Shown here one piece after another: positions 1-64,000 of a stretch of DNA of 64,000 bases. This DNA comes from Candidatus Vogelbacteria bacterium. Lineage in GTDB: Bacteria > Patescibacteriota > Minisyncoccia > Phycocordibacterales > XYD1-FULL-46-19. The stretch is taken from positions 101,198-165,197 of the forward strand of contig CAIPHT010000006.1 in NCBI GenBank assembly GCA_903864935.1, given 5' to 3'. The number at the start of each line of letters is the position of its first letter. Position 1 is the first letter of the stretch. A model generated the notes under the pieces. That model did not search any database and had not been told where the DNA came from. It was given only the letters and a program-made list of their open reading frames with translations. Position numbers and translations under genes: made by a program.

Positions 1-455
1 GCTCGCTTAGCTGGCGAATTAGGCAAAGGAGCGATGACGGTTAAGACATTATCCTTGATCCCAATCTCCATCCCCACGCCACTAAAGTTGCCACGAATTT
101 CTTCATCAAATTTCTTCTTCTTTTCTGGTGGGAAGAAGGTGGTATAAGGATCCCCGAGCGACGCGGTCATCCCAGCGATGGCCCCCCAGACTCGTTCTTG
201 ATTAGTAGTGTGCTTGGTGGTGGAGCTATTGCCGTTATCATCAATATAGCGTTCGTTAAGAATATTCCAGGCTTGCCAGAAGGGTGAGAAATCAACAGCC
301 TCTGGACGCCCCACGTTCTTACCCACAACATCAACAACCTTCTCCTCCGCCGGTCGATGTTCGGAACCAAAATAAAAACCAAGGTAGAAAGTTCCTGCCC
401 AAGCAATAATAACCACGAGCCAAATGAGCCACTTGGCTCTAGATATTTTTTTCAT
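1..455 (-). CDS. C-terminal processing peptidase (S41 family), N-terminal part; gene runs off the window start
   Basis: Minus-strand frame is open from the window edge to an ATG at 455..453. Translation is MKKISRAKWLIWLVVIIAWAG(TM)...FWQAWNILNERYID...GVGMEIGIKDNVLTVIAPLPNSPAKRA, typical of the Ctp/Prc PDZ region. It is absent from the ORF track because it is truncated. Confidence 0.65.
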   Translation of the reverse strand, partial: MKKISRAKWLIWLVVIIAWAGTFYLGFYFGSEHRPAEEKVVDVVGKNVGRPEAVDFSPFWQAWNILNERYIDDNGNSSTTKHTTNQERVWGAIAGMTASLGDPYTTFFPPEKKKKFDEEIRGNFSGVGMEIGIKDNVLTVIAPLPNSPAKR

Positions 456-517
456 CCTGTTAATTATCGCAAATTGTCCTCTTGTGGTCAAATCATGAAA
501 AAGCTATAATTTGCTTA

Positions 518-1411
518 ATGATTAAACAATTAAAATATAAAAACGTCTCTTGGATCGATATTAGTAAACCAACGCGAGAGGAGGTCGCCAATCTCGCCAA
601 GCAATATAACCTTCATGATGTTGTCGCTGAGGAACTCCTCTCCCCCGCCAGTCGCTCTAAGGTTGATTATTATGAGGACTACATCTATATTGTCCTTCAC
701 TTCCCCGTTGGCAAATATTCAGTCGCCGAGATTGACTTTGTCCTTGGCCAAGATTTTGTCCTAACTATTCACTCCGAGAATATCCAGCCTCTCGCTGAAT
801 TCTCTCAAATTCTTGACGGGGGCAATGACAGCAAAAAGGAGAAAGGCTTCCACGCCGGGCACCTCTTCTACTATATGTTGCGCGAACTTTATGGACCACT
901 TGAAGTCGAGCTCGATGGCGTTAATAACAAATTAAAGAAGATTGAGGAGAAGATCTTCGCTGGTCAAGAAGCCGAGATGGTTCGCTCGCTCTCGCACATT
1001 AACCACGAACTGCTTGATATTAAATGGTCACTCAAGTTCCACCGCGAAGTTCTCACTTCTCTTGCTGGAGTGGGCAAGGATTTCTACGGTGAGAAATTTG
1101 ATTATTATTTGCGAGCGATTGTAAATGAGTATGAGCATGTGGCCGAACTGGTGAAGAGCAACCGCGAGATTTTTGCCGAACTTCATGCCACCAACGAGTC
1201 GCTCTTAATGATTAAGAATGGCCTGACCATGCGTGTACTCACGGCTCTCGCCTTCATCTTCTTGCCCGTCTCCTTAATCGCCTTCATCTTCAGCATGAGC
1301 GGCTCTGGTCCAGTTGTCGAATCTTACTTTGGCTGGTATGGTGTAATTGGCCTAATGGTGCTCGCCGCTCTAATCACCACGGGCCTCGCCAAATACAAAA
1401 AATGGATCTAG
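518..1411 (+). CDS. CorA-family divalent cation transporter (GMN motif replaced by SMS)
   Basis: 309/297-aa ORF. The C-terminus has two TM helices, ...FLPVSLIAFIFSMSGSG...YKKWI, aligning to the CorA YGMNF region. ATG at 518 (MIKQLKYK) is preferred over TTG at 482. Confidence 0.7.
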   Translation: MIKQLKYKNVSWIDISKPTREEVANLAKQYNLHDVVAEELLSPASRSKVDYYEDYIYIVLHFPVGKYSVAEIDFVLGQDFVLTIHSENIQPLAEFSQILDGGNDSKKEKGFHAGHLFYYMLRELYGPLEVELDGVNNKLKKIEEKIFAGQEAEMVRSLSHINHELLDIKWSLKFHREVLTSLAGVGKDFYGEKFDYYLRAIVNEYEHVAELVKSNREIFAELHATNESLLMIKNGLTMRVLTALAFIFLPVSLIAFIFSMSGSGPVVESYFGWYGVIGLMVLAALITTGLAKYKKWI

Positions 1412-2721
1412 TATTCTACAACACCCTAACTCGCAAAAAAGAAGAATTCTCTCCCGTCGCCACGGAATCTAAAACTGTGAATCTCTATGTCTGTGGCCCA
1501 ACCGTCTATAATTATGCTCACATCGGGAATCTCCGTTCCTACGTCTTCGCCGATATCGCTTACCGCACGCTAGGCTTTGCTGGCTATGACGTTAAATGGG
1601 TAATGAATCTTACCGACATCGATGACAAAACGATTAAGGGAACTATCGATAAATACGGAAAAGATTCAGGGGTCAGAGAACTAAAAAGGTATACCGAAGA
1701 ATACACTCAAGCTTTTTTTGCCGATTTAGATAAATTAAATATTGAGAGAAAAAATATTAAATTTATTAAAGTCACCAATGTTATCCCGCAGATTCAAAAA
1801 TTTATCGTCGAGCTAATCAATAAAGGTTATGCTTACAAAGCTGATGATGGCAGCACCTATTTCAGTATTAATAAGTATCAAGAAGTTTTTAATAATTACG
1901 GTGAACTTGTCGGTGACAAATTCTTAGAGGGCAAGCAAATTGGAGCTGGTTCGACAGGCTCACCACAAGCTCGCAATAAAGCCGATGAATACACGAAGGA
2001 TGATATAAATGACTTTGCTCTCTGGAAGGCAAGGGCCCCCGAAGACGCCAACATTTATTGGGGGCACGAGATATTGGGCGATGGTCGCCCCGGTTGGCAT
2101 ATTGAGTGCTCAGTGATTAATTATGTCGCTTTCGGAGACAAAACTGTTGATATCCATACGGGGGGCGTTGATCTCGCTTTCCCCCACCACACCAATGAGA
2201 TGGCTCAGAGCGAGGCTCATAATGACAAGCCCTTTGTGAAATATTGGCTCCACCCTGAGCACCTCTTCGTCGACAACAAGAAGATGTCGAAGTCGCTCAA
2301 TAACTTTTATACTCTAACGGATATTAAAGAAAAACATTTTAACCCTATTGCCTATCGTTATATCCTCCTGCAATCAAGCTACAAGCAAACTACCAACTTC
2401 ACTTGGGAATCACTTGAAGCGGGAGCCAGAGGTTATGAAAATTTGAAAAGTAAAATTGAGCGTCTTAAAAAATCTACCGGGTTCTTCAAATCACTGCTTG
2501 CCAAATTTTCTGGAGGTGAGTCCTCAAGTGCGCCCGAGGTCTCTCCTCGAGAAAATTTCGATAAATATCTTAAAGACTTCCAAACCAAAATCGGCTCTCT
2601 AAACACCGCTGCCGGACTCGCCTCCTTGCAGGGTGTCCTCTCTGCCAAAGATCTTACCCCCGCCCAGAAGCTGGTCTTAATCAAAAAATTTGATGAGGTA
2701 CTAGGGCTAGAACTTCTCTAA
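1402..2721 (+). CDS. cysS: cysteine--tRNA ligase
   Basis: MDLVFYNTLTRKKEEF...CGPTVYNYAHIGN (HIGH motif)...KMSKSLNNF (KMSKS); length 439 aa. Confidence 0.95.
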   Translation: MDLVFYNTLTRKKEEFSPVATESKTVNLYVCGPTVYNYAHIGNLRSYVFADIAYRTLGFAGYDVKWVMNLTDIDDKTIKGTIDKYGKDSGVRELKRYTEEYTQAFFADLDKLNIERKNIKFIKVTNVIPQIQKFIVELINKGYAYKADDGSTYFSINKYQEVFNNYGELVGDKFLEGKQIGAGSTGSPQARNKADEYTKDDINDFALWKARAPEDANIYWGHEILGDGRPGWHIECSVINYVAFGDKTVDIHTGGVDLAFPHHTNEMAQSEAHNDKPFVKYWLHPEHLFVDNKKMSKSLNNFYTLTDIKEKHFNPIAYRYILLQSSYKQTTNFTWESLEAGARGYENLKSKIERLKKSTGFFKSLLAKFSGGESSSAPEVSPRENFDKYLKDFQTKIGSLNTAAGLASLQGVLSAKDLTPAQKLVLIKKFDEVLGLELL

Positions 2722-2759
2722 ATAAAAGTGGCCGACGCAGAAGCGTCGACCACGATGGA

Positions 2760-3950
2760 TCATTCGGTTTTATCATTGTTGCTTCTCGCAACAAGTAAGG
2801 CCCCGACGATAAGGGAAACTCCTGAGATTATCCACGCGGCTCCAATACCTAAGTACTGAGCAATTAGGCCACTCAACATCAGCCCCACGGCTCCACCAAT
2901 GTGTGGAGCAATAGAACAAAATGAAGATATTGTTGCTCGCTCATGAGACGGAATCCGTTTCTGAAGGTAACTACCAACCAGAGGATTCATGCAACCCCGC
3001 GGAACTTCGTGCAAGATAAACAGAACAACAATAAGGGGAAGTCCCGGAGCAAGAACGGTCATGATGACCAGTAGACCCGTCACAACTTGCGACCAAATGA
3101 TCAGCTTCTTTTCTTGACCATTAAGTTTGATCTGCGAGACAAGGTAGGCACCGACCGCCAAGGCAAGCATCATCCCGGTAAAAAGAAAGCCGAGGTGTTG
3201 CCTGCTCATCTGGTGCTCCCTAAAGTACGGTTGCCAGTACATGTTCAGGGGTTGAACGGCGAAGATCATAAGGCAGGTGACCACCAAGACAAAACGAACG
3301 GCCCGGTCATTCATACCATAACGGATACTCGTCACAGCGACCTCGCGCATTGAAGCCAGTCCCCTTCTAAAAGAGAAAGGTTTCCGCACAAAGTATTCTT
3401 CTCTCATCACGAGCGTCGCATAGACCGTCGTAATAAGGAGAACGAATCCGCCGACAAACCAGGGAAGAGCCGGATTATAGACCGCGAGATAAGAACCCGC
3501 AATAGCACCGATGCCTCCGCCAATCTGGAAAATCAGACCTTCTCGTCCAAAGATTCGGTGGAACTCTCCGTCATAGCCCTGGTGTTTGAGACTGTCAACA
3601 AGCCAAGCTTGGAAGGCTCCGCTGCGAAAAGTAAGGCCAACGGCACCCAATATCTCAGCGAGAGCAAACCCTAGAAATGTGTGTGACAAGCCATAGACAA
3701 ACATGCTCAAGGCCATAAGCCCGCAAGCAACAAGGAACGAGGTCTTCCGACCGAAGATGTCTGCGAAGGCTCCCGTGGGAATCTCGCAGGCAAACAAGGT
3801 CAGGAAGAAGACACAGTTGGCCAAGTTTACTTGAAGCAAGTTCAGGCCATTCCCGATCAAGAAGTCAACGTAGATAGCGCTGACAATAGACAGACCTCCA
3901 ACGTTGAAGAGACACGATAACACATAGTACTGACGGATGATCTTCTTCAT
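2760..3950 (-). CDS. MFS transporter
   Basis: 396 aa with 12 predicted TM helices and MFS-like loop motifs (GRK..S). Confidence 0.8.
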   Translation of the reverse strand: MKKIIRQYYVLSCLFNVGGLSIVSAIYVDFLIGNGLNLLQVNLANCVFFLTLFACEIPTGAFADIFGRKTSFLVACGLMALSMFVYGLSHTFLGFALAEILGAVGLTFRSGAFQAWLVDSLKHQGYDGEFHRIFGREGLIFQIGGGIGAIAGSYLAVYNPALPWFVGGFVLLITTVYATLVMREEYFVRKPFSFRRGLASMREVAVTSIRYGMNDRAVRFVLVVTCLMIFAVQPLNMYWQPYFREHQMSRQHLGFLFTGMMLALAVGAYLVSQIKLNGQEKKLIIWSQVVTGLLVIMTVLAPGLPLIVVLFILHEVPRGCMNPLVGSYLQKRIPSHERATISSFCSIAPHIGGAVGLMLSGLIAQYLGIGAAWIISGVSLIVGALLVARSNNDKTE

Positions 3951-4310
3951 GTTTTTTCCTTTCAGGAGTTGTTTTCAAAGAACAAAATTCCCTGGACGTG
4001 GGACGAAAAATCCCGACTTACGTCCAGTCGGGATTTTTCTAGAATACTTTTGAGAAGAGAGTTTTTAAATCAAAGGTATATGAGAAACATCACGACTAGT
4101 CGCAAGGCCGTCGATAGTGACGGGCATAGCGAAATAACCAGAGAGAAGATCCTGGTGATTCCAGTACTTATTAGTGATGTTCATATTTGCGTTCATATTT
4201 TTATACTATCCCATATATCCAATTCTGTCAATACAGAGATTCCGCAAGGTTATCAACTTCTGCCGATCGTCAATTTTTGATAACATTTTTCTTTAAGTAA
4301 AAAAACCGCC

Positions 4311-4345
4311 CTGCGCTCGATTGAGCGCAGGGCGGGAACTTACAG
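4311..4345 (-). terminator. rho-independent terminator (13-bp perfect stem ccgccctgcgctc/gagcgcagggcgg, loop gatt, T-run on minus strand)
   Basis: Perfect inverted repeat at 4316-4345, preceded by aaaaa on the + strand (ttttt on minus). Lies just downstream of the minus gene ending at 4365. Confidence 0.7.
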
Positions 4346-4364
4346 GTTGCCCTAGCCGCTGGGG

Positions 4365-4913
4365 CTAGAACAAAAGCGGACGGACGACCACCAGAAGGAC
4401 CATGACAGTCTCAATGACGGTGAACGTCAAAGGCTGAAGGGCATTTGCGAGGTCCCACTTCTTGAGCGCCAACAGAGCGCAAACGCAGGAAGCGAACCAA
4501 ATGCACCAGGACAGCGGGTCTTCTTGGGCGGGGCGGTAGTAGCCGTTGGCGAATGTCGGAAAAGCTCCGGCAAATACCGCGACTTGGCAGGACACGATCG
4601 CAAGGACCGCATTACCTGTCTTTTTCCACAGAGCAACACCGATAACTGCACCGGCAATACTCACCCACTCCGTCGAACCCATGGTCGGCTGGCCATAAAA
4701 GAACGCTAAGGCGGTAATGCCCCAAGCGCCAGCTACGGCCCCCGATATCTGCCCAAGTTTTGCCTTCTCCTTACGCATCGCGAGAAGGGAAAGTGTATCG
4801 ACACTCGCCCAGATTGCCCACGACACTGGAGACGGCACTGTCTCGCCATGAATGGTCGCCCATGCATATGGCAAGAAAGCCAAGAAAAACAGAATGCCTG
4901 ACAACGTGCTCAT
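4365..4913 (-). CDS. hypothetical integral membrane protein
   Basis: 182-aa ORF with about 5 hydrophobic helices and its own terminator downstream. Confidence 0.5.
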   Translation of the reverse strand: MSTLSGILFFLAFLPYAWATIHGETVPSPVSWAIWASVDTLSLLAMRKEKAKLGQISGAVAGAWGITALAFFYGQPTMGSTEWVSIAGAVIGVALWKKTGNAVLAIVSCQVAVFAGAFPTFANGYYRPAQEDPLSWCIWFASCVCALLALKKWDLANALQPLTFTVIETVMVLLVVVRPLLF

Positions 4914-5081
4914 TGGGTTTCCCCTCCGCTAGAGAACCGCTAATTCGGCTCTCAATATCTACTTACATTATAGCACCATATATACTATTTTGTCAAGTCG
5001 AGAATTCTCCCCTATTTATACACCTATTAACCCCAATTTGGGGCTTGGCTTTTAAATTGGGCAATGTGATAGAATAGAGAC

Positions 5082-6461
5082 ATGGCCGTCAACAAACAAC
5101 CTTTTGCTAACAAGCAACCCTTCAACACCGGGACAAAATTAAGGATCCCGCCCAATGATAATGAGGCCGAGCAGGCCCTCTTGGGTTCGGTCATGATTAG
5201 CCCCAAGAGCTTGGGTGAGATTGCCGACTTCTTGAAGGCCGAGGACTTCTATTCTATTCGTCATCACAAAATTTATAATGCTATGCTCGACTTGGCCGAC
5301 GTGGGTCACCCGGTGGATATTGTCTCTGTGTCGTCTAAGCTCAAAGACAAGGGGCTCTTAGAGAGTGTCGGCGGTTCGAGTTATATTGCCGAGATTGCCG
5401 GTAAGGTTCCCTCCGCTTCAAACATTGGCCACTATGCCGAACTCGTCCACAAGAAGTCGGCTCTCCGTAGTCTCATCAGCTCAGCCGACGAGATCTCCGA
5501 ACTCGGTTATCACGAGAGCGAAGATGTCAGTGACGTACTTGATCGCGCGCAGAAAATTATTTTCAATCTTGGTTCTTACGCTACTAAAAAAATCACTAAT
5601 CTTAAGGATGCCTTGGCTGAGGCTTGGGAACGCTTCGACCACTTGAGCAAAACTGAGGGCGAGATTCGCGGTGTCTCGACTGGCTTCAAAGGTCTTGATG
5701 ACAAGCTTGCTGGTCTACAAAAATCCGATTTAATTATCTTGGCCGCTCGCCCATCTATGGGTAAGACTTCTCTCGCGCTAGACATCGCTCGCCATGCTGC
5801 TTGTCGCAACAAGGTACCGACCCTTATCTTCTCGCTCGAAATGAGCACCCAACAATTGACCGATCGCCTACTCTCCGCCGAGAGCTTTGTCGATTCATGG
5901 AAGTTGCGCACCGGTGCCATTCGCGCCGATGAAGATTTTGCCCGTTTGCGCGACGCCTTAGATTCACTTGCCCAAGCGCCCATCTTCATTGACGATGAGC
6001 CATCCAATAATATTTTGCGTATGAAGTCCGAAGCTCGCAAGCTTAAGGCCGAGCACGGCCTAGGGCTCATTGTGGTGGACTACCTCCAACTCATGGTCCC
6101 CCGCACGCAATCTGATTCGCTCGTGCAACAAATCACTGAGGTCTCTCGTTCCTTAAAAGCTCTGGCTCGTGAGATTGATGTGCCGGTACTCGCCCTCTCT
6201 CAGTTGAACCGTGCTGTTGAGCAACGTGGTGGCAAGCCTCGCCTCTCTGACCTCCGTGACTCTGGATCCATCGAACAGGATGCCGACGTCGTGCTCTTCA
6301 TCCACCGCGAGAAAGATGAGAATAGCAACGAGAAGAATAGCCTCGCCGAGATCATGATCGAGAAGCACCGCAATGGCCCCACCGGTAAGGTGGACCTCTA
6401 CTTCGACGCCCAACGCACCAGCTTCTCGGATATTGAAAAGGGCGATTTTGGAACTTTTTAA
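5082..6461 (+). CDS. dnaB: replicative DNA helicase DnaB
   Basis: N-terminal EAEQALLGSVM, Walker A ARPSMGKTS, RecA-like C-terminal domain; 459 aa. Confidence 0.95.
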   Translation: MAVNKQPFANKQPFNTGTKLRIPPNDNEAEQALLGSVMISPKSLGEIADFLKAEDFYSIRHHKIYNAMLDLADVGHPVDIVSVSSKLKDKGLLESVGGSSYIAEIAGKVPSASNIGHYAELVHKKSALRSLISSADEISELGYHESEDVSDVLDRAQKIIFNLGSYATKKITNLKDALAEAWERFDHLSKTEGEIRGVSTGFKGLDDKLAGLQKSDLIILAARPSMGKTSLALDIARHAACRNKVPTLIFSLEMSTQQLTDRLLSAESFVDSWKLRTGAIRADEDFARLRDALDSLAQAPIFIDDEPSNNILRMKSEARKLKAEHGLGLIVVDYLQLMVPRTQSDSLVQQITEVSRSLKALAREIDVPVLALSQLNRAVEQRGGKPRLSDLRDSGSIEQDADVVLFIHREKDENSNEKNSLAEIMIEKHRNGPTGKVDLYFDAQRTSFSDIEKGDFGTF

Positions 6462-6471
6462 GGCAAGCGAG

Positions 6472-6549
6472 AGCCTTCGGCTTTTTGAAAATGTCTGGCC
6501 GAAATCGTAGATTGAGGAGAACCGAGGACTTTTCAAAAAGCCGAAGGCT
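6472..6549. repeat. intergenic hairpin repeat family A, copy 1 (outer stem agccttcggctttttgaaaa / ttttcaaaaagccgaaggct enclosing core tgtctggccgaaatcgtagattgaggagaaccgaggac)
   Basis: Core is 36/38 identical to copies at 34384-34459 and (reverse) 47440-47495. A diverged inverted copy lies at 6589-6632. Confidence 0.7.
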
Positions 6550-6588
6550 GGAGCGAACGATAGGAACAAAAATTAGTTTATTCCTATT

Positions 6589-6632
6589 AAAAAGTCCTCG
6601 GATCTCCTCGTGTATCTCGGCCAGACATTTTT
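6589..6632. repeat. family A repeat, diverged inverted copy
   Basis: aaaaagtcctcggatctcctcgtgtatctcggccagacattttt is the reverse complement of the core ends, with internal divergence. Confidence 0.5.
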
Positions 6633-6661
6633 ACTAGAAAAAATTAATTTTTGTTAAACAA

Positions 6662-7282
6662 ATGGACCCCATTCATCAATTAACCGATTTATTTAAAAAA
6701 TTTCCCGGCATTGGCCCACGCCAAGCCCGGCGTTTTGTTTATTATCTCCTCTCCGCTGACCAAAGTATCGTTGATCAAATGAGTGAAAAAATAAAAAATC
6801 TCAAGCAGGCTATCAAACAATGCTCCGAGTGCCAACGTTATTTTAATAATAGTTATAATCCTAAGAATAATTTATGCAAAATTTGTGCCGACAACACGCG
6901 CGATAAGGGTAGTCTCTTAATTATTGAGAAAGATATTGATCTTGAGGTTGTCGAGAAATCTGGCTCTTATAAGGGCTATTACTTCGTCCTAGGTGGGACA
7001 GTCCCAATCTTGGACCCTAATCCAGAGGTCCACATCCGCTTCCCTCTTCTCCTGTCAAAATTAGAAAATAAGATAAAGGAGGGCTTAAGTGAGATTATCG
7101 TGGCTCTTTCGGTCACCACCGAAGGTGACCACACGGCCCACTGGCTCGCCACCAAACTAGAACCCTTAGCCCTCCAAGCCGGGATCAAAATCTCCTTCCC
7201 CGGCCGTGGTCTCTCCACTGGCAGTGAGTTAGAATATGCTGACTCCGAGACCATCAAGAATGCTCTAAAAAATCGGCAGTAG
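6662..7282 (+). CDS. recR: recombination protein RecR
   Basis: HhH N-terminus (LFKKFPGIGPRQARR), C4 zinc finger CSECQRYFN..CKICAD, Toprim domain. Confidence 0.95.
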   Translation: MDPIHQLTDLFKKFPGIGPRQARRFVYYLLSADQSIVDQMSEKIKNLKQAIKQCSECQRYFNNSYNPKNNLCKICADNTRDKGSLLIIEKDIDLEVVEKSGSYKGYYFVLGGTVPILDPNPEVHIRFPLLLSKLENKIKEGLSEIIVALSVTTEGDHTAHWLATKLEPLALQAGIKISFPGRGLSTGSELEYADSETIKNALKNRQ

Positions 7283-7310
7283 GATTTCTCCGCCTGCCGA
7301 TTTTTTATTT
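7267..7310 (+). terminator. rho-independent terminator after recR
   Basis: aatcggcag...ctgccgatt stem followed by tttttta. Confidence 0.6.
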
Positions 7311-7406
7311 ACTTAGCCTTAACCTTCTTAGGTTTCTTGGCTTCGCGTCTTTGCTTATCACTTCCTTTAGCCATAAAAAATATAAATTATTTTTATAATG
7401 CTAATA

Positions 7407-7643
7407 TTATATCACTTTATGATAAGAAGGTAACCAGTCCATGAGACGACGACGGTGCTTATCGATCGTCCAAGTTTTTTTATCATCGAAAAGGACGGCA
7501 TGTGTTTCTTGGAATTGAAGGAGTGCCGCCTCCGTTGCCTGAGGAAAAGATTCGGGAATATTCTGATTGTAATACTCAACAAAGGCGCCCAAGGTAGTCT
7601 CCACAAAGTTCTTTTCTTGTTCTTGCTTATAGTTAAACTTCAC
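7407..7643 (-). CDS. hypothetical protein (78 aa)
   Basis: ORF only; no recognisable motif. Confidence 0.3.
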   Translation of the reverse strand: MKFNYKQEQEKNFVETTLGAFVEYYNQNIPESFPQATEAALLQFQETHAVLFDDKKTWTIDKHRRRLMDWLPSYHKVI

Positions 7644-7650
7644 CCTTACA

Positions 7651-8442
7651 TTATATCACAACCACAAGACTATTGTCAAAGTGAGCCCAGTCGCGCATAA
7701 AGGCGCTCTTGCTAACTACAATTCTCCCATAAGTGGGATCGTTCACAATAAGTTGACTGGGAGTGCTACTGCTTAAGCCCTGATAGCCAACAATGGTGCG
7801 GGCATGTTCGCCCGACCAAGCCTTGACCTCCTTGCCTTCACTCGTCCGCCAATTATCTGGTCGTGGATTACCCTCAACTGAGCCCCAATAAATTACCGGA
7901 TGGCCAGCCTTAAGCTCCCTGATGACATCGGCATAAGTGGCCCCACGATAACCGACACTGTCAGGTCGCCACTCTTGCACCAATTTTGTTAAGACGGGCC
8001 AATAGACCCCATAGCCGGTCGTATTCTGGGCGCCGTCAATTGAGCCGACAAATTCTTTATCAGGGTCACTCCAAGTATTATCAATCGAACGAGGAGCTGG
8101 GTTAATGGGCATTTTTTCTATCAAATCAGACTCACTAAGATTGACACCAAGCCCGGCCAGAGCCATCCTGAGAGCCGCGACCTCACAAGACAAGCTGTGT
8201 TGTTGATAATAGAGAGGGACAGACAAGATCAGGCGTTCAATTTTTGGTTCGGGAACAGTCAAGAAACTCTCTTCTGTCTGGGCCAAAATCGGTGGCGCCT
8301 TAAGCGGACGAGCTGTTCGCAGAACCGAAACATCAACAAGCTCTTCAGTCTCAACTTGATGATTAAAATAGACAAAAGAAAAAACCGCCCCCTCGGCCAG
8401 CAAAATCAAGAAAACAATTAAGACAAAAGTTTGTCTCTTCAC
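7651..8442 (-). CDS. secreted peptidase C39-like domain protein
   Basis: N-terminal signal anchor, then YQQHSLSCEVAALRMALAGLG (Cys of a C39/papain-like fold) with downstream His/Asp. Confidence 0.55.
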   Translation of the reverse strand: MKRQTFVLIVFLILLAEGAVFSFVYFNHQVETEELVDVSVLRTARPLKAPPILAQTEESFLTVPEPKIERLILSVPLYYQQHSLSCEVAALRMALAGLGVNLSESDLIEKMPINPAPRSIDNTWSDPDKEFVGSIDGAQNTTGYGVYWPVLTKLVQEWRPDSVGYRGATYADVIRELKAGHPVIYWGSVEGNPRPDNWRTSEGKEVKAWSGEHARTIVGYQGLSSSTPSQLIVNDPTYGRIVVSKSAFMRDWAHFDNSLVVVI

Positions 8443-8462
8443 CTCTTAATTATAATGCATAT

Positions 8463-8813
8463 TTATTTATAGACAATCTTCGTCTCGCGAAGTTCTTTTC
8501 TTATTTCCAGATAATTAGAAAAGGTTAGCGCCACCAAATTCCAAAAATTTGCCGAGTGATTAAATTCCTTCAAGTGACACAACTCATGCACAATAATATA
8601 ATCAGCCAGATGTGTCGGGAGCAAAACAATCTTATAATTGAAATTAAGATTCCCCCGCTTCGAGCAACTACCCCAACGCGTCTTCTGATTCCTGATACTG
8701 ATACGTCCCGGGGTAACCTGATACACCTGACTAAAATATTTAACCCGCTGATGAACCAAGAATCGAGCTAATTCACGATGTTTGAGATAATGACTTCGTC
8801 TCATGCTCGCCAA
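8463..8813 (-). CDS. YgjP/DUF45-like (SprT/M48-like) metal-dependent hydrolase, short form
   Basis: HExxH motif IIVHELCHL; WGSCS..G.L.FN motif typical of DUF45. Confidence 0.6.
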   Translation of the reverse strand: MASMRRSHYLKHRELARFLVHQRVKYFSQVYQVTPGRISIRNQKTRWGSCSKRGNLNFNYKIVLLPTHLADYIIVHELCHLKEFNHSANFWNLVALTFSNYLEIRKELRETKIVYK

Positions 8814-8889
8814 TTATAACATTGATTTTATAAACACTCGCAATTTGCTTTTTCTCTAAAAAGATGTCATTCTAGTGGAGGAATAATAT

Positions 8890-9129
8890 GCTCTTCACGG
8901 GGTGCCCGTGCCGTCTTCACCGGCCGGATTCCCTCCTGCTGAGGCCGCGCTCCACGCACGCGACCTCAGCCTATTAAAGCCCACCCGCCTCGTCCCATTC
9001 GGGTCAGGCACGCCTGAACGGCTAGCCAGGGGAACGCGTCTGCTACTGTCCATAACTCCCATGATTCCACGACCCTTGGCTAGCCAATTAAGTTCCCCGG
9101 ACGCGCAAACCCTTGCGCGTCCGTTTTTA
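8890..9129 (+). ncRNA. GC-rich structured ncRNA, possibly SRP RNA with an Alu-like 5' domain
   Basis: About 62% GC against 45% background. Contains several stems (gctgaggccgcg/gcgacctcagc; ggctagccagggg/cccttggctagcc), a GGUGCCCGUGCC...GGCCGGAUUCCCUCC segment resembling the Bacillus-type SRP Alu domain, a GUCAGG motif, and a terminal 10-bp hairpin plus U-run. The 5' boundary is approximate. No protein-like ORF. Confidence 0.4.
9099..9129 (+). terminator. intrinsic terminator closing the ncRNA
   Basis: ggacgcgcaa accc ttgcgcgtcc followed by gttttta. Confidence 0.7.
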
Positions 9130-9136
9130 TTTGCCA

Positions 9137-9520
9137 TTATTTAGTGACGCAACCGGTATAAGTATTATTGTTACCCTCAGTGATAAAGGCGGTATTGCCC
9201 TTGTTCCAAAAAACAAAACTCTCGTCCCCGTTGGCATAACGCGCGCCATCAGCCGAGATGGCATGGTCAAGTGTCAATTCTCGGCCATCGCTTAACTTTA
9301 GATCAACAGTGCCAGCCCCCGCTTCATAATTATGGAAGCGAGTTTCGACACTCTTGTCTCCAGCGCAAACAAATTTGGCCTTAATGACCTGACCCTCTAC
9401 CCCTTCAGTCTGCAAAATAAAATCAACAAGCTTAGGCAACCACAAACCTCGAGTAAAGACCAGAGCTAAGCCAATAATAATTAGGATCAATAAAACAAGG
9501 CGCAAAATTTTTATAAACAT
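9137..9520 (-). CDS. MliC-family lysozyme-inhibitor-like lipoprotein
   Basis: Signal anchor, two Cys (CAGDKS...GCVTK), GARY..G.ESFVFWNKG motif. Confidence 0.55.
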   Translation of the reverse strand: MFIKILRLVLLILIIIGLALVFTRGLWLPKLVDFILQTEGVEGQVIKAKFVCAGDKSVETRFHNYEAGAGTVDLKLSDGRELTLDHAISADGARYANGDESFVFWNKGNTAFITEGNNNTYTGCVTK

Positions 9521-9540
9521 ATATTTGTATTATATCATTT

Positions 9541-10479
9541 TTATTTTATTCGACACTTTGACTTTAAGGCCGAGAGGTCATCGGTTGTTAATTTGATATT
9601 CAGACCCTCGTTTAAGTAATACATAATTGCCTTGGAGTTATCGAGATGCTCTAAGCCAAGAGCATGCCCCAGCTCATGAGCCAAAACTCGAGTCAATTGA
9701 TCACGGTTATTGAATTGATAAATATCAATTACTGTCCCACTCGCATCACGACGATACTCCCCCTCGTTGAATTGACCGCCAGCTGAATTACCAACATTAT
9801 TATAATTACTAATATGAAGATTGAGAGTTGTCGCCAACTTATTGAGCACCTGCTCAGTTGAATTCAAAGTGCCCACCAATTGATTGAATTTGCCCTGTGC
9901 CTGCTTGAGCCCCTCGGCCAGAGCATTGAGACGAAGTCGCTCTTGATTGAAAGCGAGATACTCCTCTCTCGATGCGCCCCCTCGACGATTAGAGAGTTCA
10001 ACTTCTTGATTATAAGCCTTCTGTTCTGCCTCATAAGACGCAATCCTTGCCTCAATTTGCCCCTTCTGCTCATCATAAGAGGCGAGAAGTGTCTCATACC
10101 TAGCCTTCAGAGTGTCATAAGAGGCACGGTCATTATTGATAACCAAGCCAATTTTCTTAATCGCATCAGTCGCCTTCTGTCTATTATCATAAATAAAATT
10201 AATTTTGAGATCGCCAGTTGGTGAATATTCAAATAATTGCTTGCCCGCGGGAACTTCCCAAATTTTCTCTGCTTGTTCAATCTCGGCCAAGGCCTCATCT
10301 TTTGTCAAATTAAAACGAGGGTCAATCTCTCCCAACGAATAAGTAATGGGCTCGGCACAAGGTTGGGCGAGATTCATCAATTCTCTCGTCAGGCGACCCA
10401 AGTCATCGCGATAACAATAACCAACACCAATTAAAGCGACGAGAAGAATGATGTCTAAAATGTTTCGCCAGAGCCTCAT
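9541..10479 (-). CDS. membrane-anchored matrixin-like zinc metalloprotease (metzincin)
   Basis: HELGHALGLEH zinc-binding motif plus Met-turn AIMYY; N-terminal TM and coiled coil. Confidence 0.75.
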   Translation of the reverse strand: MRLWRNILDIILLVALIGVGYCYRDDLGRLTRELMNLAQPCAEPITYSLGEIDPRFNLTKDEALAEIEQAEKIWEVPAGKQLFEYSPTGDLKINFIYDNRQKATDAIKKIGLVINNDRASYDTLKARYETLLASYDEQKGQIEARIASYEAEQKAYNQEVELSNRRGGASREEYLAFNQERLRLNALAEGLKQAQGKFNQLVGTLNSTEQVLNKLATTLNLHISNYNNVGNSAGGQFNEGEYRRDASGTVIDIYQFNNRDQLTRVLAHELGHALGLEHLDNSKAIMYYLNEGLNIKLTTDDLSALKSKCRIK

Positions 10480-10504
10480 TTGTCAATTATAGCACAAACA
10501 ATTT

Positions 10505-11428
10505 TTACCATTTAAGCGTCGCGAGAATCTTGGCAACCGCCTCGTCGGCTCCAGGGTCACCGAAGTTGGCGCGCTCAAGGTCGCAAGCCGAGTGCTTAGG
10601 TTCGTCATAATTAGCACACTGCACCGAGCGCAAACTGAAGGTGAAGATTATCGTGCGATCACCCTTGTTAAGAGCGTAGGCATAATTCGTATAAGTACTC
10701 CCAGCGGCACCCTCGCTCTCGCGAGTGAGGCAGATAGACTGTTGGGCAATCTCTCGAGTAACTCCCGCGCAAGTATAAGGCCCTTTAACAATCTCAACCT
10801 TAGGTGGCCAATCAACAGTACTGATGTAATTAGTTAAAATATGATCAGGATAATTAAAAGTGACACTCGAGCTACTGTTTTGGACCATTTTTAATTCCTG
10901 GCTCCATAAACTCATCTCGGTGCCAGCGCTAATCTGCCCGGTGGCCGAGTTATAATTAACCCACAAGCTCTTGCCAATAGAAGGAGGTGTCACCATCGGG
11001 TCCGTCAATGCTCGGTCAGCATAATTATAGATCGCTCGCCCCTCACGGACCTCCACGGTCTGAGGCGCAATGCGGTCACCCAAGAGAAGCGCGTTCGTCG
11101 CCACATATTTATCACCCTTATTTATCGCTAAGACGGCATAATAGAAAGTGCCACTCCCCCCAGGGTTACTTACCAAGAGCACGGCGGCATCCTGTTTCCC
11201 ATCACTATTGAAGTCACCATAGACCGGCTGACCAAAAACCTTAAGAGAATCGCCAAGCGCCAAAGTCTCGCCATCAATAACATAAGAAATCTTATTAACA
11301 TCAAGAGAACTCACAACAGGGACAGTCTTACCGCCCGAAGTAACGTTATAACGAATAATCCCTAAGATGACCGCCACAACGGCAATCACTATCACAACCA
11401 TGGCCACTTTTATAAATACTTTGTTCAT
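10505..11428 (-). CDS. hypothetical exported protein
   Basis: 307 aa, N-terminal TM/signal, FNSDGKQDAAV (FG-GAP-like) segment. Confidence 0.55.
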   Translation of the reverse strand: MNKVFIKVAMVVIVIAVVAVILGIIRYNVTSGGKTVPVVSSLDVNKISYVIDGETLALGDSLKVFGQPVYGDFNSDGKQDAAVLLVSNPGGSGTFYYAVLAINKGDKYVATNALLLGDRIAPQTVEVREGRAIYNYADRALTDPMVTPPSIGKSLWVNYNSATGQISAGTEMSLWSQELKMVQNSSSSVTFNYPDHILTNYISTVDWPPKVEIVKGPYTCAGVTREIAQQSICLTRESEGAAGSTYTNYAYALNKGDRTIIFTFSLRSVQCANYDEPKHSACDLERANFGDPGADEAVAKILATLKW

Positions 11429-11466
11429 ATATGGCTAGAGACGAGGCTCATCCTCATAAATTACAC

Positions 11467-11898
11467 TTAGCGATTTAGGTAAGTAACTGTTAATTGCAAA
11501 ACAGTGGCAAAGGAGACCCAGAGTAGGTATGGGATTTGCAGATAGAAAATCCACATTATGCTTGACCCGCCTTCGCTCACGAGCTTCGACGAGGCGAAGA
11601 AAATAGCGAGCATTGCCCAGATGAGCGTGGCGAGAATAAGCAATATATCAGCAGCCGCCAAAAGATTATTCTTCAGGCCAAATTGAAGCGGAGTAAAAGC
11701 GAAATTGAAGATTAGGTTCAAGAGAAACGGTAAAGCAACCACTAGGCCAATCTTCCCTTGCCAAGCCAGATAGAAAACCTTGCCAAAGGAAACAGCGATC
11801 AGACAATAGAGGAAGGTCCACACGGGGCCAAAAAGCCACGATGGTGGCGACCAAGTCGGTTTGATAATTGTTGAGTACCAGTTATAAGAGTTATTCAT
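11467..11898 (-). CDS. tspO: TspO/MBR tryptophan-rich sensory protein
   Basis: KPTWSPPSWLFGPVWTFLY ... LQIPYLLWVSFATVLQ, five TM helices. Confidence 0.85.
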   Translation of the reverse strand: MNNSYNWYSTIIKPTWSPPSWLFGPVWTFLYCLIAVSFGKVFYLAWQGKIGLVVALPFLLNLIFNFAFTPLQFGLKNNLLAAADILLILATLIWAMLAIFFASSKLVSEGGSSIMWIFYLQIPYLLWVSFATVLQLTVTYLNR

Positions 11899-12086
11899 AT
11901 CTCAATATTATACCACTAAAATTTCTTATCAAGACAAAAGCCGACTCCCAATGGGCGAAGTCGGCCAAATTTCGAACCTCAAAACCTAGACTTTAGCTAT
12001 GCGACCTAGGTGGTGTCGCGTGCAAAGAACAAAAAACTCGAGCAAAATAAGGACGTCAGAAATTTGGCCTTAGTATCTCAACTTAC

Positions 12087-12287
12087 TTAGTGGTTATTTT
12101 TATAACCTGCGTCGTAAGCCTCCCTCTCTTCAGGGTCCGCTGGAGGATTATAGTGAACAGTGTCTCCTAAAAATCCAAAGCTCAGCAAACTTGCTACAAA
12201 ACCGGCTGAGGTACTCGGGGTGTTATCATCCTTCACCCTGTCTCCCTGTCCCTGATTGTTAGCCTCAGTGATCCTGTCTTTTTCCAT
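12087..12287 (-). CDS. hypothetical small protein (66 aa)
   Basis: ORF with a downstream hairpin plus T-run at about 11941-11975 on the minus strand. Confidence 0.25.
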   Translation of the reverse strand: MEKDRITEANNQGQGDRVKDDNTPSTSAGFVASLLSFGFLGDTVHYNPPADPEEREAYDAGYKNNH

Positions 12288-12499
12288 AGCCTTCTTGTGT
12301 CCTTCTCATCTCGCTCTCAAAGAGCTACGTTTCTTACACTGAGAAAGTTTTTGCAACAGAGCAAAACTCACTCAGATCTAATTTTAGAATAACACAAATA
12401 GAAAAAATAAACAAATTTGACTTTTAATTTAACTTATTCCATATTTAATCCGGAAACTTTGTCACAAAACCACAACCCAAACCATAAGGAAAAACACCG

Positions 12500-13147
12500 A
12501 TGGAAGAAGAGCTCCTTGCAATATTCGACTCCGACGGGGTCAAGGTCAACTCTTGGCCCCCTCACCACCAGTTCAAGACTGACATGGCTGAGAAATACCA
12601 GCCAGGGTTGGTCATCCCACCCCTCGCCGAGAGCTATCACCTCGTTGCCAACGGGATGATAAACGTCCTTCTCAAAGCGGGCTTCGACAAAGAGATCGCC
12701 GAAGTGATCATCCGCGAAGAATACAGCCACTTCGCCGATAATTACCCCTGCCCCCTCTTCCCCGGAGTAAGCGAGACGGTCAAGATGCTCAGTCTGTATA
12801 TGAATCTCGCCCTCGTCTCCTCGAACGAAGCGGCCAATGTCAGGAAGGTTCTCGGTCCGGCCCTGACGCCGTACTACAAACCCTTCGTGACAATGGAGAA
12901 TTTCCCTCAGGGAGGAAAAGCGGCAGGCATTCGTCACTGTCTCGAATTTCACGGCCTCACCCCCGACAAAGCCGTCTATGTCGGAGACACCATGAGCGAC
13001 AAGAAGGCGGCCGACGAAGTGGGAGTCTTCTTCATCGCCGCCGGCTATGGCTGGCAAATTCGCCCCGAAGGCGACCACCCCTTCCCCGTGGCGAAATCCT
13101 TCCCTGAAGTCGGGGGAATCATTCTCTCCCACTTTGGACTTGCCTAA
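12500..13147 (+). CDS. HAD-superfamily hydrolase
   Basis: Motif I FDSDGV, motif IV VGDTMSDKKAADEVG; local GC about 57%. The opposite-strand ORF 12434..13132 is treated as an antisense artefact. Confidence 0.75.
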   Translation: MEEELLAIFDSDGVKVNSWPPHHQFKTDMAEKYQPGLVIPPLAESYHLVANGMINVLLKAGFDKEIAEVIIREEYSHFADNYPCPLFPGVSETVKMLSLYMNLALVSSNEAANVRKVLGPALTPYYKPFVTMENFPQGGKAAGIRHCLEFHGLTPDKAVYVGDTMSDKKAADEVGVFFIAAGYGWQIRPEGDHPFPVAKSFPEVGGIILSHFGLA

Positions 13148-13167
13148 CCCCTAAAAAGACCGCCAGT

Positions 13168-13207
13168 GGCCGTTGTCTCATCACGAGACAACGGCCATGT
13201 TTTTTTA
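13168..13207 (+). terminator. rho-independent terminator after the HAD gene
   Basis: ggccgttgtctc atcac gagacaacggcc followed by atgttttttt. Confidence 0.75.
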
Positions 13208-13221
13208 TTTAAAAATCATGA

Positions 13222-13274
13222 CACACCAAAGCTATTTCCCTTCATACCAACAAACTCCAGTTTGTAAGGATGTT
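13222..13274. repeat. direct repeat, copy 1 (acaccaaagctatt..tcataccaacaaactccagtttgtaaggatgtt; contains 16-bp palindrome ACAAACTCCAGTTTGT)
   Basis: Near-identical to 13612-13663, 13853-13887 and 14432-14467. Confidence 0.8.
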
Positions 13275-13312
13275 AAATCAAAAAAAATAAATGAGACTAA
13301 ATTAAAATTAGG

Positions 13313-13618
13313 TTATGGTAGCGAGCGGAAGGTTTTGAGAAAATCGGCAAAGACTTTGCCGTAGGGCGAGAGCTCGTGCAGGACAAATTTGCCCTGATAT
13401 TTCTTATTGATTAGACCAGCGATATTGAGTCGTCTTGCGTGCTCCCCAATCGTCTTCTCATTAGCCTTAATTAGCTCAATAATCTCCTCCAGCGTTATCC
13501 GCGGATGGGACGCAACGGCAAGAAGAATCTCAATTCGATAGTGATTGGCGAGGCCTTTCAGATGGCGCTCCATTTGCTTGGACGTTTTTAATTTGCTCAT
13601 GACAATATTATACACCAA
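13313..13618 (-). CDS. ArsR/SmtB-family winged-helix transcriptional regulator
   Basis: HYRIEILLAVASHPRITLEEIIELI..EHARRLNIAGLI (HTH); 101 aa. Confidence 0.75.
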   Translation of the reverse strand: MVYNIVMSKLKTSKQMERHLKGLANHYRIEILLAVASHPRITLEEIIELIKANEKTIGEHARRLNIAGLINKKYQGKFVLHELSPYGKVFADFLKTFRSLP

Positions 13619-13663
13619 AGCTATTCCCTCTCATACCAACAAACTCCAGTTTGTAAGGATGTT
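13612..13663. promoter_or_regulatory. direct repeat, copy 2, immediately upstream of the arsR-like start; candidate operator/promoter (tataat 6 nt before the ATG on minus)
   Basis: Palindrome ACAAACTCCAGTTTGT. On the minus strand the order is ...ttacaaactggagtttgttggtatgagagggaatagctttggtgTATAATattgtcATG. Confidence 0.5.
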
Positions 13664-13852
13664 AATTAAGTTGAAAAAAAAGAAGGCCCCGCGAAGACCG
13701 GAGTGTCTTCGCGGGGCGGCACTAACTGCCGTTACAGCAGTGCGCAACAGTCCTGAGCGTGTAACGCTTCATGACGAGGGCTCCTCATGGTTAATCCTCT
13801 CCTCTATTATCATTATAGCATAGTCGTCAAGCCCTCCCTCAAAGACGATCCT

Positions 13853-13887
13853 TCTCATACCAACAAACTCCAGTTTGTAAGGATGTT
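13853..13887. repeat. direct repeat, copy 3
   Basis: tctcataccaacaaactccagtttgtaaggatgtt, followed by a partial echo gaggatgttta. Confidence 0.75.
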
Positions 13888-13906
13888 TAAATTTGAGTGA
13901 GGATGT

Positions 13907-14410
13907 TTATTTATAGATGGCGATGAGTTGGCGGAGGATGAGTGATTGAGGGGTGATCTCTTCGCCAGGGAAATCGAACCAAACTCGCAAAAAATCTTCT
14001 CGCTTAATCTTCCTCTCCCCGCCAATCTCCGGATCTTGAAGATAGATATAATCATCATCAAGCCCCGACACCACCGAGTAATGACCGTCGGGCACCTCCG
14101 AATCATCATAATCTTGTCGCCCCCGAGTGAACCAATTCACAATGACCGGTGTCCCCTTCTCGAGCCACTCCTCAATCTCCGCAAAATTGCTCTCATTCTT
14201 AATCTCCGCCCTGAAGCCAAGAGACTCTGCCGCTCGGACTATATCTTTGTCGCTAATGCCCAGATCAGAGACTAGACCTGTCAACTCGGCCAATTCTTTC
14301 TCCGTTTTCTCAACGCCATAATAATCCAAGACAATCTTAAGCGAAGCCGACCCGCACATCCCCGCATGCAAGGTTTCTTGAAAAGGTTTAATGGCTAGAT
14401 GTTTGTTCAT
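13907..14410 (-). CDS. peptidase C39-like domain protein (cytoplasmic, 167 aa)
   Basis: HAGMCGSASLKIVLDYYG, the classical C39 active-site Cys context. Confidence 0.6.
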   Translation of the reverse strand: MNKHLAIKPFQETLHAGMCGSASLKIVLDYYGVEKTEKELAELTGLVSDLGISDKDIVRAAESLGFRAEIKNESNFAEIEEWLEKGTPVIVNWFTRGRQDYDDSEVPDGHYSVVSGLDDDYIYLQDPEIGGERKIKREDFLRVWFDFPGEEITPQSLILRQLIAIYK

Positions 14411-14431
14411 GAGATTATTTTACCTCAGTCT

Positions 14432-14467
14432 CCTCATCCCAACAAACTCCAGTTTGTAAGGATGTTT
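14432..14467. promoter_or_regulatory. direct repeat, copy 4, upstream of the C39-like gene
   Basis: cctcatcccaacaaactccagtttgtaaggatgttt. Confidence 0.5.
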
Positions 14468-14498
14468 AGGCTTTTTTCTTTCTTCTCCCCTTTTCCCT

Positions 14499-14531
14499 GA
14501 AGTCGTATCTCGCGTAGCCCGATCCGACTTC
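14499..14531. repeat. GC-rich palindromic element, type A (gaagtcgtatctcgcgtagcccgatccgacttc; reverse orientation)
   Basis: Its reverse complement differs by 1 nt from the copies inside holB (48394-48426) and fmt (57638-57670). It directly abuts the stop codon of gene 14532..15230. Confidence 0.8.
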
Positions 14532-15230
14532 TTAGCTTACTATTTTTTTCTTAATGTCTTGAGTTAGAGTTTCAGGAGCATAAGAATAACTTACCGGGAC
14601 ACGCAGAATCGGAAGGCAGGCTTCCCTAAGAGATTTCTCAATATTCTCGTCACGTTCCACTCTATCGCTTCGTTGGTGTGAGCGATCGTCAAGTTCGATA
14701 ACAAGGACAGGTTTCAGATTTGTTTTTTCGCAAATAACAAAGTCCATCTCTCGTGATTTGATAGTATTTCTTAAGCCATAACGATTTTCCGCTTCAAACT
14801 TCACGCCGATTAGTGCTTCTAGTCTGACTTTAGATTGAATAACCCAGTTATTATCTACCGCAATTTTTTCTAAAACTTGATAAAAATTACTTTCTGCTTT
14901 TGAGAGAAACTCCTTTTTGTAAAAATTCGGCTCCTGATTTTCAACGACAACAGGCACAGGTTCTTCATTTGAGATAGTAAGATTAGAAATCTCAGACCTT
15001 CTTTTGTTAAAACTTAGCAAAGAAATTAAACCGTCCAAACCTCTTTTGGCAATAACAATAGGTATAACCAGTGTGACAAATATAGCGGCAAGAGAAAAGA
15101 TTACAATCAAACCATTCTTCGCCCCAAAAAGCCAAAGAATACTCCCAAAAATTAAAATAGTTATAATGGCTCCCGTTTGGTCAATTTTGACAGTTCCCCC
15201 TCGAGGATAGCGTCGATAATATCTTCTCAT
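14532..15230 (-). CDS. membrane-anchored DUF2726-like (PD-(D/E)xK-type) protein
   Basis: Two N-terminal TM helices, then FYQVLEKI...REMDFVICEKTNLKPVLVIELDDRSHQ..D, typical of DUF2726 nuclease-like domains. Confidence 0.55.
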   Translation of the reverse strand: MRRYYRRYPRGGTVKIDQTGAIITILIFGSILWLFGAKNGLIVIFSLAAIFVTLVIPIVIAKRGLDGLISLLSFNKRRSEISNLTISNEEPVPVVVENQEPNFYKKEFLSKAESNFYQVLEKIAVDNNWVIQSKVRLEALIGVKFEAENRYGLRNTIKSREMDFVICEKTNLKPVLVIELDDRSHQRSDRVERDENIEKSLREACLPILRVPVSYSYAPETLTQDIKKKIVS

Positions 15231-15271
15231 ATGTTTATTTTACCTCTTATGATAAGAATTGCCACTCCCCC

Positions 15272-15307
15272 GAAGTCGTACTTCAAGTGAGCCCGAAGTC
15301 CGACTTC
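15272..15307. repeat. GC-rich palindromic element, type B (gaagtcgtacttcaagtgagcccgaagtccgacttc)
   Basis: Same architecture as the copy inside eno (62427-62462): gaagtNNNacttc-aagtgagccc-gaagtNNNacttc. Confidence 0.75.
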
Positions 15308-15371
15308 TTAGGTTTCAGTTATTATGACACATTTTACCCTTGAGACGAGGTCCGACCTCGTTTCTCCTCAA

Positions 15372-15383
15372 GGGGGGGGGGGG
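15372..15383. repeat. homopolymeric G12 tract followed by tgaagttggacctcgcc
   Basis: 12 consecutive G, directly 3' of the stop of gene 15401..16084 (minus). A similar G10+tgaatttcaacctcacc sits at 19888-19915. Confidence 0.8.
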
Positions 15384-15400
15384 TGAAGTTGGACCTCGCC

Positions 15401-16084
15401 TTATTTATCCCCCATTTTCTTGCTATCTAACCAATTTTTATAAATGACATCAATTTCTTTATTTTGCTCTTGGGTAAGATCATTAACAAATCCCCCTTCT
15501 TTAGGCATCTCATCAATAGTTAGCGCTTGTTTAACATAATCAAACAATAAGCGTCTTTTAGCTTCGGGGTCACATAAATTTATTCCTTCATAAGCTAACA
15601 TAGAAATTCTTCCGTGGGCTAAGTCATTTCTTATTTCCTTTACTTTTCTCAAAAACTTAGTGTGTTCACTTTTCCCACACAATTTTTCTACTATATCTAT
15701 CCGATCATTAAAATATATTTTCCCTTGATCATAATCTGGGTGGTCAGGATCTACTTTTTCAAAAGAAATACCGTGATATTTTTTTATGAAATCCAAAAGT
15801 TCGACCGGGGTCTTCCCAAGAGCTTCCTCCATATTTTTAAAAGATACCTTAAGAATATTATCTAAATCTCTCTCTACCGCGTGACAAAACCAAAAAGCAA
15901 ATTGCACAGTAAGAATTTCTTCACTAGATAGCCCCATCATTGTTTGGGGAATAAATAGATTAAAATCAATTGCCTCAAACTTAGACAACCTATCCTTAAT
16001 GTTATCGAAATCATGTTTATTCACAATACTAATTTTAGTCTGATTCAAGAAATATTCGGGTAAAATTACTGGCATTTCTTTCAT
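15401..16084 (-). CDS. HEPN-domain protein (Abi-like)
   Basis: R-x4-H motif EIRNDLAHGR near the C-terminus, all-alpha; 227 aa. Overlaps the upstream gene by 50 nt. Confidence 0.5.
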   Translation of the reverse strand: MKEMPVILPEYFLNQTKISIVNKHDFDNIKDRLSKFEAIDFNLFIPQTMMGLSSEEILTVQFAFWFCHAVERDLDNILKVSFKNMEEALGKTPVELLDFIKKYHGISFEKVDPDHPDYDQGKIYFNDRIDIVEKLCGKSEHTKFLRKVKEIRNDLAHGRISMLAYEGINLCDPEAKRRLLFDYVKQALTIDEMPKEGGFVNDLTQEQNKEIDVIYKNWLDSKKMGDK

Positions 16085-17042
16085 CTTTTGGAAATAACAA
16101 GAAGGTGTTCATCTTCTCTTTTGTAAATTCAAAATTAATTTCATGGGGAAAAACATAATCAGCACCAAAGGAAATATACATATAAGCCCCTTCGGTTAGG
16201 TCTTTTTTAGACAAACTTAATTCTATCAAAAAAGGATTTATTATTTGTTGCGGGCCCAATTTGTGTTTGTCAGTGATGAGATTTAAGCCAAAACCAAACA
16301 TATTCCAACCAGTAAAAAGGCCTATTTGGGATGTTTTTTCTAAGGTAGAATTAATCCCCCCGGAAGTATAATTTATCCAAATGTCTCTTAAGACGCCATT
16401 TCCTTTATTTTGTATAACTAAACCGAAGCGACAAATAATTTTCTCCTCGTCCTCAAAATAGCTATCACCTTGGCTAACAGACCACCAGTAAATTAGCTCG
16501 GAAAGCCTTTGTCGATTATAAAGGCTAGAGATTATATCATGACTAGCAACAACAAAATCAGAACCAGACCTAACATAATATTTGCCCGGAATATCTTTTA
16601 TCTTTAGAGAGGGATTTACTTGAACTGGTGAGAAATAATATTTAGGTATTTCAGTGATTACATAACCATCCCCATTTTCATTTTTTATAGAAAAAGAATT
16701 AACTTCTTGCAAGATTGGCAATGATAATTTAGAGACCGCATTATTTAGTAAACCGACAAAATTATCGGGGTTTTTGACTGGATTTTTACAAAAAGTATTA
16801 TCCCCGTTATCTGTAATACCCCAAACAATTAAGCCTCCAGAAGTATTAGAGAAGCCAGATATTGCTTTGGCCAGATTTTTACGATCACTTTCACTCAAAA
16901 CCATTGATTTTTCTGAAATAGAGATATTTTTATAATCAATATAAAAATTTTCTTGATCACCTAAAATTAAAAGATTATCTATCGCTAAAACGCCCCTTGA
17001 TTTAAAACTTTCTAGCTCATTTTTGTAAGATTTAGATTCCAC
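16035..17042 (-). CDS. AlbA_2 (Schlafen-like) domain protein
   Basis: N-terminal ESKSYKNELESFKSRG...LAKAISGFSNTSGGLIVWGITDNG matches the AlbA_2/Schlafen core; 335 aa. Confidence 0.55.
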   Translation of the reverse strand: MESKSYKNELESFKSRGVLAIDNLLILGDQENFYIDYKNISISEKSMVLSESDRKNLAKAISGFSNTSGGLIVWGITDNGDNTFCKNPVKNPDNFVGLLNNAVSKLSLPILQEVNSFSIKNENGDGYVITEIPKYYFSPVQVNPSLKIKDIPGKYYVRSGSDFVVASHDIISSLYNRQRLSELIYWWSVSQGDSYFEDEEKIICRFGLVIQNKGNGVLRDIWINYTSGGINSTLEKTSQIGLFTGWNMFGFGLNLITDKHKLGPQQIINPFLIELSLSKKDLTEGAYMYISFGADYVFPHEINFEFTKEKMNTFLLFPKDERNASNFTRIFLESD

Positions 17043-17066
17043 TGTTTTACAAATTTTTCATATTTT

Positions 17067-19382
17067 TTAATCTTCTTCAACCACCTCCTGGACAATACCC
17101 TGAACGCTGTCACCTTCCTCGGGAATTATCGGAGAATGTTTTTTGTTTGAGCTTTTTGGTAAGAGAACTCTGCGACCATCTTTTTTATCATAAAATTTTA
17201 TAGTCACATTTTCTCCCCCTAATAACGCGACCACTCTGTCTCCTGTCTCAGCCTTTAACTGCTGGCGGCACAAGACGAGATCTTCATCTCTAATCCCGGC
17301 AAGATCCATAGAATCTCCCTCCGCACGCAAAATGAAATAGTTGTAGCCAGGTTTAATCTTACTTTTCTCAACTTTAATATATTCTTCGATGTTTTCTTCC
17401 CCTAGCAAAGGGCTGCCACAAGGGGCAGAACCGACCAAGGGGACAAGAACAAATTCTTTAATATAAGGAGACGGAATCTTTTCTTTCGTGACGAAAATAT
17501 TCTCTTCTGAAACAGGGGCGCTTGTGAGACTGTCCTTGAAATATTTTTCAGTCTCTTTGTCAGTAAAATAAACATAGCAGCCCTTCATCCCACGAGTCAT
17601 AAGAGTTCGATAAGTATTCTTAATTATCGCTTCGGCTTTTCTACTGGCTTCTTCTGGATTTTGAGCAAAAGCTTTTTTATACCCCTTTAAAGAAGCGTCA
17701 GTTTTTGCTCGTTTACTAGGGTTAGCAATTATTTTCCCATTTCTTGCGACAAGGTCGTCCCCAATAATTACCCCAACATAGTCAACTTCCAAACCTTGGC
17801 AAGTATGGATACAGCCAACTTCTCCAACTGACTCAGGAGCCATGATCCACAAGTTACCGTCGCTCGCTAGATTCCACTGCATCCCAAAATTATGCCCAGG
17901 AATACAAATATCCTTTAAGCCCTTATTTTTCTTACTTACCCAATCCCAACAATAACCAGCAACGATACGAGCTTTATTGTTTATCTTATTTTTTTCAAAC
18001 AACAAATCCCGTAACTCATTTGGAGAATCAACTATCCTAAAATCATAATTTATGCCGTCCAAAGTTGTATTTGCCGTCTCGTTAATCTGAAGAATATTAT
18101 CAAGCCAAGATAAATAGCCATCAGAACCGTTACAACGAAATTGTGACTCTAATTTAAGATTATAGACCTTAACACCAAGTCTATCTGCCCATTTTTCTAT
18201 TTCTTCTTTTTTGCCGATATCATGCCAAGTGACCTTCTGATCCTCGTCTATAAAGAAAATCGAGCACTTAGAGGATTCGATAATTTCCTTAATTTGGTTT
18301 TCACCAAGATTCTTGAACATACCCGATTTAGCGTTAAGCCGATGGGCTTCATCAACAATAAGGGTATCAAAAATATTTTTATCAGAACTCACAAAAGATC
18401 CTGATCCAGTAAAAAGATTCGATATCTCGGTCTTTTTGAGAGTCTCGGCAAGCTTAGCCTCAAAGACTCCGCGGGGCGCTGCGTTCTTTGTAACATATTG
18501 TGTGTTTAGACCAAGTTTAGTAATCGCCACCAGAAGATTAATGGCAACAACAGACTTGCCAGTACCAGGGCCACCCTCAACAATTAAAATATTTTTGTTT
18601 GCCTTAGAAGATTTTTTAGTCAAAGATAGAGCTGTTTCATAAACGAGTTTTTGCTCGTCTATCATCACAAATTCCTCATTCCCCTTCAACATTGAAGAGA
18701 GGCTGTCTGCAAGGTTTTTCGAAGGCCTAATTTCGCCGTGGTCAATACGGTAAAGAGTATTTTTACCTTCTCCGTATTTAACAAACTTTGCAATAAAATC
18801 TTGGAGTTTTTCTTTATCTCCCTTACAAAAAGCTGGGGCCTTCTCTAGATAATCATTATAAAAAGGACTCAAAATAACGCCTTCGTCCACATGATTATGT
18901 AAATAGGCACAAGGCTCAAGGCCAATATTTTCCTCATAAACGGTAGCGTTAAATCCATAAAGAAGAGTAGAGTAAGACCAAGCCTGGTAAGAAGGATGGA
19001 GTTCTTCGCTTGGACCATTTTTAAAACGAGTAAGGACTACAGCATCTTTGTCTGTTTTGTTAATATCCGTCCACTGCTTTAATTCAATTATAATAACTTT
19101 TTCTCGCCTTTCTTCGTCTTCTCCGGTAATGATAAAGTCAATTCTATTTTTTGTCCTTGGTATAGAATATTCAATAGCAACGCCAGAGTCATCTGGGATT
19201 TTGCTCGTCTGCATAACTTTATACATAGCGTCGCCCAGAGAATTTTTCCAAGAGTTATACTCACTACTTCCAACCTTGATATCAATATGAAGTTTCTCCT
19301 TTACTCTAGCCCTAACAATATCCTCTATACCATTAGAAGCGTCTTCTAAGAAACCGAGTTTCGTAGACTGGTAGACAATCAT
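17067..19382 (-). CDS. multidomain protein: PD-(D/E)xK-like N-terminal region + DUF2075-type P-loop ATPase/helicase + C-terminal LexA/UmuD-like S24 peptidase domain
   Basis: RIDFIITGEDEE..VIIIELKQW (D..E.K nuclease-like). Walker A LIVEGGPGTGKS, Walker B LIVDEAHRL, CIHTCQGLEVDYVGVIIG (DUF2075/UvrD-like C-terminus). Then VPLVGSAPCGSPLLG linker and ILRAEGDSMDLAGIRDEDLVLC...VVALLGGENVTIKFY (Ser/Lys dyad of S24). Confidence 0.7.
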   Translation of the reverse strand: MIVYQSTKLGFLEDASNGIEDIVRARVKEKLHIDIKVGSSEYNSWKNSLGDAMYKVMQTSKIPDDSGVAIEYSIPRTKNRIDFIITGEDEERREKVIIIELKQWTDINKTDKDAVVLTRFKNGPSEELHPSYQAWSYSTLLYGFNATVYEENIGLEPCAYLHNHVDEGVILSPFYNDYLEKAPAFCKGDKEKLQDFIAKFVKYGEGKNTLYRIDHGEIRPSKNLADSLSSMLKGNEEFVMIDEQKLVYETALSLTKKSSKANKNILIVEGGPGTGKSVVAINLLVAITKLGLNTQYVTKNAAPRGVFEAKLAETLKKTEISNLFTGSGSFVSSDKNIFDTLIVDEAHRLNAKSGMFKNLGENQIKEIIESSKCSIFFIDEDQKVTWHDIGKKEEIEKWADRLGVKVYNLKLESQFRCNGSDGYLSWLDNILQINETANTTLDGINYDFRIVDSPNELRDLLFEKNKINNKARIVAGYCWDWVSKKNKGLKDICIPGHNFGMQWNLASDGNLWIMAPESVGEVGCIHTCQGLEVDYVGVIIGDDLVARNGKIIANPSKRAKTDASLKGYKKAFAQNPEEASRKAEAIIKNTYRTLMTRGMKGCYVYFTDKETEKYFKDSLTSAPVSEENIFVTKEKIPSPYIKEFVLVPLVGSAPCGSPLLGEENIEEYIKVEKSKIKPGYNYFILRAEGDSMDLAGIRDEDLVLCRQQLKAETGDRVVALLGGENVTIKFYDKKDGRRVLLPKSSNKKHSPIIPEEGDSVQGIVQEVVEED

Positions 19383-19726
19383 AACTTATTGTACTTGGTA
19401 TGCTTCCCCTTTGCTTTTTCGACTGGATATTTTGCCTCATTTTTAGAAACTTTCTTTTCTTCGGCTTTCAAGATATCAATTCCTAGATCATGAGACATTA
19501 TGAGCAGGTAATTTAGAACGTCGGCCAACTCGTCAGCAATTTCGTCTTTGTTTGTTTTAACATATTCTTGAATCTCCTTTTCGCTTTTCCATTGAAAATG
19601 CTCCAGGACCTCTGTGGCCTCAAGAGTTAAGGAAATAGCTAAGTCTTTAGGATTATGAAATTGCTTCCAATCCCTAGCATCACGAAAAGCAATTATTCTC
19701 TTTGTTAGGCTCTTAATATCTGTCAT
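19379..19726 (-). CDS. MazG-like nucleoside triphosphate pyrophosphohydrolase (all-alpha NTP-PPase)
   Basis: EATEVLEHFQW...EIADELADVLNYLLIMSHDLGIDI...KNEAKYP. Its stop overlaps the ATG of the downstream 771-aa gene (ATGA). Confidence 0.7.
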   Translation of the reverse strand: MTDIKSLTKRIIAFRDARDWKQFHNPKDLAISLTLEATEVLEHFQWKSEKEIQEYVKTNKDEIADELADVLNYLLIMSHDLGIDILKAEEKKVSKNEAKYPVEKAKGKHTKYNKL

Positions 19727-19797
19727 TAGCCCTATTTTACCACATTTTCGAACAAAAATAAACCCCCTACTTCGCCAAGGCTTCGAAGGGCAAGCCC

Positions 19798-19886
19798 CCT
19801 AAACCGGGCAAGTATTCTTCCCTAGAGCCGTATACAGGCCACACCAACTAAAGATTGCTTCGAAGAGGCAGAAGCCGGAGAAGAAT
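19798..19886. repeat. ~90-bp direct repeat, copy 1 (left boundary of the Fic cassette)
   Basis: cctaaaccgggcaagtattctt...gccgtatacag...cttcgaagaggcagaagccggagaagaata; about 85% identical to 21451-21540. Confidence 0.8.
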
Positions 19887-19887
19887 A

Positions 19888-19897
19888 GGGGGGGGGT
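19888..19897. repeat. homopolymeric G10 tract
   Basis: 10 consecutive G between the direct repeat and the stop of gene 19918..20190. Confidence 0.8.
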
Positions 19898-19917
19898 GAA
19901 TTTCAACCTCACCCAGG

Positions 19918-20190
19918 TTAAACACTAAAACTAACAACGTCTCCATCAAAAAGAGGAGAATTAATCTGAGGAGAGACATTGTTTATCTCAAAGCCAAGCT
20001 TCCCGGGAGGATATTTTTCTTCAATCTCCGGGTATGTCATAAAAATATTATGTAATAAATAAACAAAGGTTGAACCTTCGCTTAGGATCATCGAAGATTC
20101 TTTTTCTTTTGTAATTCTCGTCAGTTCCTCGTCGAATAAGATGGTAATTTGAATAGGTTGAGGAAATCTTAGGTCATCTTCATTTTCCAT
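19918..20190 (-). CDS. small hypothetical protein (90 aa, possible beta-grasp/MoaD-ThiS-like fold without C-terminal GG)
   Basis: ...PPGKLGFEINNVSPQINSPLFDGDVVSFSV resembles a ThiS/MoaD C-terminal segment. Immediately downstream of fic. Confidence 0.4.
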   Translation of the reverse strand: MENEDDLRFPQPIQITILFDEELTRITKEKESSMILSEGSTFVYLLHNIFMTYPEIEEKYPPGKLGFEINNVSPQINSPLFDGDVVSFSV

Positions 20191-20196
20191 AATCTC

Positions 20197-21378
20197 CTAC
20201 TTCTTTCGTTTAGCTTCTCTATTAAATGACTCGTCAAAGATTGCGTAATAATCAGCATAAATATACTTTTGGGCATATTCGGCATCACCAAGAGGCTCGA
20301 GAATTTTTAGTTTCTCAAGACGTTCGATTACTTTATAAGCCCCTGGTGCCGTAAAGCCGGTCCATTTCATAATCTCAGCGATACCGACAATTGGCTGGCC
20401 AAACAATTTGCGGACAATCTCCAAGGTAGATTCTGCAGATTTTTTACCAAGCTTTTGCATCTTGGCAAAATCACGATCGCGCAAACTGGTAATTTGAGTG
20501 CAAGCCTCAATACTTGAGCTAGCAATCTCGGCGACTCCCTCAAGAAAAAATTCTAGCCAAGCATTAATATCAGAATCTTCATCATGGTAGCCCTGTAATT
20601 TTTGGTAATAAAGCTTTTGATATTTTTTGAAATAACTAGAGAGGTACAAAACTGGTAATTCCAAAATTTTTGCATAGTGAATATACATGGCAATCATCAT
20701 TCGACCAGTACGGCCATTACCATCGGTAAAAGGGTGAATTGTCTCGAATTGAGCGTGGATAAGACCAGCCTTAACAAGAGAGGGATAATCGTCCTCAGCA
20801 TGAATAAACTTCTCAAGATCATCTAGGGATTTCTGCATATCAATAACGGTCGGAGGGACAAAAGAGGCATCAGCAGGAGTTTTGCCTCCAATCCAATTTT
20901 GTGAACGACGAAACTCACCCGGATAGGCATGTTGAGTGCACCGAGCGCCCGTCATTAGTCTCCCATGAAGCTCTCTGATAAATCTGAGAGAAATCGGAAA
21001 CTCTTTTGTTCGTTCGATACCATAATTGACAGCCTTAACGTAGTGTTCAATGTCATCAACATCACGATTGTTGCGGTCCTTTTCTTCGGTGACAGGAGCC
21101 GCCACCGCATCCTGAAGAGTAGCCCTTGTTCCCTCGATTTGACTAGAATAAGCAGCATCTTTCACAATAAACATGGAGATAAAAAAGTCTTTGTCAGGCA
21201 AAAGACGCGTAATGCCATCAAGTTTACCAACCAGACGAATAGCCTCTTCGTGCTTTTTGTAGAGTTTGGGAGTAATTACAAAACCCTCTTTCGGAGGAAA
21301 TGCGAAAGGAGTAAAGGCATTAAAACCTTCTTTTTGTTTAACATAACGGCCAATTTTTGGTTTGTTTACATTACCCAT
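20197..21378 (-). CDS. fic: Fic family protein (AMPylation/filamentation domain)
   Basis: Canonical Fic motif HPFTDGNGRTGR; 393 aa with a C-terminal wHTH-like region. Confidence 0.85.
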   Translation of the reverse strand: MGNVNKPKIGRYVKQKEGFNAFTPFAFPPKEGFVITPKLYKKHEEAIRLVGKLDGITRLLPDKDFFISMFIVKDAAYSSQIEGTRATLQDAVAAPVTEEKDRNNRDVDDIEHYVKAVNYGIERTKEFPISLRFIRELHGRLMTGARCTQHAYPGEFRRSQNWIGGKTPADASFVPPTVIDMQKSLDDLEKFIHAEDDYPSLVKAGLIHAQFETIHPFTDGNGRTGRMMIAMYIHYAKILELPVLYLSSYFKKYQKLYYQKLQGYHDEDSDINAWLEFFLEGVAEIASSSIEACTQITSLRDRDFAKMQKLGKKSAESTLEIVRKLFGQPIVGIAEIMKWTGFTAPGAYKVIERLEKLKILEPLGDAEYAQKYIYADYYAIFDESFNREAKRKK

Positions 21379-21450
21379 ACCTATATAAACATATTATGCT
21401 TTTTTGTTTACATTGTCAACTACGATATAAACTACTTTAAAGCCCCTATT

Positions 21451-21540
21451 CCTAAACCGGGCAAGTATTCTTACTCAACGCCGTATACAGCCCGCACCAG
21501 CTGAAGATCGCTTCGAAGAGGCAGAAGCCGGAGAAGAATA
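21451..21540. repeat. ~90-bp direct repeat, copy 2 (right boundary; encodes the C-terminus of gene 21452..22303)
   Basis: Identical blocks of 22, 11 and 30 nt shared with 19798-19886. Confidence 0.8.
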
Positions 21541-22303
21541 AGATTAAGGGATTCCAAGTGGTGAGTATCGCAAAGAAGAAGAGGGCGACGGCTAGGGCCA
21601 AACGAATTAGCCGATCTCTCTTGCCAATATTTTGGGAGCGGCCTCGGACCGAGCGCTCGGCAAAGAATTTGGCCAAGAAGCGATAAGCGAAGCCGACAAT
21701 AAAGGCGAGGGTAAACATTAACAAAATTAAGCCCCAACCGAAGGGTGAATAGATAAAATTGGCCGGAGACTTACCAAAGAAGTCTCGCTTGAGTTGTGGC
21801 AAAACTTTATAAACATTCACCGTCTCGGCAAAAGAGAAACTCTCAATCTCGCCAACCGCCAAAGCATACTTACCTTTGTTCAGAGGGCTAGTAACGATAA
21901 CTTCATAATCTCCCGCTGGAGCTTGAGACTTATACTCTGGGCCGCGCCAATAATCATCATAGCCAAACTCTTCATGATACTTCTCCCAATTAGAATTTTG
22001 TCCGCCTAAGACGGCCAATTGTTCCCCATCGCGAGAAACAGTCGCCGAGATATCCCGCGGGGGGAGTGCCCCGGTGCCCGCCCTTTGATATGGCAACAAG
22101 ATATTAACATAGAGGGCAAAAGGTTTGTCTGAATGAATTTTATAAATCACCGGCTCCCCCGCCAGTTGCCCATAATAGGCCTTGGAGACCTCGGGGTCAC
22201 TAACAATAATCGGATTGCCGGCGGCGAGGCGGGGTTGATGGGCAAGGGCGAGGATGGGAATCCCTAAAATAATAAGGAGGATGGTGAGGAGGTATTTTTT
22301 CAT
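21452..22303 (-). CDS. hypothetical exported/membrane protein
   Basis: Signal peptide MKKYLLTILLIILGIPILALA, C-terminal TM helices; 283 aa. Confidence 0.55.
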   Translation of the reverse strand: MKKYLLTILLIILGIPILALAHQPRLAAGNPIIVSDPEVSKAYYGQLAGEPVIYKIHSDKPFALYVNILLPYQRAGTGALPPRDISATVSRDGEQLAVLGGQNSNWEKYHEEFGYDDYWRGPEYKSQAPAGDYEVIVTSPLNKGKYALAVGEIESFSFAETVNVYKVLPQLKRDFFGKSPANFIYSPFGWGLILLMFTLAFIVGFAYRFLAKFFAERSVRGRSQNIGKRDRLIRLALAVALFFFAILTTWNPLILFFSGFCLFEAIFSWCGLYTALSKNTCPV

Positions 22304-22351
22304 ATACTAAAATTATGCGCTTAAGTTATTTTTTAAGCAACGAGGGCAAGC

Positions 22352-23308
22352 TTAGATCAGATTAAGAATTAATTTAATAACTTTTTCTTTATCCTTTGGG
22401 TCGCTGCTCGCGACAAGAATGGTTAAGGTGGTAAGAGCCGTTGGGGTAAGTTTCTTGGTATCCAAAATTTTGGCCTGCTCAAGAAACCAGACAAAGGCAA
22501 AAGCCCCGCTTCGTTTATTGCCATCGGCGAAGGGATGATTCTTAACCATAAAGTACAGCAAGTGAGCCGCCTTCTCTTCAACAGCGGGGTAGAGTTCTTT
22601 GCCGGCAAAAGACTGCATCACGTTACCGACAATACCTGCGACAGACCCCGTCTCGCGTTCTCGTCCAAACAACTCGGTGGCCTCCTTTTTGCGCGTTAAC
22701 TCATCTTTCAATCCAAACAAACTCTTAGTGATTTTGTCAGTCGTGAGCTCAACCTTCTTCTTGGTCAATTTGCCCTTAGGCAGAGCGTCTCGGTCATAAG
22801 CATCAAGTGACAACCAAGTGTCCGCAAAAAGTGAGACGAGCTCGGCCACGCCAAGGGCTCCGACGTCGCTACCAGCCGGGAGAAGTTTCTTCATATCCTC
22901 AACCACACCCAAGAACTGGGCATAATTATGTTTAATCACCTTAGGATTAATAGTGAAACCCTTGGTGATGTGCTCACGGAGAGTCTTGGTGGCCCATTGG
23001 CGGAATTGGATAGCTCTTGCTGAATTAGTTTTGTAACCAACAGACAAAATAACATCCAGATTATAAAACTGTACTTGGTAAACTTTCCCATCATCGGCAG
23101 TATGTGCAAATTTTGCACAAACTGAATTTTTGTCTAATTCTTTATCTTTTAGAATATTTCTAATGTGCTTAGTAATAACAGAACGTTCAACACCAAACAC
23201 CTCCGCAATCTGCGCCTGGGTTGCCCAAATTGTCTCAGCCTTATAATCACCCTTGAGCTCAATGGCTCCGGACTTGGCTTGGTAGATTATTAAATTTTTC
23301 TTTTTCAT
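22352..23308 (-). CDS. RhuM-like N-terminal domain fused to Fic/Doc family domain
   Basis: N-terminal IELKGDYKAETIWATQAQIAEVFGVERSVITKHIRNI (RhuM-like); C-terminal HPFADGNKRSGAFAFVWFL (Doc-type HxFx(D/N)GNKR). Confidence 0.75.
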   Translation of the reverse strand: MKKKNLIIYQAKSGAIELKGDYKAETIWATQAQIAEVFGVERSVITKHIRNILKDKELDKNSVCAKFAHTADDGKVYQVQFYNLDVILSVGYKTNSARAIQFRQWATKTLREHITKGFTINPKVIKHNYAQFLGVVEDMKKLLPAGSDVGALGVAELVSLFADTWLSLDAYDRDALPKGKLTKKKVELTTDKITKSLFGLKDELTRKKEATELFGRERETGSVAGIVGNVMQSFAGKELYPAVEEKAAHLLYFMVKNHPFADGNKRSGAFAFVWFLEQAKILDTKKLTPTALTTLTILVASSDPKDKEKVIKLILNLI

Positions 23309-23382
23309 TATTTAAATTATAACACAAAAAAATCCCTGGAGGCTTACTGCCCCAAGTTCGAATTCAGGGTTCATAGCGAAAA

Positions 23383-23706
23383 TTATTCCACCACCACGGC
23401 TGTGCCATAGCAGAGCACCTCGGTGACTCCCTGGAGGAGTTCGGTGGTGTCGTAGCGGACACCAATGATGGCATTGGCACCTTGAGCTTCGGCATGCTTG
23501 ATCATAAGCTCGAAGGCTTCTTCGCGGGTCTTCTCACAGAGGGAGGTGAAGAGGGAGATATTGCCACCCAATATTGTCTGGAGCCCACCGCCGATAGTAC
23601 CGACAATGGAGCGTGAGCGAACAATTATCCCCTTCACAATCCCTAAATTCTTAACAATCTTCTGACCTGGTAATTCGAACGCGGTCGTGGTGTTATTGTG
23701 ATTCAT
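23383..23706 (-). CDS. YbjQ/UPF0145 family protein
   Basis: [27 protein letters not shown]...[10 protein letters not shown], typical of the YbjQ pentamer family. Confidence 0.85.
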
Positions 23707-23751
23707 ATTTATATTTTACAGTATCTATTAAAATTAGTATAATTAAACCCA

Positions 23752-23958
23752 ATGGAACCAAATCTAGAACAACGGCTCGCGGGGCTTGAAGAGAAGATTG
23801 ATAAAATTTTTCGCTCGGTGGAGAAGACGCGCAAATATTTTCTCTGGACCATGATTATCACGCTCGTGTTGTTTGTGCTCCCCCTTATCGGCCTCGTCTT
23901 TGTCGTGCCAATGTTTATGAGCAATTATGTCGGCCAGCTTAGCGGCTTGGGGTTGTAG
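23752..23958 (+). CDS. small membrane protein (68 aa)
   Basis: ORF with a TATAAT 8 nt upstream of the ATG (near-leaderless); one TM helix. Confidence 0.3.
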   Translation: MEPNLEQRLAGLEEKIDKIFRSVEKTRKYFLWTMIITLVLFVLPLIGLVFVVPMFMSNYVGQLSGLGL

Positions 23959-23998
23959 GGATTAAGCTCCCCTAGTGACATCGACCCTTCAACCAAGC

Positions 23999-24505
23999 TT
24001 AGGACCTATCAACTAAACCACCTGAATAATCCGCATCATAAATCTCAACACCGGCACGGAGGATGACTTCTTGTCCCTTGAAACGCGAGAGCTCCCCAGA
24101 GTAAGAATTAGAATAAACCCACTCCACGCCAGCAATAGTCTCCTTGAGTTCAATTGGGCCACGCACTGGCAATTCGTCGGGCGCATTCATTAAGGCCTTG
24201 GTTAAGAATCCATAGACTTCGTTTTTATCAATCTCCTTATCACTCACCTCGCCATAATAGACCATCATCCACACCGGCTTACCATCAGAAAAAATTACCT
24301 CGCGACCACCATAAGGTTCGCCGCCAAAATAATTATCATGGAAGCGCCATGCTCCTTCTGGACTCTCATAAGTGATGGTGGTGGAGCTATCGGCCTCCTT
24401 AACGCGCACTCGCTCTTCGCCACTACCATAACCCTGTTTATTGGCCTCAATTAAAAATTTTTTAATAGCCTCGAGCTGTTCTAAGTTTTGTGACACTTTT
24501 TCCAT
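23999..24505 (-). CDS. hypothetical protein (168 aa)
   Basis: ORF; the YGG.EVIFSDGKPVWMMVYYG segment is suggestive of a conserved DUF. Confidence 0.45.
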   Translation of the reverse strand: MEKVSQNLEQLEAIKKFLIEANKQGYGSGEERVRVKEADSSTTITYESPEGAWRFHDNYFGGEPYGGREVIFSDGKPVWMMVYYGEVSDKEIDKNEVYGFLTKALMNAPDELPVRGPIELKETIAGVEWVYSNSYSGELSRFKGQEVILRAGVEIYDADYSGGLVDRS

Positions 24506-24517
24506 ATTTTTTAAAAA

Positions 24518-25006
24518 TTATAATTTTTCTTTTAATTCTAAAGCTCTCTCCATAATTCTAGCACCAACTTCGCCCCAGTCGAAGTATTGTTTATAGTCGG
24601 CGGGGTTGATAAGTTTGATCGCTTCAACATCTCCAGCTGGATCCTTAACAAATGGACCAAACGGGCGCACCTGGCAAACGGCTCGCAATTGATAGATAAC
24701 TTGGCCGGTCGGTTCGGTAACCCTCTGATAACCAATGGGTAGCCACTTGAGAACCTCCATATTAGACTCTTCGAGAATCTCACGCTTGAGTGTCTCTTCG
24801 AAGGTCTCACCCGGCTCGGGGGTGCCACCCACCGGACCCCAAGCCTGCCGATCTCCCTCAAAAACAAGAAGAAGCTCTTCATCGCAAAAACAAAAACCAT
24901 AAATTTGGGTGCAGAGATCGCGTGGGATAGAATCAAAAGTCTCAACATCCTCATAAACAAGCTCGAGATCTTTGCCCTGATAATTCAATTTGCTTTCTAT
25001 TTTCAT
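24518..25006 (-). CDS. NUDIX hydrolase
   Basis: Nudix box GGTPEPGETFEETLKREILEESNMEV. Confidence 0.8.
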   Translation of the reverse strand: MKIESKLNYQGKDLELVYEDVETFDSIPRDLCTQIYGFCFCDEELLLVFEGDRQAWGPVGGTPEPGETFEETLKREILEESNMEVLKWLPIGYQRVTEPTGQVIYQLRAVCQVRPFGPFVKDPAGDVEAIKLINPADYKQYFDWGEVGARIMERALELKEKL

Positions 25007-25076
25007 AATTTACATTTATTAAACTACTAATAAAAATTAATTCTAAAAACAAAAAACCCCGCGGGAGCGAGGTTCT

Positions 25077-25409
25077 TTATTTGCCGATTTTGGCAATGGA
25101 GACTTTGGTAAATGGTTGTCGGTGACCGGCCTTCTTGTGGTGGCGAACCTTGGCCTTGTATTTAACAACGACAATCTTCTTGTTGCGGCCGTCGGCCTCG
25201 AACTTGGCAGTAACGGTAGCTCCATCTAGATAAGGGGTGCCTACCTCAACCTTCTCACCATCAGCAATCATGAGGACTTTATCAAAAACAACCTCGCCTT
25301 TGGTCTTAGCCTCGGCTAGTTTTTCTACCTGCAAAAGATCGCCCTCGGCGACTTTATACTGCTTTCCACCTGTTTCGATAATTGCGAACATAACTTTAGT
25401 ATTATACAC
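25077..25409 (-). CDS. rplU: 50S ribosomal protein L21
   Basis: MFAIIETGGKQYKVAEGDLLQVEKL...; 110 aa. Confidence 0.9.
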   Translation of the reverse strand: MYNTKVMFAIIETGGKQYKVAEGDLLQVEKLAEAKTKGEVVFDKVLMIADGEKVEVGTPYLDGATVTAKFEADGRNKKIVVVKYKAKVRHHKKAGHRQPFTKVSIAKIGK

Positions 25410-25473
25410 AAAAGCACAAAGGAATCAAGGGCAGGTCTTGGGCTCACTTAAGGCCTGCCCTTTTAGGCTCCAT

Positions 25474-26535
25474 TTAGTCCTCTAAATTGGGCTTCTCAAT
25501 GGCCTGGGGCTCGAAACCGGCCGAGACGCCGGTGACCCGCATCACATCCTTGTCGACCTTCTTGAGCTCCTTATAGGCCAAATTATAGTGATTTACCGAG
25601 GTCCCAAGGGCATTGCCCAGCTTGGCCATATAGCCCTCATAGGCCCCTATATGCTTGCCTAGCTCCTCAACCCTCTTACGTATCTCCTTGGCGGATTCTT
25701 CGATCTGAAGGGCTTTTAGGCCCTGTAGGACGGTCTGGAGATAGGCCAAGAAGCTGGTCGGCGAGACGATAATAACGTGGTATTTGGAGGCGGCCCGCTG
25801 GATAAGATTCTCGGTATTCTCGTCTTGAAGAGCCCCAATTTTATTGATCAAAAGGTCGTAATAAATAGCCTCGTGGGGGATGAACATGAAGGCGAACTCC
25901 ATGGTCCCTTGATCGGGCTGAACATATTTGGCCGTCTCGGTGATGCGGTTCTTGAGATCATTCACAAAGACTTTCTCATACTTCTCTTTCTCGGTCTCAT
26001 TCCTCTCCCCCACTATGCGATTATAATTCTCGAGAGAGAATTTAGAATCGATGGGAATTATTTTATCTTTTACAAACACCACGGCATCAACAATGGTGCC
26101 ATCGGGGAAGGGGTACTGCATCTGATAAGAACCCGGTGGCATAATATTCTTGAGTAAGGTCTCAAGATAATACTCCCCCACTATCCCGCGCTGTTTAGGA
26201 TTCTTAAGAATGTCTTGGAGGGACTGAAGTTGGTCGGTAAAATTAACGACTTGTTTATTGGTCTCTTCAAGCCGCACCAACTTCTCGGTCACTTCACGCG
26301 AGAGACGAGAGAACTCATTGAATTGTTCGCGCGCATTCTCGCTCGAGAGCTTGGTTGATTCATGGAGGCGGTTATCAAGAGACTTGGTAAGATTCTCAAT
26401 CTGATTCTGAAGGAGCATCATGGCACCATTATCTTCTTTCTTCTCCTCCTTCTTAGGAACGAGAAATTTCAGAGCCACCAGTGCCAGACCAAAACCCACG
26501 ATCAGAGCAATAATTACAAAAATTATGGTGTTCAT
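25474..26535 (-). CDS. rmuC: DNA recombination protein RmuC
   Basis: N-terminal TM, long coiled coil, C-terminal RmuC nuclease-like region (FAFMFIPHEAIYYDLL). Confidence 0.75.
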   Translation of the reverse strand: MNTIIFVIIALIVGFGLALVALKFLVPKKEEKKEDNGAMMLLQNQIENLTKSLDNRLHESTKLSSENAREQFNEFSRLSREVTEKLVRLEETNKQVVNFTDQLQSLQDILKNPKQRGIVGEYYLETLLKNIMPPGSYQMQYPFPDGTIVDAVVFVKDKIIPIDSKFSLENYNRIVGERNETEKEKYEKVFVNDLKNRITETAKYVQPDQGTMEFAFMFIPHEAIYYDLLINKIGALQDENTENLIQRAASKYHVIIVSPTSFLAYLQTVLQGLKALQIEESAKEIRKRVEELGKHIGAYEGYMAKLGNALGTSVNHYNLAYKELKKVDKDVMRVTGVSAGFEPQAIEKPNLED

Positions 26536-26583
26536 TACTTTAATAATCTCATATTTTGAACAAATACGAAAGTCCCACGATGA

Positions 26584-27759
26584 CTAGCCTTTACTTTTTT
26601 TCTTATAACTATCAATTGTTTCTTGATAAGTTTTTTCCCATAAAAGGCCGATGGCTTCAGTTGAATACCTTTCCGCTACCTGATGGCCAGCAAGACCAAA
26701 TTGATCCCTAAGAGCTGAATCATTAAGTAATTTAATAACCTTGCCAGCGAGAGCCTTGTGGTCATCGACAGGAACAAGATAACCAGTTTCCCCCTCAATG
26801 ACATACTCTGGCAAAGCGCGGGATTTAACACCAACAACCGGTAAACCACAAGCCATCGCTTGGAGGGTAACCATGCTTTGCGTTTCGAGTGGACTGGTAA
26901 TTACAAAGACGTCTGTCGCGTGAAATAGTTTAGCCAAGTCAGGTTTACTTAATTGACCAGTAAAGACAATGTTTTCTTGAATCTCCAAATTTTTAGCTAA
27001 GCGACGCCAACCCTCTTCTTCAAAACCACAGCCAGCCAAAGCAAGCACAATGTTAGGGATTTCCTTTTTAATACAAGCTGTCGCCATTAAGATAACCTCG
27101 ACTCTCTTCTCCGGAGAAAAACGACCGGCAAAAGTAATAACGGGTTTACCTGTAAAAACAAAGTCTTTTTTAATTTCTTCTTTTGACAAAAAAGGCAAGG
27201 AAAAAGTCTTGGTATCAATCGGGTTAGATATAACGCAATTAGGCTTACAAAATCCAAAACGAGACATGGCCTTAGCCACAACACTAGAAGGAGCAGTCAA
27301 TAATTCGCCTCGATTATAAAACCAAGCATCATAGTAAGAAGCGACGAAAGCTAATTTTTTAAGAATCGATGGCCAATAAAGAGAGAGCTCTGAAGTAATA
27401 GTGTGATTGGTACCAACAAGAGGAATTTTAAGAAGTCGTGAAGCTACGACAGATTCAAGACCAAGACTAACCATTGTATGAGTATGGATAATATCTGGCC
27501 GATTGCGACGCAAAAAGAAGAAACCCAAACCAAGGGGCAAGGCTAATCTAACAGGCAAAGAATTTGGAATAGTGACAGAAGGGAAACGACAAATAGAAAC
27601 ATTGGGGCCGAGATAAATTTCTTTATCTTGATCAATCGATGGAACATAAATATCAACAAGGTGTCCCCGCTCGCCTAAAGATTGAGCCATAAGAGCCACA
27701 GAGTCTTCTAAACCGCCCAAGTGTGGATAAAAAGAATCAGAGAAAATAGCAATCTTCAT
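26584..27759 (-). CDS. glycosyltransferase family 4 (GT-B)
   Basis: MKIAIFSDSFYPHLGGLE...; C-terminal E..G.P.V motif (GETGYLVP). Confidence 0.85.
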   Translation of the reverse strand: MKIAIFSDSFYPHLGGLEDSVALMAQSLGERGHLVDIYVPSIDQDKEIYLGPNVSICRFPSVTIPNSLPVRLALPLGLGFFFLRRNRPDIIHTHTMVSLGLESVVASRLLKIPLVGTNHTITSELSLYWPSILKKLAFVASYYDAWFYNRGELLTAPSSVVAKAMSRFGFCKPNCVISNPIDTKTFSLPFLSKEEIKKDFVFTGKPVITFAGRFSPEKRVEVILMATACIKKEIPNIVLALAGCGFEEEGWRRLAKNLEIQENIVFTGQLSKPDLAKLFHATDVFVITSPLETQSMVTLQAMACGLPVVGVKSRALPEYVIEGETGYLVPVDDHKALAGKVIKLLNDSALRDQFGLAGHQVAERYSTEAIGLLWEKTYQETIDSYKKKSKG

Positions 27760-27774
27760 GTTTCTAAATTATCT

Positions 27775-28386
27775 TTAATTCTCCTTGCGGTGACGACGCC
27801 AATAATAGAAACCGAGAGCAAGAGCCACAGCGAGAGCAATCGACAAAACCGCTCCGGCATAATCCAAATAAACAACAACCTTCTGATAGGCGTCACCGAT
27901 AAAATAGCCAATGGTCATCAGAATTGCCGTCTTAATAATCTCAATCGTTAAACTGTAACGCAAAAAGCTCCAGAAGCTATACTTGGCAAGACCCGCGCCT
28001 ACCAAGACGGCCGCTGAGGCAAAATGGGGGGTAATCTTGGCGGTCAGTAAAATCTTACCCCCATGATTATCAAAATGCTTTTTTAATTTAACGGTCTCCT
28101 CCAGATCGAGCTTAAACCAGTGACCCCATTTCTTAATCAGCGGTGGGCCACCCCAATAGCCAATCAGATAATAAATAGTGTCACCTAAAATATTGGCAAA
28201 AATTAAGAGTAGGTAAACAACAAAAAAATTAAGGATCCCCAGCGCCACAAACCAGCCACAAATCACGGCAATAATCGGACCCTCCACTAAAGCCACCGGA
28301 AAGATTAAATAATAGCCATAAGTCTTAAGAAGCAAGATGGCTTGGGCAATGGTAAACATGTCCGGTAATTTTATCACGTTGCCCAA
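27775..28386 (-). CDS. DedA/VTT-domain membrane protein
   Basis: YGYYLIFPVALVEGPIIAV...; SNARE-associated/DedA signature, 4-5 TM helices. Confidence 0.8.
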   Translation of the reverse strand: MGNVIKLPDMFTIAQAILLLKTYGYYLIFPVALVEGPIIAVICGWFVALGILNFFVVYLLLIFANILGDTIYYLIGYWGGPPLIKKWGHWFKLDLEETVKLKKHFDNHGGKILLTAKITPHFASAAVLVGAGLAKYSFWSFLRYSLTIEIIKTAILMTIGYFIGDAYQKVVVYLDYAGAVLSIALAVALALGFYYWRRHRKEN

Positions 28387-28421
28387 AAGTTTTCTAGATG
28401 TTATATTATAAAAGCTAAAAT

Positions 28422-28496
28422 TAAATAAACAGGCCCTATCGTCTAACGGTTAGGACATCGCCTTCTCAAGGCGGCAATCGGGGTCCGATTCCCCGT
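28422..28496 (+). tRNA. tRNA-Glu (anticodon CUC), CCA encoded
   Basis: GGCCCTA acceptor pairs with TGGGGTC; anticodon stem TCGCC/GGCGG with loop TTCTCAA (anticodon CTC); T-arm CGGGG-TCCGATT-CCCCG; 3' ACCA; 75 nt. Confidence 0.85.
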
Positions 28497-28605
28497 GGGG
28501 TCACCAAGGACTTGACATAATTCTTATAGTTTGCGATACTATACCCAGACAGAATCTTGCCTGGTTTTAGGCGAGTTCACATACTTTGACCTCCCCCTCC
28601 CCTTG

Positions 28606-28672
28606 ACCGAGTCTGGTCCGTGCATCCCCCTACCCCCTACCCAGCACGGGCCAGACATTTTTTTATATTTTA
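28606..28672 (+). terminator. hairpin with C-rich loop plus T7 run downstream of tRNA-Glu
   Basis: tctggtccgtgc...gcacgggccaga stem (1 mismatch), loop atccccctaccccctaccca, then cattttttt. Confidence 0.5.
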
Positions 28673-28675
28673 AAA

Positions 28676-28704
28676 CTTGACATTCTTGTCATATTGTGCT
28701 AGAC
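28676..28704 (+). promoter_or_regulatory. sigma70-like promoter (TTGACA-17-TAGACT) for CDS 28765..29415
   Basis: ttgacattcttgtcatattgtgctagact; RBS gagaaggag 8 nt before the ATG at 28765. Confidence 0.5.
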
Positions 28705-28764
28705 TATAGTTAGAAATTGACCGGCACGGAGCCTTAGGCCCGAGCCATTGAGAAGGAGAAAAAG

Positions 28765-29415
28765 ATGAAGAAGGCATTGTTTGTTATGGCGGCCATAACC
28801 CTTGGGGCGATTATTGGGGAAGGCCTGATGGAAAGGCATCTTGAGAATGTCGGCCCCATCAAGTTGGGGATTTTCACGCTCAAGTTTGCCCACGCAGCCG
28901 AGACCACCAAAACCTCCGGGCCCGTCGAGGTGTGGGATTGTGGCCCCAACACGGCCGACGACAATCATAACTACAGTTACCACATCGGAGACGATGGGCA
29001 ATTGTACGACGACGGGACGATGTGGGATTTCTGCACTCTCGTCAACCCTCAAATCGAGGGAGAACGGGTGTATATCCCCGAGGACTTGCTCTCCGAAAGT
29101 CAGAGAGTCGAAGGCAAGGATCACTGGTTCTACAAAGACACCTGCCGACTGATTACGGCGCCGGTGTACACGCTTCGAACAAGCGGTAGAGGGAAGTACG
29201 ACGTCTACTCATATGACAGAAAGGACCACATGAGGGAAGTCCGCAAGGAAGACCCGCGCGAATACGACAAGCAGTTCTTTCTTGTCGCCCCCAAAATCGA
29301 GGGTCGGCGGATAATTCTCGAGAACTACACAGAGGACGGACGAGTTTACTTCATTCCCCGCGCCGATCTGGTGTGGGTCAATCCCCCGATCAAGGTATCC
29401 ACCTCACCCAGTTAA
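28765..29415 (+). CDS. hypothetical secreted protein
   Basis: Signal peptide MKKALFVMAAITLGAIIG; 216 aa; GC-rich. Minus-strand ORFs overlapping it are treated as artefacts. Confidence 0.6.
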   Translation: MKKALFVMAAITLGAIIGEGLMERHLENVGPIKLGIFTLKFAHAAETTKTSGPVEVWDCGPNTADDNHNYSYHIGDDGQLYDDGTMWDFCTLVNPQIEGERVYIPEDLLSESQRVEGKDHWFYKDTCRLITAPVYTLRTSGRGKYDVYSYDRKDHMREVRKEDPREYDKQFFLVAPKIEGRRIILENYTEDGRVYFIPRADLVWVNPPIKVSTSPS

Positions 29416-29476
29416 TTCTTCTCCCCTGTTCGTACAGCCCCGGAACTCGCAAGAGTTCCGGGGCTGAATTGATTTA

Positions 29477-29504
29477 GGATGTTAAACATCCGATGTCGAA
29501 CATT
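29477..29504. repeat. palindromic hairpin family C (ggatgttaaacatccgatgtcgaacatt)
   Basis: Shares the core aacatccgatgtYgRacatt with 55870-55898. Lies between convergent genes. Confidence 0.55.
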
Positions 29505-30832
29505 TATCGCTTCTTCCATTCGCTGTCCTGACGGACCAAAAGTTTTTCTTTGAGCTCAGGGTGAAGCATTATTTCTTCAACCACCTTTTCCATACGCACC
29601 GATTGTGACCCTTTAACAAAAATTACGTCCCCCGCCTTTAGCTTCCCCTGCAAAAATTGCCCCGCTTCAAGTGAATCATCAAAATGTTTTATTTTTTTCT
29701 CGGAGAATTTTTTCTCCACCAAAGCCTCATCAATAAACTTAGAGCGCAAGCCAACGGTGATAACAAGATCACAAAACTCGGCCGCTTGATAACCAATCTT
29801 TTTATGCGCTTCAACCGTCATGCCACCCAATTGCATCATATCACCCATAACCGCAATCTTGCGACCCTCATTCTTAAAACTGGCAAGGGCTGTTAACCCG
29901 GCACCCATTGCCGCTGGCGAAGCATTGTAAGTATCGTCAAGAATAGTGGTGTTCTTAATGCCCTCAATTAAGCGCAAGCGTCCTGGCGGTGGCAAATAAC
30001 TCTCAAGCGAATCAACCATCTCGACCATATTAAGGCCAAGCTTGTCTCCCACCGAGAGAGCCGCAAGAACAGGATAAATTTGGTGCGCGCCGATAACACC
30101 AGGAATTCTTACTGGGATCTCTCTTTCATTGTGTTGAAGTTTGAAGGCGAGACCTGCCGGCAAACTCTGACCCTCTTTCTCCTCATAAAATGTCTCACCT
30201 AAACCAGCCTGATAATCGGCCGCCTCAGCCTGCCCATAGGTAAAAACTTCGGCCTTAATCTCCGGGATAAATTTAAGAGCATTGGGGTCATCAGCATTAA
30301 GCAGGACAAAGCCCTCAAGCGGGACAGATTTGGGCAACATCATTTTCTCATTTATGACCTCGTCCTTAGATTTGAAGAACTCCATATGCACAGGGACCTC
30401 CGGCATGAGAGTGGTCACGGCGATATCAAACTTAACCCATTTGAGAATATCCTTGATTTCCCCCGGATACTCCAAGCCAACCTCAAGCACGAGCCACTTA
30501 GGATAAGACTCTTTGCCAAACAATTGACGCAGACCATAAATAATAATCTCAAGCCAACCAAAAGGATCATTCCACGCGGACTGACAACCTAAGATAGTAA
30601 GAGGTACACCGATATCACCGTTATAACTCTTCTCACTCTTACGGACAGAGAAACCGCCAGCGCTGAGGACTCGATAGATAGCATCCTTGGTCGAAGTCTT
30701 GCCGACAGAACCCGTCACTCCAATAATCTTGGGGTGATATTTATCAAGAAGCATCTTGGCCTCCCATTGCAATATCTTGGCAATTGTTGTTTTTAAAATT
30801 TTTTTCATGATTTTATTTTCTCCCGACCACAC
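29504..30832 (-). CDS. murF: UDP-N-acetylmuramoyl-tripeptide--D-alanyl-D-alanine ligase (Mur ligase, MurF-like)
   Basis: GVTGSVGKTSTKD P-loop, DDTYNASP, C-terminal VKGSQSVRMEKVVEEI matching MurF rather than MurE (no DNPR). Confidence 0.75.
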   Translation of the reverse strand: MWSGENKIMKKILKTTIAKILQWEAKMLLDKYHPKIIGVTGSVGKTSTKDAIYRVLSAGGFSVRKSEKSYNGDIGVPLTILGCQSAWNDPFGWLEIIIYGLRQLFGKESYPKWLVLEVGLEYPGEIKDILKWVKFDIAVTTLMPEVPVHMEFFKSKDEVINEKMMLPKSVPLEGFVLLNADDPNALKFIPEIKAEVFTYGQAEAADYQAGLGETFYEEKEGQSLPAGLAFKLQHNEREIPVRIPGVIGAHQIYPVLAALSVGDKLGLNMVEMVDSLESYLPPPGRLRLIEGIKNTTILDDTYNASPAAMGAGLTALASFKNEGRKIAVMGDMMQLGGMTVEAHKKIGYQAAEFCDLVITVGLRSKFIDEALVEKKFSEKKIKHFDDSLEAGQFLQGKLKAGDVIFVKGSQSVRMEKVVEEIMLHPELKEKLLVRQDSEWKKR

Positions 30833-30869
30833 CTCGGGCTCACTTGAGGTCTGGTCGGGGAAAAGTGGG

Positions 30870-32576
30870 CTACCTATCCGGTGGGACTTGGTAATAGTTT
30901 AGCAGAAAACGGGACGTATTCACAAATGGCGTCGTTAGAGTCTCAGAGGAGAATTGGGCCCCCTTAGGATTCATAATAAAGATAAAAACAAGGAAGCGTG
31001 GGTTATAAGCTGGGAAATAACCAAAGAAGGAGTGGAGATAACGGTCATCATAATACTTACCGTTGGCCGGATTGGCAATCTGGGCCGTCCCGGTCTTGGC
31101 GGCAATGGTATAACGCTCCATCTTCACCTTGGGCATCTTACTATCAACAACGGTGGCCAACATTCGACTAATCTCTTCGCTTGTCTCTTTCTTAATCACT
31201 TGGCGTCCAATCTTCGGTTCAATCTTCTGAGTTAATTTATTTTGGTAATCAATCTCTTTAACAATGTGTGGGGTTATCAAATAACCACCGTTACCAAGTG
31301 AGGACAGGGCACGAACGAGAGAGAGCGGTGTCACGGCAATCCCCTGACCAAAAGAGGCGGTGGCATAATCAACAATGCGTGGACTCTTAAGATTCTTCAT
31401 TAAGTTTGTCGCCTCGCCCGGCAAGTCAACCCCAGTCGGTTCGTTGAAGCCATAAGCATTAAAATATTGTCTGAAGCGGTCTTGCCCCAATTTCTCAGTG
31501 ACAAAAGAGGCACCACAATTTAGTGATTGATTAAGCACTTCTTGCATTGGGATAACGCCACGTGCCTTATCATCATAATTACAAATTTTCTTTTTATTTA
31601 AAGTAATACAACCTGTATCATTATAAGTGGTCTTAGCGGTGACCACGCCAGTATCAAGGCCGGCCGCCATGGTGAGCGGTTTGAAGATTGAGCCAAGTTC
31701 ATAAACCCCCTCGACAAGAGGGTTAGTGAGTACGCCGAGATCGGTCACTTTATTCCCCGGATCAAAATTCGGCCAGGCACTCATGGCAATAATCTCCCCC
31801 GTTTTTGGGTCAATAATAATGCCACCAATCTTATCACCCTGCCACTCGTCCTCCGCCTTCATTAATTCCCCTTCAAAAAACTTCTGCGTTACCGGCTCGA
31901 TAGTGGTAACAATATCGCCTTCGGCCGCCGCTGTTTTACCCGAGAGCGAACTCTCAATTCCTGAGAAAATCTCAACAAAGAAATTGGCGAAGGACATCTC
32001 CGAACCACGGGTCAGAACTTTCTCATACTGTCGCTCTAGGCCATAACGACCGATCAAATCACTCTCCTTATAACCCACCAGACCGACAACATGAGAAGCT
32101 GAGGTACCAAAGGGATAAGAGCGAAGCTTCTGTTTATAAATAGTAATCCCTTTGATATTTAATTTCTTAATCGCTTCGGCCTTGTCTGGCTCAACCTTAG
32201 AGGCTAACTCTCGATAGGTCGAGGTGCTATTCACCCATTTAAGCCAATCAGCGGGGTCAAGCGGGATGAGCGGATTAAGCTTGTCATAAGTACTAGAGGC
32301 TTGATCTTTAAACAAACGTGGATTAAGGGTAATGAGATAAGCCGTCTTCATCCCGGCCAAAGCAAAAAGCGAGCCATCCTTCTTCTCAGCAAAGATGCTC
32401 CCTCGATTAAAGATGTCGGTACTTGGACGAAGATATTGTCGATCCCCTTTCTCGCGGTAAAAATCGGATTTAACAATTTGGATAAAAAAAAGTCGAACAA
32501 AACACAATAAGGCCACCAACAAAAAGGCCAAAGCCAGAAAACTTATACGATTACGAGTATTAGAACTAGATTTCAT
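30870..32576 (-). CDS. ftsI: class B penicillin-binding protein (FtsI-type transpeptidase)
   Basis: N-terminal TM, SIFKPLT (SxxK), KTGTA; 568 aa, in the dcw cluster. Confidence 0.85.
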   Translation of the reverse strand: MKSSSNTRNRISFLALAFLLVALLCFVRLFFIQIVKSDFYREKGDRQYLRPSTDIFNRGSIFAEKKDGSLFALAGMKTAYLITLNPRLFKDQASSTYDKLNPLIPLDPADWLKWVNSTSTYRELASKVEPDKAEAIKKLNIKGITIYKQKLRSYPFGTSASHVVGLVGYKESDLIGRYGLERQYEKVLTRGSEMSFANFFVEIFSGIESSLSGKTAAAEGDIVTTIEPVTQKFFEGELMKAEDEWQGDKIGGIIIDPKTGEIIAMSAWPNFDPGNKVTDLGVLTNPLVEGVYELGSIFKPLTMAAGLDTGVVTAKTTYNDTGCITLNKKKICNYDDKARGVIPMQEVLNQSLNCGASFVTEKLGQDRFRQYFNAYGFNEPTGVDLPGEATNLMKNLKSPRIVDYATASFGQGIAVTPLSLVRALSSLGNGGYLITPHIVKEIDYQNKLTQKIEPKIGRQVIKKETSEEISRMLATVVDSKMPKVKMERYTIAAKTGTAQIANPANGKYYDDRYLHSFFGYFPAYNPRFLVFIFIMNPKGAQFSSETLTTPFVNTSRFLLNYYQVPPDR

Positions 32577-32868
32577 TATTAGAAGCTAGCAAACCAAGAG
32601 GCTCGTTGCGGGTGGCAAAACTGGCACTATCCGCAGCATCAACATAACCCATTTTTTTAACCAGCTCTAAATTAATACTGCTCATTCGGCCAAGATAATT
32701 GGCCTCCAGGGATGAGACCTCGGCATCAAGAGCAACAATTTTTTCTTCATTATCACGACGCAAGGCAACCGAAGAAACAGAATTACTAAGAAAATAAACA
32801 TAGGCCCCGGTCATTAAGACCAGACTAGCAATTAGAACCCATTTAATTTTATTTTCCCAATTTTTCAT
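32566..32868 (-). CDS. ftsL: cell division protein FtsL-like
   Basis: 100 aa, single TM plus coiled coil, positioned between rsmH and ftsI. Confidence 0.5.
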   Translation of the reverse strand: MKNWENKIKWVLIASLVLMTGAYVYFLSNSVSSVALRRDNEEKIVALDAEVSSLEANYLGRMSSINLELVKKMGYVDAADSASFATRNEPLGLLASNNEI

Positions 32869-33779
32869 TTTATTTTTTGAATTACTCGCAATTGAGCGCT
32901 GCGTGATCTTGGATTTGATATTTCTTCTTCTCTCTCTGGCATAATCGCCTTCTTATTAACAAGTTCCCCTTCTCCACTCACAACCTTATCTTTAAAAAAA
33001 TTCTTAACTGTTCTAGCTTCGAGACTGTGGAAGGAAATGGCAGCGACCCTCCCTCCACAGCCGAGCTTAATCCAAGCGCCGGCCAACCCTTCCTTCAGGG
33101 CGCCGATCTCATCGTTGACGGTAATGCGTAAAGCTTGAAAAGTTTTGGTGGCAAAATGTGTCTTCCCGTGTAACTTATTGGCCGGCATCGCACTCTTGAT
33201 CACTTCAACTAGGTCGAAGGTGGTAACAATCTCTTTCTTCTTTCTCGCCTCCACAATCGCGTGGGCAATGCGTCGAGATAATCTCTCCTCGCCATAGCCG
33301 TAGATAATGTCGGCAATATTCTCTTCGTCCCAAGTATTCACAATCTCTTTAGCAGTTAAGGTCTCTTCGCTAATCTCGCTCGCCAGAGTCATAAGAAGTG
33401 GTTCATCTTTTTGGAAAGTGAAGCCCCTGCCTAATGGCAGGCAAGCCGTCTCAGATGAATCAAAGTGCTCAGAGTTAAGACCAAGGTCAAACAGGACAGC
33501 ACTTACCTCCTCTATCCCCTGTTCATCTAAAGCCCCGGCCAGATTGCGAAAATTCGTGTTTATAAAAATGGTTTGGCAAGGCACCCCCTTGAGATTCTCC
33601 TTAGCCTTAGCGAGCAAACTCGCATCAGCATCGAGACCAATCAAGAGACCCGTCTTACCTAAAATTTTGGCAATTTCCTGACTATGACCGGCAAGGCCCA
33701 GAGTGGCATCTACCACTTTGTCACCCTCCTTAATATTCAGTAGCTCAATTGTCGATTGTAAAAGAACTGGTACGTGCAT
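32865..33779 (-). CDS. rsmH: 16S rRNA (cytosine1402-N4)-methyltransferase RsmH (MraW)
   Basis: Starts MHVPVLLQSTIELLNIKEGDKVVDATLGLAGHS. The ORF-track start at 33929 is an upstream extension; the ATG at 33779..33777 abuts the mraZ stop. Confidence 0.9.
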   Translation of the reverse strand: MHVPVLLQSTIELLNIKEGDKVVDATLGLAGHSQEIAKILGKTGLLIGLDADASLLAKAKENLKGVPCQTIFINTNFRNLAGALDEQGIEEVSAVLFDLGLNSEHFDSSETACLPLGRGFTFQKDEPLLMTLASEISEETLTAKEIVNTWDEENIADIIYGYGEERLSRRIAHAIVEARKKKEIVTTFDLVEVIKSAMPANKLHGKTHFATKTFQALRITVNDEIGALKEGLAGAWIKLGCGGRVAAISFHSLEARTVKNFFKDKVVSGEGELVNKKAIMPEREEEISNPRSRSAQLRVIQKIK

Positions 33780-33780
33780 A

Positions 33781-34215
33781 CTAAAACATTCCCACTTCGC
33801 TGAGACGCTCGGCCAGCACGTCGGCCTGCTTCTCGACCTTGTCAATATTTTCCTTCCATTTGCGGTCATCCCAAATTTCGATTCGCTCGGAGAGGCCCAC
33901 CACCACGACTCGGCTCTTAAGATCAGCAAAATCTTTGAGATGCTCAGGGATTAAGACGCGCCCCATACTATCAATCTCCACCTCAAAGGCACTACCTAAA
34001 ATAAAACGAGAGAAAGAACGGGCCGCACTCTGAGTCATGGGCAATTTATCAATCTCGCCGCTCACCTTCTTCCACCCGTCGAGAGTATAAGCGAAGAGAC
34101 AAGAGTCGAGGCCTTTAGTAATTACCATTTTTTTGCCAATTTCTTTACGAAAAGAAGCCGGCATCGAAATACGCTTCTTATCATCAATGGTATGTCTAAA
34201 TTCCCCGATTAACAT
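33781..34215 (-). CDS. mraZ: transcriptional regulator MraZ
   Basis: MLIGEFRHTIDDKKRISMPASFR...duplicated MraZ fold; start taken at the internal MLIGEF. Confidence 0.85.
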   Translation of the reverse strand: MLIGEFRHTIDDKKRISMPASFRKEIGKKMVITKGLDSCLFAYTLDGWKKVSGEIDKLPMTQSAARSFSRFILGSAFEVEIDSMGRVLIPEHLKDFADLKSRVVVVGLSERIEIWDDRKWKENIDKVEKQADVLAERLSEVGMF

Positions 34216-34383
34216 CACTTCCCATTCTATCCCACTGTCTCCCACTTTACAACAAGCCTCTCCCACCTAAAACTGTGGATAACCCTGAGCAAAGCGATGG
34301 AGCAATGGTCGTATGACCATAAAGCCAAAAAAACCGCCTGAACTTGTTAACAAGTTCAGGCGGTTTTCTATGTGTTAAGCGAA

Positions 34384-34459
34384 GGGCTCAGCGTTTTAAA
34401 AATGTCTTGCCGAAATCGTAGATTGAGGAGATCCGAGGACTTTTTAAAACGCTGAGCCC
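34384..34459. repeat. intergenic hairpin repeat family A, copy 3
   Basis: Outer stem gggctcagcgttttaaaaa/tttttaaaacgctgagccc; core tgtcttgccgaaatcgtagattgaggagatccgaggac. Confidence 0.7.
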
Positions 34460-34463
34460 AAGC

Positions 34464-35567
34464 TTATCTTAAGGCTGTCCAAAGATTCGGATCACTCTCG
34501 CCATCCACTTTGAAAAGGGCAATGCCCTTAAGGCCAAGATTCTTGGCAAGTTTTACTTTAGAAGCAATGGCGACGCTGTCAGAGATAACGGCATAACGAC
34601 TCTGCCCATCTTTGAAATAGGTGAAAGATAACTCACCAGCGTTATTGCGCTTAGGTGTTGAGCCCGTGCTTGCGGCCAAATCCATAAAAGTTTTGTAAGT
34701 CAGAGCACTCAATTTTTTGTAATCATAGAAAGTGCCCTTATCGATCACTTGATAAGCATAGCCATAATTAGCGACGCCGATAACAATTTTATTATACGCA
34801 ATTTGTTGATGAGCATAACCCACCACCTTCTTCACAAAACTGATATCGGCCACCGGCGCGTATAAGCCGACAGATTTATTGCGTCGATTCAAGAGGATAT
34901 CGGCCGTCATCTGATCATAGGCCATTAGGCGCACCTCGTCACAATAAGTGTTGATCATCTTGTAATCGTTCGAATACTCAATCTCCTCCGGCACAGTTAA
35001 GAAGCGTGAGGTCGGCGGGAGCCTTGGTTCGATTGTACAAACAAGAACTTTTTTATTCTTGTGAAGTTGTATTGAGAGATCTTTAAGAAAAAGGCCGAAG
35101 GTCTTGAAGACGGCCGTGGTCTTACCTTCATAATCAATATCAATGCCATCGTAATTATTAGCCTTCACAATGTCGGTGATTTGTTTGATCTGGGCATCAC
35201 GAGTCTTTTTTGTCGCCATCGTCTTCTGGATAGCTTGGCCATCATTCCACAATATCGCGGGGATAAGCTTAACTTTCTTGGCCCGGGCAGAGGCCAGAAG
35301 TGAGACCCAAGGCTCTTGGCTTATCTTCATGGGATCCTTAATCGTGCCATCGTCATTTACTTCATAAGAAAAAGGGCTCAGGGTGGTGAGTTGATTAAGG
35401 TGAGTGGTAGCTTCAGCCGAAGCAGCCGTCTTCTTCCAATATGGGACCCAGGCCGAGAATTCTAAGGCCTTAGCCTGAGATATGGCCGGTATTAACAAAA
35501 TAAACAACAAAAATAAGACTTTTTTCATAAGTCTTTGTATTATAGCACAAAAATTGCCCCTCAACAA
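34464..35567 (-). CDS. secreted glycoside hydrolase family 18 (chitinase-like) protein
   Basis: Signal peptide; catalytic motif YDGIDIDYE (DxxDxDxE). Confidence 0.75.
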   Translation of the reverse strand: MLRGNFCAIIQRLMKKVLFLLFILLIPAISQAKALEFSAWVPYWKKTAASAEATTHLNQLTTLSPFSYEVNDDGTIKDPMKISQEPWVSLLASARAKKVKLIPAILWNDGQAIQKTMATKKTRDAQIKQITDIVKANNYDGIDIDYEGKTTAVFKTFGLFLKDLSIQLHKNKKVLVCTIEPRLPPTSRFLTVPEEIEYSNDYKMINTYCDEVRLMAYDQMTADILLNRRNKSVGLYAPVADISFVKKVVGYAHQQIAYNKIVIGVANYGYAYQVIDKGTFYDYKKLSALTYKTFMDLAASTGSTPKRNNAGELSFTYFKDGQSRYAVISDSVAIASKVKLAKNLGLKGIALFKVDGESDPNLWTALR

Positions 35568-35832
35568 AAACCGCGCGGGCGCCCCGAAGGGTTCCCGCGC
35601 GAGAAAAATGTGTCGATCATGAAAATAACCAAAATAATAGCCCGAGTGCCAGAAAGGTCAATATGACCTTGCACAAATACATTGTGTCTATGGCCCAACA
35701 CTGGGCTTCATAGTTTTCCTGAATCTTCTGGTCTCTCTGAGTGGGTCCGCGATTTTCATCCATGGCAAAGCTTTCCTTTTTGTTGTAGAAGTTCCTCCAC
35801 CACAAACCGTACCACGCTTTCAAAATCTTTGC

Positions 35833-35877
35833 AAAAAGGTAACACAACTGACGACCGTCAGCTGTGTTACCTTTTTG
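35833..35877. terminator. hairpin family B, copy 1 (aaaaaggtaacacaactgacg ac cgtcagctgtgttaccttttt), bidirectional-terminator-like
   Basis: About 20-bp stem flanked by an A-run and a T-run. Near-identical copies at 36458-36503 and 55806-55850. Overlaps ORF 35617..35847, which is therefore doubted. Confidence 0.6.
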
Positions 35878-35992
35878 GGTTACTGATTATTTATTCTTAA
35901 AACTTAAGGCCTAAACAATTTTCGATTCTTTGGCTTCAAAAAATTTTAGATATTGAAGTAGCCCTCTTTCTTGGGCAGCCTCAATGAATTCT

Positions 35993-36433
35993 TTAGGTAA
36001 AGGCGCCGGCCCCAACCAAACACTTTTTTTGCATTATTTTGAAATCAAGATGAGTTAATTCAATTCGCAACCAATTGCGATAGCGACGGTGAGATTCGGG
36101 TATATCAAAAGAGATGATTATTTTATCATTCGACTCTGGGACGGGAGGATAACTCAAGTGTTGCTTTAAAATATCTTTTTTCTTTTTAGTCTTGTCCCTG
36201 CCCAATTTGGTCAAAAACCAGCCGTCATTCTTCTCTTCGATTATCCCGTTTTTTCTCAAACGCCAGAGGGTCATTCGGAGAACTTTCTCTTTTGCCTTAA
36301 TTTCTTTCTGACGTATTTCCTCGTCCAACCTTTTGTCGGCAAGATAAGTATCGCCGATCAAACGCATTCTTAGGTCACGATAATTACCAGGATGATTAAC
36401 CAAATGAAAAATTATTTCTTCTGCTAGACCCAT
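35993..36433 (-). CDS. hypothetical protein with winged-helix-like segment
   Basis: 146 aa; TLWRLRKNGIIEEKNDGWFLTKLGRD resembles a wHTH. Confidence 0.4.
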   Translation of the reverse strand: MGLAEEIIFHLVNHPGNYRDLRMRLIGDTYLADKRLDEEIRQKEIKAKEKVLRMTLWRLRKNGIIEEKNDGWFLTKLGRDKTKKKKDILKQHLSYPPVPESNDKIIISFDIPESHRRYRNWLRIELTHLDFKIMQKKCLVGAGAFT

Positions 36434-36457
36434 GCCCTAAATTTTATCAAATTCCCA

Positions 36458-36503
36458 AAAAGGTAACAATGCTGACGGTCGTCAGGGATGTTACCATTTT
36501 TTA
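36458..36503. terminator. hairpin family B, copy 2
   Basis: aaaaaggtaacaatgctgacggtcgtcagggatgttaccatttttt. Confidence 0.55.
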
Positions 36504-36553
36504 ATGGGAGAAGGTGTTTGTTTCTACTTTAAAATATCAAGAGAGTTGTAGGA

Positions 36554-38017
36554 CTATTTGTCCTTAGGGCGCATGAGCGGGAAAATCTGCGCTTCGCGGG
36601 TGGAGCGGTTGGCGAGGAAAGCAAAAACGCGTTCGCTCATACCGAAGCCACAAGTTGGCGGCATGCCATACTCTAGAGCTTCAACGAATTCTTCATCTTT
36701 CATCTGGGCCTCATCATCCCCGGCTTCACGCAATTTGGCCTGCTCATTGAAGCGCTCCATCTGATCGATCGGATCATTGAGCTCACTATAACCATTACCA
36801 AGTTCGGAACCAGCAATAATCGGTTGGAAGCGTTGGGTGCGGCGAGGATCTTTCTCATCACGTTTAGCGAGCGGAGAAATCTCAATCGGCACACCAACCA
36901 AGAAACCGGGACCGGCAATCTGCTTGCGACAATACTTCCACAAATTATCAATGGCGCGAGTAATATTAAAACCTTTTTTATCATAAACAATCCCGAGCTC
37001 TTTTAATTTAGCCTCAATTTCTTCAATCTTAGTTTCAAAAACATCAACCCCTGTCATCTTCTTCACTGTCTCGCGGAAGTCGTAGCGCTCCCACTTCTTA
37101 CCCAAGTCTACCTCGAATTCGCCAATCTTGAATTGTTGGGTGCCAAAAACTTCTTGCGCGACATGCTTGTATAATTCTTCTACCAATTGCATCCCTTGCT
37201 CGTAATCAGCATAGCCAAGATAAAATTCCATCTGCGAGTAATCCTGCACGTGCTCGGCATCCATGCCCTCGTTCCTAAATTGACGACCAATCTCGAAGGT
37301 GCGCGGGAAGCCAGCGACCATTAATTTCTTCTGCCAGAGTTCACCCGTCGAGATACGAAGGAAGACATCAATATCAAGAGCGTTGTGGTGAGTGACAAAA
37401 GGACGAGCATCGGCTCCGCCAGCGGTGTTTTCTAAAACCGGAGTCTCGACTTCAAGAAAATTTTTGCTTAAGAGAAAATTGCGAACCGCTTGCCAGAACC
37501 GGCCACGCTTTACCACCATGTCTCGGACGTCGTCATTTAAGAGTATATCAAGATAACGCTTGCGCAAACGCTCTTCGGTATCTTGAAAGCCGGACCATTG
37601 ATCTGGTAAGGGGCGCAAACTTTTGGCCAAAATCTTCCACCCTTCGGCCTCAACCGTTTTCTCGCCACGCTTGGTAGTAATAAGTTTGCCGGTCACCTGA
37701 ATAAAGTCACCAATATCAATGGTATCAGCTAAGAGTTCGAAGGTGTGGCCAAGATTATCTTCTTTGAGCAAGGTCTGGATTTTTACTCCGTTATCAAACA
37801 AATCAACAAAAATTAACCCACCCTGACGACGCAAGGCCATGATGCGCCCGCCAGTTGTAATGTCGTGACCCTTCGCAACAAATTGATCAAAATTGGTAAC
37901 CGCCTCCTCAATCGAAGTATTAATCTCTGTTTGCGCCGGATAAGGATTATAACCGCCCTCTCGGAGCAAGTTGAGTTTCTTTAAACGTTCATTTCGTAAT
38001 TCTTCGAGAGAGGCCAT
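36554..38017 (-). CDS. lysS: lysine--tRNA ligase (class II)
   Basis: OB-fold N-terminus, class II motifs (FRNEGMD...), 487 aa. Confidence 0.95.
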   Translation of the reverse strand: MASLEELRNERLKKLNLLREGGYNPYPAQTEINTSIEEAVTNFDQFVAKGHDITTGGRIMALRRQGGLIFVDLFDNGVKIQTLLKEDNLGHTFELLADTIDIGDFIQVTGKLITTKRGEKTVEAEGWKILAKSLRPLPDQWSGFQDTEERLRKRYLDILLNDDVRDMVVKRGRFWQAVRNFLLSKNFLEVETPVLENTAGGADARPFVTHHNALDIDVFLRISTGELWQKKLMVAGFPRTFEIGRQFRNEGMDAEHVQDYSQMEFYLGYADYEQGMQLVEELYKHVAQEVFGTQQFKIGEFEVDLGKKWERYDFRETVKKMTGVDVFETKIEEIEAKLKELGIVYDKKGFNITRAIDNLWKYCRKQIAGPGFLVGVPIEISPLAKRDEKDPRRTQRFQPIIAGSELGNGYSELNDPIDQMERFNEQAKLREAGDDEAQMKDEEFVEALEYGMPPTCGFGMSERVFAFLANRSTREAQIFPLMRPKDK

Positions 38018-38024
38018 TTAGAAT

Positions 38025-38489
38025 TTATTGGATATCAATGATTTTATATTTGTTCTCACCTTTGGGCGTACTAACAGCAACAATCTCACCGATCTTATGT
38101 CCGAGAAGAGCGGCCCCAAGCGGTGACTCGTGAGAAATTTTGCCAAGATTCATGTCAGCTTCTTCGGCACCAACGATCACAAATTTTTCTTCGTTACCGT
38201 TATCTCGCTTAGTCACAACTGTTGTGCCAACTTCAGCCTTGTCAGATTTGTGAGAAGAAATGATAATGCCATATTTAATAATTTCTTCTAATTCAGAGAT
38301 GCGATCTTCAACATCAGCCTGCTTATCACGAGCCTCGTGGTATTCGGCATTCTCGGAGAGGTCGCCTAGAGACTTGGCGTACTCTAAGTTCTCAGCAATT
38401 TTTTTGCGTTCAATAGTCTTAAGTTGTTTAAGCTCCTCTTTAAGAACATCGTATTTCTCCTGACTTAAATAGTGGGGGTTATTTGCCAT
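38025..38489 (-). CDS. greA: transcription elongation factor GreA
   Basis: Coiled-coil N-terminus plus FKBP-like C-terminus (VGTTVVTKRDNGNEEKFVIVG). Confidence 0.9.
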   Translation of the reverse strand: MANNPHYLSQEKYDVLKEELKQLKTIERKKIAENLEYAKSLGDLSENAEYHEARDKQADVEDRISELEEIIKYGIIISSHKSDKAEVGTTVVTKRDNGNEEKFVIVGAEEADMNLGKISHESPLGAALLGHKIGEIVAVSTPKGENKYKIIDIQ

Positions 38490-38518
38490 ATCGCCCTGTA
38501 TTATAGCAGATTAATTGT

Positions 38519-40222
38519 TTATTTCAAATATTCCGGCGCATAAATAGTCATCCAATCTAAAAGCTGCCGCACGGCCACGACACTCCCCACAGTGTTGGTG
38601 CGTTCCCCTTTCTCCATCACAACAGCAAAAGCATAGTGGGGCTTCTCGTAAGGCCAGTAACCAGCAATCCACGAATTAACACGAGTTTTGGTAATGCCAA
38701 TTTCGGCACTACCGGTCTTAGCGGCCACCGTGACATTGGGCAAATTAAGCGACTTCGCTGTGCCCTCTGTCACTGTCTGACGCATCCCTTCTCGAACCGC
38801 TTGCCAAACTGACGGATCGACAGTAATGGTACTAGAGGCCTTGGCTTGCTCTGGTTTAATCTTTACCACAGTGGGCTGAAGTAATTTACCACCATTAGCA
38901 ATGGCCGCATAAGCCCGAGCCAATTGAATTGGCGTAACCTGTACTCCATACTGACCAATCGCCGTATGGTAGGTATCACCAAGACGCCAGGCCTCACCCT
39001 TGAAGTTCTCCGCCTTCCATTCGGGACTAGGGATAGAGCCATCCTCCTCGCCCGGTAAATTAACCCCGGTCTTAGAAGCAAGTCCAAAGAGTCTAGAATA
39101 TTTCTCGATATTCAAAATACCCAAACCGGGTTGAGAACCGAAGCCACCACCAATGATGTAAAAATAGACATCGCAAGAGACAGCAATTGCTCGACGCAAG
39201 TCCACAGTCCCATTGTTCTGCCAATCTTTAAAAACGGTCTCTTTAGTTTTGTCATAAGGATTCGGCACCACCAATTTGCCGTTTGTCACAAAATTCTTAA
39301 GTGGATTAACAGTCTTCTCAGCGAGGGCACCGATAGCGACAAAAAGTTTGAAGGTCGAACCAGGGGCATAGAGTCCGCCAATCGAACGGTCCAACATAAA
39401 GTTATTACTATCAGTGAGATATTTTTTGATTAAAGATTTGTCTTGTCCTAAGGATAGCACGTTAGGATCATAGTCGGGATAACTGGTGATGGCTAAGATT
39501 TCGCCCGTCTCGACATCCATGACCACTCCCCCGCCTCCAGAGAAACCGTGGTCGAGAGCAATCTGCTTCATAAATTCGTAGAGCTTGGTCTGAACCTTGT
39601 TATCAATGGAGAGCTTCAGCTCTTGGCCAGGCACAGGCAACTTAACGATATGATCGGAGGCCAATTTGCCCGCAGCATTAACCTCAACAATTCTTACCCC
39701 TCTCTCCCCTAACAAATATTCATTATAAGTTCGCTCTACCCCATCACGCCCCAATAATTCTTGAGGATGATATTTTCCGGTAGAAAACTCTTCTTCATTG
39801 GGGAAACTAACATAACCGAGAAGATGGCCCAGCCCTGGAGTATCGAGATAAACACGATTGGGGCCGACACGTTTGTCGGTCGATGTCCCGTTATCAGTCC
39901 AAGCCAAGACCTTGCCGTTGCGATCATAGATATTGCCTCGCTCAGCAAAAATTGGAGTGAAATTCAAACTATTACTCTGGCTTCGCTCGGCATAATAATT
40001 ACCCTCAACGACCATCAACCAGAAAGTCCGACCAACAAAAGCCAAGAACAACAAGGTGCAAAAAATAAGTAGCCCATAGAAAGTCCGACGACTAATGGCT
40101 CGTTCGAGACGCCCTTCGAATTGTTGTTCGTCATACTTGGGCAAGTTGCTGGCATCAACAAAAATCTCGTCTGGTGACAAGTCAAAATTGCGAGATAACC
40201 TTTTCCTTTTAGTGAAAAACAT
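38519..40222 (-). CDS. mrdA: class B penicillin-binding protein 2 (elongasome transpeptidase)
   Basis: STFKLFV (SxxK), SxN, KTGSA; adjacent to mreDCB. Confidence 0.85.
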   Translation of the reverse strand: MFFTKRKRLSRNFDLSPDEIFVDASNLPKYDEQQFEGRLERAISRRTFYGLLIFCTLLFLAFVGRTFWLMVVEGNYYAERSQSNSLNFTPIFAERGNIYDRNGKVLAWTDNGTSTDKRVGPNRVYLDTPGLGHLLGYVSFPNEEEFSTGKYHPQELLGRDGVERTYNEYLLGERGVRIVEVNAAGKLASDHIVKLPVPGQELKLSIDNKVQTKLYEFMKQIALDHGFSGGGGVVMDVETGEILAITSYPDYDPNVLSLGQDKSLIKKYLTDSNNFMLDRSIGGLYAPGSTFKLFVAIGALAEKTVNPLKNFVTNGKLVVPNPYDKTKETVFKDWQNNGTVDLRRAIAVSCDVYFYIIGGGFGSQPGLGILNIEKYSRLFGLASKTGVNLPGEEDGSIPSPEWKAENFKGEAWRLGDTYHTAIGQYGVQVTPIQLARAYAAIANGGKLLQPTVVKIKPEQAKASSTITVDPSVWQAVREGMRQTVTEGTAKSLNLPNVTVAAKTGSAEIGITKTRVNSWIAGYWPYEKPHYAFAVVMEKGERTNTVGSVVAVRQLLDWMTIYAPEYLK

Positions 40223-40454
40223 ATAAACGCGTTTTAAGCCATTCGATAATCGGGATTAATAATAAAATTCCTAGCGTTAACCAGAGGACCGAACTATTTA
40301 AACTATAAAGCAATTCGTATAATAAAACAGCGATCACTCCTTCATAGTACCAAGGGAAATAGAGGACAAGCGCCAACAAAAAGATTGAGCTTATCCACCA
40401 AGGAAGAGCCACGGCCGAGAACAAAAGGAGAATAAAAAAACTAATTCTTGGCAT
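40209..40454 (-). CDS. small membrane protein, possible MreD
   Basis: 81 aa, three TM helices, located between mreC and the PBP2 gene. Confidence 0.4.
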   Translation of the reverse strand: MPRISFFILLLFSAVALPWWISSIFLLALVLYFPWYYEGVIAVLLYELLYSLNSSVLWLTLGILLLIPIIEWLKTRLYVFH

Positions 40455-41250
40455 TATAAATTTCTAACCACTTAAGCTGCCAAAGATTGACAGGCGTCTT
40501 AATCAGAATTACCTGATTGGGTTGACTCGGATTTTTGCTAATCGCTCTGACCGTGCCCACCAGTAGATTATTAAAAAGTGGAGCCGTAACTCGATCACCA
40601 ATAGAGATAACCGTATCTTTAGGTAGAGAGACGGCAAAATTACCGGCTCCCTCACCCAAGGCCTGCGCCGGGACATTCTTCGGACCAATAGAAACTGAGA
40701 TATTATTCTCAGCCGATAATAAACTAACTTTAGAATACCAGGCCCCCACTTCGGCCACACGGCCAACTAAGACGGTACGGTCGGTAACAGCCAGATCGCC
40801 AACCTTAATTTTTTTGGAAAGATTATTTTTGCCAACATCAATAAGCAGAGTTTGGTAAGGGACAAAATTAGGCAAGAAGATAACACTCCCAACTACCGGC
40901 AAGCCCTTATCTTTAGCTTTGCCAAAGAGGTTCCGCAAATAATCATTATCGCTCTTGAGCTGGTTCTTAGTTAGAAGCTCTGTTTTCAAACTACCGTTTT
41001 CTACTTGAAGACGACGATTCTCTATGGCCAAACTGTTCTTATTACGGAAAAAGTCAAAAATTGTTTGCCCGCCAGCAAAAAGACCCTCATTCGCCCACCA
41101 CAAAGGCCGGAAGATGAAGCTCGTTGGGCCAGAGAGCGGACGAAGCAGCACTCCACCCAAAAAATAAACTAGCACCAAAACAAAAAAGAAGGCGAGAATC
41201 TTCTGAATTAATTTTTTACGATTTTGTTGATAGTAATTACGTTTGATCAT
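40441..41250 (-). CDS. mreC: rod shape-determining protein MreC
   Basis: N-terminal TM, coiled coil, beta-rich C-terminus; downstream of mreB. Confidence 0.8.
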   Translation of the reverse strand: MIKRNYYQQNRKKLIQKILAFFFVLVLVYFLGGVLLRPLSGPTSFIFRPLWWANEGLFAGGQTIFDFFRNKNSLAIENRRLQVENGSLKTELLTKNQLKSDNDYLRNLFGKAKDKGLPVVGSVIFLPNFVPYQTLLIDVGKNNLSKKIKVGDLAVTDRTVLVGRVAEVGAWYSKVSLLSAENNISVSIGPKNVPAQALGEGAGNFAVSLPKDTVISIGDRVTAPLFNNLLVGTVRAISKNPSQPNQVILIKTPVNLWQLKWLEIYNAKN

Positions 41251-42303
41251 TTAACGCGGAGTTAATTCTTCTTCATTATCGATTAATATGTCACGATAGG
41301 CCTCAAAGTCATCGAGAATTACTCCCGTCCCACGCACCACCGCGGTGAGAGGGTCCTCGGCCAGGTGCACGGGGATCTCTAGCTCTTTGCTTAAGAGTTC
41401 GTCGAGACCACGAATTAGGGCTCCTCCGCCGGTAATCACCAAGCCTCGACGCATAATATCGGAGACAACTTCGGGAGGCGTCGCTTCTAAAACTTCTTTA
41501 ACTGCATCAACAAAAATAGTTAGGGAAGTAAAAATGGCTTCGCGCACATCCGAATCGGTAATAGCAACTTCACGTGGGAGACCAGTCACTAAGTCACGAC
41601 CACGAACAAGAGTTTCATTATTATCCTTCTGTTTCAAAACGGCGCCAATATTTATTTTGACTTCTTCGGCGGTGCGCTCACCCAACAAAATTTTGAACTC
41701 ATCGCGGACATAATTAATAATGTCCTGATTGAAGCGTTCGCCAGCGATCAAAAGATTCTTAACTTTAACCAAACCGCCAAGAGAGATAACCGCAATATCC
41801 GTTGTGCCCCCACCAATATCGACAATCATGTTACCAACTGGATCAAAAATCGGCATATTAATACCAATGGCCGCGGCCACTGGTTGCTCGACAATATGTA
41901 CCGCGCGCGCGCCGGCTGCCGTGGCCGCATCACGCACCGCCCGACGTTCAACGTTCGTAATACCAGACGGGACAGCAATGACAACACGAGGGCGAAAAAG
42001 ATTGCTACCAACTAAAGTGGCTGTTTTTTTCAAAAAATAGGCCAGCATCTCCTCGGCCACTTCATAATTAGAAATGACTCCTCCCACTAGAGGTTTAATC
42101 GCTTGAATGTGAGCTGGTGTGCGTCCAATCATCTGACTCGCATCATTGCCGACCGCCACCACGCGCCCCGTCTTCTGGTTCAATGCAACAATTGATGGTT
42201 CGGAGATAATGATCCCGTGACCCTTTACATACACTAAGGTATTAGAAGTACCCAGATCGATACCAACATCATTAGAAAACATTTTTGGTAATTGCCAGAA
42301 CAT
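41251..42303 (-). CDS. mreB: rod shape-determining protein MreB (actin homologue)
   Basis: IGIDLGTSNTLVYVKG...DIGGGTTDIAVIS. Confidence 0.95.
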   Translation of the reverse strand: MFWQLPKMFSNDVGIDLGTSNTLVYVKGHGIIISEPSIVALNQKTGRVVAVGNDASQMIGRTPAHIQAIKPLVGGVISNYEVAEEMLAYFLKKTATLVGSNLFRPRVVIAVPSGITNVERRAVRDAATAAGARAVHIVEQPVAAAIGINMPIFDPVGNMIVDIGGGTTDIAVISLGGLVKVKNLLIAGERFNQDIINYVRDEFKILLGERTAEEVKINIGAVLKQKDNNETLVRGRDLVTGLPREVAITDSDVREAIFTSLTIFVDAVKEVLEATPPEVVSDIMRRGLVITGGGALIRGLDELLSKELEIPVHLAEDPLTAVVRGTGVILDDFEAYRDILIDNEEELTPR

Positions 42304-42329
42304 ATCAATTTTTCTCGCTGAAATTAAAC

Positions 42330-43580
42330 TTATTTAACAATCTCAATTAATTCTTCTAAATTAACCATCCTCACTTCCCCACTCTGCCTTTCTTTAAGTT
42401 CGAAGCCCCCACTCGCCAGAGTCTTATCAGAAACAATAACCCGATAAGGCATGCCGAGCAAATCGGCATCAGCAAATTTCTCGCCCGCCCCCAGATTGCG
42501 ATCATCAAAGAGAACTTCGATCCCCAACTCACTAAAAACTCGGTATAAGTCTTCGGCCTCTGTATAAGCCTCACCACCCTCTGTCCCTAAAGCAACTAAG
42601 TGGACAGTAAATGGAGCAATATTTCGAGGCCAGACCAAACCGCGATCATCAGACATAACTTCAGCAATAGTTCCCATAAGACGGTCAACTCCGAGACCAT
42701 AACTCGCACCGATAGCCGGTTTTGTTTCTCCGTTTTCATCGATAAATTTTAGCCCCAAAGGCTCGGTATACCTTGTACCCAGTTTAAAAATATTGCCTGT
42801 CTCAATAGCTTTCTTCTCAACAAGATCGTCCATCCCGATACCAAATTCAGCTAAAATTTCTTCATCCAAGACCTCCTTGTTAATCGCAAATTTTTTCTCT
42901 TCATTGACATAGATAGTATCTTCACCCGCTTCAGACAAAGTTTGAAACTCATGGCTATACTTACTAAAAATACCGCCGCTAGCAAAAGTAAAATAAGTTA
43001 GCTCACCCAAGCCGACTCTCTCAAAGACCCTTTCATAAGCACCCTTAACTTTATCGTAGTAATCATTTAGGTCTTCTTCGTTGGCGTGGAAAGAATACAA
43101 ATCTTTCATCGTGAATTCTCGCCCACGCATAATACCACTCTTCGCTCGAATTTCGTTGCGAAATTTCTTCTGAATCTGATAGACAGACATTGGCAAATCT
43201 TTGTACGAACTGACGTGCCCGACAAGCATAGCCGTGATAGCTTCTTCATGAGTTAAACCCAAACCAAGCTTGCCACCAGATTTTAATTCTGTTTTAAACC
43301 AGTTATCAACAACTTCGTCATCCCAACGATTGGTCTTCTCGTAAAGTTCTGGATTCTGCAAGGTTGTCATCTGGACCTCAAGTCCTCCGACGGCATTCAT
43401 TTCTTCGCGAATAATATTTTTTATTTTTTCTAGGACAATAAGACCAAGAGGCAAGAAGGTGTAAACTCCAGCTAATTCTTTGCTAATAAAACCCGCTCGA
43501 ATTAAGAGTTTGGCATTCTCAGCCACCTCATCTTTAGGCGCTTCGCGCCTTGTTTTAGTAAACAATTGAGATTGTCGCAT
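42330..43580 (-). CDS. proS: proline--tRNA ligase (short form lacking the editing insertion)
   Basis: Class II motif 2 FRNEIRAKSGIMRGREFTMKD; C-terminal anticodon-binding domain; 416 aa. Confidence 0.9.
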   Translation of the reverse strand: MRQSQLFTKTRREAPKDEVAENAKLLIRAGFISKELAGVYTFLPLGLIVLEKIKNIIREEMNAVGGLEVQMTTLQNPELYEKTNRWDDEVVDNWFKTELKSGGKLGLGLTHEEAITAMLVGHVSSYKDLPMSVYQIQKKFRNEIRAKSGIMRGREFTMKDLYSFHANEEDLNDYYDKVKGAYERVFERVGLGELTYFTFASGGIFSKYSHEFQTLSEAGEDTIYVNEEKKFAINKEVLDEEILAEFGIGMDDLVEKKAIETGNIFKLGTRYTEPLGLKFIDENGETKPAIGASYGLGVDRLMGTIAEVMSDDRGLVWPRNIAPFTVHLVALGTEGGEAYTEAEDLYRVFSELGIEVLFDDRNLGAGEKFADADLLGMPYRVIVSDKTLASGGFELKERQSGEVRMVNLEELIEIVK

Positions 43581-43613
43581 ATGCCCCCATCTTAACCCAA
43601 AAGAGGAGGGGGG

Positions 43614-44612
43614 TCAAAGAACACCAATTTGCTCAATCTGCCGTTTTAAACCATACCCATTACCCCACCCCAGCATCCCCAAATATGATTGTAATATCTC
43701 CTCTTTACCACCGGCTTCTCTAATCTTCTTAAACATCCTTCTCTTGGTCGAAGTCCGCAAAACACAATGTTTATAGAAATGCACCCAGCCCAAAAAATCA
43801 ACGCCCGAAGAGAGCGTCTTGATGTAAACTTTATCAGGGTGCAGTTTTAGTTTAAGTTTTTCTGCTAGAAATTCGTCAACCTCAGTGAGAAGCTTTTCTA
43901 AATACTTTTTGTCACTCGACATAATCACAAAATCATCAGCATAACGGACATAATATTTAACTTTAAGCTGATGCTTCATAAATTGGTCAAAATCATTCAT
44001 GTAGATATTTACTAAAAGTTGCGAGGTCAAATTACCCAAGGGTAGACCTTTGCCTCTTTCAGTGCTGTGGAAACTTACAATAACTTGCTCAAGTAGCCAG
44101 ATAATATCAGGGTCTGGTTCAAACTTCTTCAAGATTTTAATCAAAACCTCGTGATCAATTGAAGCAAAGAACTTGCGCACATCACATTTCAAGACCCAAC
44201 AGGCCTGCGTATTGTTTTGTGAGACCTTCCGCCCAAATTCGGCAAATCGTTTAATTGCTCGGCGCGTGCCTTTGTTTAGACGACAAGAATATGAATCAAA
44301 AACAAATTTAGGGTTGAAGTGATAATACAGAACCCGATAAATAGCATGATGGAGTAGACGATCACGAACCGTGGCCTTGTGGATATCACGCGGTTTGGGA
44401 TCAGAAATTTTGAAGGCTTGATAAGAGCCATGGGCATAAATTTTGTTTTTGAGATCAGAATGGAGGGCAATGATATTACTCATGAGATTTCTCTCAAATT
44501 CTTGAACATCTTTTTTAGATTTTTTGTCTCTGATGAATTCCCGCCAAGCGCCTAGCAAATTATCAAGCGAGATGATATCCTCATATTTATGGATAAATTG
44601 AATTTTTCTCAC
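43614..44612 (-). CDS. reverse transcriptase of a diversity-generating retroelement (DGR RT), GTG start
   Basis: RT motifs: LPLGNLTSQLLVNIYMNDFD (DGR-type (I/L)GxxxSQ, not group II QGxxxSP), YVRYADDFVI (YxDD), KT...FLGW. 332 aa. TR/VR pair nearby. Confidence 0.85.
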   Translation of the reverse strand: MRKIQFIHKYEDIISLDNLLGAWREFIRDKKSKKDVQEFERNLMSNIIALHSDLKNKIYAHGSYQAFKISDPKPRDIHKATVRDRLLHHAIYRVLYYHFNPKFVFDSYSCRLNKGTRRAIKRFAEFGRKVSQNNTQACWVLKCDVRKFFASIDHEVLIKILKKFEPDPDIIWLLEQVIVSFHSTERGKGLPLGNLTSQLLVNIYMNDFDQFMKHQLKVKYYVRYADDFVIMSSDKKYLEKLLTEVDEFLAEKLKLKLHPDKVYIKTLSSGVDFLGWVHFYKHCVLRTSTKRRMFKKIREAGGKEEILQSYLGMLGWGNGYGLKRQIEQIGVL

Positions 44613-44625
44613 ACAACCAATAATA

Positions 44626-44634
44626 CCCCCCCCC
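44626..44634. repeat. homopolymeric C9 (G9 on the coding strand) in the RT 5' leader
   Basis: 9 consecutive C at 44626-44634, 14-22 nt upstream of the GTG start of the RT on the minus strand. Confidence 0.8.
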
Positions 44635-44733
44635 GCAAAATTACTACCACTTCTTCAGTATCTCAAATCAGCCTATCTTCTGTGGCATCAATATCACCAG
44701 GTTCTTCCCAAGGTTGAGCGGTTTTCTCTAGGT

Positions 44734-45006
44734 TTGAGAGTTGATAATTTATTTATTGAAACAATAGAAGCGGTTGCCAGTGCCTCTTTTTTGTCTCCAG
44801 TCGACAAGGCACCTTATGTTCGACTGGCCATAAGAAAAATGGATACAATAAAAGTTTTGTTATTGGTTTTATGGGAAACAAGGTCTCTGGATACTAAAAA
44901 ATATGCGGCCATATCTGTAAAACTAGAAGAGATTGGCAAAATGCTCGGTGGTTGGAGTGGCCAATTGCTAAAACAAAACTCCCCCGCAAAAACGGGAGAG
45001 AAATGA
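44734..45006 (+). CDS. avd: Avd-like accessory variability determinant (four-helix-bundle protein), non-ATG start
   Basis: C-terminus LEEIGKMLGGWSGQLLKQN resembles Bordetella bAvd IAEVGRILGSWIARVNRK. Frame open from 44602; first candidate start TTG 44734. Divergent to the RT and ends 5 nt before the TR. Confidence 0.45.
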   Translation: MRVDNLFIETIEAVASASFLSPVDKAPYVRLAIRKMDTIKVLLLVLWETRSLDTKKYAAISVKLEEIGKMLGGWSGQLLKQNSPAKTGEK

Positions 45007-45010
45007 AGGA

Positions 45011-45127
45011 GTTGCGGAAGGCAAACCAATCGTAGGAGTTGTCGAAGTTCTCGATCCAGTTGAGATTCGCCTTGCGCTTCGAGTCGTTCCACCAGACATA
45101 GCAGGCGTTGCGGTTGCCCTCGAAGGA
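45011..45127 (-). repeat. DGR template repeat (TR), 117 bp
   Basis: Aligns gap-free to 45495-45611 with 11 mismatches, all at T on the + strand (A on the sense/minus strand). Encodes an Asn(AAC)-rich segment if translated. Confidence 0.85.
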
Positions 45128-45490
45128 ATTGTGCGTGAGACTATCCGTACCACTGCCCTTTGAATACTCTCGGGGCTGTATATTATTCGGCATCTCTTCC
45201 AATAGAATTACTACTGGATACAATGCCCTAGTGACTCGCACCAAGTAGCTTCATTTTTTGTGAAGTGTCTGCATACATCACTCTATCCGAAACCGTAGTC
45301 GCGAATATTCTCAATGTATGGATACTGGATTCGGTAGAGAGAAACCGTAGTCGCTCACATATTCACCTACTACCACCAACTATCTTACCATAACTAATAC
45401 GAGCTCGGTATCCGCCAAAGCGAACACCGAGCCCAAGAGCTGAAGACCGAGGCCAAAGAACAGAAGTTCAAAGAGGCCCAGGCTTAAGGT

Positions 45491-46111
45491 CTACTTGCGG
45501 AAGGCAAACCAAGCGTAGGAGAAGTCGAAGACCTCGATCCAGTCGAGACCCGCCTCGCGCATCGAGTCGTTCCACCAGACATAGCAGGCGTCGCGGTTGC
45601 CCTCGAAGGAACAATCCGTCGTGGCCACCACGTACATCGGATTTTGCTCGAGCTGTTCGTGAAGCTTCGGGTGCTGTTCGCCAACGGCGAAGACTTCGCG
45701 CGGGTTGGTCCGCTTAAGGCCGTGAGCTCCCGCCCACACATTGGCCTTGTCCCAGTTGCCGTCGCCCTTCGGGAAGTTGAGAAGGATGAGTTCCTCCTCG
45801 ATGACTTCCCCGCCGACCGACGGATACTGACCGCCAACCTTGCGGACATTGTAGCTATCCGGCGTGTCGGGGCCAGCGGCACTCACGGCATCTTGCCACT
45901 CACGGCTCTGATCAACCTTGACCCTGAGAACGTGGACGCGCGCGCCTTCCGGCGGAGCAATGCCCCCCGATTCAAGTTTGAGAGAGTCGAGGAAGTGGCC
46001 AAAAGAACCGTCGTCGATGGCTTGCTGAAAACGATCACGACCCACCTGTTTCTCGTTGGCGATTTTGCGGAGACACTCCGCCTGGCTAACTGTTACGGGC
46101 TTGCGACTCAT
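45491..46111 (-). CDS. DGR target protein with C-terminal variable (C-type-lectin/FGE-like) domain
   Basis: C-terminus ...FEGNRDACYVWWNDSMREAGLDWIEVFDFSYAWFAFRK is encoded by the VR; GC about 58%. Confidence 0.8.
   Translation of the reverse strand: MSRKPVTVSQAECLRKIANEKQVGRDRFQQAIDDGSFGHFLDSLKLESGGIAPPEGARVHVLRVKVDQSREWQDAVSAAGPDTPDSYNVRKVGGQYPSVGGEVIEEELILLNFPKGDGNWDKANVWAGAHGLKRTNPREVFAVGEQHPKLHEQLEQNPMYVVATTDCSFEGNRDACYVWWNDSMREAGLDWIEVFDFSYAWFAFRK
45495..45611 (-). repeat. DGR variable repeat (VR) at the 3' end of the target gene
   Basis: Same 117-bp alignment. VR codons differ from TR only where the TR sense strand has A (AAC>GAC/GGC/GTC/TTC, AAG>ATG/GAG, GAC>GCC). Confidence 0.85.
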
Positions 46112-46287
46112 AACTTCACCTTGCCTTTCTCTCCTTTGTGTCTACCCTAAGACGCCGAGACAGTCGGTATCACGGGCGGACAAACTCAATGTACATACCT
46201 TGTGATTATACACCTAAATAGCCCTGCCTGTCAATAGCAGAAGGTAATCTCCCCCGAGACTAAGTCTCGGGGTAAAATAAGGCTATT

Positions 46288-47427
46288 TTACAACAATTTA
46301 GCAATATCGCTCACGGCGATGATTATCATAAGAAGGATGAGAAGGACAAAGCCAATCATATTAAGAGCGTTGGCAATTGAGGGCTTAATCGGTCGGCGAA
46401 TTATTGCCTCAATAGCCACAAAGAGGAGACGTCCGCCATCCAAAGCTGGGAAGGGCAAGAGATTAATAATCGCCAAATTAATGGAGATCACCACCATAAA
46501 GTTAAGCACATAGACCAAACCCATCTTGCTCGCGTCATTCATTAGACTATAAATACCAATCGGACCAGAAACGGCCGCCAGAGCTCCTCGGCCTTCAGTA
46601 AAAATCATGGAGAAGAAATCACCGAAGGACAAGAAGGTATTGATGATCATGTGATAAGTAAAATATAGACCATAGAAAGGCGCTTGCCACCAGGCGGCCG
46701 AGACCAAACCAATCTTCTGCATCGCGATACCAATCATGGCATCGCTACTAGAACTGTTTGTTTTAGGAATAACCGTCGCAAAAGAAGTTGTCGCCAAAGC
46801 ACCCTTGCGTGAATATTCTACCTTCACTTCTTGATTGGGAAATCTCTTAACAAAATTACGCACTGAGTCAGCTGACAAGTCTGTCGCCTTTTCCTTCCCT
46901 GAAAATAGCGAAAGTAATTGATCTCCTGACTTAAGACCACCAAGGGCGGCCGGTGAATCTTTAAGCACATTGACCACCGCCAACATTTCACGATGAACAG
47001 TCATGCCCACTGGCACTCCCCCGTCGGTGGCAATTGGCATACCAATCATTAGATTGATAGAAATAAGAATCCAAGCAAAAATTAAGTTGAAACTGACCCC
47101 CGCCGCTAAGACCAAAGCTTGCAGCCATTTGGGCTTATTCACAAAAGAGCGAGCACTATCAGGACCATTCGTATTCTCTTCATTAGGATCTTCGCCAAAA
47201 ATTTTTACAAAACCGCCAAAGGGCAACCAATTGAGCGAATAGATAGTCTCGCCAAATTTCTTACCCACGGCGCGGGGTGGCAAACCAAGACCAAATTCAT
47301 CAACGCGAATCCCGCCGAGCTTGGCGACAATAAAATGCCCAAACTCGTGAGTAAGGATTAAGAGAGCGAGGACGATGATGAAAAGTACTATAGTCATTTT
47401 ATTTTTTAATTTAATCTTTTGAGCCAA
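46288..47427 (-). CDS. rseP: RIP metalloprotease RseP (site-2 protease, M50) with PDZ domain
   Basis: HEFGHFIVAKLGG (HExxH), PDZ segment, LDGG motif near the C-terminus. Confidence 0.85.
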   Translation of the reverse strand: MAQKIKLKNKMTIVLFIIVLALLILTHEFGHFIVAKLGGIRVDEFGLGLPPRAVGKKFGETIYSLNWLPFGGFVKIFGEDPNEENTNGPDSARSFVNKPKWLQALVLAAGVSFNLIFAWILISINLMIGMPIATDGGVPVGMTVHREMLAVVNVLKDSPAALGGLKSGDQLLSLFSGKEKATDLSADSVRNFVKRFPNQEVKVEYSRKGALATTSFATVIPKTNSSSSDAMIGIAMQKIGLVSAAWWQAPFYGLYFTYHMIINTFLSFGDFFSMIFTEGRGALAAVSGPIGIYSLMNDASKMGLVYVLNFMVVISINLAIINLLPFPALDGGRLLFVAIEAIIRRPIKPSIANALNMIGFVLLILLMIIIAVSDIAKLL

Positions 47428-47439
47428 AACCGGCTCAAG

Positions 47440-47495
47440 CTTCTAAAAAGTCCTCGGTTCTCCTCAATCTACGATTTCGGCCAGACTTTTTTATA
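47440..47495. repeat. intergenic hairpin repeat family A, copy 4 (reverse orientation)
   Basis: aaaaagtcctcggttctcctcaatctacgatttcggccagac is the reverse complement of the family core (1-2 mismatches). Confidence 0.7.
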
Positions 47496-47523
47496 ATCAT
47501 GGGCCGATTTTTGGCAACAAGAA

Positions 47524-48072
47524 TTACGACATTATTTCGGCTTCCTTTCTCTTCGACAGAGATTCGAGTTTGCCGTTAGCTTCGTCAATCATCTTCTGCA
47601 AATCTTCCTTAGCCTTGAATTTGTCGTCCTCGCTCATCTCACCGGCTTTCTCTTGCTCCTGAATTTCTTCCCAAACTTTCTCACGTTCTTTGCGCACCGA
47701 GATACGAGCATCTTCTAATTTCTCACCCGTGAGTTTAATCAACATCTTGCGACGCTCTTCGGTCAACATTGGGAAGATGGCGCGGAGTCCGGCTGAATCT
47801 GGTGAAACAGAGAGTCCGATATTAGCCGCCTCAATCGCTGATTGGATGGCGCCAAGCTGACTCTTGTCCCACGGAGTAATACGCACAGTGCGCGCATCCT
47901 CAATCCCAATCGCAGCGACATGCTTAAGCGGCGTTTTGGTCCCATAGGACTCCACCATGACACTATCCAAGACCGCCGGTGTCGCCTTGCCCGTCCTAAT
48001 GCTCAGATACTCCCGCCCGAGCCAGTCCTCAACCTCTGTTAATTTTGTTTTAAATGTGGAAAAGTTATACAT
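47524..48072 (-). CDS. frr: ribosome recycling factor
   Basis: 182 aa; canonical Frr sequence MLTEERRKMLIKLTGEKLEDARISVR. Confidence 0.95.
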   Translation of the reverse strand: MYNFSTFKTKLTEVEDWLGREYLSIRTGKATPAVLDSVMVESYGTKTPLKHVAAIGIEDARTVRITPWDKSQLGAIQSAIEAANIGLSVSPDSAGLRAIFPMLTEERRKMLIKLTGEKLEDARISVRKEREKVWEEIQEQEKAGEMSEDDKFKAKEDLQKMIDEANGKLESLSKRKEAEIMS

Positions 48073-48094
48073 AGGGATATTATATAGGAAGTTG

Positions 48095-48853
48095 TCAATT
48101 TGGTAAAATAAACGCCAGATGTTCGAGAATCAAACGATTGGACGAACGGGGGTTCTCGAGATAACGGCGGGATTTTTCTAATTCGTGGAGGGAAAGTTCT
48201 TCGTCTTTAGTAATTTTCCTCATCTCTATCCCCGCTCGGAGAGCTTTTTCTAAATCAATAACAAAATCAATTATTTCGCTCTTACTTTTGTCTTTATTTT
48301 TTAGAAATTCTTTTTGTAAGAATTCAAGACGGTCGGGGAGGTCTAGTTTGAGAAAGTTACTAGCCCTCTTTTCGGCTTCACCGAAGTCGGATCTGGCTAC
48401 GCGAGATACGACTTCAGTTCCGCCTCCACTTGGAGGTTTCGCCTCCAAGTTACCGCCAACATTCATTACCATCATTCGCGAACGAACTGTCGGGAGAAAA
48501 ATCTCGGCCGAACGAGCAATAATAAAAAAATGAGTATCAGGGATTGGCTCTTCAAAAGTCTTGAGCAAAGCATTTTGCGCTTCGGGAGTCGCTGAATTTA
48601 TCTCAAGGACAAAAAAACGGCCACTGCCAGAAAATGATTTGCGTGATTCCTTCTCAATCAAACCATGACTGTCTTTGATACCAAAAGAATCATAACTCTG
48701 CCAAAAGATATCTGGGCAAGAGGACAAATTCTCAATCTTTAGATTCTTTTTTAGTTCTTGCTTAAGAATTTCTCGCCAATATTCCCTATCTCCGACCAGC
48801 AAATAGGCATGATATAATTCCTCAAAATTAAAGATTTTTTTATCTTTCATCAA
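48095..48853 (-). CDS. holB: DNA polymerase III delta' subunit-like (clamp-loader AAA+), carrying an in-frame palindromic-element insertion
   Basis: HAYLLVG, FFIIARSAEIFLPTVRSR (sensor-2 like). The insertion encodes ...KPPSGGGTEVVSRVARSDFGEAEKR. Confidence 0.65.
   Translation of the reverse strand: MMKDKKIFNFEELYHAYLLVGDREYWREILKQELKKNLKIENLSSCPDIFWQSYDSFGIKDSHGLIEKESRKSFSGSGRFFVLEINSATPEAQNALLKTFEEPIPDTHFFIIARSAEIFLPTVRSRMMVMNVGGNLEAKPPSGGGTEVVSRVARSDFGEAEKRASNFLKLDLPDRLEFLQKEFLKNKDKSKSEIIDFVIDLEKALRAGIEMRKITKDEELSLHELEKSRRYLENPRSSNRLILEHLAFILPN
48394..48426. repeat. GC-rich palindromic element, type A, inside holB coding sequence (in frame)
   Basis: gaagtcggatctggctacgcgagatacgacttc, identical to 57638-57670. 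Confidence 0.85.
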
Positions 48854-48881
48854 CTTACGACTTATTACTTATCGTTTACTA

Positions 48882-49895
48882 CTATCTCTTAGAGATAATA
48901 CTCCTTTTATAGACATCAATGTGATCGAGGGCAATCCCCGTCCCCTTGGCCACACAGTAGAGAGCCTCCTCTGCGACGTAGGCCTTGACCCCTGTCTTCC
49001 TAAAGATGAGTTCGGCCAAGTTGCGAAGTTGTGACGAACCACCCGTCAAGACTATCCCTTGATCGATAACATCCGCCGAGAGCTCTGGCGGAGTATCTTG
49101 GAAGACGGCTTTAATGGCCCTCACAATTTCTTTAAGTTCATTGTCAATCGCTCGAACAATTTCGTTGGTTCGCACTTCGGCCGAACGCGGGAGTCCAGTC
49201 ATGAAGTCGCGACCCTTAATCGTATAAGACATCTCATCTTCAATCGGGACAGCTGAGCCAACCGAAATCTTCACCTCCTCGGCCGTCTTGTCACCAATCG
49301 CAAGATTAAAAGTTTTTTTAATATAATCGGCAATCGCTTGGTCTATCTTATTACCAGCATGCTTAACCGAAGTTGAAGAAACAATACCGCCAAGAGAGAT
49401 TACCGCGACATCTGTCGTTCCCCCACCAATATCAACAACCATGTGCCCGCAAGCTTCATAAATAGGTATACCCGCACCAATTGCCGCCAAAATTGGTTCC
49501 TTCACAACATAGGCATTCTTGGCGCCGGCGCGCATTGCGGCCTCAATCACCGCTCGACGCTCAGTTGAGGTGACTCCAGCCGGAACAGAAATCATGACAT
49601 CGGGCTTGAACAAATTAAAACGCCCAATCGCTTTATTGATATAATAACGCAACATCGCTTCAGTAATACGATAATCGGCAATCACCCCATCCTTCATTGG
49701 CTTGTAGACCATAATGGTATCCGGGGCCTTGCCCACCATATCCTTGGCCTCGCCGCCCACCGCCACCACTCGATTATCCATTAAATTAACCGCCACCACG
49801 GACGGTTCATTGAGAACAATTCCCTGACCCGGCACATAGACCAAAGTATTGGCCGTGCCTAAGTCTATTCCTAATTTTGTGGTAAACACTGACAT
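48882..49895 (-). CDS. MreB-family actin-like protein (second paralogue)
   Basis: LGIDLGTANTLVYVPGQG...DIGGGTTDVAVIS; 337 aa. Confidence 0.85.
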   Translation of the reverse strand: MSVFTTKLGIDLGTANTLVYVPGQGIVLNEPSVVAVNLMDNRVVAVGGEAKDMVGKAPDTIMVYKPMKDGVIADYRITEAMLRYYINKAIGRFNLFKPDVMISVPAGVTSTERRAVIEAAMRAGAKNAYVVKEPILAAIGAGIPIYEACGHMVVDIGGGTTDVAVISLGGIVSSTSVKHAGNKIDQAIADYIKKTFNLAIGDKTAEEVKISVGSAVPIEDEMSYTIKGRDFMTGLPRSAEVRTNEIVRAIDNELKEIVRAIKAVFQDTPPELSADVIDQGIVLTGGSSQLRNLAELIFRKTGVKAYVAEEALYCVAKGTGIALDHIDVYKRSIISKR

Positions 49896-51205
49896 AATTC
49901 GTTTTTATCATCACCGGAGACTCGTTTGATCTCTAAACCCAAGGAGACTAGGCGTTTCTCGATCTCTTCATACCCACGGTCGATATATTCGACATTATGG
50001 ACTACTGATTGCCCAGATGCAATAATGGCCGCCAGAACATAAGCAAGCCCCGCCCGCAAGTCTGGGCTCTCAATTTCTCGTCCGGAGAGAGGGGTGGGGC
50101 CATCAATAATCGCTCGGTGCGAATCAAGGACCTTAACTTTGGCCCCCATACGACTGAGCGCGTCAAAATAATTGAGGCGACCCTCAAAAATTGTTTCAAA
50201 GAGATAACTTTGCCCCTCGGCCTGTGTGAGAAAAATAGAAAAAGGCGCTTGCAAATCAGTGGGGAAACCAGGGTACTCATGAGTCTTAACATCAAGCGAG
50301 GTGAATTTTTCTCGGCCAGAATTTATTACCTTAACCCAATCAGGGCCGGTCTCAATTTCTACTCCGGCCTCAGACAAATAAGCAATAAGGGCATCGAGAT
50401 GGTCGGGACGACATTTCTTCACGATGATTTCTTTGCCGGCCAAGGCACCGAGAATAATAAAACTTCCCGCCTCAATTCGGTCAGGCAAAGTATGATGAAT
50501 TTTATCTTGGCCTTGCAATAATTCGCCACCTTCAATAATAATAGTAGAGGTACCGAGCCCCGTAATTTTGGCCCCGCACTCATTTAACCATTCACCAAGA
50601 GAAACAATCTCTGGCTCAACCGGGCAATTCTTGAGAACCGTCTTCCCCCTAGCGAGAACTCCCGCCATCATAAAAGTCTCGGTTACTGTCACGCTCTGAA
50701 TTTTAGAAAAAATTTCTGCTCCTACTAAGTGACCATTCTCGGCCTCAACAACAAAATTCTCCCCATCTTCAGTAATCTTAGCGCCCATCTTTCTAAAGCC
50801 CGCCAAGAAAAGATCAATGGGGCGCTTACCAATCACACAACCCCCAGGATAAGGAAAAATTACTTTACCAAAACGAGCCAAGAGCGGACCAGTAATAACA
50901 ATCGAGGCACGCAGTTTCTTCGAAATATCAGCGGGAAGAGAAAATTCTTTTAATTCTGTAGTATCGAAACTATATTTATTTTTCTCTGGGTGCTCAACTT
51001 TAATACCCAGACGTTTTAACAATTCAATCAGACGATGAACATCTTCAATCTCGGGAACGTTGAGAGCAGTAAAGCCGTCTTGGAACAAGACACTGCCCGC
51101 CAAGACCTTAAGCGCCTCATTCTTCGCTCCACCAATAACAATCTCCCCCTGGAGAGTTTTGGCACCGCCTAAACCGGCGATAATAAATCTATCGTCTTTA
51201 GTCAT
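49871..51205 (-). CDS. murA: UDP-N-acetylglucosamine 1-carboxyvinyltransferase
   Basis: IIAGLGGAKTLQGEIVIGGAKNEALKVLAG...; 444 aa EPSP-synthase fold. Confidence 0.9.
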   Translation of the reverse strand: MTKDDRFIIAGLGGAKTLQGEIVIGGAKNEALKVLAGSVLFQDGFTALNVPEIEDVHRLIELLKRLGIKVEHPEKNKYSFDTTELKEFSLPADISKKLRASIVITGPLLARFGKVIFPYPGGCVIGKRPIDLFLAGFRKMGAKITEDGENFVVEAENGHLVGAEIFSKIQSVTVTETFMMAGVLARGKTVLKNCPVEPEIVSLGEWLNECGAKITGLGTSTIIIEGGELLQGQDKIHHTLPDRIEAGSFIILGALAGKEIIVKKCRPDHLDALIAYLSEAGVEIETGPDWVKVINSGREKFTSLDVKTHEYPGFPTDLQAPFSIFLTQAEGQSYLFETIFEGRLNYFDALSRMGAKVKVLDSHRAIIDGPTPLSGREIESPDLRAGLAYVLAAIIASGQSVVHNVEYIDRGYEEIEKRLVSLGLEIKRVSGDDKNELCQCLPQN

Positions 51206-51215
51206 ACTAGGCTTA

Positions 51216-53186
51216 TTATTTCACAGAAATGTCTCTTGTCAAAATTCCCTTAGAGAAATTGACTGGACCAGATTGATAGGTCTTAAGATAAGAACCGTCT
51301 AATTGCTTTTCTTCAACGGTATAATAATAGACCCCAGGTCGCACCAGAAGATAGAAACGTCCAAATTTATCGGCCACCACTGACTTAATTTGCTGATTAA
51401 GATCCGGCAAGAAGACTCGAATAATAGCAAAAGGTAATGGTTCATCGCTCCCCTCCCTCACAACCTTAAGCGGTCGACGCTTGTCACGCCAAAACTTATT
51501 CAAGAGAATAACGGCCACATACAAGAAGAGGACAGCCAAATTGAGCAATGAGGGATTGAGGAAAAGAAGAGTCACCGAGAGAACAAAGCCTAAAGCAAAA
51601 AAGAAATTATAGAGACGCTTCAGCCAGATTTGCTGACGAGTATAGAAATGATAGAAATTTGTCTTAGTCTTGGCAAACTCATTCCAATCGAAGTCGATTG
51701 AATCCATCGGTATATTGATATTAATAATCTCTTCACCGGTAACAACCAAGGGATGACCAAAATATAAATCGTTATAAATTTCGTCCGTTGTTTTGCCCTG
51801 CAATTTTTCTGAAGGAAATTTGTAATGCGTTTTATTCGCCAAGAGCTGATAGGTGCCGGCCGGCAAGAAGAAACTAAAACGTCCATCGATATCCGTGATA
51901 GCACTCGCCACCTCCTTCATCACACCGTCCGGCCCAGCTTGTGACGCCGTGACATAGACCGGATCAAGTGGTCGCTTGGTCACCGAATCATAAACTGTTC
52001 CCCAAGGTTTATCATGACGACGGCGACCAAAGAAATAGCCCATGGCACGGAAGAGACCAAGTAACAAATCATAGAAAGAAGGTAAGAAACCGAAGGCGAG
52101 ACCGCCCGCCACGGCAACAGGGGCAACCTGCCCCACAACCGTCTCCGCCCAAAAGATTAGAGGGCTCGGGATAATTAGACTGCCTCTAATATGTGCCGTG
52201 GTTTGATTCTCATAATTGATAATGTAGATATCAAGCGGGTAGGTCCCTTGTTTAATAAGTGGACTAAGCGTCGCCTCATAACTCAAACCATCGGCTGAAC
52301 GATGAAGAAGAAAGGAAAAAGTTTTATTTTTATCTCGTGGGTCGGTCAGGGTCACACCGATAGTCTTAAGATAATTAAGAGGCTTATTAGGAGTGAAGAT
52401 GATTGTAATCGTCTTGTCACCAGATAAGCTGACCCTCCCTCGCCAATCAAAAGTCTTAATATCTTCTTCAGGTTGGGCAAAACTTAAATGCCAGCTACTC
52501 TTAACGAGAGTGGTCAAAGAGCTGGTGGCCACCGGCAAGGAACCAAAGATTCCCCCTCCGCCACCGAGGCCGTTATTATCGCCCCCCTCCCCCGGCGGGA
52601 TAACGGGCGGCTCTTCATCTTTTGAGTAAGTACAGTGGCCGTCGTCCTCTGTCGCTTTAGGATCATAATTGGTCGCTCGAGAATCAAGACAACCCGGGAT
52701 ACTATCAACAACCTTAAGGTAACGACAACTGCCATCGTCTTTGGTGGCGACAGAATTATAATTGATTGCCAGAGAATCAGTACAGCCCGGAATTTCTTGC
52801 GGAATTATTATTGTTCCACCGGGCGTATAGGAACAACTTAGATTATCCTGTGTCGCTAGAGGATTGTAATTTAAAGCCTTAGGATCAGTACAACCCAAGA
52901 CAGGGGTCGTCGTCGGAGCAACAGGCACAGAACTGGCCGTCCCACTTTCTAAATAACGATAACCTGAACTAGCGCTATTACTCGTCCCACTACTAAGACC
53001 GGAGATAATTTCGCCCAGAGTATCCTTAACCGAATAATTGGGAGAAGTCGCACTGTCTAAACCACCAAGATTAAGACTATCTTTCTCAAGATGATAATTG
53101 GGACTCGCTGCCACATAAGCCGAAGACGAAGAAACAACTCCCCCAAACAAGAGAGCAATGATGAGAATGAAAAAAAACTTCTTCAT
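51216..53186 (-). CDS. large surface protein with three tandem Cys-rich ~36-aa repeats, carboxypeptidase-regulatory-like beta domain and C-terminal TM helices
   Basis: Signal peptide. Repeats LGCTDPKALNYNPLATQDNLSCSY / PGCTDSLAINYNSVATKDDGSCRY / PGCLDSRATNYDPKATEDDGHCTY. GGGG-rich linker. IDGRFSFFLPAGTYQL. Confidence 0.6.
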   Translation of the reverse strand: MKKFFFILIIALLFGGVVSSSSAYVAASPNYHLEKDSLNLGGLDSATSPNYSVKDTLGEIISGLSSGTSNSASSGYRYLESGTASSVPVAPTTTPVLGCTDPKALNYNPLATQDNLSCSYTPGGTIIIPQEIPGCTDSLAINYNSVATKDDGSCRYLKVVDSIPGCLDSRATNYDPKATEDDGHCTYSKDEEPPVIPPGEGGDNNGLGGGGGIFGSLPVATSSLTTLVKSSWHLSFAQPEEDIKTFDWRGRVSLSGDKTITIIFTPNKPLNYLKTIGVTLTDPRDKNKTFSFLLHRSADGLSYEATLSPLIKQGTYPLDIYIINYENQTTAHIRGSLIIPSPLIFWAETVVGQVAPVAVAGGLAFGFLPSFYDLLLGLFRAMGYFFGRRRHDKPWGTVYDSVTKRPLDPVYVTASQAGPDGVMKEVASAITDIDGRFSFFLPAGTYQLLANKTHYKFPSEKLQGKTTDEIYNDLYFGHPLVVTGEEIININIPMDSIDFDWNEFAKTKTNFYHFYTRQQIWLKRLYNFFFALGFVLSVTLLFLNPSLLNLAVLFLYVAVILLNKFWRDKRRPLKVVREGSDEPLPFAIIRVFLPDLNQQIKSVVADKFGRFYLLVRPGVYYYTVEEKQLDGSYLKTYQSGPVNFSKGILTRDISVK

Positions 53187-53195
53187 GACTTATAA

Positions 53196-53825
53196 TCAAC
53201 GCGTCGGCGCGAGAACAAAAACATAAGTCTTACCGCGTCGACCATCTGGGAAAATCGGTGTAACTGTACCCGAAGAACCATTGCTATCAATCCGAATATC
53301 TACCTGGTCAGCAAAAGTTTGGCGTAATTCTTGTTTTAGAGATTCGTCAGCGGTACTTGAGCCACTCGTTGGGACCGCCAACAAGCGATAAGATGGTTTG
53401 TCGGCCGGAACAATTCCCCCAAAAAGTTTACTACTACTAGCCTGTTCAGCTTTAATTTCACTTAAAATTTGTTGCCTTAATTGCTCACGCAAAAGGGCAG
53501 TCTCGGTTGACGAAGCAGACAAAGTAACCATTGGAGTCGGCGTTGTCACCCTCGCACGACCAAAGAGATTAAGAATAGAGTCATAAACCGAAGCGGTGAA
53601 AAAAACGCTATCAGGTAACTGAATCTTCGTCAGTGCCTGGTAACGTTCTCGAGGTAAATTATAGTCAGCCAGACTATTACCAATTTGCATCCCACCAATA
53701 AGAATAATAGCCAGGCTAAAACCGGTCAGGGGCAAAGCCAATAACTTCAAACCGTCTTGCTTGTTTAGCGCCAACTTCCGACCAGAAGGAAGAGCCGGTC
53801 TAACTTTAAAATAGCCAACTTTCAT
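53196..53825 (-). CDS. hypothetical membrane-anchored protein
   Basis: 209 aa, N-terminal TM, Ser/Thr-rich. Confidence 0.45.
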   Translation of the reverse strand: MKVGYFKVRPALPSGRKLALNKQDGLKLLALPLTGFSLAIILIGGMQIGNSLADYNLPRERYQALTKIQLPDSVFFTASVYDSILNLFGRARVTTPTPMVTLSASSTETALLREQLRQQILSEIKAEQASSSKLFGGIVPADKPSYRLLAVPTSGSSTADESLKQELRQTFADQVDIRIDSNGSSGTVTPIFPDGRRGKTYVFVLAPTR

Positions 53826-53909
53826 CCCCTACATAATACAACAAGGACGCTGATTTGAGAAGAAAAAGGGCGGTTGTGGATAAACAATAAAATCGCTATA
53901 CTCAAAGCA

Positions 53910-55799
53910 ATGAAGATCGTCACTGTTATTCCCCTAAAAAAGAGCGTCTGGCGAGATAATTTGACATATTTTACCGCGCAAGATGCTCCTCTCGGCTCAC
54001 TCGCCACCGTCCCAGTGCGCGGACAACAAGTCCTCGCCCTGATCGTTGATAGCCGCGAAGCGAGTGACTTAAAGAGTGAGTTAAAAACGGTGGACTGGCA
54101 ATTGCGCAAGGTCACCAAAATTAAGAAGATAAATTATTTTGATTCGGCCTTCATTAGCGCGGCTGGCCTCACGGCCGATTATTTTGCCACTCTCACCGGG
54201 CACGTTATCAAGACAGCCGTTCCTCAAGCGATTCTCGACGAACTCCCCGAAGTTAAAATAGCAAAAAGGGGGGAAGCCGAGAAAATCTTAGCCGAGGTCA
54301 ACGCCGTGCAAGAATCCGAAGACGAACGTTTGGCTCGTTATAAAAGCTTGATTCGAGAGGCCTTTGCCAAGAAACAATCGGTTTACCTTTGCTTACCAAC
54401 AAGTGCCGACATCAATCGCATTATTGAACCACTTAAAAAAGGGATCGAAAATTATGTCTTGGTGGGACACGGTGCCCTCTCCAAGAAAGAGCAACTCGAT
54501 TTTTGGAAAAAGGCGCAGAGCATCGAACACCCCATTCTTGTTGTGGGCACCCCCCTCTTTCTCTCTCTCCCTCGCGAGGATATAAGCACAATCATCATTG
54601 AACGAGAAAATTCCTCTGCTTACAAAATGTTGGCCCGACCCTTCGTCGATTGGCGCTTCTTTATTGAAGAATTAGCGAAGCAAAGAGAAATCCGTTTGAT
54701 CTTGGGTGATAGTGCCCTGCGCAGTGAGACAATCTATCGCTTAGGCAAGGGCGAGATCGCTCCCTTGGGCTCAATAAAATATCGCTATACGGGGAGTGCC
54801 ACCAGTCAAATTATTGCTCTCGGTACCGACAAGGACAAAACAGCAATCCTTGAGGCGACCAACGAACGCTTAAGAGAACGAATAGAAAACGCTTTAGACA
54901 GTAACGAAAAGATTTTTATCTATTCTGGCCGACGCGGTCTCGCTCCCCTAACTCTTTGTCGCGACTGCGGGACAATTATGAATTGTGACGTCTGTCATCT
55001 CCCACTCACCATCCACCAGAGTCCTCGTCTTAAAGAACGTGTCTTTGTTTGTCATAAATGCAGTCAGATTGTGGAAATTGAAGATGAATGCAAAAAGTGT
55101 AAGGGCCAACGTCTCGCCATCATTGGCTTCGGAGTTGAGAAGATTGCCGAGGAGCTCTCCGTCGCTTTTCCCAACACCACCCTCTTCCACCTCGACAGTG
55201 ACAGTACCAAAACTAGCAAAAAAGCTGAGGAGGTAATTAGGCAATTCAACAAAACACCAAACAGTATTCTAATTGGCACCGAGATGGCTCTTCATTACTT
55301 AGATAATCAAGTTGATAATGTCTTGGCTGTTGGTCTCGACGCCTTCCTCGCTATGCCCGATTGGCGCGCGAGTGAAAAATTATTCTCCACCCTCCTCCGA
55401 CTCAAACAATTGGCCCGTAAGCATTTTATTCTTCAAACACGTGAGCCAGAAGAAAAAATTTTCTCTTATATCACTGGTGGCAATCTTATCGACTTCTATC
55501 GTGACGAAATTGCCGACCGACAAGAATTAGGTTACCCACCCTTCAAAGTCCTGATCAAAATATCTCTGGCCGGGAGTTTACCCGAAATTAGAAAAGAGAT
55601 GTCCAGATTGGAAAAAATGCTCGAAAAATGGCACCCCCTTGGTTATCCTGATATCTCTAAAAATACTAAGGGCCTCCCCGTTCTTAATATTCTCCTCCGT
55701 CTCCCGGCGAGTGCTTGGCCCCATCCCGAGTTATTAAAAATTCTCAAATCCCTCCCCCCATCTTTCATAATTAACGTCGATCCAGAATCGGTATTATAA
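53910..55799 (+). CDS. priA: PriA-like primosomal protein N' with degenerate helicase motifs
   Basis: N-terminal MKIVTVIPL...LATVPVRGQQVLALIV; Cys cluster CRDCGTIMNCDVCHLPLTIH...CHKCSQ...CKKCKG. Walker A absent (KKQSVYLCLPTS) and DEEH replaced by IIIEREN. Confidence 0.7.
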   Translation: MKIVTVIPLKKSVWRDNLTYFTAQDAPLGSLATVPVRGQQVLALIVDSREASDLKSELKTVDWQLRKVTKIKKINYFDSAFISAAGLTADYFATLTGHVIKTAVPQAILDELPEVKIAKRGEAEKILAEVNAVQESEDERLARYKSLIREAFAKKQSVYLCLPTSADINRIIEPLKKGIENYVLVGHGALSKKEQLDFWKKAQSIEHPILVVGTPLFLSLPREDISTIIIERENSSAYKMLARPFVDWRFFIEELAKQREIRLILGDSALRSETIYRLGKGEIAPLGSIKYRYTGSATSQIIALGTDKDKTAILEATNERLRERIENALDSNEKIFIYSGRRGLAPLTLCRDCGTIMNCDVCHLPLTIHQSPRLKERVFVCHKCSQIVEIEDECKKCKGQRLAIIGFGVEKIAEELSVAFPNTTLFHLDSDSTKTSKKAEEVIRQFNKTPNSILIGTEMALHYLDNQVDNVLAVGLDAFLAMPDWRASEKLFSTLLRLKQLARKHFILQTREPEEKIFSYITGGNLIDFYRDEIADRQELGYPPFKVLIKISLAGSLPEIRKEMSRLEKMLEKWHPLGYPDISKNTKGLPVLNILLRLPASAWPHPELLKILKSLPPSFIINVDPESVL

Positions 55800-55805
55800 A
55801 AAGTA

Positions 55806-55850
55806 GAAAAAGGTAACGTCCGTGACGATCGTCAGCTGTGTTACCTTTTT
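55806..55850. terminator. hairpin family B, copy 3
   Basis: aaaaaggtaacgtccgtgacgatcgtcagctgtgttacctttttc, directly after the priA stop. Confidence 0.55.
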
Positions 55851-55869
55851 CAAAATTACAACACACCAA

Positions 55870-55898
55870 AAATGTCCAACATCCGATGTTGGACATTT
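55870..55898. repeat. palindromic hairpin family C (aaatgtccaacat ccg atgttggacattt, perfect 13-bp arms)
   Basis: Shares its core with 29477-29504. Confidence 0.6.
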
Positions 55899-55942
55899 CA
55901 AGGCAATTCGACCTGCAAGCTTTTTTGTGTTAAAATGAGAGC

Positions 55943-56452
55943 ATGGTAAAAATTGTTCAAAAAGAGAATAAGGTCTTACACGAGCGGGCCAAGACTGTGC
56001 CCAAGGAACTTTTTGGGACCAAAGAATTGAAGAAAATTGTGGCTGATATGAGCCTCGCCCTATCTAAAGAAGATGATGGGGTGGCGATTGCCGCACCACA
56101 AATTGCCGTGCCTCTTCGTATTTTTGTTATTGCTGGCAAAGTTCTAACACCAGAGGATGAAGAAAAAGTTTATCCCGACCTCGTCTTCATTAATCCCGTC
56201 ATCACAAGTATGTCTAAGACAAAAAGAGAAATGGATGAGGGTTGTCTCTCTGTGCGTTGGTACTTCGGTCAGGTGAAGCGCGCCAACAAAGCAACAGTTG
56301 AAGCTTATGATATTAATGGGGGGAAATTCTCTCGCTCTGGCTCAGGCGTGATTGCCCAAATCTTCCAACACGAGACTGACCACTTAGATGGCGTTCTCTT
56401 TACCGAGAAAGCGAAGAATCTTAAGGAGTATACACCCCCACACCAAGATTAG
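55943..56452 (+). CDS. def: peptide deformylase
   Basis: GIGIAAPQI-like, EGCLSV, QHETDHLDG motifs. Confidence 0.9.
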   Translation: MVKIVQKENKVLHERAKTVPKELFGTKELKKIVADMSLALSKEDDGVAIAAPQIAVPLRIFVIAGKVLTPEDEEKVYPDLVFINPVITSMSKTKREMDEGCLSVRWYFGQVKRANKATVEAYDINGGKFSRSGSGVIAQIFQHETDHLDGVLFTEKAKNLKEYTPPHQD

Positions 56453-56609
56453 TATAGTACGATAGTACATGTTTTTTATAAAAAACGATACTAATCTTGG
56501 TGTGGGGGCACGCCAGAGATAAATAATTAATCTAAAAACAACAAGCCCCCGTGCTCACAAACTGTGACACGGGGGCATAAACGAATAAAAGGAGAAGAAC
56601 AAAGTTCGG

Positions 56610-57242
56610 TCAGGATGATGACTTGGGAGCAAGTCTTTTCTCGGCAATTAGGAAACTCTCTGTCTCACAAAACAACTCCTTGTCGAAAGAAAGAAACTCC
56701 CTCTCTATCCGCTCCTTGATTCGAAACCAGGACAGCAAGAGCTCCGACAAAACAGGGCCTCGGCGTTGCTCATCCTCCATCTCTCGCGCTTCGGTAAGCT
56801 GGCGCCGGAGCGAAGCGTGTAGCCACTTGCCATAGAGTTCATCCCTCTTGACTCGATAAGAAGGGTCAACCTCGACGAGGAGATTGAAGGCATAACCAAA
56901 ATCGGTGGCCTCGGCTGTCTCCAGGCTTTGTCTGAAGTGCTGAGACAGAGACCTCTTAGTCGCCTCCACGAGGTCGTTAGCTCTCTCAATACCATATCCC
57001 TTATTGCAAAGCCTGGGATAATACTGCAAGAGCTTCGAGTAGTGCCAGAATGGGTGTCCCGGTAACCGAAAGTGATCATTTTTCATCTCCTCCAAGAGCC
57101 GCTCAGCCTCGGCCACCTGCTTTTCTTCGTCAAGACCCTCGGGCCAAACAACTGGTTTCTTGCGACCCCAGAAGATCAAAAACGTAGCCAAAGAGACAAG
57201 GGCCAACCCAAGCAATATAAGTCCATGCACTTGAGATGTCAT
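56610..57242 (-). CDS. hypothetical membrane-anchored protein
   Basis: 210 aa, single N-terminal TM; GC-rich. Confidence 0.45.
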   Translation of the reverse strand: MTSQVHGLILLGLALVSLATFLIFWGRKKPVVWPEGLDEEKQVAEAERLLEEMKNDHFRLPGHPFWHYSKLLQYYPRLCNKGYGIERANDLVEATKRSLSQHFRQSLETAEATDFGYAFNLLVEVDPSYRVKRDELYGKWLHASLRRQLTEAREMEDEQRRGPVLSELLLSWFRIKERIEREFLSFDKELFCETESFLIAEKRLAPKSSS

Positions 57243-57398
57243 GACAATAGCTCCTACTTGTTGACAATGAGTTCCATAATTTAAAAACGCTCAAGAACAC
57301 CCCAAGCGTTTCTCCTGACAAAATCTACTTAGAAAAGTAACATTTATAAAGAATAGCGTCAACTGCCAAAAAAGCGCTTTTTTTGCTATCATCAGAGA

Positions 57399-58301
57399 AT
57401 GAATTTTGCTTTCTTCGGAACTGATGAATTTAGCGTGCGGGTTTTAGATAATCTAAAAAAGGCAAATCTTTTGCCTTCACTTATTGTCACCGTGCCCGAT
57501 CAACCCAAGGGACGCAAGATGGTGATGACTCCCCCACTAGCGAAGACGTGGGCAGAGGAAAATAATATTGAGGTGATGCAGCCGGCAAGTTTGAAAGGCC
57601 TCAAGTTTTCTGAAGTCGCATCTGACCAGAGCTCCCCGAAGTCGGATCTGGCTACGCGAGATACGACTTCTGTCCGCTCTTGGGACCTCTTCATCGTTGC
57701 CTCATATGGCAAAATCATTCCCCAAGAAATTCTCGACATCCCAACTCATGGTACCCTAAATATTCACCCATCGCTTTTGCCTAAATACCGCGGACCCTCA
57801 CCACTTGAGACAGCCATCTTGAATGGGGACCAAGAAACCGGTGTCGCCATCATGCTTGTTGATGCGCTAATGGATCACGGGCCAATTGTTGCCATGGAGA
57901 AAATTGAATTAAACGATAAGTATAATTTCGAACAATTGCGCGACAAACTGGCCGACGAAGGAACAAGCTTGCTAAAAAAAATTTTATCAGATTATCTCGA
58001 CGGTAAAATTACACCCGAACCTCAAGATCACGACCAAGCTACTGTTACCAAAAAATTTACTAAAGAAGACGGCTTCCTCGATCAAGAAGCGCCCGCTCTT
58101 TCTCGCTATCGTCAAATTCTCGCCCTTAATCCTTGGCCTGGCACTTACTTAGATTACCCTGGTCCCGATGGCAAAATTCGCCTAATTATAAAACAAGCTC
58201 ATCTCGACGGAGATAAGCTTGTCTATGATCGTGTCGTCCCCGAAGGACGCAAAGAGATGGATTGGAAATCTTTTCTAAATGGTTTACACGCGACGAAATA
58301 G
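57399..58301 (+). CDS. fmt: methionyl-tRNA formyltransferase with an in-frame palindromic-element insertion
   Basis: MNFAFFGTDEFSV..., HPSLLPKYRGPSP (SLLP motif), C-terminal domain. Extra ...SEVASDQSSPKSDLATRDTTSVRSW... segment between QPASL and VASYG, compared with canonical Fmt. Confidence 0.9.
   Translation: MNFAFFGTDEFSVRVLDNLKKANLLPSLIVTVPDQPKGRKMVMTPPLAKTWAEENNIEVMQPASLKGLKFSEVASDQSSPKSDLATRDTTSVRSWDLFIVASYGKIIPQEILDIPTHGTLNIHPSLLPKYRGPSPLETAILNGDQETGVAIMLVDALMDHGPIVAMEKIELNDKYNFEQLRDKLADEGTSLLKKILSDYLDGKITPEPQDHDQATVTKKFTKEDGFLDQEAPALSRYRQILALNPWPGTYLDYPGPDGKIRLIIKQAHLDGDKLVYDRVVPEGRKEMDWKSFLNGLHATK
57638..57670. repeat. GC-rich palindromic element, type A, inside fmt (in frame)
   Basis: gaagtcggatctggctacgcgagatacgacttc; a partial second copy gaagtcgcatctg lies 26 nt upstream. 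Confidence 0.85.
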
Positions 58302-58640
58302 TCTCTTGATCGCGCGCCCACCTCGTTTGAATAAAGTATTTTTCTTTTTCTCAACATTACTAATTTCTTCAGCCATACCATCCTTAACTTTATCAATGGC
58401 CGCATAGAGATCAGATTCTTCTTCAACCCGACGAATAAGTCGGCCTTCAGTATGGAGGTTAATCTCAGCAAAAAACCAATCACCACTCTTATGATGCTTG
58501 GTCCTCTTCCCAATCTCCACATCCGCATAAGCGGCGGGATCATGAACTAATAATTTCTCGAGCATGGCCACCTTATCATTAACATAGGAGCTGAGTGCGG
58601 GAGTAAGTTCTACCCCAGAAGCTTTGATATTGATCCTCAT
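58284..58640 (-). CDS. hpf: ribosome hibernation promoting factor / RaiA (S30AE family)
   Basis: MRINIKASGVELTPALSSYVNDKV...; 118 aa. Confidence 0.85.
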   Translation of the reverse strand: MRINIKASGVELTPALSSYVNDKVAMLEKLLVHDPAAYADVEIGKRTKHHKSGDWFFAEINLHTEGRLIRRVEEESDLYAAIDKVKDGMAEEISNVEKKKNTLFKRGGRAIKRLFRRV

Positions 58641-58735
58641 GATTATTATTAATTAACTTATTAATAATGGGGCCTTTTATAACTACATTATACTACTTAT
58701 TACGAGAGAAAACGAGTTTTTGTTTCACTGTCAGA

Positions 58736-60169
58736 TTATATCGTCTCAGCCAAAATTGTATTGGTCGCACCCGCCGTACCAAGTGGCAAACCAGCGACAA
58801 TAATGACCTTATCCCCCTTCTTAACCAATTTTTTGTCTAGGAGCATCCCCTTTGTCTCCTCGACAACCTCTGACAAAGAAGAAAAATTCTTATCAAACAA
58901 TGGGTAACAACCAAAGGAGAGGGCCATCTGATTATAAGTTTTCTCGTTCGGAGTAAAGACAATTAGGGGCTTCTTTGGCTTAAGGCGAGAAATCATGCGC
59001 GCGGTATAGCCCGAAGCCGAGAGCACAACAATAGCACTCGCCTCAATATTGCGACCAACATTTATTGCCGCCTGAGAGATGGCGTCGGTGACATTGCTCT
59101 TAAGACAGACATTGCCAGCACAAACGTTGGCCAAGTAGACATCGTGGTCAAGATGCTTCTCAGTCTGAATAGCGACACGAGACATGACATCAACCGCTTC
59201 AACCGGATGGTCACCAAGAGTTGTCTCCTCCGACAACATCACAGCATCTGTCCCGTCGAAGATGGCATTGGCCACATCATTAACCTCCGCTCGAGTTGGC
59301 GTCGCCGACTTAATCATAGACTCTAACATCTGGGTCGCGGTAATAACCGGCAAACCTAAGCGGTTACATTTCTTAATAATTGTCTTCTGAGCAAAAGGCA
59401 CTTGCTCGGCCGGGATCTCAATAGCCAAGTCACCACGCGCCACCATCACCCCATCCGAGACCGCCAAAATAGCGTCAAGATTATCAATAGCCTCCTCGGT
59501 CTCAATCTTAGAAATAATTTTAATCTCACTCGCGCCTTTTTCTTTAAGAATTTCACGCAACTCAACCACGTCCTCAGGACGACGAACAAAAGACAGGGCC
59601 ATAAAATCAACTTTTTTCTCTATCCCAAATTCCAAATCTCGCTTATCTTTATCGGTCAATGAAGAGAGGGAGAGATAAGCACCGGGGACATTAACACCGC
59701 GCTTGCCCTTAGTCTCACCGCCAATAATAATTTGGCAATAAATATCGTTGCCCTCGACTCTTTTTACTTCAAGCTTCTTTTTTCCATCGTCAAGAAAAAT
59801 AATATTCCCCGCTTTAACTTCTTGGGGCAAATTAGCATAAGAAACCCAAGCCTTGTGTTCATCCCCAACAATACCCTCGGTTGTTGTTAGTATAAACTCT
59901 TCACCTGGAGTTAAGGTCACTCGTTCTTGATAAAATTCACCAATCCGAATTTTGGGCCCGCAAAGATCTTGCAAAATAGCGACGGGAGTACCAAGTTTCT
60001 CAGAGATTGCTCGGGCTCGCGTTACGCGATGGCCATGCTCTTCGAAGTCGCCGTGAGAAAAATTAAGACGGATGACATTAACACCGTGCTTAATCAATCG
60101 CTCCAGAGTTTTCTCATCCTCTGAGACCGGTCCAATGGTTGCGACAATCTTTGTTTTCTTGGTATACAT
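58736..60169 (-). CDS. pyk: pyruvate kinase
   Basis: KIVATIGPVSEDEKTLERLIKHGVNVIRLNFSHG...; 477 aa. Confidence 0.95.
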   Translation of the reverse strand: MYTKKTKIVATIGPVSEDEKTLERLIKHGVNVIRLNFSHGDFEEHGHRVTRARAISEKLGTPVAILQDLCGPKIRIGEFYQERVTLTPGEEFILTTTEGIVGDEHKAWVSYANLPQEVKAGNIIFLDDGKKKLEVKRVEGNDIYCQIIIGGETKGKRGVNVPGAYLSLSSLTDKDKRDLEFGIEKKVDFMALSFVRRPEDVVELREILKEKGASEIKIISKIETEEAIDNLDAILAVSDGVMVARGDLAIEIPAEQVPFAQKTIIKKCNRLGLPVITATQMLESMIKSATPTRAEVNDVANAIFDGTDAVMLSEETTLGDHPVEAVDVMSRVAIQTEKHLDHDVYLANVCAGNVCLKSNVTDAISQAAINVGRNIEASAIVVLSASGYTARMISRLKPKKPLIVFTPNEKTYNQMALSFGCYPLFDKNFSSLSEVVEETKGMLLDKKLVKKGDKVIIVAGLPLGTAGATNTILAETI

Positions 60170-60243
60170 ATTTTTTATAAAAAATTATAAGAGGTGAAAC
60201 TTCCCCATGGAAAGTCCCACCTCTTAGGTGATTTAATAACTAA

Positions 60244-61017
60244 TTACTTTATACCATAACGCAAAACTACTGAAGCTGTCAAATCTTGCGATCCCGGTTC
60301 GATCGTTGGAGCGGGAGCCACAGCACTCTTGGCCATCAGAGCGTCGGCCCCTCCGCCCATGCCATAGACCGGCTGATAGGGGCTACCGTTATCTTCGATC
60401 GAGAGCAGTTCTCCGAGACGGAAGCCGGCGGTAGCAGCTAAAGCCTTAGCCTTAAGTTGAGCTTTCTTAACCGCTTCACCCTTAACTTGGCCCAAGAGGC
60501 TATCCATATCATCAAAGGTAAAGTTCAATTGTGAGACACTATTGGCTCCATTAGCCACAACTCCCTGCAAGACTGGGCCGATAATTTTGAAGTCGCGAAT
60601 TTTTACCGTAGCGTTTTGTCTTACAGTATAACCAACAATGGTCGCAGGCGGACAGACCACTCCCATTTGGCAATTAGAATATTGGTAACGAGGAGAGAGA
60701 TTATAACCCGAGGTCTTGATATCTTTAGAGTCAATCTTCTGACCCTTCAAATAATCAATAATTTTATTCATCTTGGTGGTGTTTTGTTCTTGCAACTTGG
60801 CAACATCAACTCCTCCTTCGGTCACCACACCGAGGTCAACTTGAGCAATATCTGGCACAGCATTAACCTTAGCTTCGCCAGTGACACTAAAACTTCTAAG
60901 CATCATTGAGTCAGAATAGGTCTGAGAGTAAGAATAAGCTGAATAAGCAACAACCAGCAAAGCAATAACGAGAGCTCCATAAACGACATCTTTCAATTTT
61001 AAATTATAGTTATTCAT
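60244..61017 (-). CDS. SIMPL-domain (DUF541) protein
   Basis: N-terminal TM, then the BP26/SIMPL-like beta-alpha domain; 257 aa. Confidence 0.75.
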   Translation of the reverse strand: MNNYNLKLKDVVYGALVIALLVVAYSAYSYSQTYSDSMMLRSFSVTGEAKVNAVPDIAQVDLGVVTEGGVDVAKLQEQNTTKMNKIIDYLKGQKIDSKDIKTSGYNLSPRYQYSNCQMGVVCPPATIVGYTVRQNATVKIRDFKIIGPVLQGVVANGANSVSQLNFTFDDMDSLLGQVKGEAVKKAQLKAKALAATAGFRLGELLSIEDNGSPYQPVYGMGGGADALMAKSAVAPAPTIEPGSQDLTASVVLRYGIK

Positions 61018-61025
61018 ATCTTCTA

Positions 61026-61898
61026 TTATAGCACAATTCGGAGTATAAGAGCAAGAATAATAGCCAGAGCCTTAAGACGCCAATTGCGCGTAAGAAAGAC
61101 TCGCCAGAAATGAGAAAATTCTGGCTCTTGAGCCACACTAATAAACTTACTAATTTGCTCCTCGAGAAGATGCCAGTCATTAATCTTTTGCAATTCACCA
61201 CGGCTGGCCACAGAGATTTCTCCTCGCTCCTCAGAAACAATAATTACTAAGGCATCTGTTCGCTGGGTCAAGCCCACCGCTGCTCGGTGTCTTGTCCCCG
61301 TTCGTTCGAAACCAGAAAAATTATCGGCCAAGGGTAAATGCACACCAAATTTCTTAACACGGTTATTATCAATAATCATGGCTCCATCATGTCCCGGACT
61401 CGTCGGGTCGAAGATCGACAAAATTAAGGGCAACGAAACTCTCCCGTCGAGAGCAAAACCTCCTTCCACAATTCCTTCAAGTGGCAATTCACCAGGCAAG
61501 ACAATAAGAGCCCCAATCTTCTTGGCGGCCATTTCTTGTGCCGCCTTAATAAGAGAGAAGGAAACCTCGTTAGAGATTGTTCGTTGACGACTATGAGCCA
61601 AGCGACGAGTCGAGATAAAAATCCAGTCGAAGAAGCGACGCAATTCACGCTGAAAGATGACCACAAAGACCAAGAGAAAGACGGTGGAAAGGATTTGGAA
61701 GATTTCCCGAGTTAAAGTTAGAGACAAAGTTCGTGCAAAATAAATAATCAATAAATAAATCGCTGTCCCATAAGCAATAACAAAAGACTTAGACTGCTTA
61801 ATAAAGACCAGAATAAAATATATCAGCAAGGCGACTAATAGGATATCGATAATATCTTTGAATTGTAATAATGATAAAAATGACATTGTAAAAAACAA
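61026..61898 (-). CDS. cdaA: diadenylate cyclase CdaA (DAC domain)
   Basis: Three N-terminal TM helices; DAC motifs DGAMII and GTRHRAAVGLTQRTDALVIIVSEERGEIS. Confidence 0.85.
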   Translation of the reverse strand: MFFTMSFLSLLQFKDIIDILLVALLIYFILVFIKQSKSFVIAYGTAIYLLIIYFARTLSLTLTREIFQILSTVFLLVFVVIFQRELRRFFDWIFISTRRLAHSRQRTISNEVSFSLIKAAQEMAAKKIGALIVLPGELPLEGIVEGGFALDGRVSLPLILSIFDPTSPGHDGAMIIDNNRVKKFGVHLPLADNFSGFERTGTRHRAAVGLTQRTDALVIIVSEERGEISVASRGELQKINDWHLLEEQISKFISVAQEPEFSHFWRVFLTRNWRLKALAIILALILRIVL

Positions 61899-61990
61899 TA
61901 AGAACTAGGAATTTTGCCCCTAGCTCTTTAATTAAGACGTGTAATACTTATTATTCTAACAAATTTGTCTCGCGCGAGCAAATCGGTTAG

Positions 61991-63343
<1,353 letters not shown>

Positions 63344-63378
63344 TTATCCGGCCATAAAAAATAACTAAAATCAAAAGA

Positions 63379-63422
63379 CCCTTATTGTGCGATATCCAAT
63401 CTCGCACAACAAGGGTTTTTTC
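63379..63422 (+). terminator. rho-independent terminator after eno
   Basis: cccttattgtgcga...tcgcacaacaaggg (1 mismatch) followed by ttttttc. Confidence 0.7.
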
Positions 63423-63485
63423 TGTAAATAGAAAACTCGCCTCGCAATGGATAACGAAGCGAGTTCGCTATCCCTTGCGGGCGAG

Positions 63486-63968
63486 TTAGTAACCGAAGAT
63501 CCACCACAGTACGAAGAAAAGTGGAAGAAGGAAAAGGGCAATAATCCAGTGGCCGGAGAAGAGACTGACCAGGATACAGAAGGTGGCCAGAAGATACAGG
63601 TAGAGATTGCGTCTCTTGCGATTCTTCTTCATCTCCTCCCAGATCGGTTCCATCCTTTCACGACACAGACTTTCTTCTTCCTCTTTGTCTTCTTGTTTCT
63701 CTCTCCAGACCTCTTCGTCCTCCAATTCCCTGGCAATATCTTCCTTTTGCCAGGCATACGGTGCCGGAGAATGCCCCGCGGATTCTTCTTGGGACAGAAC
63801 ACGAATGTAGGAAAACCCCATTATCCCATATCCACCCTTCTCCATCGGTGTTTCAAGAACAAATCCTGCGAGACCTTCAGCAACATCAGTCAAGGTGGCG
63901 AAATACCACTCACCCGTCTGAGCCGGAATCTGGACCTTCACAATGGCCCCTCGTTCGTAACCGTACAT
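63486..63968 (-). CDS. hypothetical protein with acidic middle region and C-terminal TM helices
   Basis: 160-aa ORF; no motif recognised. Confidence 0.4.
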   Translation of the reverse strand: MYGYERGAIVKVQIPAQTGEWYFATLTDVAEGLAGFVLETPMEKGGYGIMGFSYIRVLSQEESAGHSPAPYAWQKEDIARELEDEEVWREKQEDKEEEESLCRERMEPIWEEMKKNRKRRNLYLYLLATFCILVSLFSGHWIIALFLLPLFFVLWWIFGY

Positions 63969-64000
63969 AGCACGAACCTCCTTCCTTGGAGTTATCTAGA

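Follow-up and report, generated by a model that had tools for sequence, protein, structure and literature searches.

A predicted structured RNA domain upstream of the template repeat in a putative diversity-generating retroelement of Patescibacteria

Results

The locus described here lies between rseP and proS in a 64-kb window, by which we mean the whole stretch of DNA that was analysed. It carries, in order, a target gene ending in a variable repeat (VR), a template repeat (TR), an avd gene on the reverse strand and a reverse transcriptase (RT) gene. Judging from its sequence features, it is almost certainly a chromosomal diversity-generating retroelement (DGR) of the CPR/Patescibacteria clade. 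The genes for RRF, the M50 protease, the target, the RT and ProRS also share a single contig in another assembly. The same cassette order is found at loci L012, L017, L018, L021, L023, L024, L026, L028, L039, L056-57, L060-64, L066-67 and L069, and each of these loci, like that of the window (WIN), has an A-biased TR/VR pair. L063 is a circular assembly of 2.67 kb, which may be an episome, a tandem array or an artefact. The original prediction treated the divergent orientation of avd as an oddity, and this view has to be given up. TR (45128-45012, minus strand), avd (44614-45006, plus strand) and RT (44612-43614, minus strand) follow one another as in architecture B3, 'TR-(avd)-RT'. Wu et al. 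2018 (PMC5758913) assign 90% of CPR DGRs to this layout, and every related cassette examined has it too.

The TR (45012-45128, minus strand) is 117 nt long and contains 28 adenines and six AAC codons. The VR (45495-45611, minus strand) forms the last 38 codons of the 206-residue target, which ends ...CYVWWNDS...AWFAFRK, as had been stated. A base-by-base recount and an independent repeat search both recovered the gapless 117-nt alignment with 11 mismatches that had been predicted (91% identity, offset 483). The predicted VR coordinates were exact and those of the TR (45011-45127) were one base off; at the offset of 484 that they imply, the alignment collapses to random. All 11 mismatches are T on the plus strand of the TR, that is, A on the minus (sense) strand, so the claim that they are confined to TR adenines survives the recount. 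The hypergeometric chance of this outcome, given 28 adenines in 117 nt, is 2.5e-8. In the target frame, 11 of the TR adenines occupy codon position 1, 17 occupy position 2 and none occupies position 3. The 11 changes fall in 8 codons, and each of these is altered non-synonymously.

DGRs carry an IMH at the end of the VR, a non-identical IMH* at the end of the TR, and a downstream inverted repeat. Here, TR and VR end in the same G+C-rich 18 nt and diverge directly after CGCAA, and the nearest strong inverted repeat lies 59 nt downstream of the VR and is terminator-like. No further VR-like copies were found within the window, even when every A was left free to vary. At L001, a 124-nt repeat considered as a second TR/VR pair proved to be a duplicated promoter and leader whose changes are not A-specific.

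The RT (43614-44612, minus strand) has 332 residues, a GTG start and the motifs LGNLTSQ and YADD. Its assignment to the DGR type is upheld by structure-database searches, in which the best PDB match is 8ub7_A, a 328-residue Bordetella phage DGR RT (E 1e-39). The alignment is full length (residues 11-313) and spans the IGSLTSQ and YMDD motifs of 8ub7_A, whereas group II or retron-type RTs in the PDB reach E 1e-22 or worse. In Pfam the protein matches RVT_1 (1e-27). Its identity is 59-63% with the RTs of eight related B3 cassettes, and 52% with the L056 RT.

The avd homologue (44614-45006, plus strand, opposite to the RT) matches NCBIfam DivGenRetAVD at 51.9 bits (below the cut-off of 80; E 7e-14; profile positions 7-102 of 104) and Pfam bAvd at 36.3 bits (below the cut-off of 40; E 8e-9). 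Orthologues in relatives are 49-68% identical. The original prediction described a 90-residue ORF within this frame (44734-45006); its TTG start, its end 5 nt before the TR and its likeness to Avd all hold, and only its extent was misjudged, as it is a truncated reading of the gene. The frame is open from at least 44614 and homology runs from about 44662, with the first ATG, GTG or TTG only at 44734. Homology begins at least 24 codons upstream of the TTG, and no canonical start covers helix 1. Relatives start avd at a TTG within 'LLPLLQ', a stretch that reads TTA CTA CCA CTT CTT here. A run of nine C (44626-44634), which reads as G9 on the RT strand, lies between avd and the divergent RT gene and is 13 nt away from the start of the latter, on its upstream side. 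All related cassettes keep 7-11 consecutive G at this avd-RT junction, always as CCC codons on the avd strand, and the run is a candidate SD-like element or slippage tract.

The target gene (45491-46111, minus strand) encodes 206 residues, made up of an N-terminal three-helix segment and a C-terminal domain that is modelled as a C-type-lectin-like fold. About 118 homologues occur in Patescibacteria. Sequence searches of Pfam, NCBIfam and the PDB returned no matches to the target, including none to the CLec-fold variable proteins Mtd, TvpA and archaeal AvpA, and a Foldseek search against the PDB gave nothing significant. Compared with those proteins, the target is only 206 residues long and its three-helix segment is private to it. 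Two earlier descriptions of the gene proved sound: the product lacks a signal peptide, having no hydrophobic N-terminus and a maximum 19-residue Kyte-Doolittle mean of 0.57, and the gene is GC-rich (0.60 vs 0.43 for its surroundings). This enrichment was considered as a by-product of A-to-N mutagenesis and that explanation was rejected, as A and T are depleted to similar extents at third codon positions and the shift extends over the whole gene. Gene calls in other assemblies are fused; a UGA-recoding code is an unlikely cause, since table 11 gives every neighbouring gene a normal length.

Upstream of the target gene is a predicted promoter, TTGACA-18-TATAAT (46205-46234, minus strand), that matches the sigma-70 consensus at 12 of 12 positions, and a 'ctattgaca' box is conserved upstream of homologous targets. 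The 5' leader that follows (46112-46198, minus strand) contains an irregular 15-bp hairpin (46181-46140) and then the SD. An nhmmer search places the leader immediately before target homologues at about 36 loci, and gives a single occurrence in the window. RNAalifold predicts 15 pairs, 8 of them with compensatory changes, and 93.8% of the alignment cells pair, compared with 33-47% when partners are slid. The leader has no match in Rfam.

The whole interval between VR and TR is conserved among related loci. It contains a terminator-like hairpin of 16 pairs and a T-rich tail after the target gene (45400-45435, minus strand), and an equivalent hairpin and T-run stand at the same place in 13 related loci. 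An extended -10 box follows, TGGTAAGAT (45382-45390, minus strand), as a candidate promoter for a non-coding RNA (ncRNA) that contains the TR. The pattern TGnTAnnnT is kept in 14 of 14 loci, roughly 15-20 nt before the start of the conserved RNA, and we infer that transcription of the ncRNA begins from this box.

The remainder of the interval, up to the TR, is a 5' domain (45129-45375, minus strand) with 10 predicted helices, and it is highly probable from its covariation that this is a structured RNA. A 14-locus alignment of the domain has 60 pairs, 41 of them compensatory. Paired cells amount to 94.6%, compared with 37-46% when partners are slid, and 127 cells carry double changes, compared with 38.8 in shuffles. 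A covariance model (R1), which used 132 positions out of the 241 of the full domain, found one match in the window and ten in further loci, always ending at the TR. The model found the domain absent from about 70 loci with more distant DGR RTs. In an alignment of 21 sequences, 21 of 24 pairs were compensatory, including 10 of 12 in helix H8 (45241-45230 with 45142-45131, minus strand), which stops 2 nt short of the TR. This helix begins with the base that also closes a near-invariant UACUUGG (45247-45241, minus strand). No Rfam 15 family matched 44940-45400 or 43400-46500, even at E values up to 10.

A second, long-range duplex is predicted between the AAAUGAAG element of the 5' domain (45256-45249, minus strand) and CUUCAUUU (45001-45008, minus strand), immediately 3' of the TR. 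RNAalifold recovered it on the whole RNA. It is 96.4% paired and has 3 compensatory pairs (in L021 and L039), a result matched by 2 of 500 shuffles. By-eye comparison finds the same long-range topology, made of unrelated sequences, in L001, L056, L060, L061 and L062. A local CUUC/GAAG hairpin competes with this duplex, and covariation is seen in both. We judged the duplexes at the TR flanks from alignment-based counts; unconstrained RNAduplex scans gave noisy ranks, because the 3' hairpin strand finds alternative partners. Pairing of an upstream motif, GGUGGUGG, with the antisense of the Avd 'MLGGW' codons was also considered as a cPRT-Stop duplex. It was set aside: the two sequences could pair, but they do not covary and the z-scores fall short of significance.

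On the 3' side of the TR, a terminator scan identified a 9-bp stem-loop with a tetraloop (45000-44979) followed by UUUUGUUUUA (44969-45000 in all, minus strand). The stem-loop is present in 14 of 14 related loci and its inner stem covaries. Of 278 DGRs with Avd, 207 are predicted by Handa et al. (10.1101/2023.10.23.563531) to have stem-loops directly following the TR on its 3' side, most commonly with 9 bp and a tetraloop cap. We infer that the element here is a stem-loop of the Avd-binding type, an intrinsic terminator of the TR RNA, or both.

Discussion

Thousands of DGRs have been catalogued, and the one described here is of a kind already reported from the ultra-small CPR/Patescibacteria bacteria. 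In DGRs generally, an RT-Avd complex copies a TR-containing RNA and misincorporates opposite adenines. The resulting cDNA would here replace the VR and recode the ligand-binding face of the target at up to 16 codons. We regard the identity of the locus as a DGR, the structured RNA domain and the general DGR mechanism, taken jointly, as very likely.

As a DGR, the locus is ordinary. The CPR clade and the reversed-avd layout have been published, and CPR targets without domains are a known puzzle. In DGR clade 2 of Roux et al. 2021 (PMC8144416), CPR targets typically have neither TM nor other recognisable domains. Set beside the CPR DGRs of that study and of Wu et al. 2018, the locus has the same gene order, the same reversed avd and the same host group, its relatives being named Taylorbacteria, Nomurabacteria, Vogelbacteria and Patescibacteria. 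The context is likewise chromosomal and non-phage, and the target is likewise small, without TM segment, signal peptide or Pfam domain, and with its VR at the C-terminus. There is no difference in kind; the locus and its 206-residue target family are further members, with an avd that here lacks a canonical start.

Three observations go beyond this. First, the 360 nt that separate VR from TR are no mere 'spacer': they include a terminator, an extended -10 box and a covarying RNA domain of about 245 nt. Second, a conserved and structured 5' leader precedes the target coding sequence. Third, the loss of a canonical avd start, together with a VR that four assemblies share unchanged, raises the possibility that this copy is quiescent. 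The original prediction called the DGR complete. All of the parts it named were found; it overlooked the structured RNA that bears the TR, and completeness does not imply activity.

The case for quiescence, to which we give even odds, is built on the missing avd start and on a VR that is unchanged between strains that differ elsewhere. One of the four assemblies with the identical VR has 7 substitutions in the other 846 nt (of 963 nt; about 0.7% diverged), although these are consensus assemblies, which can mask VR heterogeneity within a population. The only known VR variant, in P0001, is W201G, a T-to-G change that is not at an A site. To contrast, in a sister lineage three populations (at least 90% protein identity) share one TR, and their VRs differ at 15-20 A sites, which speaks for DGR activity within the family.

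A somewhat less favoured alternative, though still a serious one, is that the DGR is fully active, with Avd made from a non-canonical start (ATA at 44620 or 44623, or CTG at 44692) and the VR diversifying now. Throughout the region of homology, the avd frame is free of frameshifts and stops. The RT motifs and all RNA elements are likewise intact, the latter with scores like those of relatives. Retrohoming has taken place, as shown by the 11 A sites at which VR and TR differ. However, both TTG codons that relatives could use as starts are replaced here, and ongoing diversification sits poorly with the shared VR of the four assemblies and with W201G as the sole variant. A frozen VR and a start-less avd beside the hypervariable VRs of close relatives offer a natural on/off comparison.

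To our knowledge, the RNA of Bordetella phage BPP-1 is the only DGR RNA that is understood structurally. In the large CPR clade, antisense avd lies downstream of the TR, so the site of the priming and stop functions had been unclear. The covariation reported here singles out the 245-nt upstream domain, along with two predicted duplexes that clamp the ends of the TR. We lean slightly towards the view that the 5' domain is a priming/stop scaffold. In this model, a discrete RNA of about 400 nt would begin from its own extended -10 box and run through the multi-helix 5' domain and the TR to the 9-bp stem-loop and U-run. One contiguous segment of the 5' domain, AAAUGAAG - UACUUGG - GUGCGAGUCACU, would pair with both TR flanks. 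Its first part would pair just 3' of the TR, like the BPP-1 template:primer duplex, which would place the conserved linker at the initiation site. Its last part would pair just 5' of the TR, like the 'cPRT Stop' duplex that ends cDNA synthesis; both comparisons follow the BPP-1 RNA as described by Handa et al. The RNA may then be a circular permutation of the BPP-1 RNA, with the priming/stop module upstream rather than downstream of the TR, an arrangement that fits with antisense avd on the downstream side.

The BPP-1 DGR (mtd-avd-TR-brt) and this one share an RT that is homologous over its full length, an Avd homologue, adenine-specific differences between TR and VR and, going by the modelled fold, a CLec-type target. 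Directly 3' of the TR, both RNAs carry a tetraloop-capped stem-loop of about 9 bp (10.1101/2023.10.23.563531), and in both, duplexes clamp the TR ends via one contiguous strand, as judged here from covariation. The two differ in layout. In BPP-1, a 140-nt spacer separates TR and RT and contains the strand that pairs with both TR flanks; here avd takes the place of that spacer, on the opposite strand and downstream of the TR, and the strand predicted to pair lies about 110 nt upstream of the TR, in the 245-nt 5' domain. The TR RNA here also appears to have its own promoter and terminator. Finally, the BPP-1 target is a phage tail fibre, whereas the protein here is small and looks soluble and cytoplasmic.

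Structured RNAs beside bacterial RT genes have been described before, as Rfam motifs RT-1 to RT-19, of which RT-10 is the BPP-1 TR-RT spacer RNA (Weinberg et al. 2017, PMC5737381). The present element resembles these in its position beside an RT gene, and at least one of them comes from a DGR. It differs in having no Rfam match and in lying upstream of the TR, not between TR and RT. RT-10 gave no match here at E values up to 10, and the TR-RT interval is occupied by antisense avd. As far as we have checked, the ncRNA family is absent from Rfam and apparently undescribed; its 5' domain may already be in Paul et al. 2017.

The conserved 245-nt region could instead be separate from the DGR RNA, either as an independent small RNA or as a regulatory 3' UTR or leader that travels with the cassette. 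It has its own -10 box, a terminator stands before it, and it is kept in loci that have lost the RT (L003, L005 and L052). We think this unlikely. The region always ends 2-6 nt before a TR, occurs nowhere else in the window or in 570 kb of loci, and accompanies TRs of unrelated sequence (L001, L060, L061 and L066). H8 and the long-range duplex pair with both TR flanks, and there is no terminator between the region and the TR.

In its broader form, the priming/stop model extends to the CPR DGR clade: there, the TR would reside in a structured ncRNA that is autonomous, measures about 400 nt and corresponds to the BPP-1 DGR RNA in circularly permuted form, with the initiation and stop strand in the 245-nt upstream domain. 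We offer it tentatively, with confidence a little short of even. In several genomes (L003, L005 and L052), the ncRNA, TR and target are found as a module without an adjacent RT. As the module has its own putative promoter and terminator and survives in this form, it might also be served in trans by RT-Avd encoded elsewhere.

It is vanishingly improbable that the TR and VR are an ordinary duplication beside an RT of a group II intron or retron: group_II_RT_mat is the top NCBIfam model for the RT (146.8 bits), because no DGR RT model was returned from NCBIfam, but this score is far under the model's cut-off of 300 (the retron model reaches 62.9 against 235), the E value of the PDB DGR RT is lower by 17 orders of magnitude than those of group II or retron-type RTs, Rfam searches gave no group II intron or retron RNA, and both the A-only mismatches (P 2.5e-8) and the adjoining Avd speak against a non-DGR RT. 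Besides the TR-containing RNA, the leader conserved upstream of the target coding sequence is another candidate for a regulatory RNA.

The cassette and its relatives

The diversity-generating retroelement (DGR) of the window belongs to the CPR clade with architecture B3. This architecture, TR-(avd)-RT, has the template repeat (TR) first and an avd gene that is read from the reverse strand; it made up 90% of the CPR set of Wu et al. 2018 (PMC5758913). The window cassette differs from CPR B3 DGRs in no defining feature. It sits among housekeeping genes, with frr and an rseP-like M50 protease gene on one side and proS and mreB on the other. Related loci were fetched through the target gene (55) and through the reverse transcriptase, RT (80). 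Whenever a cassette is complete and its RT is 44% or more identical, it has the order target-VR, then TR after a gap of 350-480 nt, then reversed avd and RT; each of these cassettes (the window's own, L012, L017, L018, L021, L023, L024, L026, L028, L039, L056/57, L060-64, L066, L067 and L069) has an A-biased TR/VR pair. L067 and L069 carry two target genes per cassette; a single TR matches the VRs of both, and the differences are A-biased.

The only long direct repeat that a repeat search returned for the region pairs 45012-45128 with 45495-45611 (117 nt, 91% identity), in agreement with the original prediction of an ungapped TR/VR pair with 11 mismatches. The TR coordinates of that prediction were one base too low: the true offset is 483, and at the offset of 484 that those coordinates imply, TR and VR fail to align. 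The mismatches had also been said to be confined to TR adenines of the sense strand, and a recount of A versus non-A sites confirmed this, as 11 of 11 are T on the plus strand, or A on the minus strand that codes for the target (P = 2.5e-8 for 11 random mismatches all falling on A, given 28 A among 117 TR bases). In the target frame, these 28 adenines fall 11 times on codon position 1, 17 times on position 2 and never on position 3, and six TR codons are AAC. The 11 changes alter 8 codons, every one of them non-synonymously. No further VR was found in the whole window when both strands were scanned with each TR adenine free to vary.

The target gene (45491-46111, minus strand) encodes 206 aa with no sequence match in Pfam, NCBIfam or PDB. 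Its 118 homologues are 205-225 aa long, the named ones come from Candidatus Taylorbacteria or Paceibacterota, and variability lies mostly within the last 38 residues. An AlphaFold model built with 31 sequences has a pLDDT of 86.5. The N-terminus contains no hydrophobic stretch, which bears out the predicted lack of a signal peptide and agrees with the CPR clade-2 targets of Roux et al. (PMC8144416).

In 15 of 16 loci, the G+C content of the target gene is far above that of the host and stays at 0.50-0.60 regardless of a host value of 0.32-0.53; in the window its GC3 is 0.73, against 0.33-0.56 in neighboring genes. The G+C content of RT and avd is like that of the host. A-to-N mutagenesis does not account for this shift, which is not specific to A. 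A leader (46112-46198, minus strand; hairpin 46181-46140) lies between a perfect sigma-70 promoter and the target SD and is also present 5′ of target homologues in about 36 loci. Of the 15 pairs in its hairpin, 8 are compensatory, and the strand is fixed by several G-U pairs. The leader has no Rfam match and is a candidate cis-regulatory RNA.

The RT (43614-44612, minus strand, 332 aa) matches Pfam RVT_1. Its best relative of solved structure, ahead by 17 orders of magnitude, is 8ub7_A (328-aa chain), the bRT of Bordetella phage BPP-1. The alignment spans residues 11-313, with G+P+G+LTSQL and RY.DD among its blocks, supporting the earlier assignment of a DGR-type RT. An NCBIfam search of the RT returned no DGR RT model, and the top match was a group II maturase at 147 bits, far under the cut-off of 300.

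On the plus strand, the avd frame stays open from 44614, or further upstream, to its end at 45006. Two family models match the frame, NCBIfam DivGenRetAVD (over positions 7-102 of its 104) and Pfam bAvd, each with a score under its curated cut-off. The original prediction of a 90-aa bAvd-like ORF placed the start at a TTG (44734), and Avd homology begins about 24 codons 5′ of it. The orthologues of related loci have their start at a TTG within a conserved LLPLLQ, where the window reads TTA CTA CCA CTT CTT. With the TTG codons replaced, the window avd has no ATG, GTG or TTG before helix 1.

A C9/G9 homopolymer (44626-44634) lies between the divergent avd and RT genes, 13 nt ahead of the RT start. 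A G-run of 7-11 is kept at this junction in all related cassettes and may serve as an SD-like element or as a switch prone to slippage. Only two other G/C runs in the window reach a length of 9, a G12 (15372-15383) and a G9 (19888-19896), both intergenic and both followed by TGAAnTT..ACCTC.

A structured RNA that pairs with both flanks of the TR

The VR-TR interval was aligned from 14 loci. On the minus strand, a terminator hairpin with a T-run follows the target gene (45435-45400), and after it comes an extended -10 box, TGnTAnnnT (45390-45382), a putative promoter. From there, about 245 nt of conserved sequence runs unbroken into the TR. This 5′ domain is predicted to form 60 base pairs in 10 helices (RNAalifold), 41 of the pairs with compensatory double changes. 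Paired cells amount to 94.6%, against 37-46% with the 3′ partners slid by 1-3 columns, and double-change cells number 127, against 38.8 in shuffles; these MAFFT-based counts are free of model-fitting bias.

A covariance model of the TR-proximal half of the domain (132 positions) matches the window once, at 45270-45123, and also matches L038, L063, L069, L025, L061, L060, L001, L047, L034 and L066. In the loci with a mapped TR boundary (L060, L061, L063, L066, L069), the match ends within a few nt of the TR start. There is no match in about 70 loci with a DGR RT only 32-39% identical. In an alignment of 21 matches, which was fitted to the model and so leans towards structure, compensatory changes occur in 21 of 24 pairs. 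Helix H8, which comes to within 2 nt of the TR with the end of its 3′ strand, contributes 10 of these from its 12 pairs. Rfam 15 gave no match at E up to 10 with either 3.1 kb or 0.46 kb submitted. Inside the domain, a 25-nt direct repeat (GAAACCGTAGTCGC..., 45289-45313 and 45341-45365, plus strand) represents two copies of GCGAYUACGGUUUC in the apical parts of separate hairpins, H3 and H5/H6, and may be a repeated protein-binding site.

Folding the whole RNA (45380-44956) adds a long-range helix between AAAUGAAG (45256-45249) and CUUCAUUU (45008-45001), the latter directly 3′ of the TR. This helix is paired in 96.4% of cells, has three compensatory pairs (L021 has AAAG/CUUU plus G-C replacing A-U, L039 has GAAA/UUUC) and is equalled in just 2 of 500 shuffles. 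Its GAAG has an alternative partner in a local CUUC, which would give a hairpin with an A-rich loop; because that CUUC has changed in step in L021 and L039, both conformations are plausible. The 5′ strand of H8 (45241-45230) begins 7 nt downstream of AAAUGAAG, after a near-invariant UACUUGG, and its partner is the 12 nt just upstream of the TR. Judging by these pairings, a single segment of the 5′ domain appears to hold both ends of the TR.

Distant cassettes have the same TR-flank pairing topology with unrelated sequences. In L056 and L062, the strand is GGGAUAAAACUAC-UUG-CUUGCUUUC; the partner of its first part is GUAGUCUUAUCCC, immediately 3′ of the TR, and that of its last part is GAAAGCGAG, immediately 5′ of the TR. 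L001 has an AAAUCA/UGAUUU pairing. In L060 and L061, the conserved motif contributes its ACUU to a pairing with AAGU at the end of the TR, adjoining AAAAGA/UCUUUU or AAUGAA/UUCAUU. Past the TR by 10-14 nt, all 14 loci have a stem-loop of 9-11 bp, mostly with a tetraloop, whose covarying inner stem is followed by UUUUG(U), a possible termination signal.

In BPP-1, cDNA synthesis needs the TR, 20 nt upstream and a 140-nt downstream spacer (Handa et al., 10.1101/2023.10.23.563531). The same study found that the spacer provides an Avd-binding stem-loop right after the TR and a primer strand with the priming adenosine at its end, and that the adjoining 'cPRT Stop' strand pairs with sequence upstream of the TR. 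Of 278 Avd-containing DGRs, including some of CPR origin, 207 were predicted there to have stem-loops immediately 3′ of the TR; their stems, capped by tetraloops, most commonly have 9 bp. The window RNA likewise has a stem-loop at the expected place. Unlike in BPP-1, a U-run and antisense avd follow it, and the putative 'primer strand - short linker - stop strand' module lies about 110 nt upstream of the TR. As the stem-loop is in place and the module is upstream, we propose that the RNA of this clade would be a circular permutation of the BPP-1 RNA, probably made as a discrete transcript of about 400 nt.

The RNA domain, target leader and G-run are features of the known CPR B3 kind. We found no description of them in Rfam, Wu et al., Roux et al. 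or the Handa preprint, nor in Weinberg et al. (RT-1 to RT-19 motifs) or by full-text searches of the literature.

Activity of the window copy

The family diversifies, as sister VRs differ at A sites under one TR. In the sister lineage nearest the window (target 77% identical), three populations with target proteins at least 90% identical share the same TR, and their protein differences lie mostly within the VR. In the two populations whose TR is complete (that of the third is cut short), the VR departs from the TR at 15 and 20 A sites and at 0-1 non-A position. In the window's organism, the VR is exactly identical in four independent assemblies, which are consensus sequences that can hide minority variants. 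One of them, L051, has 7 differences in the other 846 positions, 5 at synonymous sites of the target gene. The sole recorded variant, W201G in the target-protein record P0001, is a T-to-G change. Together with the missing avd start codon, the invariant VR suggests that the cassette was functional in the past and is now quiescent, although the window avd might still be translated from a non-canonical start.

Variant and partial loci

Many genomes keep the target, structured RNA, TR and last 28-85 avd codons with no RT nearby (L003/L004/L009/L029/L030, L005, L052/L053, L054). In L003, the module is followed by a Y1 (IS200-like) transposase gene, and 6133-6354 is an exact tandem duplication of 111 nt. 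In other loci (L034, L025, L022, L033), just fragments of the RNA domain or the RT are left. The RT-less modules reflect either repeated decay from the RT side or service in trans.

In L001/L006 (2433-4179, 5001-5621) and L007, an (avd)-RT pair adjoins a 206-aa-family gene. The pair has a diverged RNA domain of its own and a TR, encoding ...NFNFNIGNFENVWNDDNAFLCFC, that belongs to a different class and does not match the VR of the neighboring gene. A second copy of the target leader lies there ahead of a 91-aa Cys-rich gene.

In L048/L049, from the window's organism, public gene calls merge RT and ProRS (717 aa) and carry avd on through the TR to a length of 232 aa. As TGA is the stop codon of both genes, the gene caller apparently read UGA as non-stop, and these calls are an annotation artefact.

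L063 (IMGVR_UViG_3300031215_001417, 2797 nt) has an exact 125-nt overlap of its ends and therefore assembles as a 2.67-kb circle. The circle holds only RT, promoter, target, structured RNA with TR, and reversed avd; it may represent an episome, a tandem array or an artefact of assembly.

Follow-up and report, generated by a model that had tools for sequence, protein, structure and literature searches.

Short palindromic elements within the reading frames of housekeeping genes in one Paceibacterota clade, with a candidate RAYT-like transposase

Results

Repeated palindromes within genes and between them

The window, by which we mean the whole 64-kb stretch of DNA analysed here, carries two kinds of short palindromic element, three type A copies of 33 nt each and three type B copies of 36 nt each; counted with their relatives, the elements number eight (Table 1). 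The type A 33-mer, GAAGTCGGATCTGGCTACGCGAGATACGACTTC, is present as exact copies in holB and fmt and, with one mismatch, as a third copy between genes, and it had matches in 0 of 100 shuffled windows. The type B core, GAAGTNNNACTTC-AAGTGAGCCC-GAAGTNNNACTTC, was found in eno and at one intergenic position. Its 13-mer GAAGTNNNACTTC occurs four times in the window against 0.07 expected, and the four occurrences make up these two elements. The third type B copy, in cysS, is a variant with arms GAGG/CCTC and the loop AAGTGCGCCC. The repeat identity among copies is far beyond chance. GC content was 50–55% in the elements against 44.5% in the whole window, so that the term GC-rich, used in an earlier note on this DNA, holds in a mild sense.

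The same note had reported type A as identical in holB and fmt and 1 nt different at the third site, and had placed type B in eno and in one intergenic gap; exact matching recovered all of this. Its sequence for the holB copy was right, although its coordinates (48394–48426) were shifted by 11 nt. The copies it listed are all present, but it overlooked the cysS copy, the decayed remnant in fmt and two hairpins in which the type B loop sits on an unrelated stem. One of these hairpins, at 25427–25462, belongs to a stem family with relatives in the related loci L011, L016 and L034. The two lone 13-mers near the intergenic type B copy form a small cluster of units with it.

Table 1. Elements, related hairpins and host genes in the window
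Feature	Position	Strand	Description
Type A, holB	48383–48415	+	33 nt; exact match; 12-bp stem with conserved G.A mismatch, 9-nt loop GGCTACGCG
Type A, fmt	57626–57683	+	Core 57638–57670, exact match; outer stem CCAGAGC/GCTCTTGG; encodes SPKSDLATRDTTS
Second, older element, fmt	57612–57623	+	Decayed remnant GAAGTCGCATCT; canonical fmt site; intact in L026
Type A, intergenic	14499–14531	-	One mismatch; directly after stop codon 14532–14534 of DUF2726 gene 14532–15230 (-)
Type B (REPIN-like), eno	62423–62466	+	Core 62427–62462; inverted 13-nt palindromes GAAGTCCAACTTC/GAAGTTGGACTTC around AAGTGAGCCC
Type B, intergenic	15272–15307	+	Between DUF2726 gene and ORF 15401–16084
Type B variant, cysS	2506–2555	+	Core 2513–2548, GAGGTGAGTCCTC-AAGTGCGCCC-GAGGTCTCTCCTC; outer stem TTTTCT/AGAAAA; encodes GESSSAPEVSPR
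Hairpin, intergenic, rmuC/rplU gap	25427–25462	-	Type B loop AAGTGAGCCC, unrelated stem
Hairpin	30822–30859	-	Type B loop AAGTGAGCCC, unrelated stem; fills 37-nt gap between PBP gene (stop 30870) and Mur ligase gene (start 30832)
Two lone REP-like 13-mers	15347–15397	+	GAGGTCCGACCTC (15347–15359) and GAAGTTGGACCTC (15385–15397), either side of a 12-G run
Host gene holB	48095–48853	-	DNA_pol3_delta2
Host gene fmt	57399–58301		ORF
Host gene eno	62000–63343		ORF
Host gene cysS	1402–2721		Cysteinyl-tRNA synthetase

The 10-nt loop AAGTGAGCCC resembles the Haemophilus USS core, but a role as a DNA uptake sequence was rejected since the loop occurs only 5–6 times in 64 kb, nearly always as the loop of a hairpin. 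Scanning the window with Rfam at gathering thresholds returned tRNA only; this, like the presence of genic copies in both orientations, speaks against a structured RNA family or an intrinsic terminator.

Covarying hairpins with a conserved spacer

Type A and type B each fold into a single long hairpin. The calculated DNA fold of the holB copy has an energy of −11.4 kcal/mol (z −3.7) and that of the eno copy −18.2 kcal/mol (z −5.4). Both types are built on one basic unit, the palindrome (C)GAAGT-NNN-ACTTC(G). In type B two inverted 13-nt units enclose a 10-nt spacer, giving a predicted stem of 13–17 bp, while in type A the same hairpin foot, GAAGTCG...CGACTTC, encloses a nested stem-loop. From the outside in, the order is a variable complementary outer stem of 6–7 bp, a mostly mismatched position, a conserved inner stem (GAAGTC...GACTTC) and a conserved loop. 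The outer 6–7 bp differ between copies and retain their complementarity, in a set of copies selected without use of the outer-stem positions. The elements end in GAAGT.../...ACTTC with consensus flanks GTGA.../...GCAC. No conserved GTAG or CGTC tetranucleotide was found at the element ends; the only place where GTAG occurs is the opposite strand of the type A loop, which has it in 10 of 16 distinct copies as counted from the sequences.

The type B stem covaries. Among 46 distinct copies, 85% of cells were paired and 19 of 20 pairs had changed on both sides; the pairing score was reached by none of 500 shuffles, and slid registers also came nowhere near it. For type A, with 16 distinct copies, 78% of cells were paired and 12 pairs had changed on both sides, and the G.A mismatch was kept in all but one copy (15 of 16). 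Internal mismatches are specific to subfamilies and kept across loci and genomes, and therefore point to copying from templates rather than independent origin. The subfamily of the cysS element, with the same T.T mismatches, was also found in L007 and L012. The most conserved part of the elements is the 10-nt spacer, which is common to stems unrelated to GAAGT...ACTTC.

Copies within open reading frames

Of 62 copies in related Paceibacterota assemblies, 51 are located in ORFs of 150 aa or more that stay open on either side of the element. Relative to transcription the genic copies face either way, and every stop-free phase is represented. The hosts in relatives include UvrC, ComEC, PolA, RNase II/R and a class-V aminotransferase, with LeuRS and CysRS assigned by eye, and several host genes hold two to four copies each. 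In the window, the 33- and 36-nt lengths confirmed that the three genic copies first described are multiples of 3 which leave the frame intact, and the peptides quoted for them were correct. The holB gene reads its element antisense to the loop orientation, giving the peptide EVVSRVARSDF. Among genic type B copies, 20 of 37 share one reading phase, an excess that is soft evidence because copies at orthologous sites are not independent. Two other ideas were discarded. A translational bypass element or mini-intron was ruled out, as the open frame runs through both sides in the 51 genic copies and core lengths are multiples of 3; and a stop-free design was dropped as an adaptation, as 4–5 open phases of 6 are unremarkable for 33–36 nt.

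The AlphaFold model of the window's enolase had a mean pLDDT of 89, and its sole segment below 50, residues 144–153, is the element peptide, modelled as coil between the N-terminal domain and the barrel. Alignment with PDB enolases left a clean gap of 14–15 residues at the element. The earlier claim that the inserts occupy loops of homologues therefore stands for enolase; the HolB insert lies in the hypervariable linker following the AAA+ module, and the Fmt insert takes the place of a variable segment of ~16 residues. Frame preservation suggests that the inserts are translated. They would add 11–13 hydrophilic residues that are probably disordered, with a presumably neutral effect on the proteins that carry them.

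Filled and empty sites in relatives

Homologues of the window's enolase place it in a Paceibacterota (CPR) bacterium, and comparison with relatives revealed both filled and empty sites. The enolase homologues P0003 (92% identical) and P0004 (88%) are without the segment, P0005 (80%) has the identical element peptide, and P0002 and P0006 have other inserts at the same position. In L001, whose enolase is 92% identical, the eno and fmt sites are both empty, and its fmt allele differs from that of the window by a 60-nt indel. L002 has the eno element as in the window and a type A variant in fmt, whereas L003 carries a type B element in fmt and, in eno, a different stem with the loop AAGGGCGCCC. 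Two elements were found in fmt of L026, one the window's type A insert and the other the intact form of the remnant. The fmt linker varies across 12 close relatives: some have type A and some type B, the latter facing either way, L043 has an unrelated double hairpin and L038 a tandem repeat, and in others the site is empty; more distant Fmt genes had no element in the linker. Homologues of HolB likewise showed type A, type B or no element in the linker, and CysRS of L010 had another subfamily in the same region as the window's cysS insert. The fmt, holB, eno and cysS sites have thus been re-used by differing elements.

Because orthologues with 92% identical enolase are without them, the eno and fmt segments are insertions, and the finding of close relatives lacking the inserts agrees with the earlier description of in-frame insertion into housekeeping genes alongside intergenic copies. 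The inserted segments were also sought in distant homologues and in PDB structures, none of which carry them, so that the ancestral pattern named in the earlier note as refuting did not appear. Against the empty alleles, no direct repeat or target-site duplication of the kind that borders MITEs was visible at the eno and fmt junctions, where the flanks are too diverged for base-level resolution; since the linkers have diverged so far, filled and empty alleles do not define the exact target site or a duplication.

The eno element was much more conserved than its surroundings. Between the window and L002 it was identical at 39 of 39 positions, while the rest of eno was 73% identical at the nucleotide level and 47% at third positions. 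With L026, 37 of 39 positions were identical against 62% for the rest of the gene and 40% for third positions, and the two positions that differ lie in the arms and compensate for each other. An element so much more alike than the rest of its gene must be constrained, homogenised or repeatedly re-delivered.

Restriction to one clade

Exact-pattern scanning of public genomes, one per species, gave 33 loci. Twenty-five were in MAGs named Paceibacterota or Vogelbacteria, 11 of the 33 were within one single MAG, and four matches fell in unrelated phyla, within the ~9 matches estimated by chance. Loci fetched by way of Fmt, a sample unbiased as to the element, contained copies only where Fmt was at least ~60% identical to that of the window; where Fmt identity was 53% or lower, ~0.75 Mb of DNA of more distant Paceibacterota yielded none. 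The closest relative, L001/L051, had no copy in ~25 kb. The element family is limited to one clade of Paceibacterota, within the Candidate Phyla Radiation (CPR), and it recurs there in independent assemblies from JGI, ENA, NCBI and Logan. Viral contigs scanned with the type A and type B patterns gave no match, so nothing hints at a phage as vector.

A RAYT-like gene flanked by the repeat unit

Within the window, tblastn detected no RAYT-like gene, and a Pfam scan of 50 of its ORFs detected no transposase. The only mobile-element enzyme there is the reverse transcriptase of a DGR, which is unrelated to the repeats. In related genomes, a query with an E. coli YafM sequence, serving as a starting point, matched ORF 670–1344 (-) of L029, a locus of the most element-rich MAG, and the match was then verified by Pfam, NCBIfam and fold searches; an IS200 TnpA query gave no match. 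The ORF scored below the curated cut-offs of both Pfam Y1_Tnp (E 1.7e-4, 22.1 bits, cut-off 23) and NCBIfam REP_Tyr_transpos (E 1.8e-10, 40.9 bits, cut-off 80). More than 1,100 Patescibacteria proteins belong to its family, and a Y1_Tnp match is on record for most of them; the family shows an invariant HxH and the motif Y-I-H-x-N-P. Single-sequence phmmer against the PDB found nothing, and the family profile gave weak matches, all of them to Y1 transposases. The model of the protein had a pLDDT of 80. Its best PDB fold match, with E 2e-5, was 4ER8, the E. coli REP-associated tyrosine transposase bound to a REP hairpin, followed by TnpA of IS608, IS200 and ISDra2.

The RAYT-like gene lies between rpsI and grpE in five loci (L029, L116/L117, L118/L119 and L120), and in these CGAAGTNNNACTTCG, a 15-nt palindrome that is the arm of the elements described here, was found on both sides of it. 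L116 and L002 are one contig, and the flanks in L116, CGAAGTTGGACTTCG and CGAAGTCCAACTTCG, match exactly the pair of arms that the eno element has in L002 and in the window. The 10-nt spacer was absent from the flanks of the gene. Other RAYT-like genes, in L009, L014 and L059, had other small palindromes as flanks, as would be expected for cognate REP-RAYT pairs. The transposase is a putative partner of the window's elements, to which the relatedness of the genomes would tie it.

Discussion

Together these results favour, with a probability that we put at roughly 0.7, a REP/REPIN-like family of short non-autonomous palindromic repeats, mobilised by a RAYT-like enzyme, which lives mostly inside genes and has multiplied in one Paceibacterota clade. 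The analysis establishes the repeat family, the insertion status of its copies, frame preservation, hairpin covariation, restriction to a clade and a RAYT-like gene flanked by the unit, and the type B inverted doublet around a conserved 10-nt spacer is the architecture of a REPIN. Most likely, a RAYT-like Y1/HUH tyrosine transposase would mobilise the elements on single-stranded DNA. Copies that land in frame, in a stop-free phase and in tolerant linkers or surface loops would survive and be translated into 11–13 hydrophilic residues, and survivors would be mostly in frame within genes because these genomes have almost no intergenic space. The outer stems, variable yet complementary, count against a simple cut-and-paste of a fixed unit, which does not predict them; candidate origins are pre-existing palindromic targets, fold-back synthesis and quasi-palindrome correction. 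Also weighing against the favoured reading are the scores of the enzyme below curated cut-offs, element ends without the tag of described REPs, a highly conserved spacer that is missing from the flanks of the RAYT-like gene and shared by unrelated stems, the lack of such a gene in the window, and filled and empty alleles that give no clean target site. For the re-use of sites the candidates are targeting, conversion and a selection filter.

Those same outer stems invite a different account, in which the repeats spread and are homogenised by template switching at hairpins (quasi-palindrome correction and fold-back synthesis) and by ectopic gene conversion, and the RAYT-like gene is a bystander that has collected repeats in its flanks. 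Such processes fit the compensatory double changes at orthologous copies and the lack of a visible target-site duplication, and conversion or loop inversion would explain the differing subfamilies and orientations at the same fmt and holB sites. However, template switching perfects or extends palindromes and does not by itself put the same 33–36-nt sequence into unrelated genes, and the RAYT gene is flanked on both sides, in all five loci, by a unit matching the elements of that genome. A RAYT gene flanked by such units is the defining signature of REP-RAYT systems. We consider spread without a dedicated transposase unlikely; the two processes are not exclusive, and switching may shape the outer stems after insertion.

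Somewhat less probable again is that the hairpins are kept for a host function, whether as RNA elements (terminators, RNase or stability sites, translational pauses), as DNA structural sites or as useful peptide linkers. That the elements have changed far less than synonymous sites in the gene around them, that the 10-nt loop is conserved and that one phase is over-represented among genic type B copies could all be read in this way, as could the intergenic copies that adjoin stop codons or fill short gaps (14499–14531 and 30822–30859). The genic copies lie in both orientations, however, and therefore conserve no single RNA sequence; they match no Rfam family, the peptide is predicted to be disordered, and close relatives manage without the inserts, the closest having no copy in its ~25 kb. 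Finally, ancestral protein segments or assembly artefacts can be dismissed as highly improbable, because, although the identical peptide in the more distant enolase P0005 could look ancestral at first sight, the segments are missing from the two enolases with 92% and 88% identity and from every PDB enolase, and the same nucleotide sequence stands in unrelated genes and in independent assemblies.

If a REP/REPIN-type system mobilised by a RAYT-like enzyme is accepted, a further step can be taken tentatively, with the odds somewhat against it. The REPIN-RAYT pair may have moved its habitat from intergenic DNA into coding sequence, where palindromes would persist for long periods at orthologous sites of essential genes, their pairing maintained while the codons around them diverge to saturation, and where the linkers of replication, repair and translation proteins would be repeatedly decorated. 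Were this true, it would provide a natural system tying selfish DNA of the Rickettsia type in proteins to an identifiable enzyme, and REPINs evolving under joint coding and structural constraints.

CPR genomes are usually described as streamlined and repeat-poor, and the present findings extend REP/RAYT-type repeats, and the in-frame palindromic decoration of proteins, to this radiation. The earlier note had held such elements to be undescribed in the CPR, which is consistent with the literature that we searched, as absence of evidence within that library; no paper in it linked RAYT or REPIN with CPR. To our knowledge the mobilising activity behind RPE-like inserts has never been identified, and a candidate enzyme is offered here. 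In practical terms, inserts of 33–50 nt give marker genes such as eno, fmt, cysS, uvrC and polA indels specific to a lineage, which can disturb alignments, phylogenies and the assembly of CPR genomes, and the hot-spot sites show where linkers of essential proteins tolerate insertion.

Relation to known repeat systems

REPINs and RAYTs have been described in E. coli and Pseudomonas, also under the name REPtron (PMC3337134, PMC3116915). The elements reported here resemble them in being short imperfect palindromes in many copies, with cores of 33 and 36 nt and, in one MAG, 11 or more loci that match the exact pattern; in forming inverted doublets that fold as one long hairpin, here type B; in having several sequence groups per genome, with subfamily mismatches retained in the stem; and in the presence, here in related genomes, of a unit-flanked Y1/HUH gene at a conserved chromosomal position whose product has 4ER8 as its best fold match. 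They differ in several respects. The elements lack an end tag of GTAG or CGTC, the unit is 13–15 nt and the doublet 36 nt against ~90–110 nt in Pseudomonas, and the spacer is the most conserved part whereas in REPINs it is the least. Some 80% of copies sit in frame within genes, whereas REPs are predominantly extragenic, and the transposase is longer (~224 aa), divergent and under the curated RAYT cut-off, in a CPR host.

Intragenic in-frame REPs of the GTAG/CGTC class are known from Proteobacteria, Opitutus and Rickettsia, where they include the short RPE-4 and RPE-6, and they often lie in repair or replication genes (Di Nocera et al. 2013, PMC3733652). Since such insertions are already documented, the phenomenon is less unprecedented than first implied. 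The likeness covers in-frame singlets and dimers encoding ~10–30 residues, replication and repair hosts (UvrABC and PolA there, UvrC and PolA here) and differing REPs at one gene site in related species, as at fmt, holB, eno and cysS. In that class most copies are intergenic, in contrast to the mostly genic copies found here, and both the sequence class and the phylum differ.

The comparison with Rickettsia palindromic elements (RPEs) made in the earlier note is apt for the phenotype, that is, in-frame palindromes in unrelated and often essential genes of a reduced genome, with the peptide at sites compatible with the fold. RPEs as a class, however, measure ~100–150 bp and encode conserved peptides of ~30–50 aa, and RPE-1 is ~150 bp long with a conserved peptide of ~45–50 aa (PMC10969869), against 33–50 nt and 11–13 aa here; the sequences are unrelated, and no transposase is known for RPEs whereas a candidate is identified here. 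IS200/IS605 elements and their miniature derivatives (PATEs) share the Y1/HUH enzyme and, as proposed here, the recognition of subterminal hairpins on single-stranded DNA; they make no target duplication, and none was visible here at the diverged junctions. Unlike theirs, the transposase gene here appears to be single-copy and syntenic rather than dispersed, and the repeats, much shorter than an IS, lack distinguishable left and right ends. REP/REPIN with RAYT, rather than RPE-1, is the nearest known system.

Further inserts and repeats

The hypervariable linker of holB, which carries a copy of the 33-nt type A hairpin element, holds a second small hairpin adjoining that element and encoding NLEAKP. 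Because similar peptides (NLEAKPSS and DLEVKPRG) are found in other HolB homologues, this hairpin may represent another insert family. Further short inserts, PARAGG, PVRSG and NPARPLGG, recur at two other HolB positions in related genomes; in the HolB alignment, inserts of this type were carried by P0130, P0137, P0140, P0143, P0145 and P0148, and at the DNA level L038, a locus from a related Paceibacterota assembly, provides an example in the palindrome CCTGCCCGCGCAGGCGG (1720, minus strand).

Other repeats were found in the window. The 48-nt repeat adjoins small genes and may be a regulatory or promoter region common to them; it includes CCAACAAACTCCAGTTTGTAAGGATGTT, which is a small palindrome on its own. 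The 68-nt pair has long terminal inverted ends, TCGGCTTTTTGAAAA...TTTTCAAAAAGCCGA, and is a separate palindromic family of its own. The run of guanines lying between two REP-like units, the short palindromes that are the basic units of the type A and type B family, may be prone to slippage, or may mark a weak point of the sequencing.

Three other regions were noted. One is a defence-like, variable island, and another is a diversity-generating retroelement, in which the template repeat has an adenine wherever it differs from the variable repeat, where G, T or C stands instead. The two MreB paralogues, 7.6 kb apart, have in common a stretch of 131 nt with 73% identity.

Coordinates of the further features (window positions unless a locus is named)
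Feature	Position	Details
Variable island	13000-23400	DUF2726; Schlafen AlbA_2; Schlafen-group-3 helicase fused to S24 peptidase; MazG-like gene; two Fic/DOC genes, one with RhuM domain
90-nt repeat pair in island	19798-19887, 21451-21540	89%
48-nt repeat	13227-13274, 13616-13663, 13840-13887, 14419-14466	four copies
68-nt repeat pair	6477-6544, 34388-34455	88% identical
Terminator-like hairpin family	35820-35876, 36444-36500, 55794-55850	AAAAAGGTAACA..CTGACG/CGTCAG..TGTTACCTTTTT
12-G run	15372-15383	just downstream of ORF 15401-16084(-)
Second holB-linker hairpin	48430-48448	TTGGAGG-TTTCG-CCTCCAA
MreB paralogues	41251-42303, 48882-49895	
Diversity-generating retroelement	43614-46111	
Reverse transcriptase (RVT_1)	43614-44612(-)	
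Template repeat	45012-45128	
Variable repeat	45495-45611	3' end of ORF 45491-46111(-)
RAYT-like gene	L014 5757-6560	
Double hairpin at fmt hot spot	L043 7275-7340	TTTGGGAGCCGAACTCCCAAA + 10-nt spacer + TTTGGGAGTTCGGCTCCCAAA

In L014, a locus from a related assembly, a gene resembling a REP-associated tyrosine transposase (RAYT) has a different palindrome, ATCAAACACCCGGTGTTTGAT, in its flanks, and this palindrome is also present in frame within the transposase gene itself. At the fmt hot spot, the linker site where elements differ across relatives, the double hairpin of L043 shares its architecture with type B, the 36-nt inverted doublet, but is unrelated in sequence.
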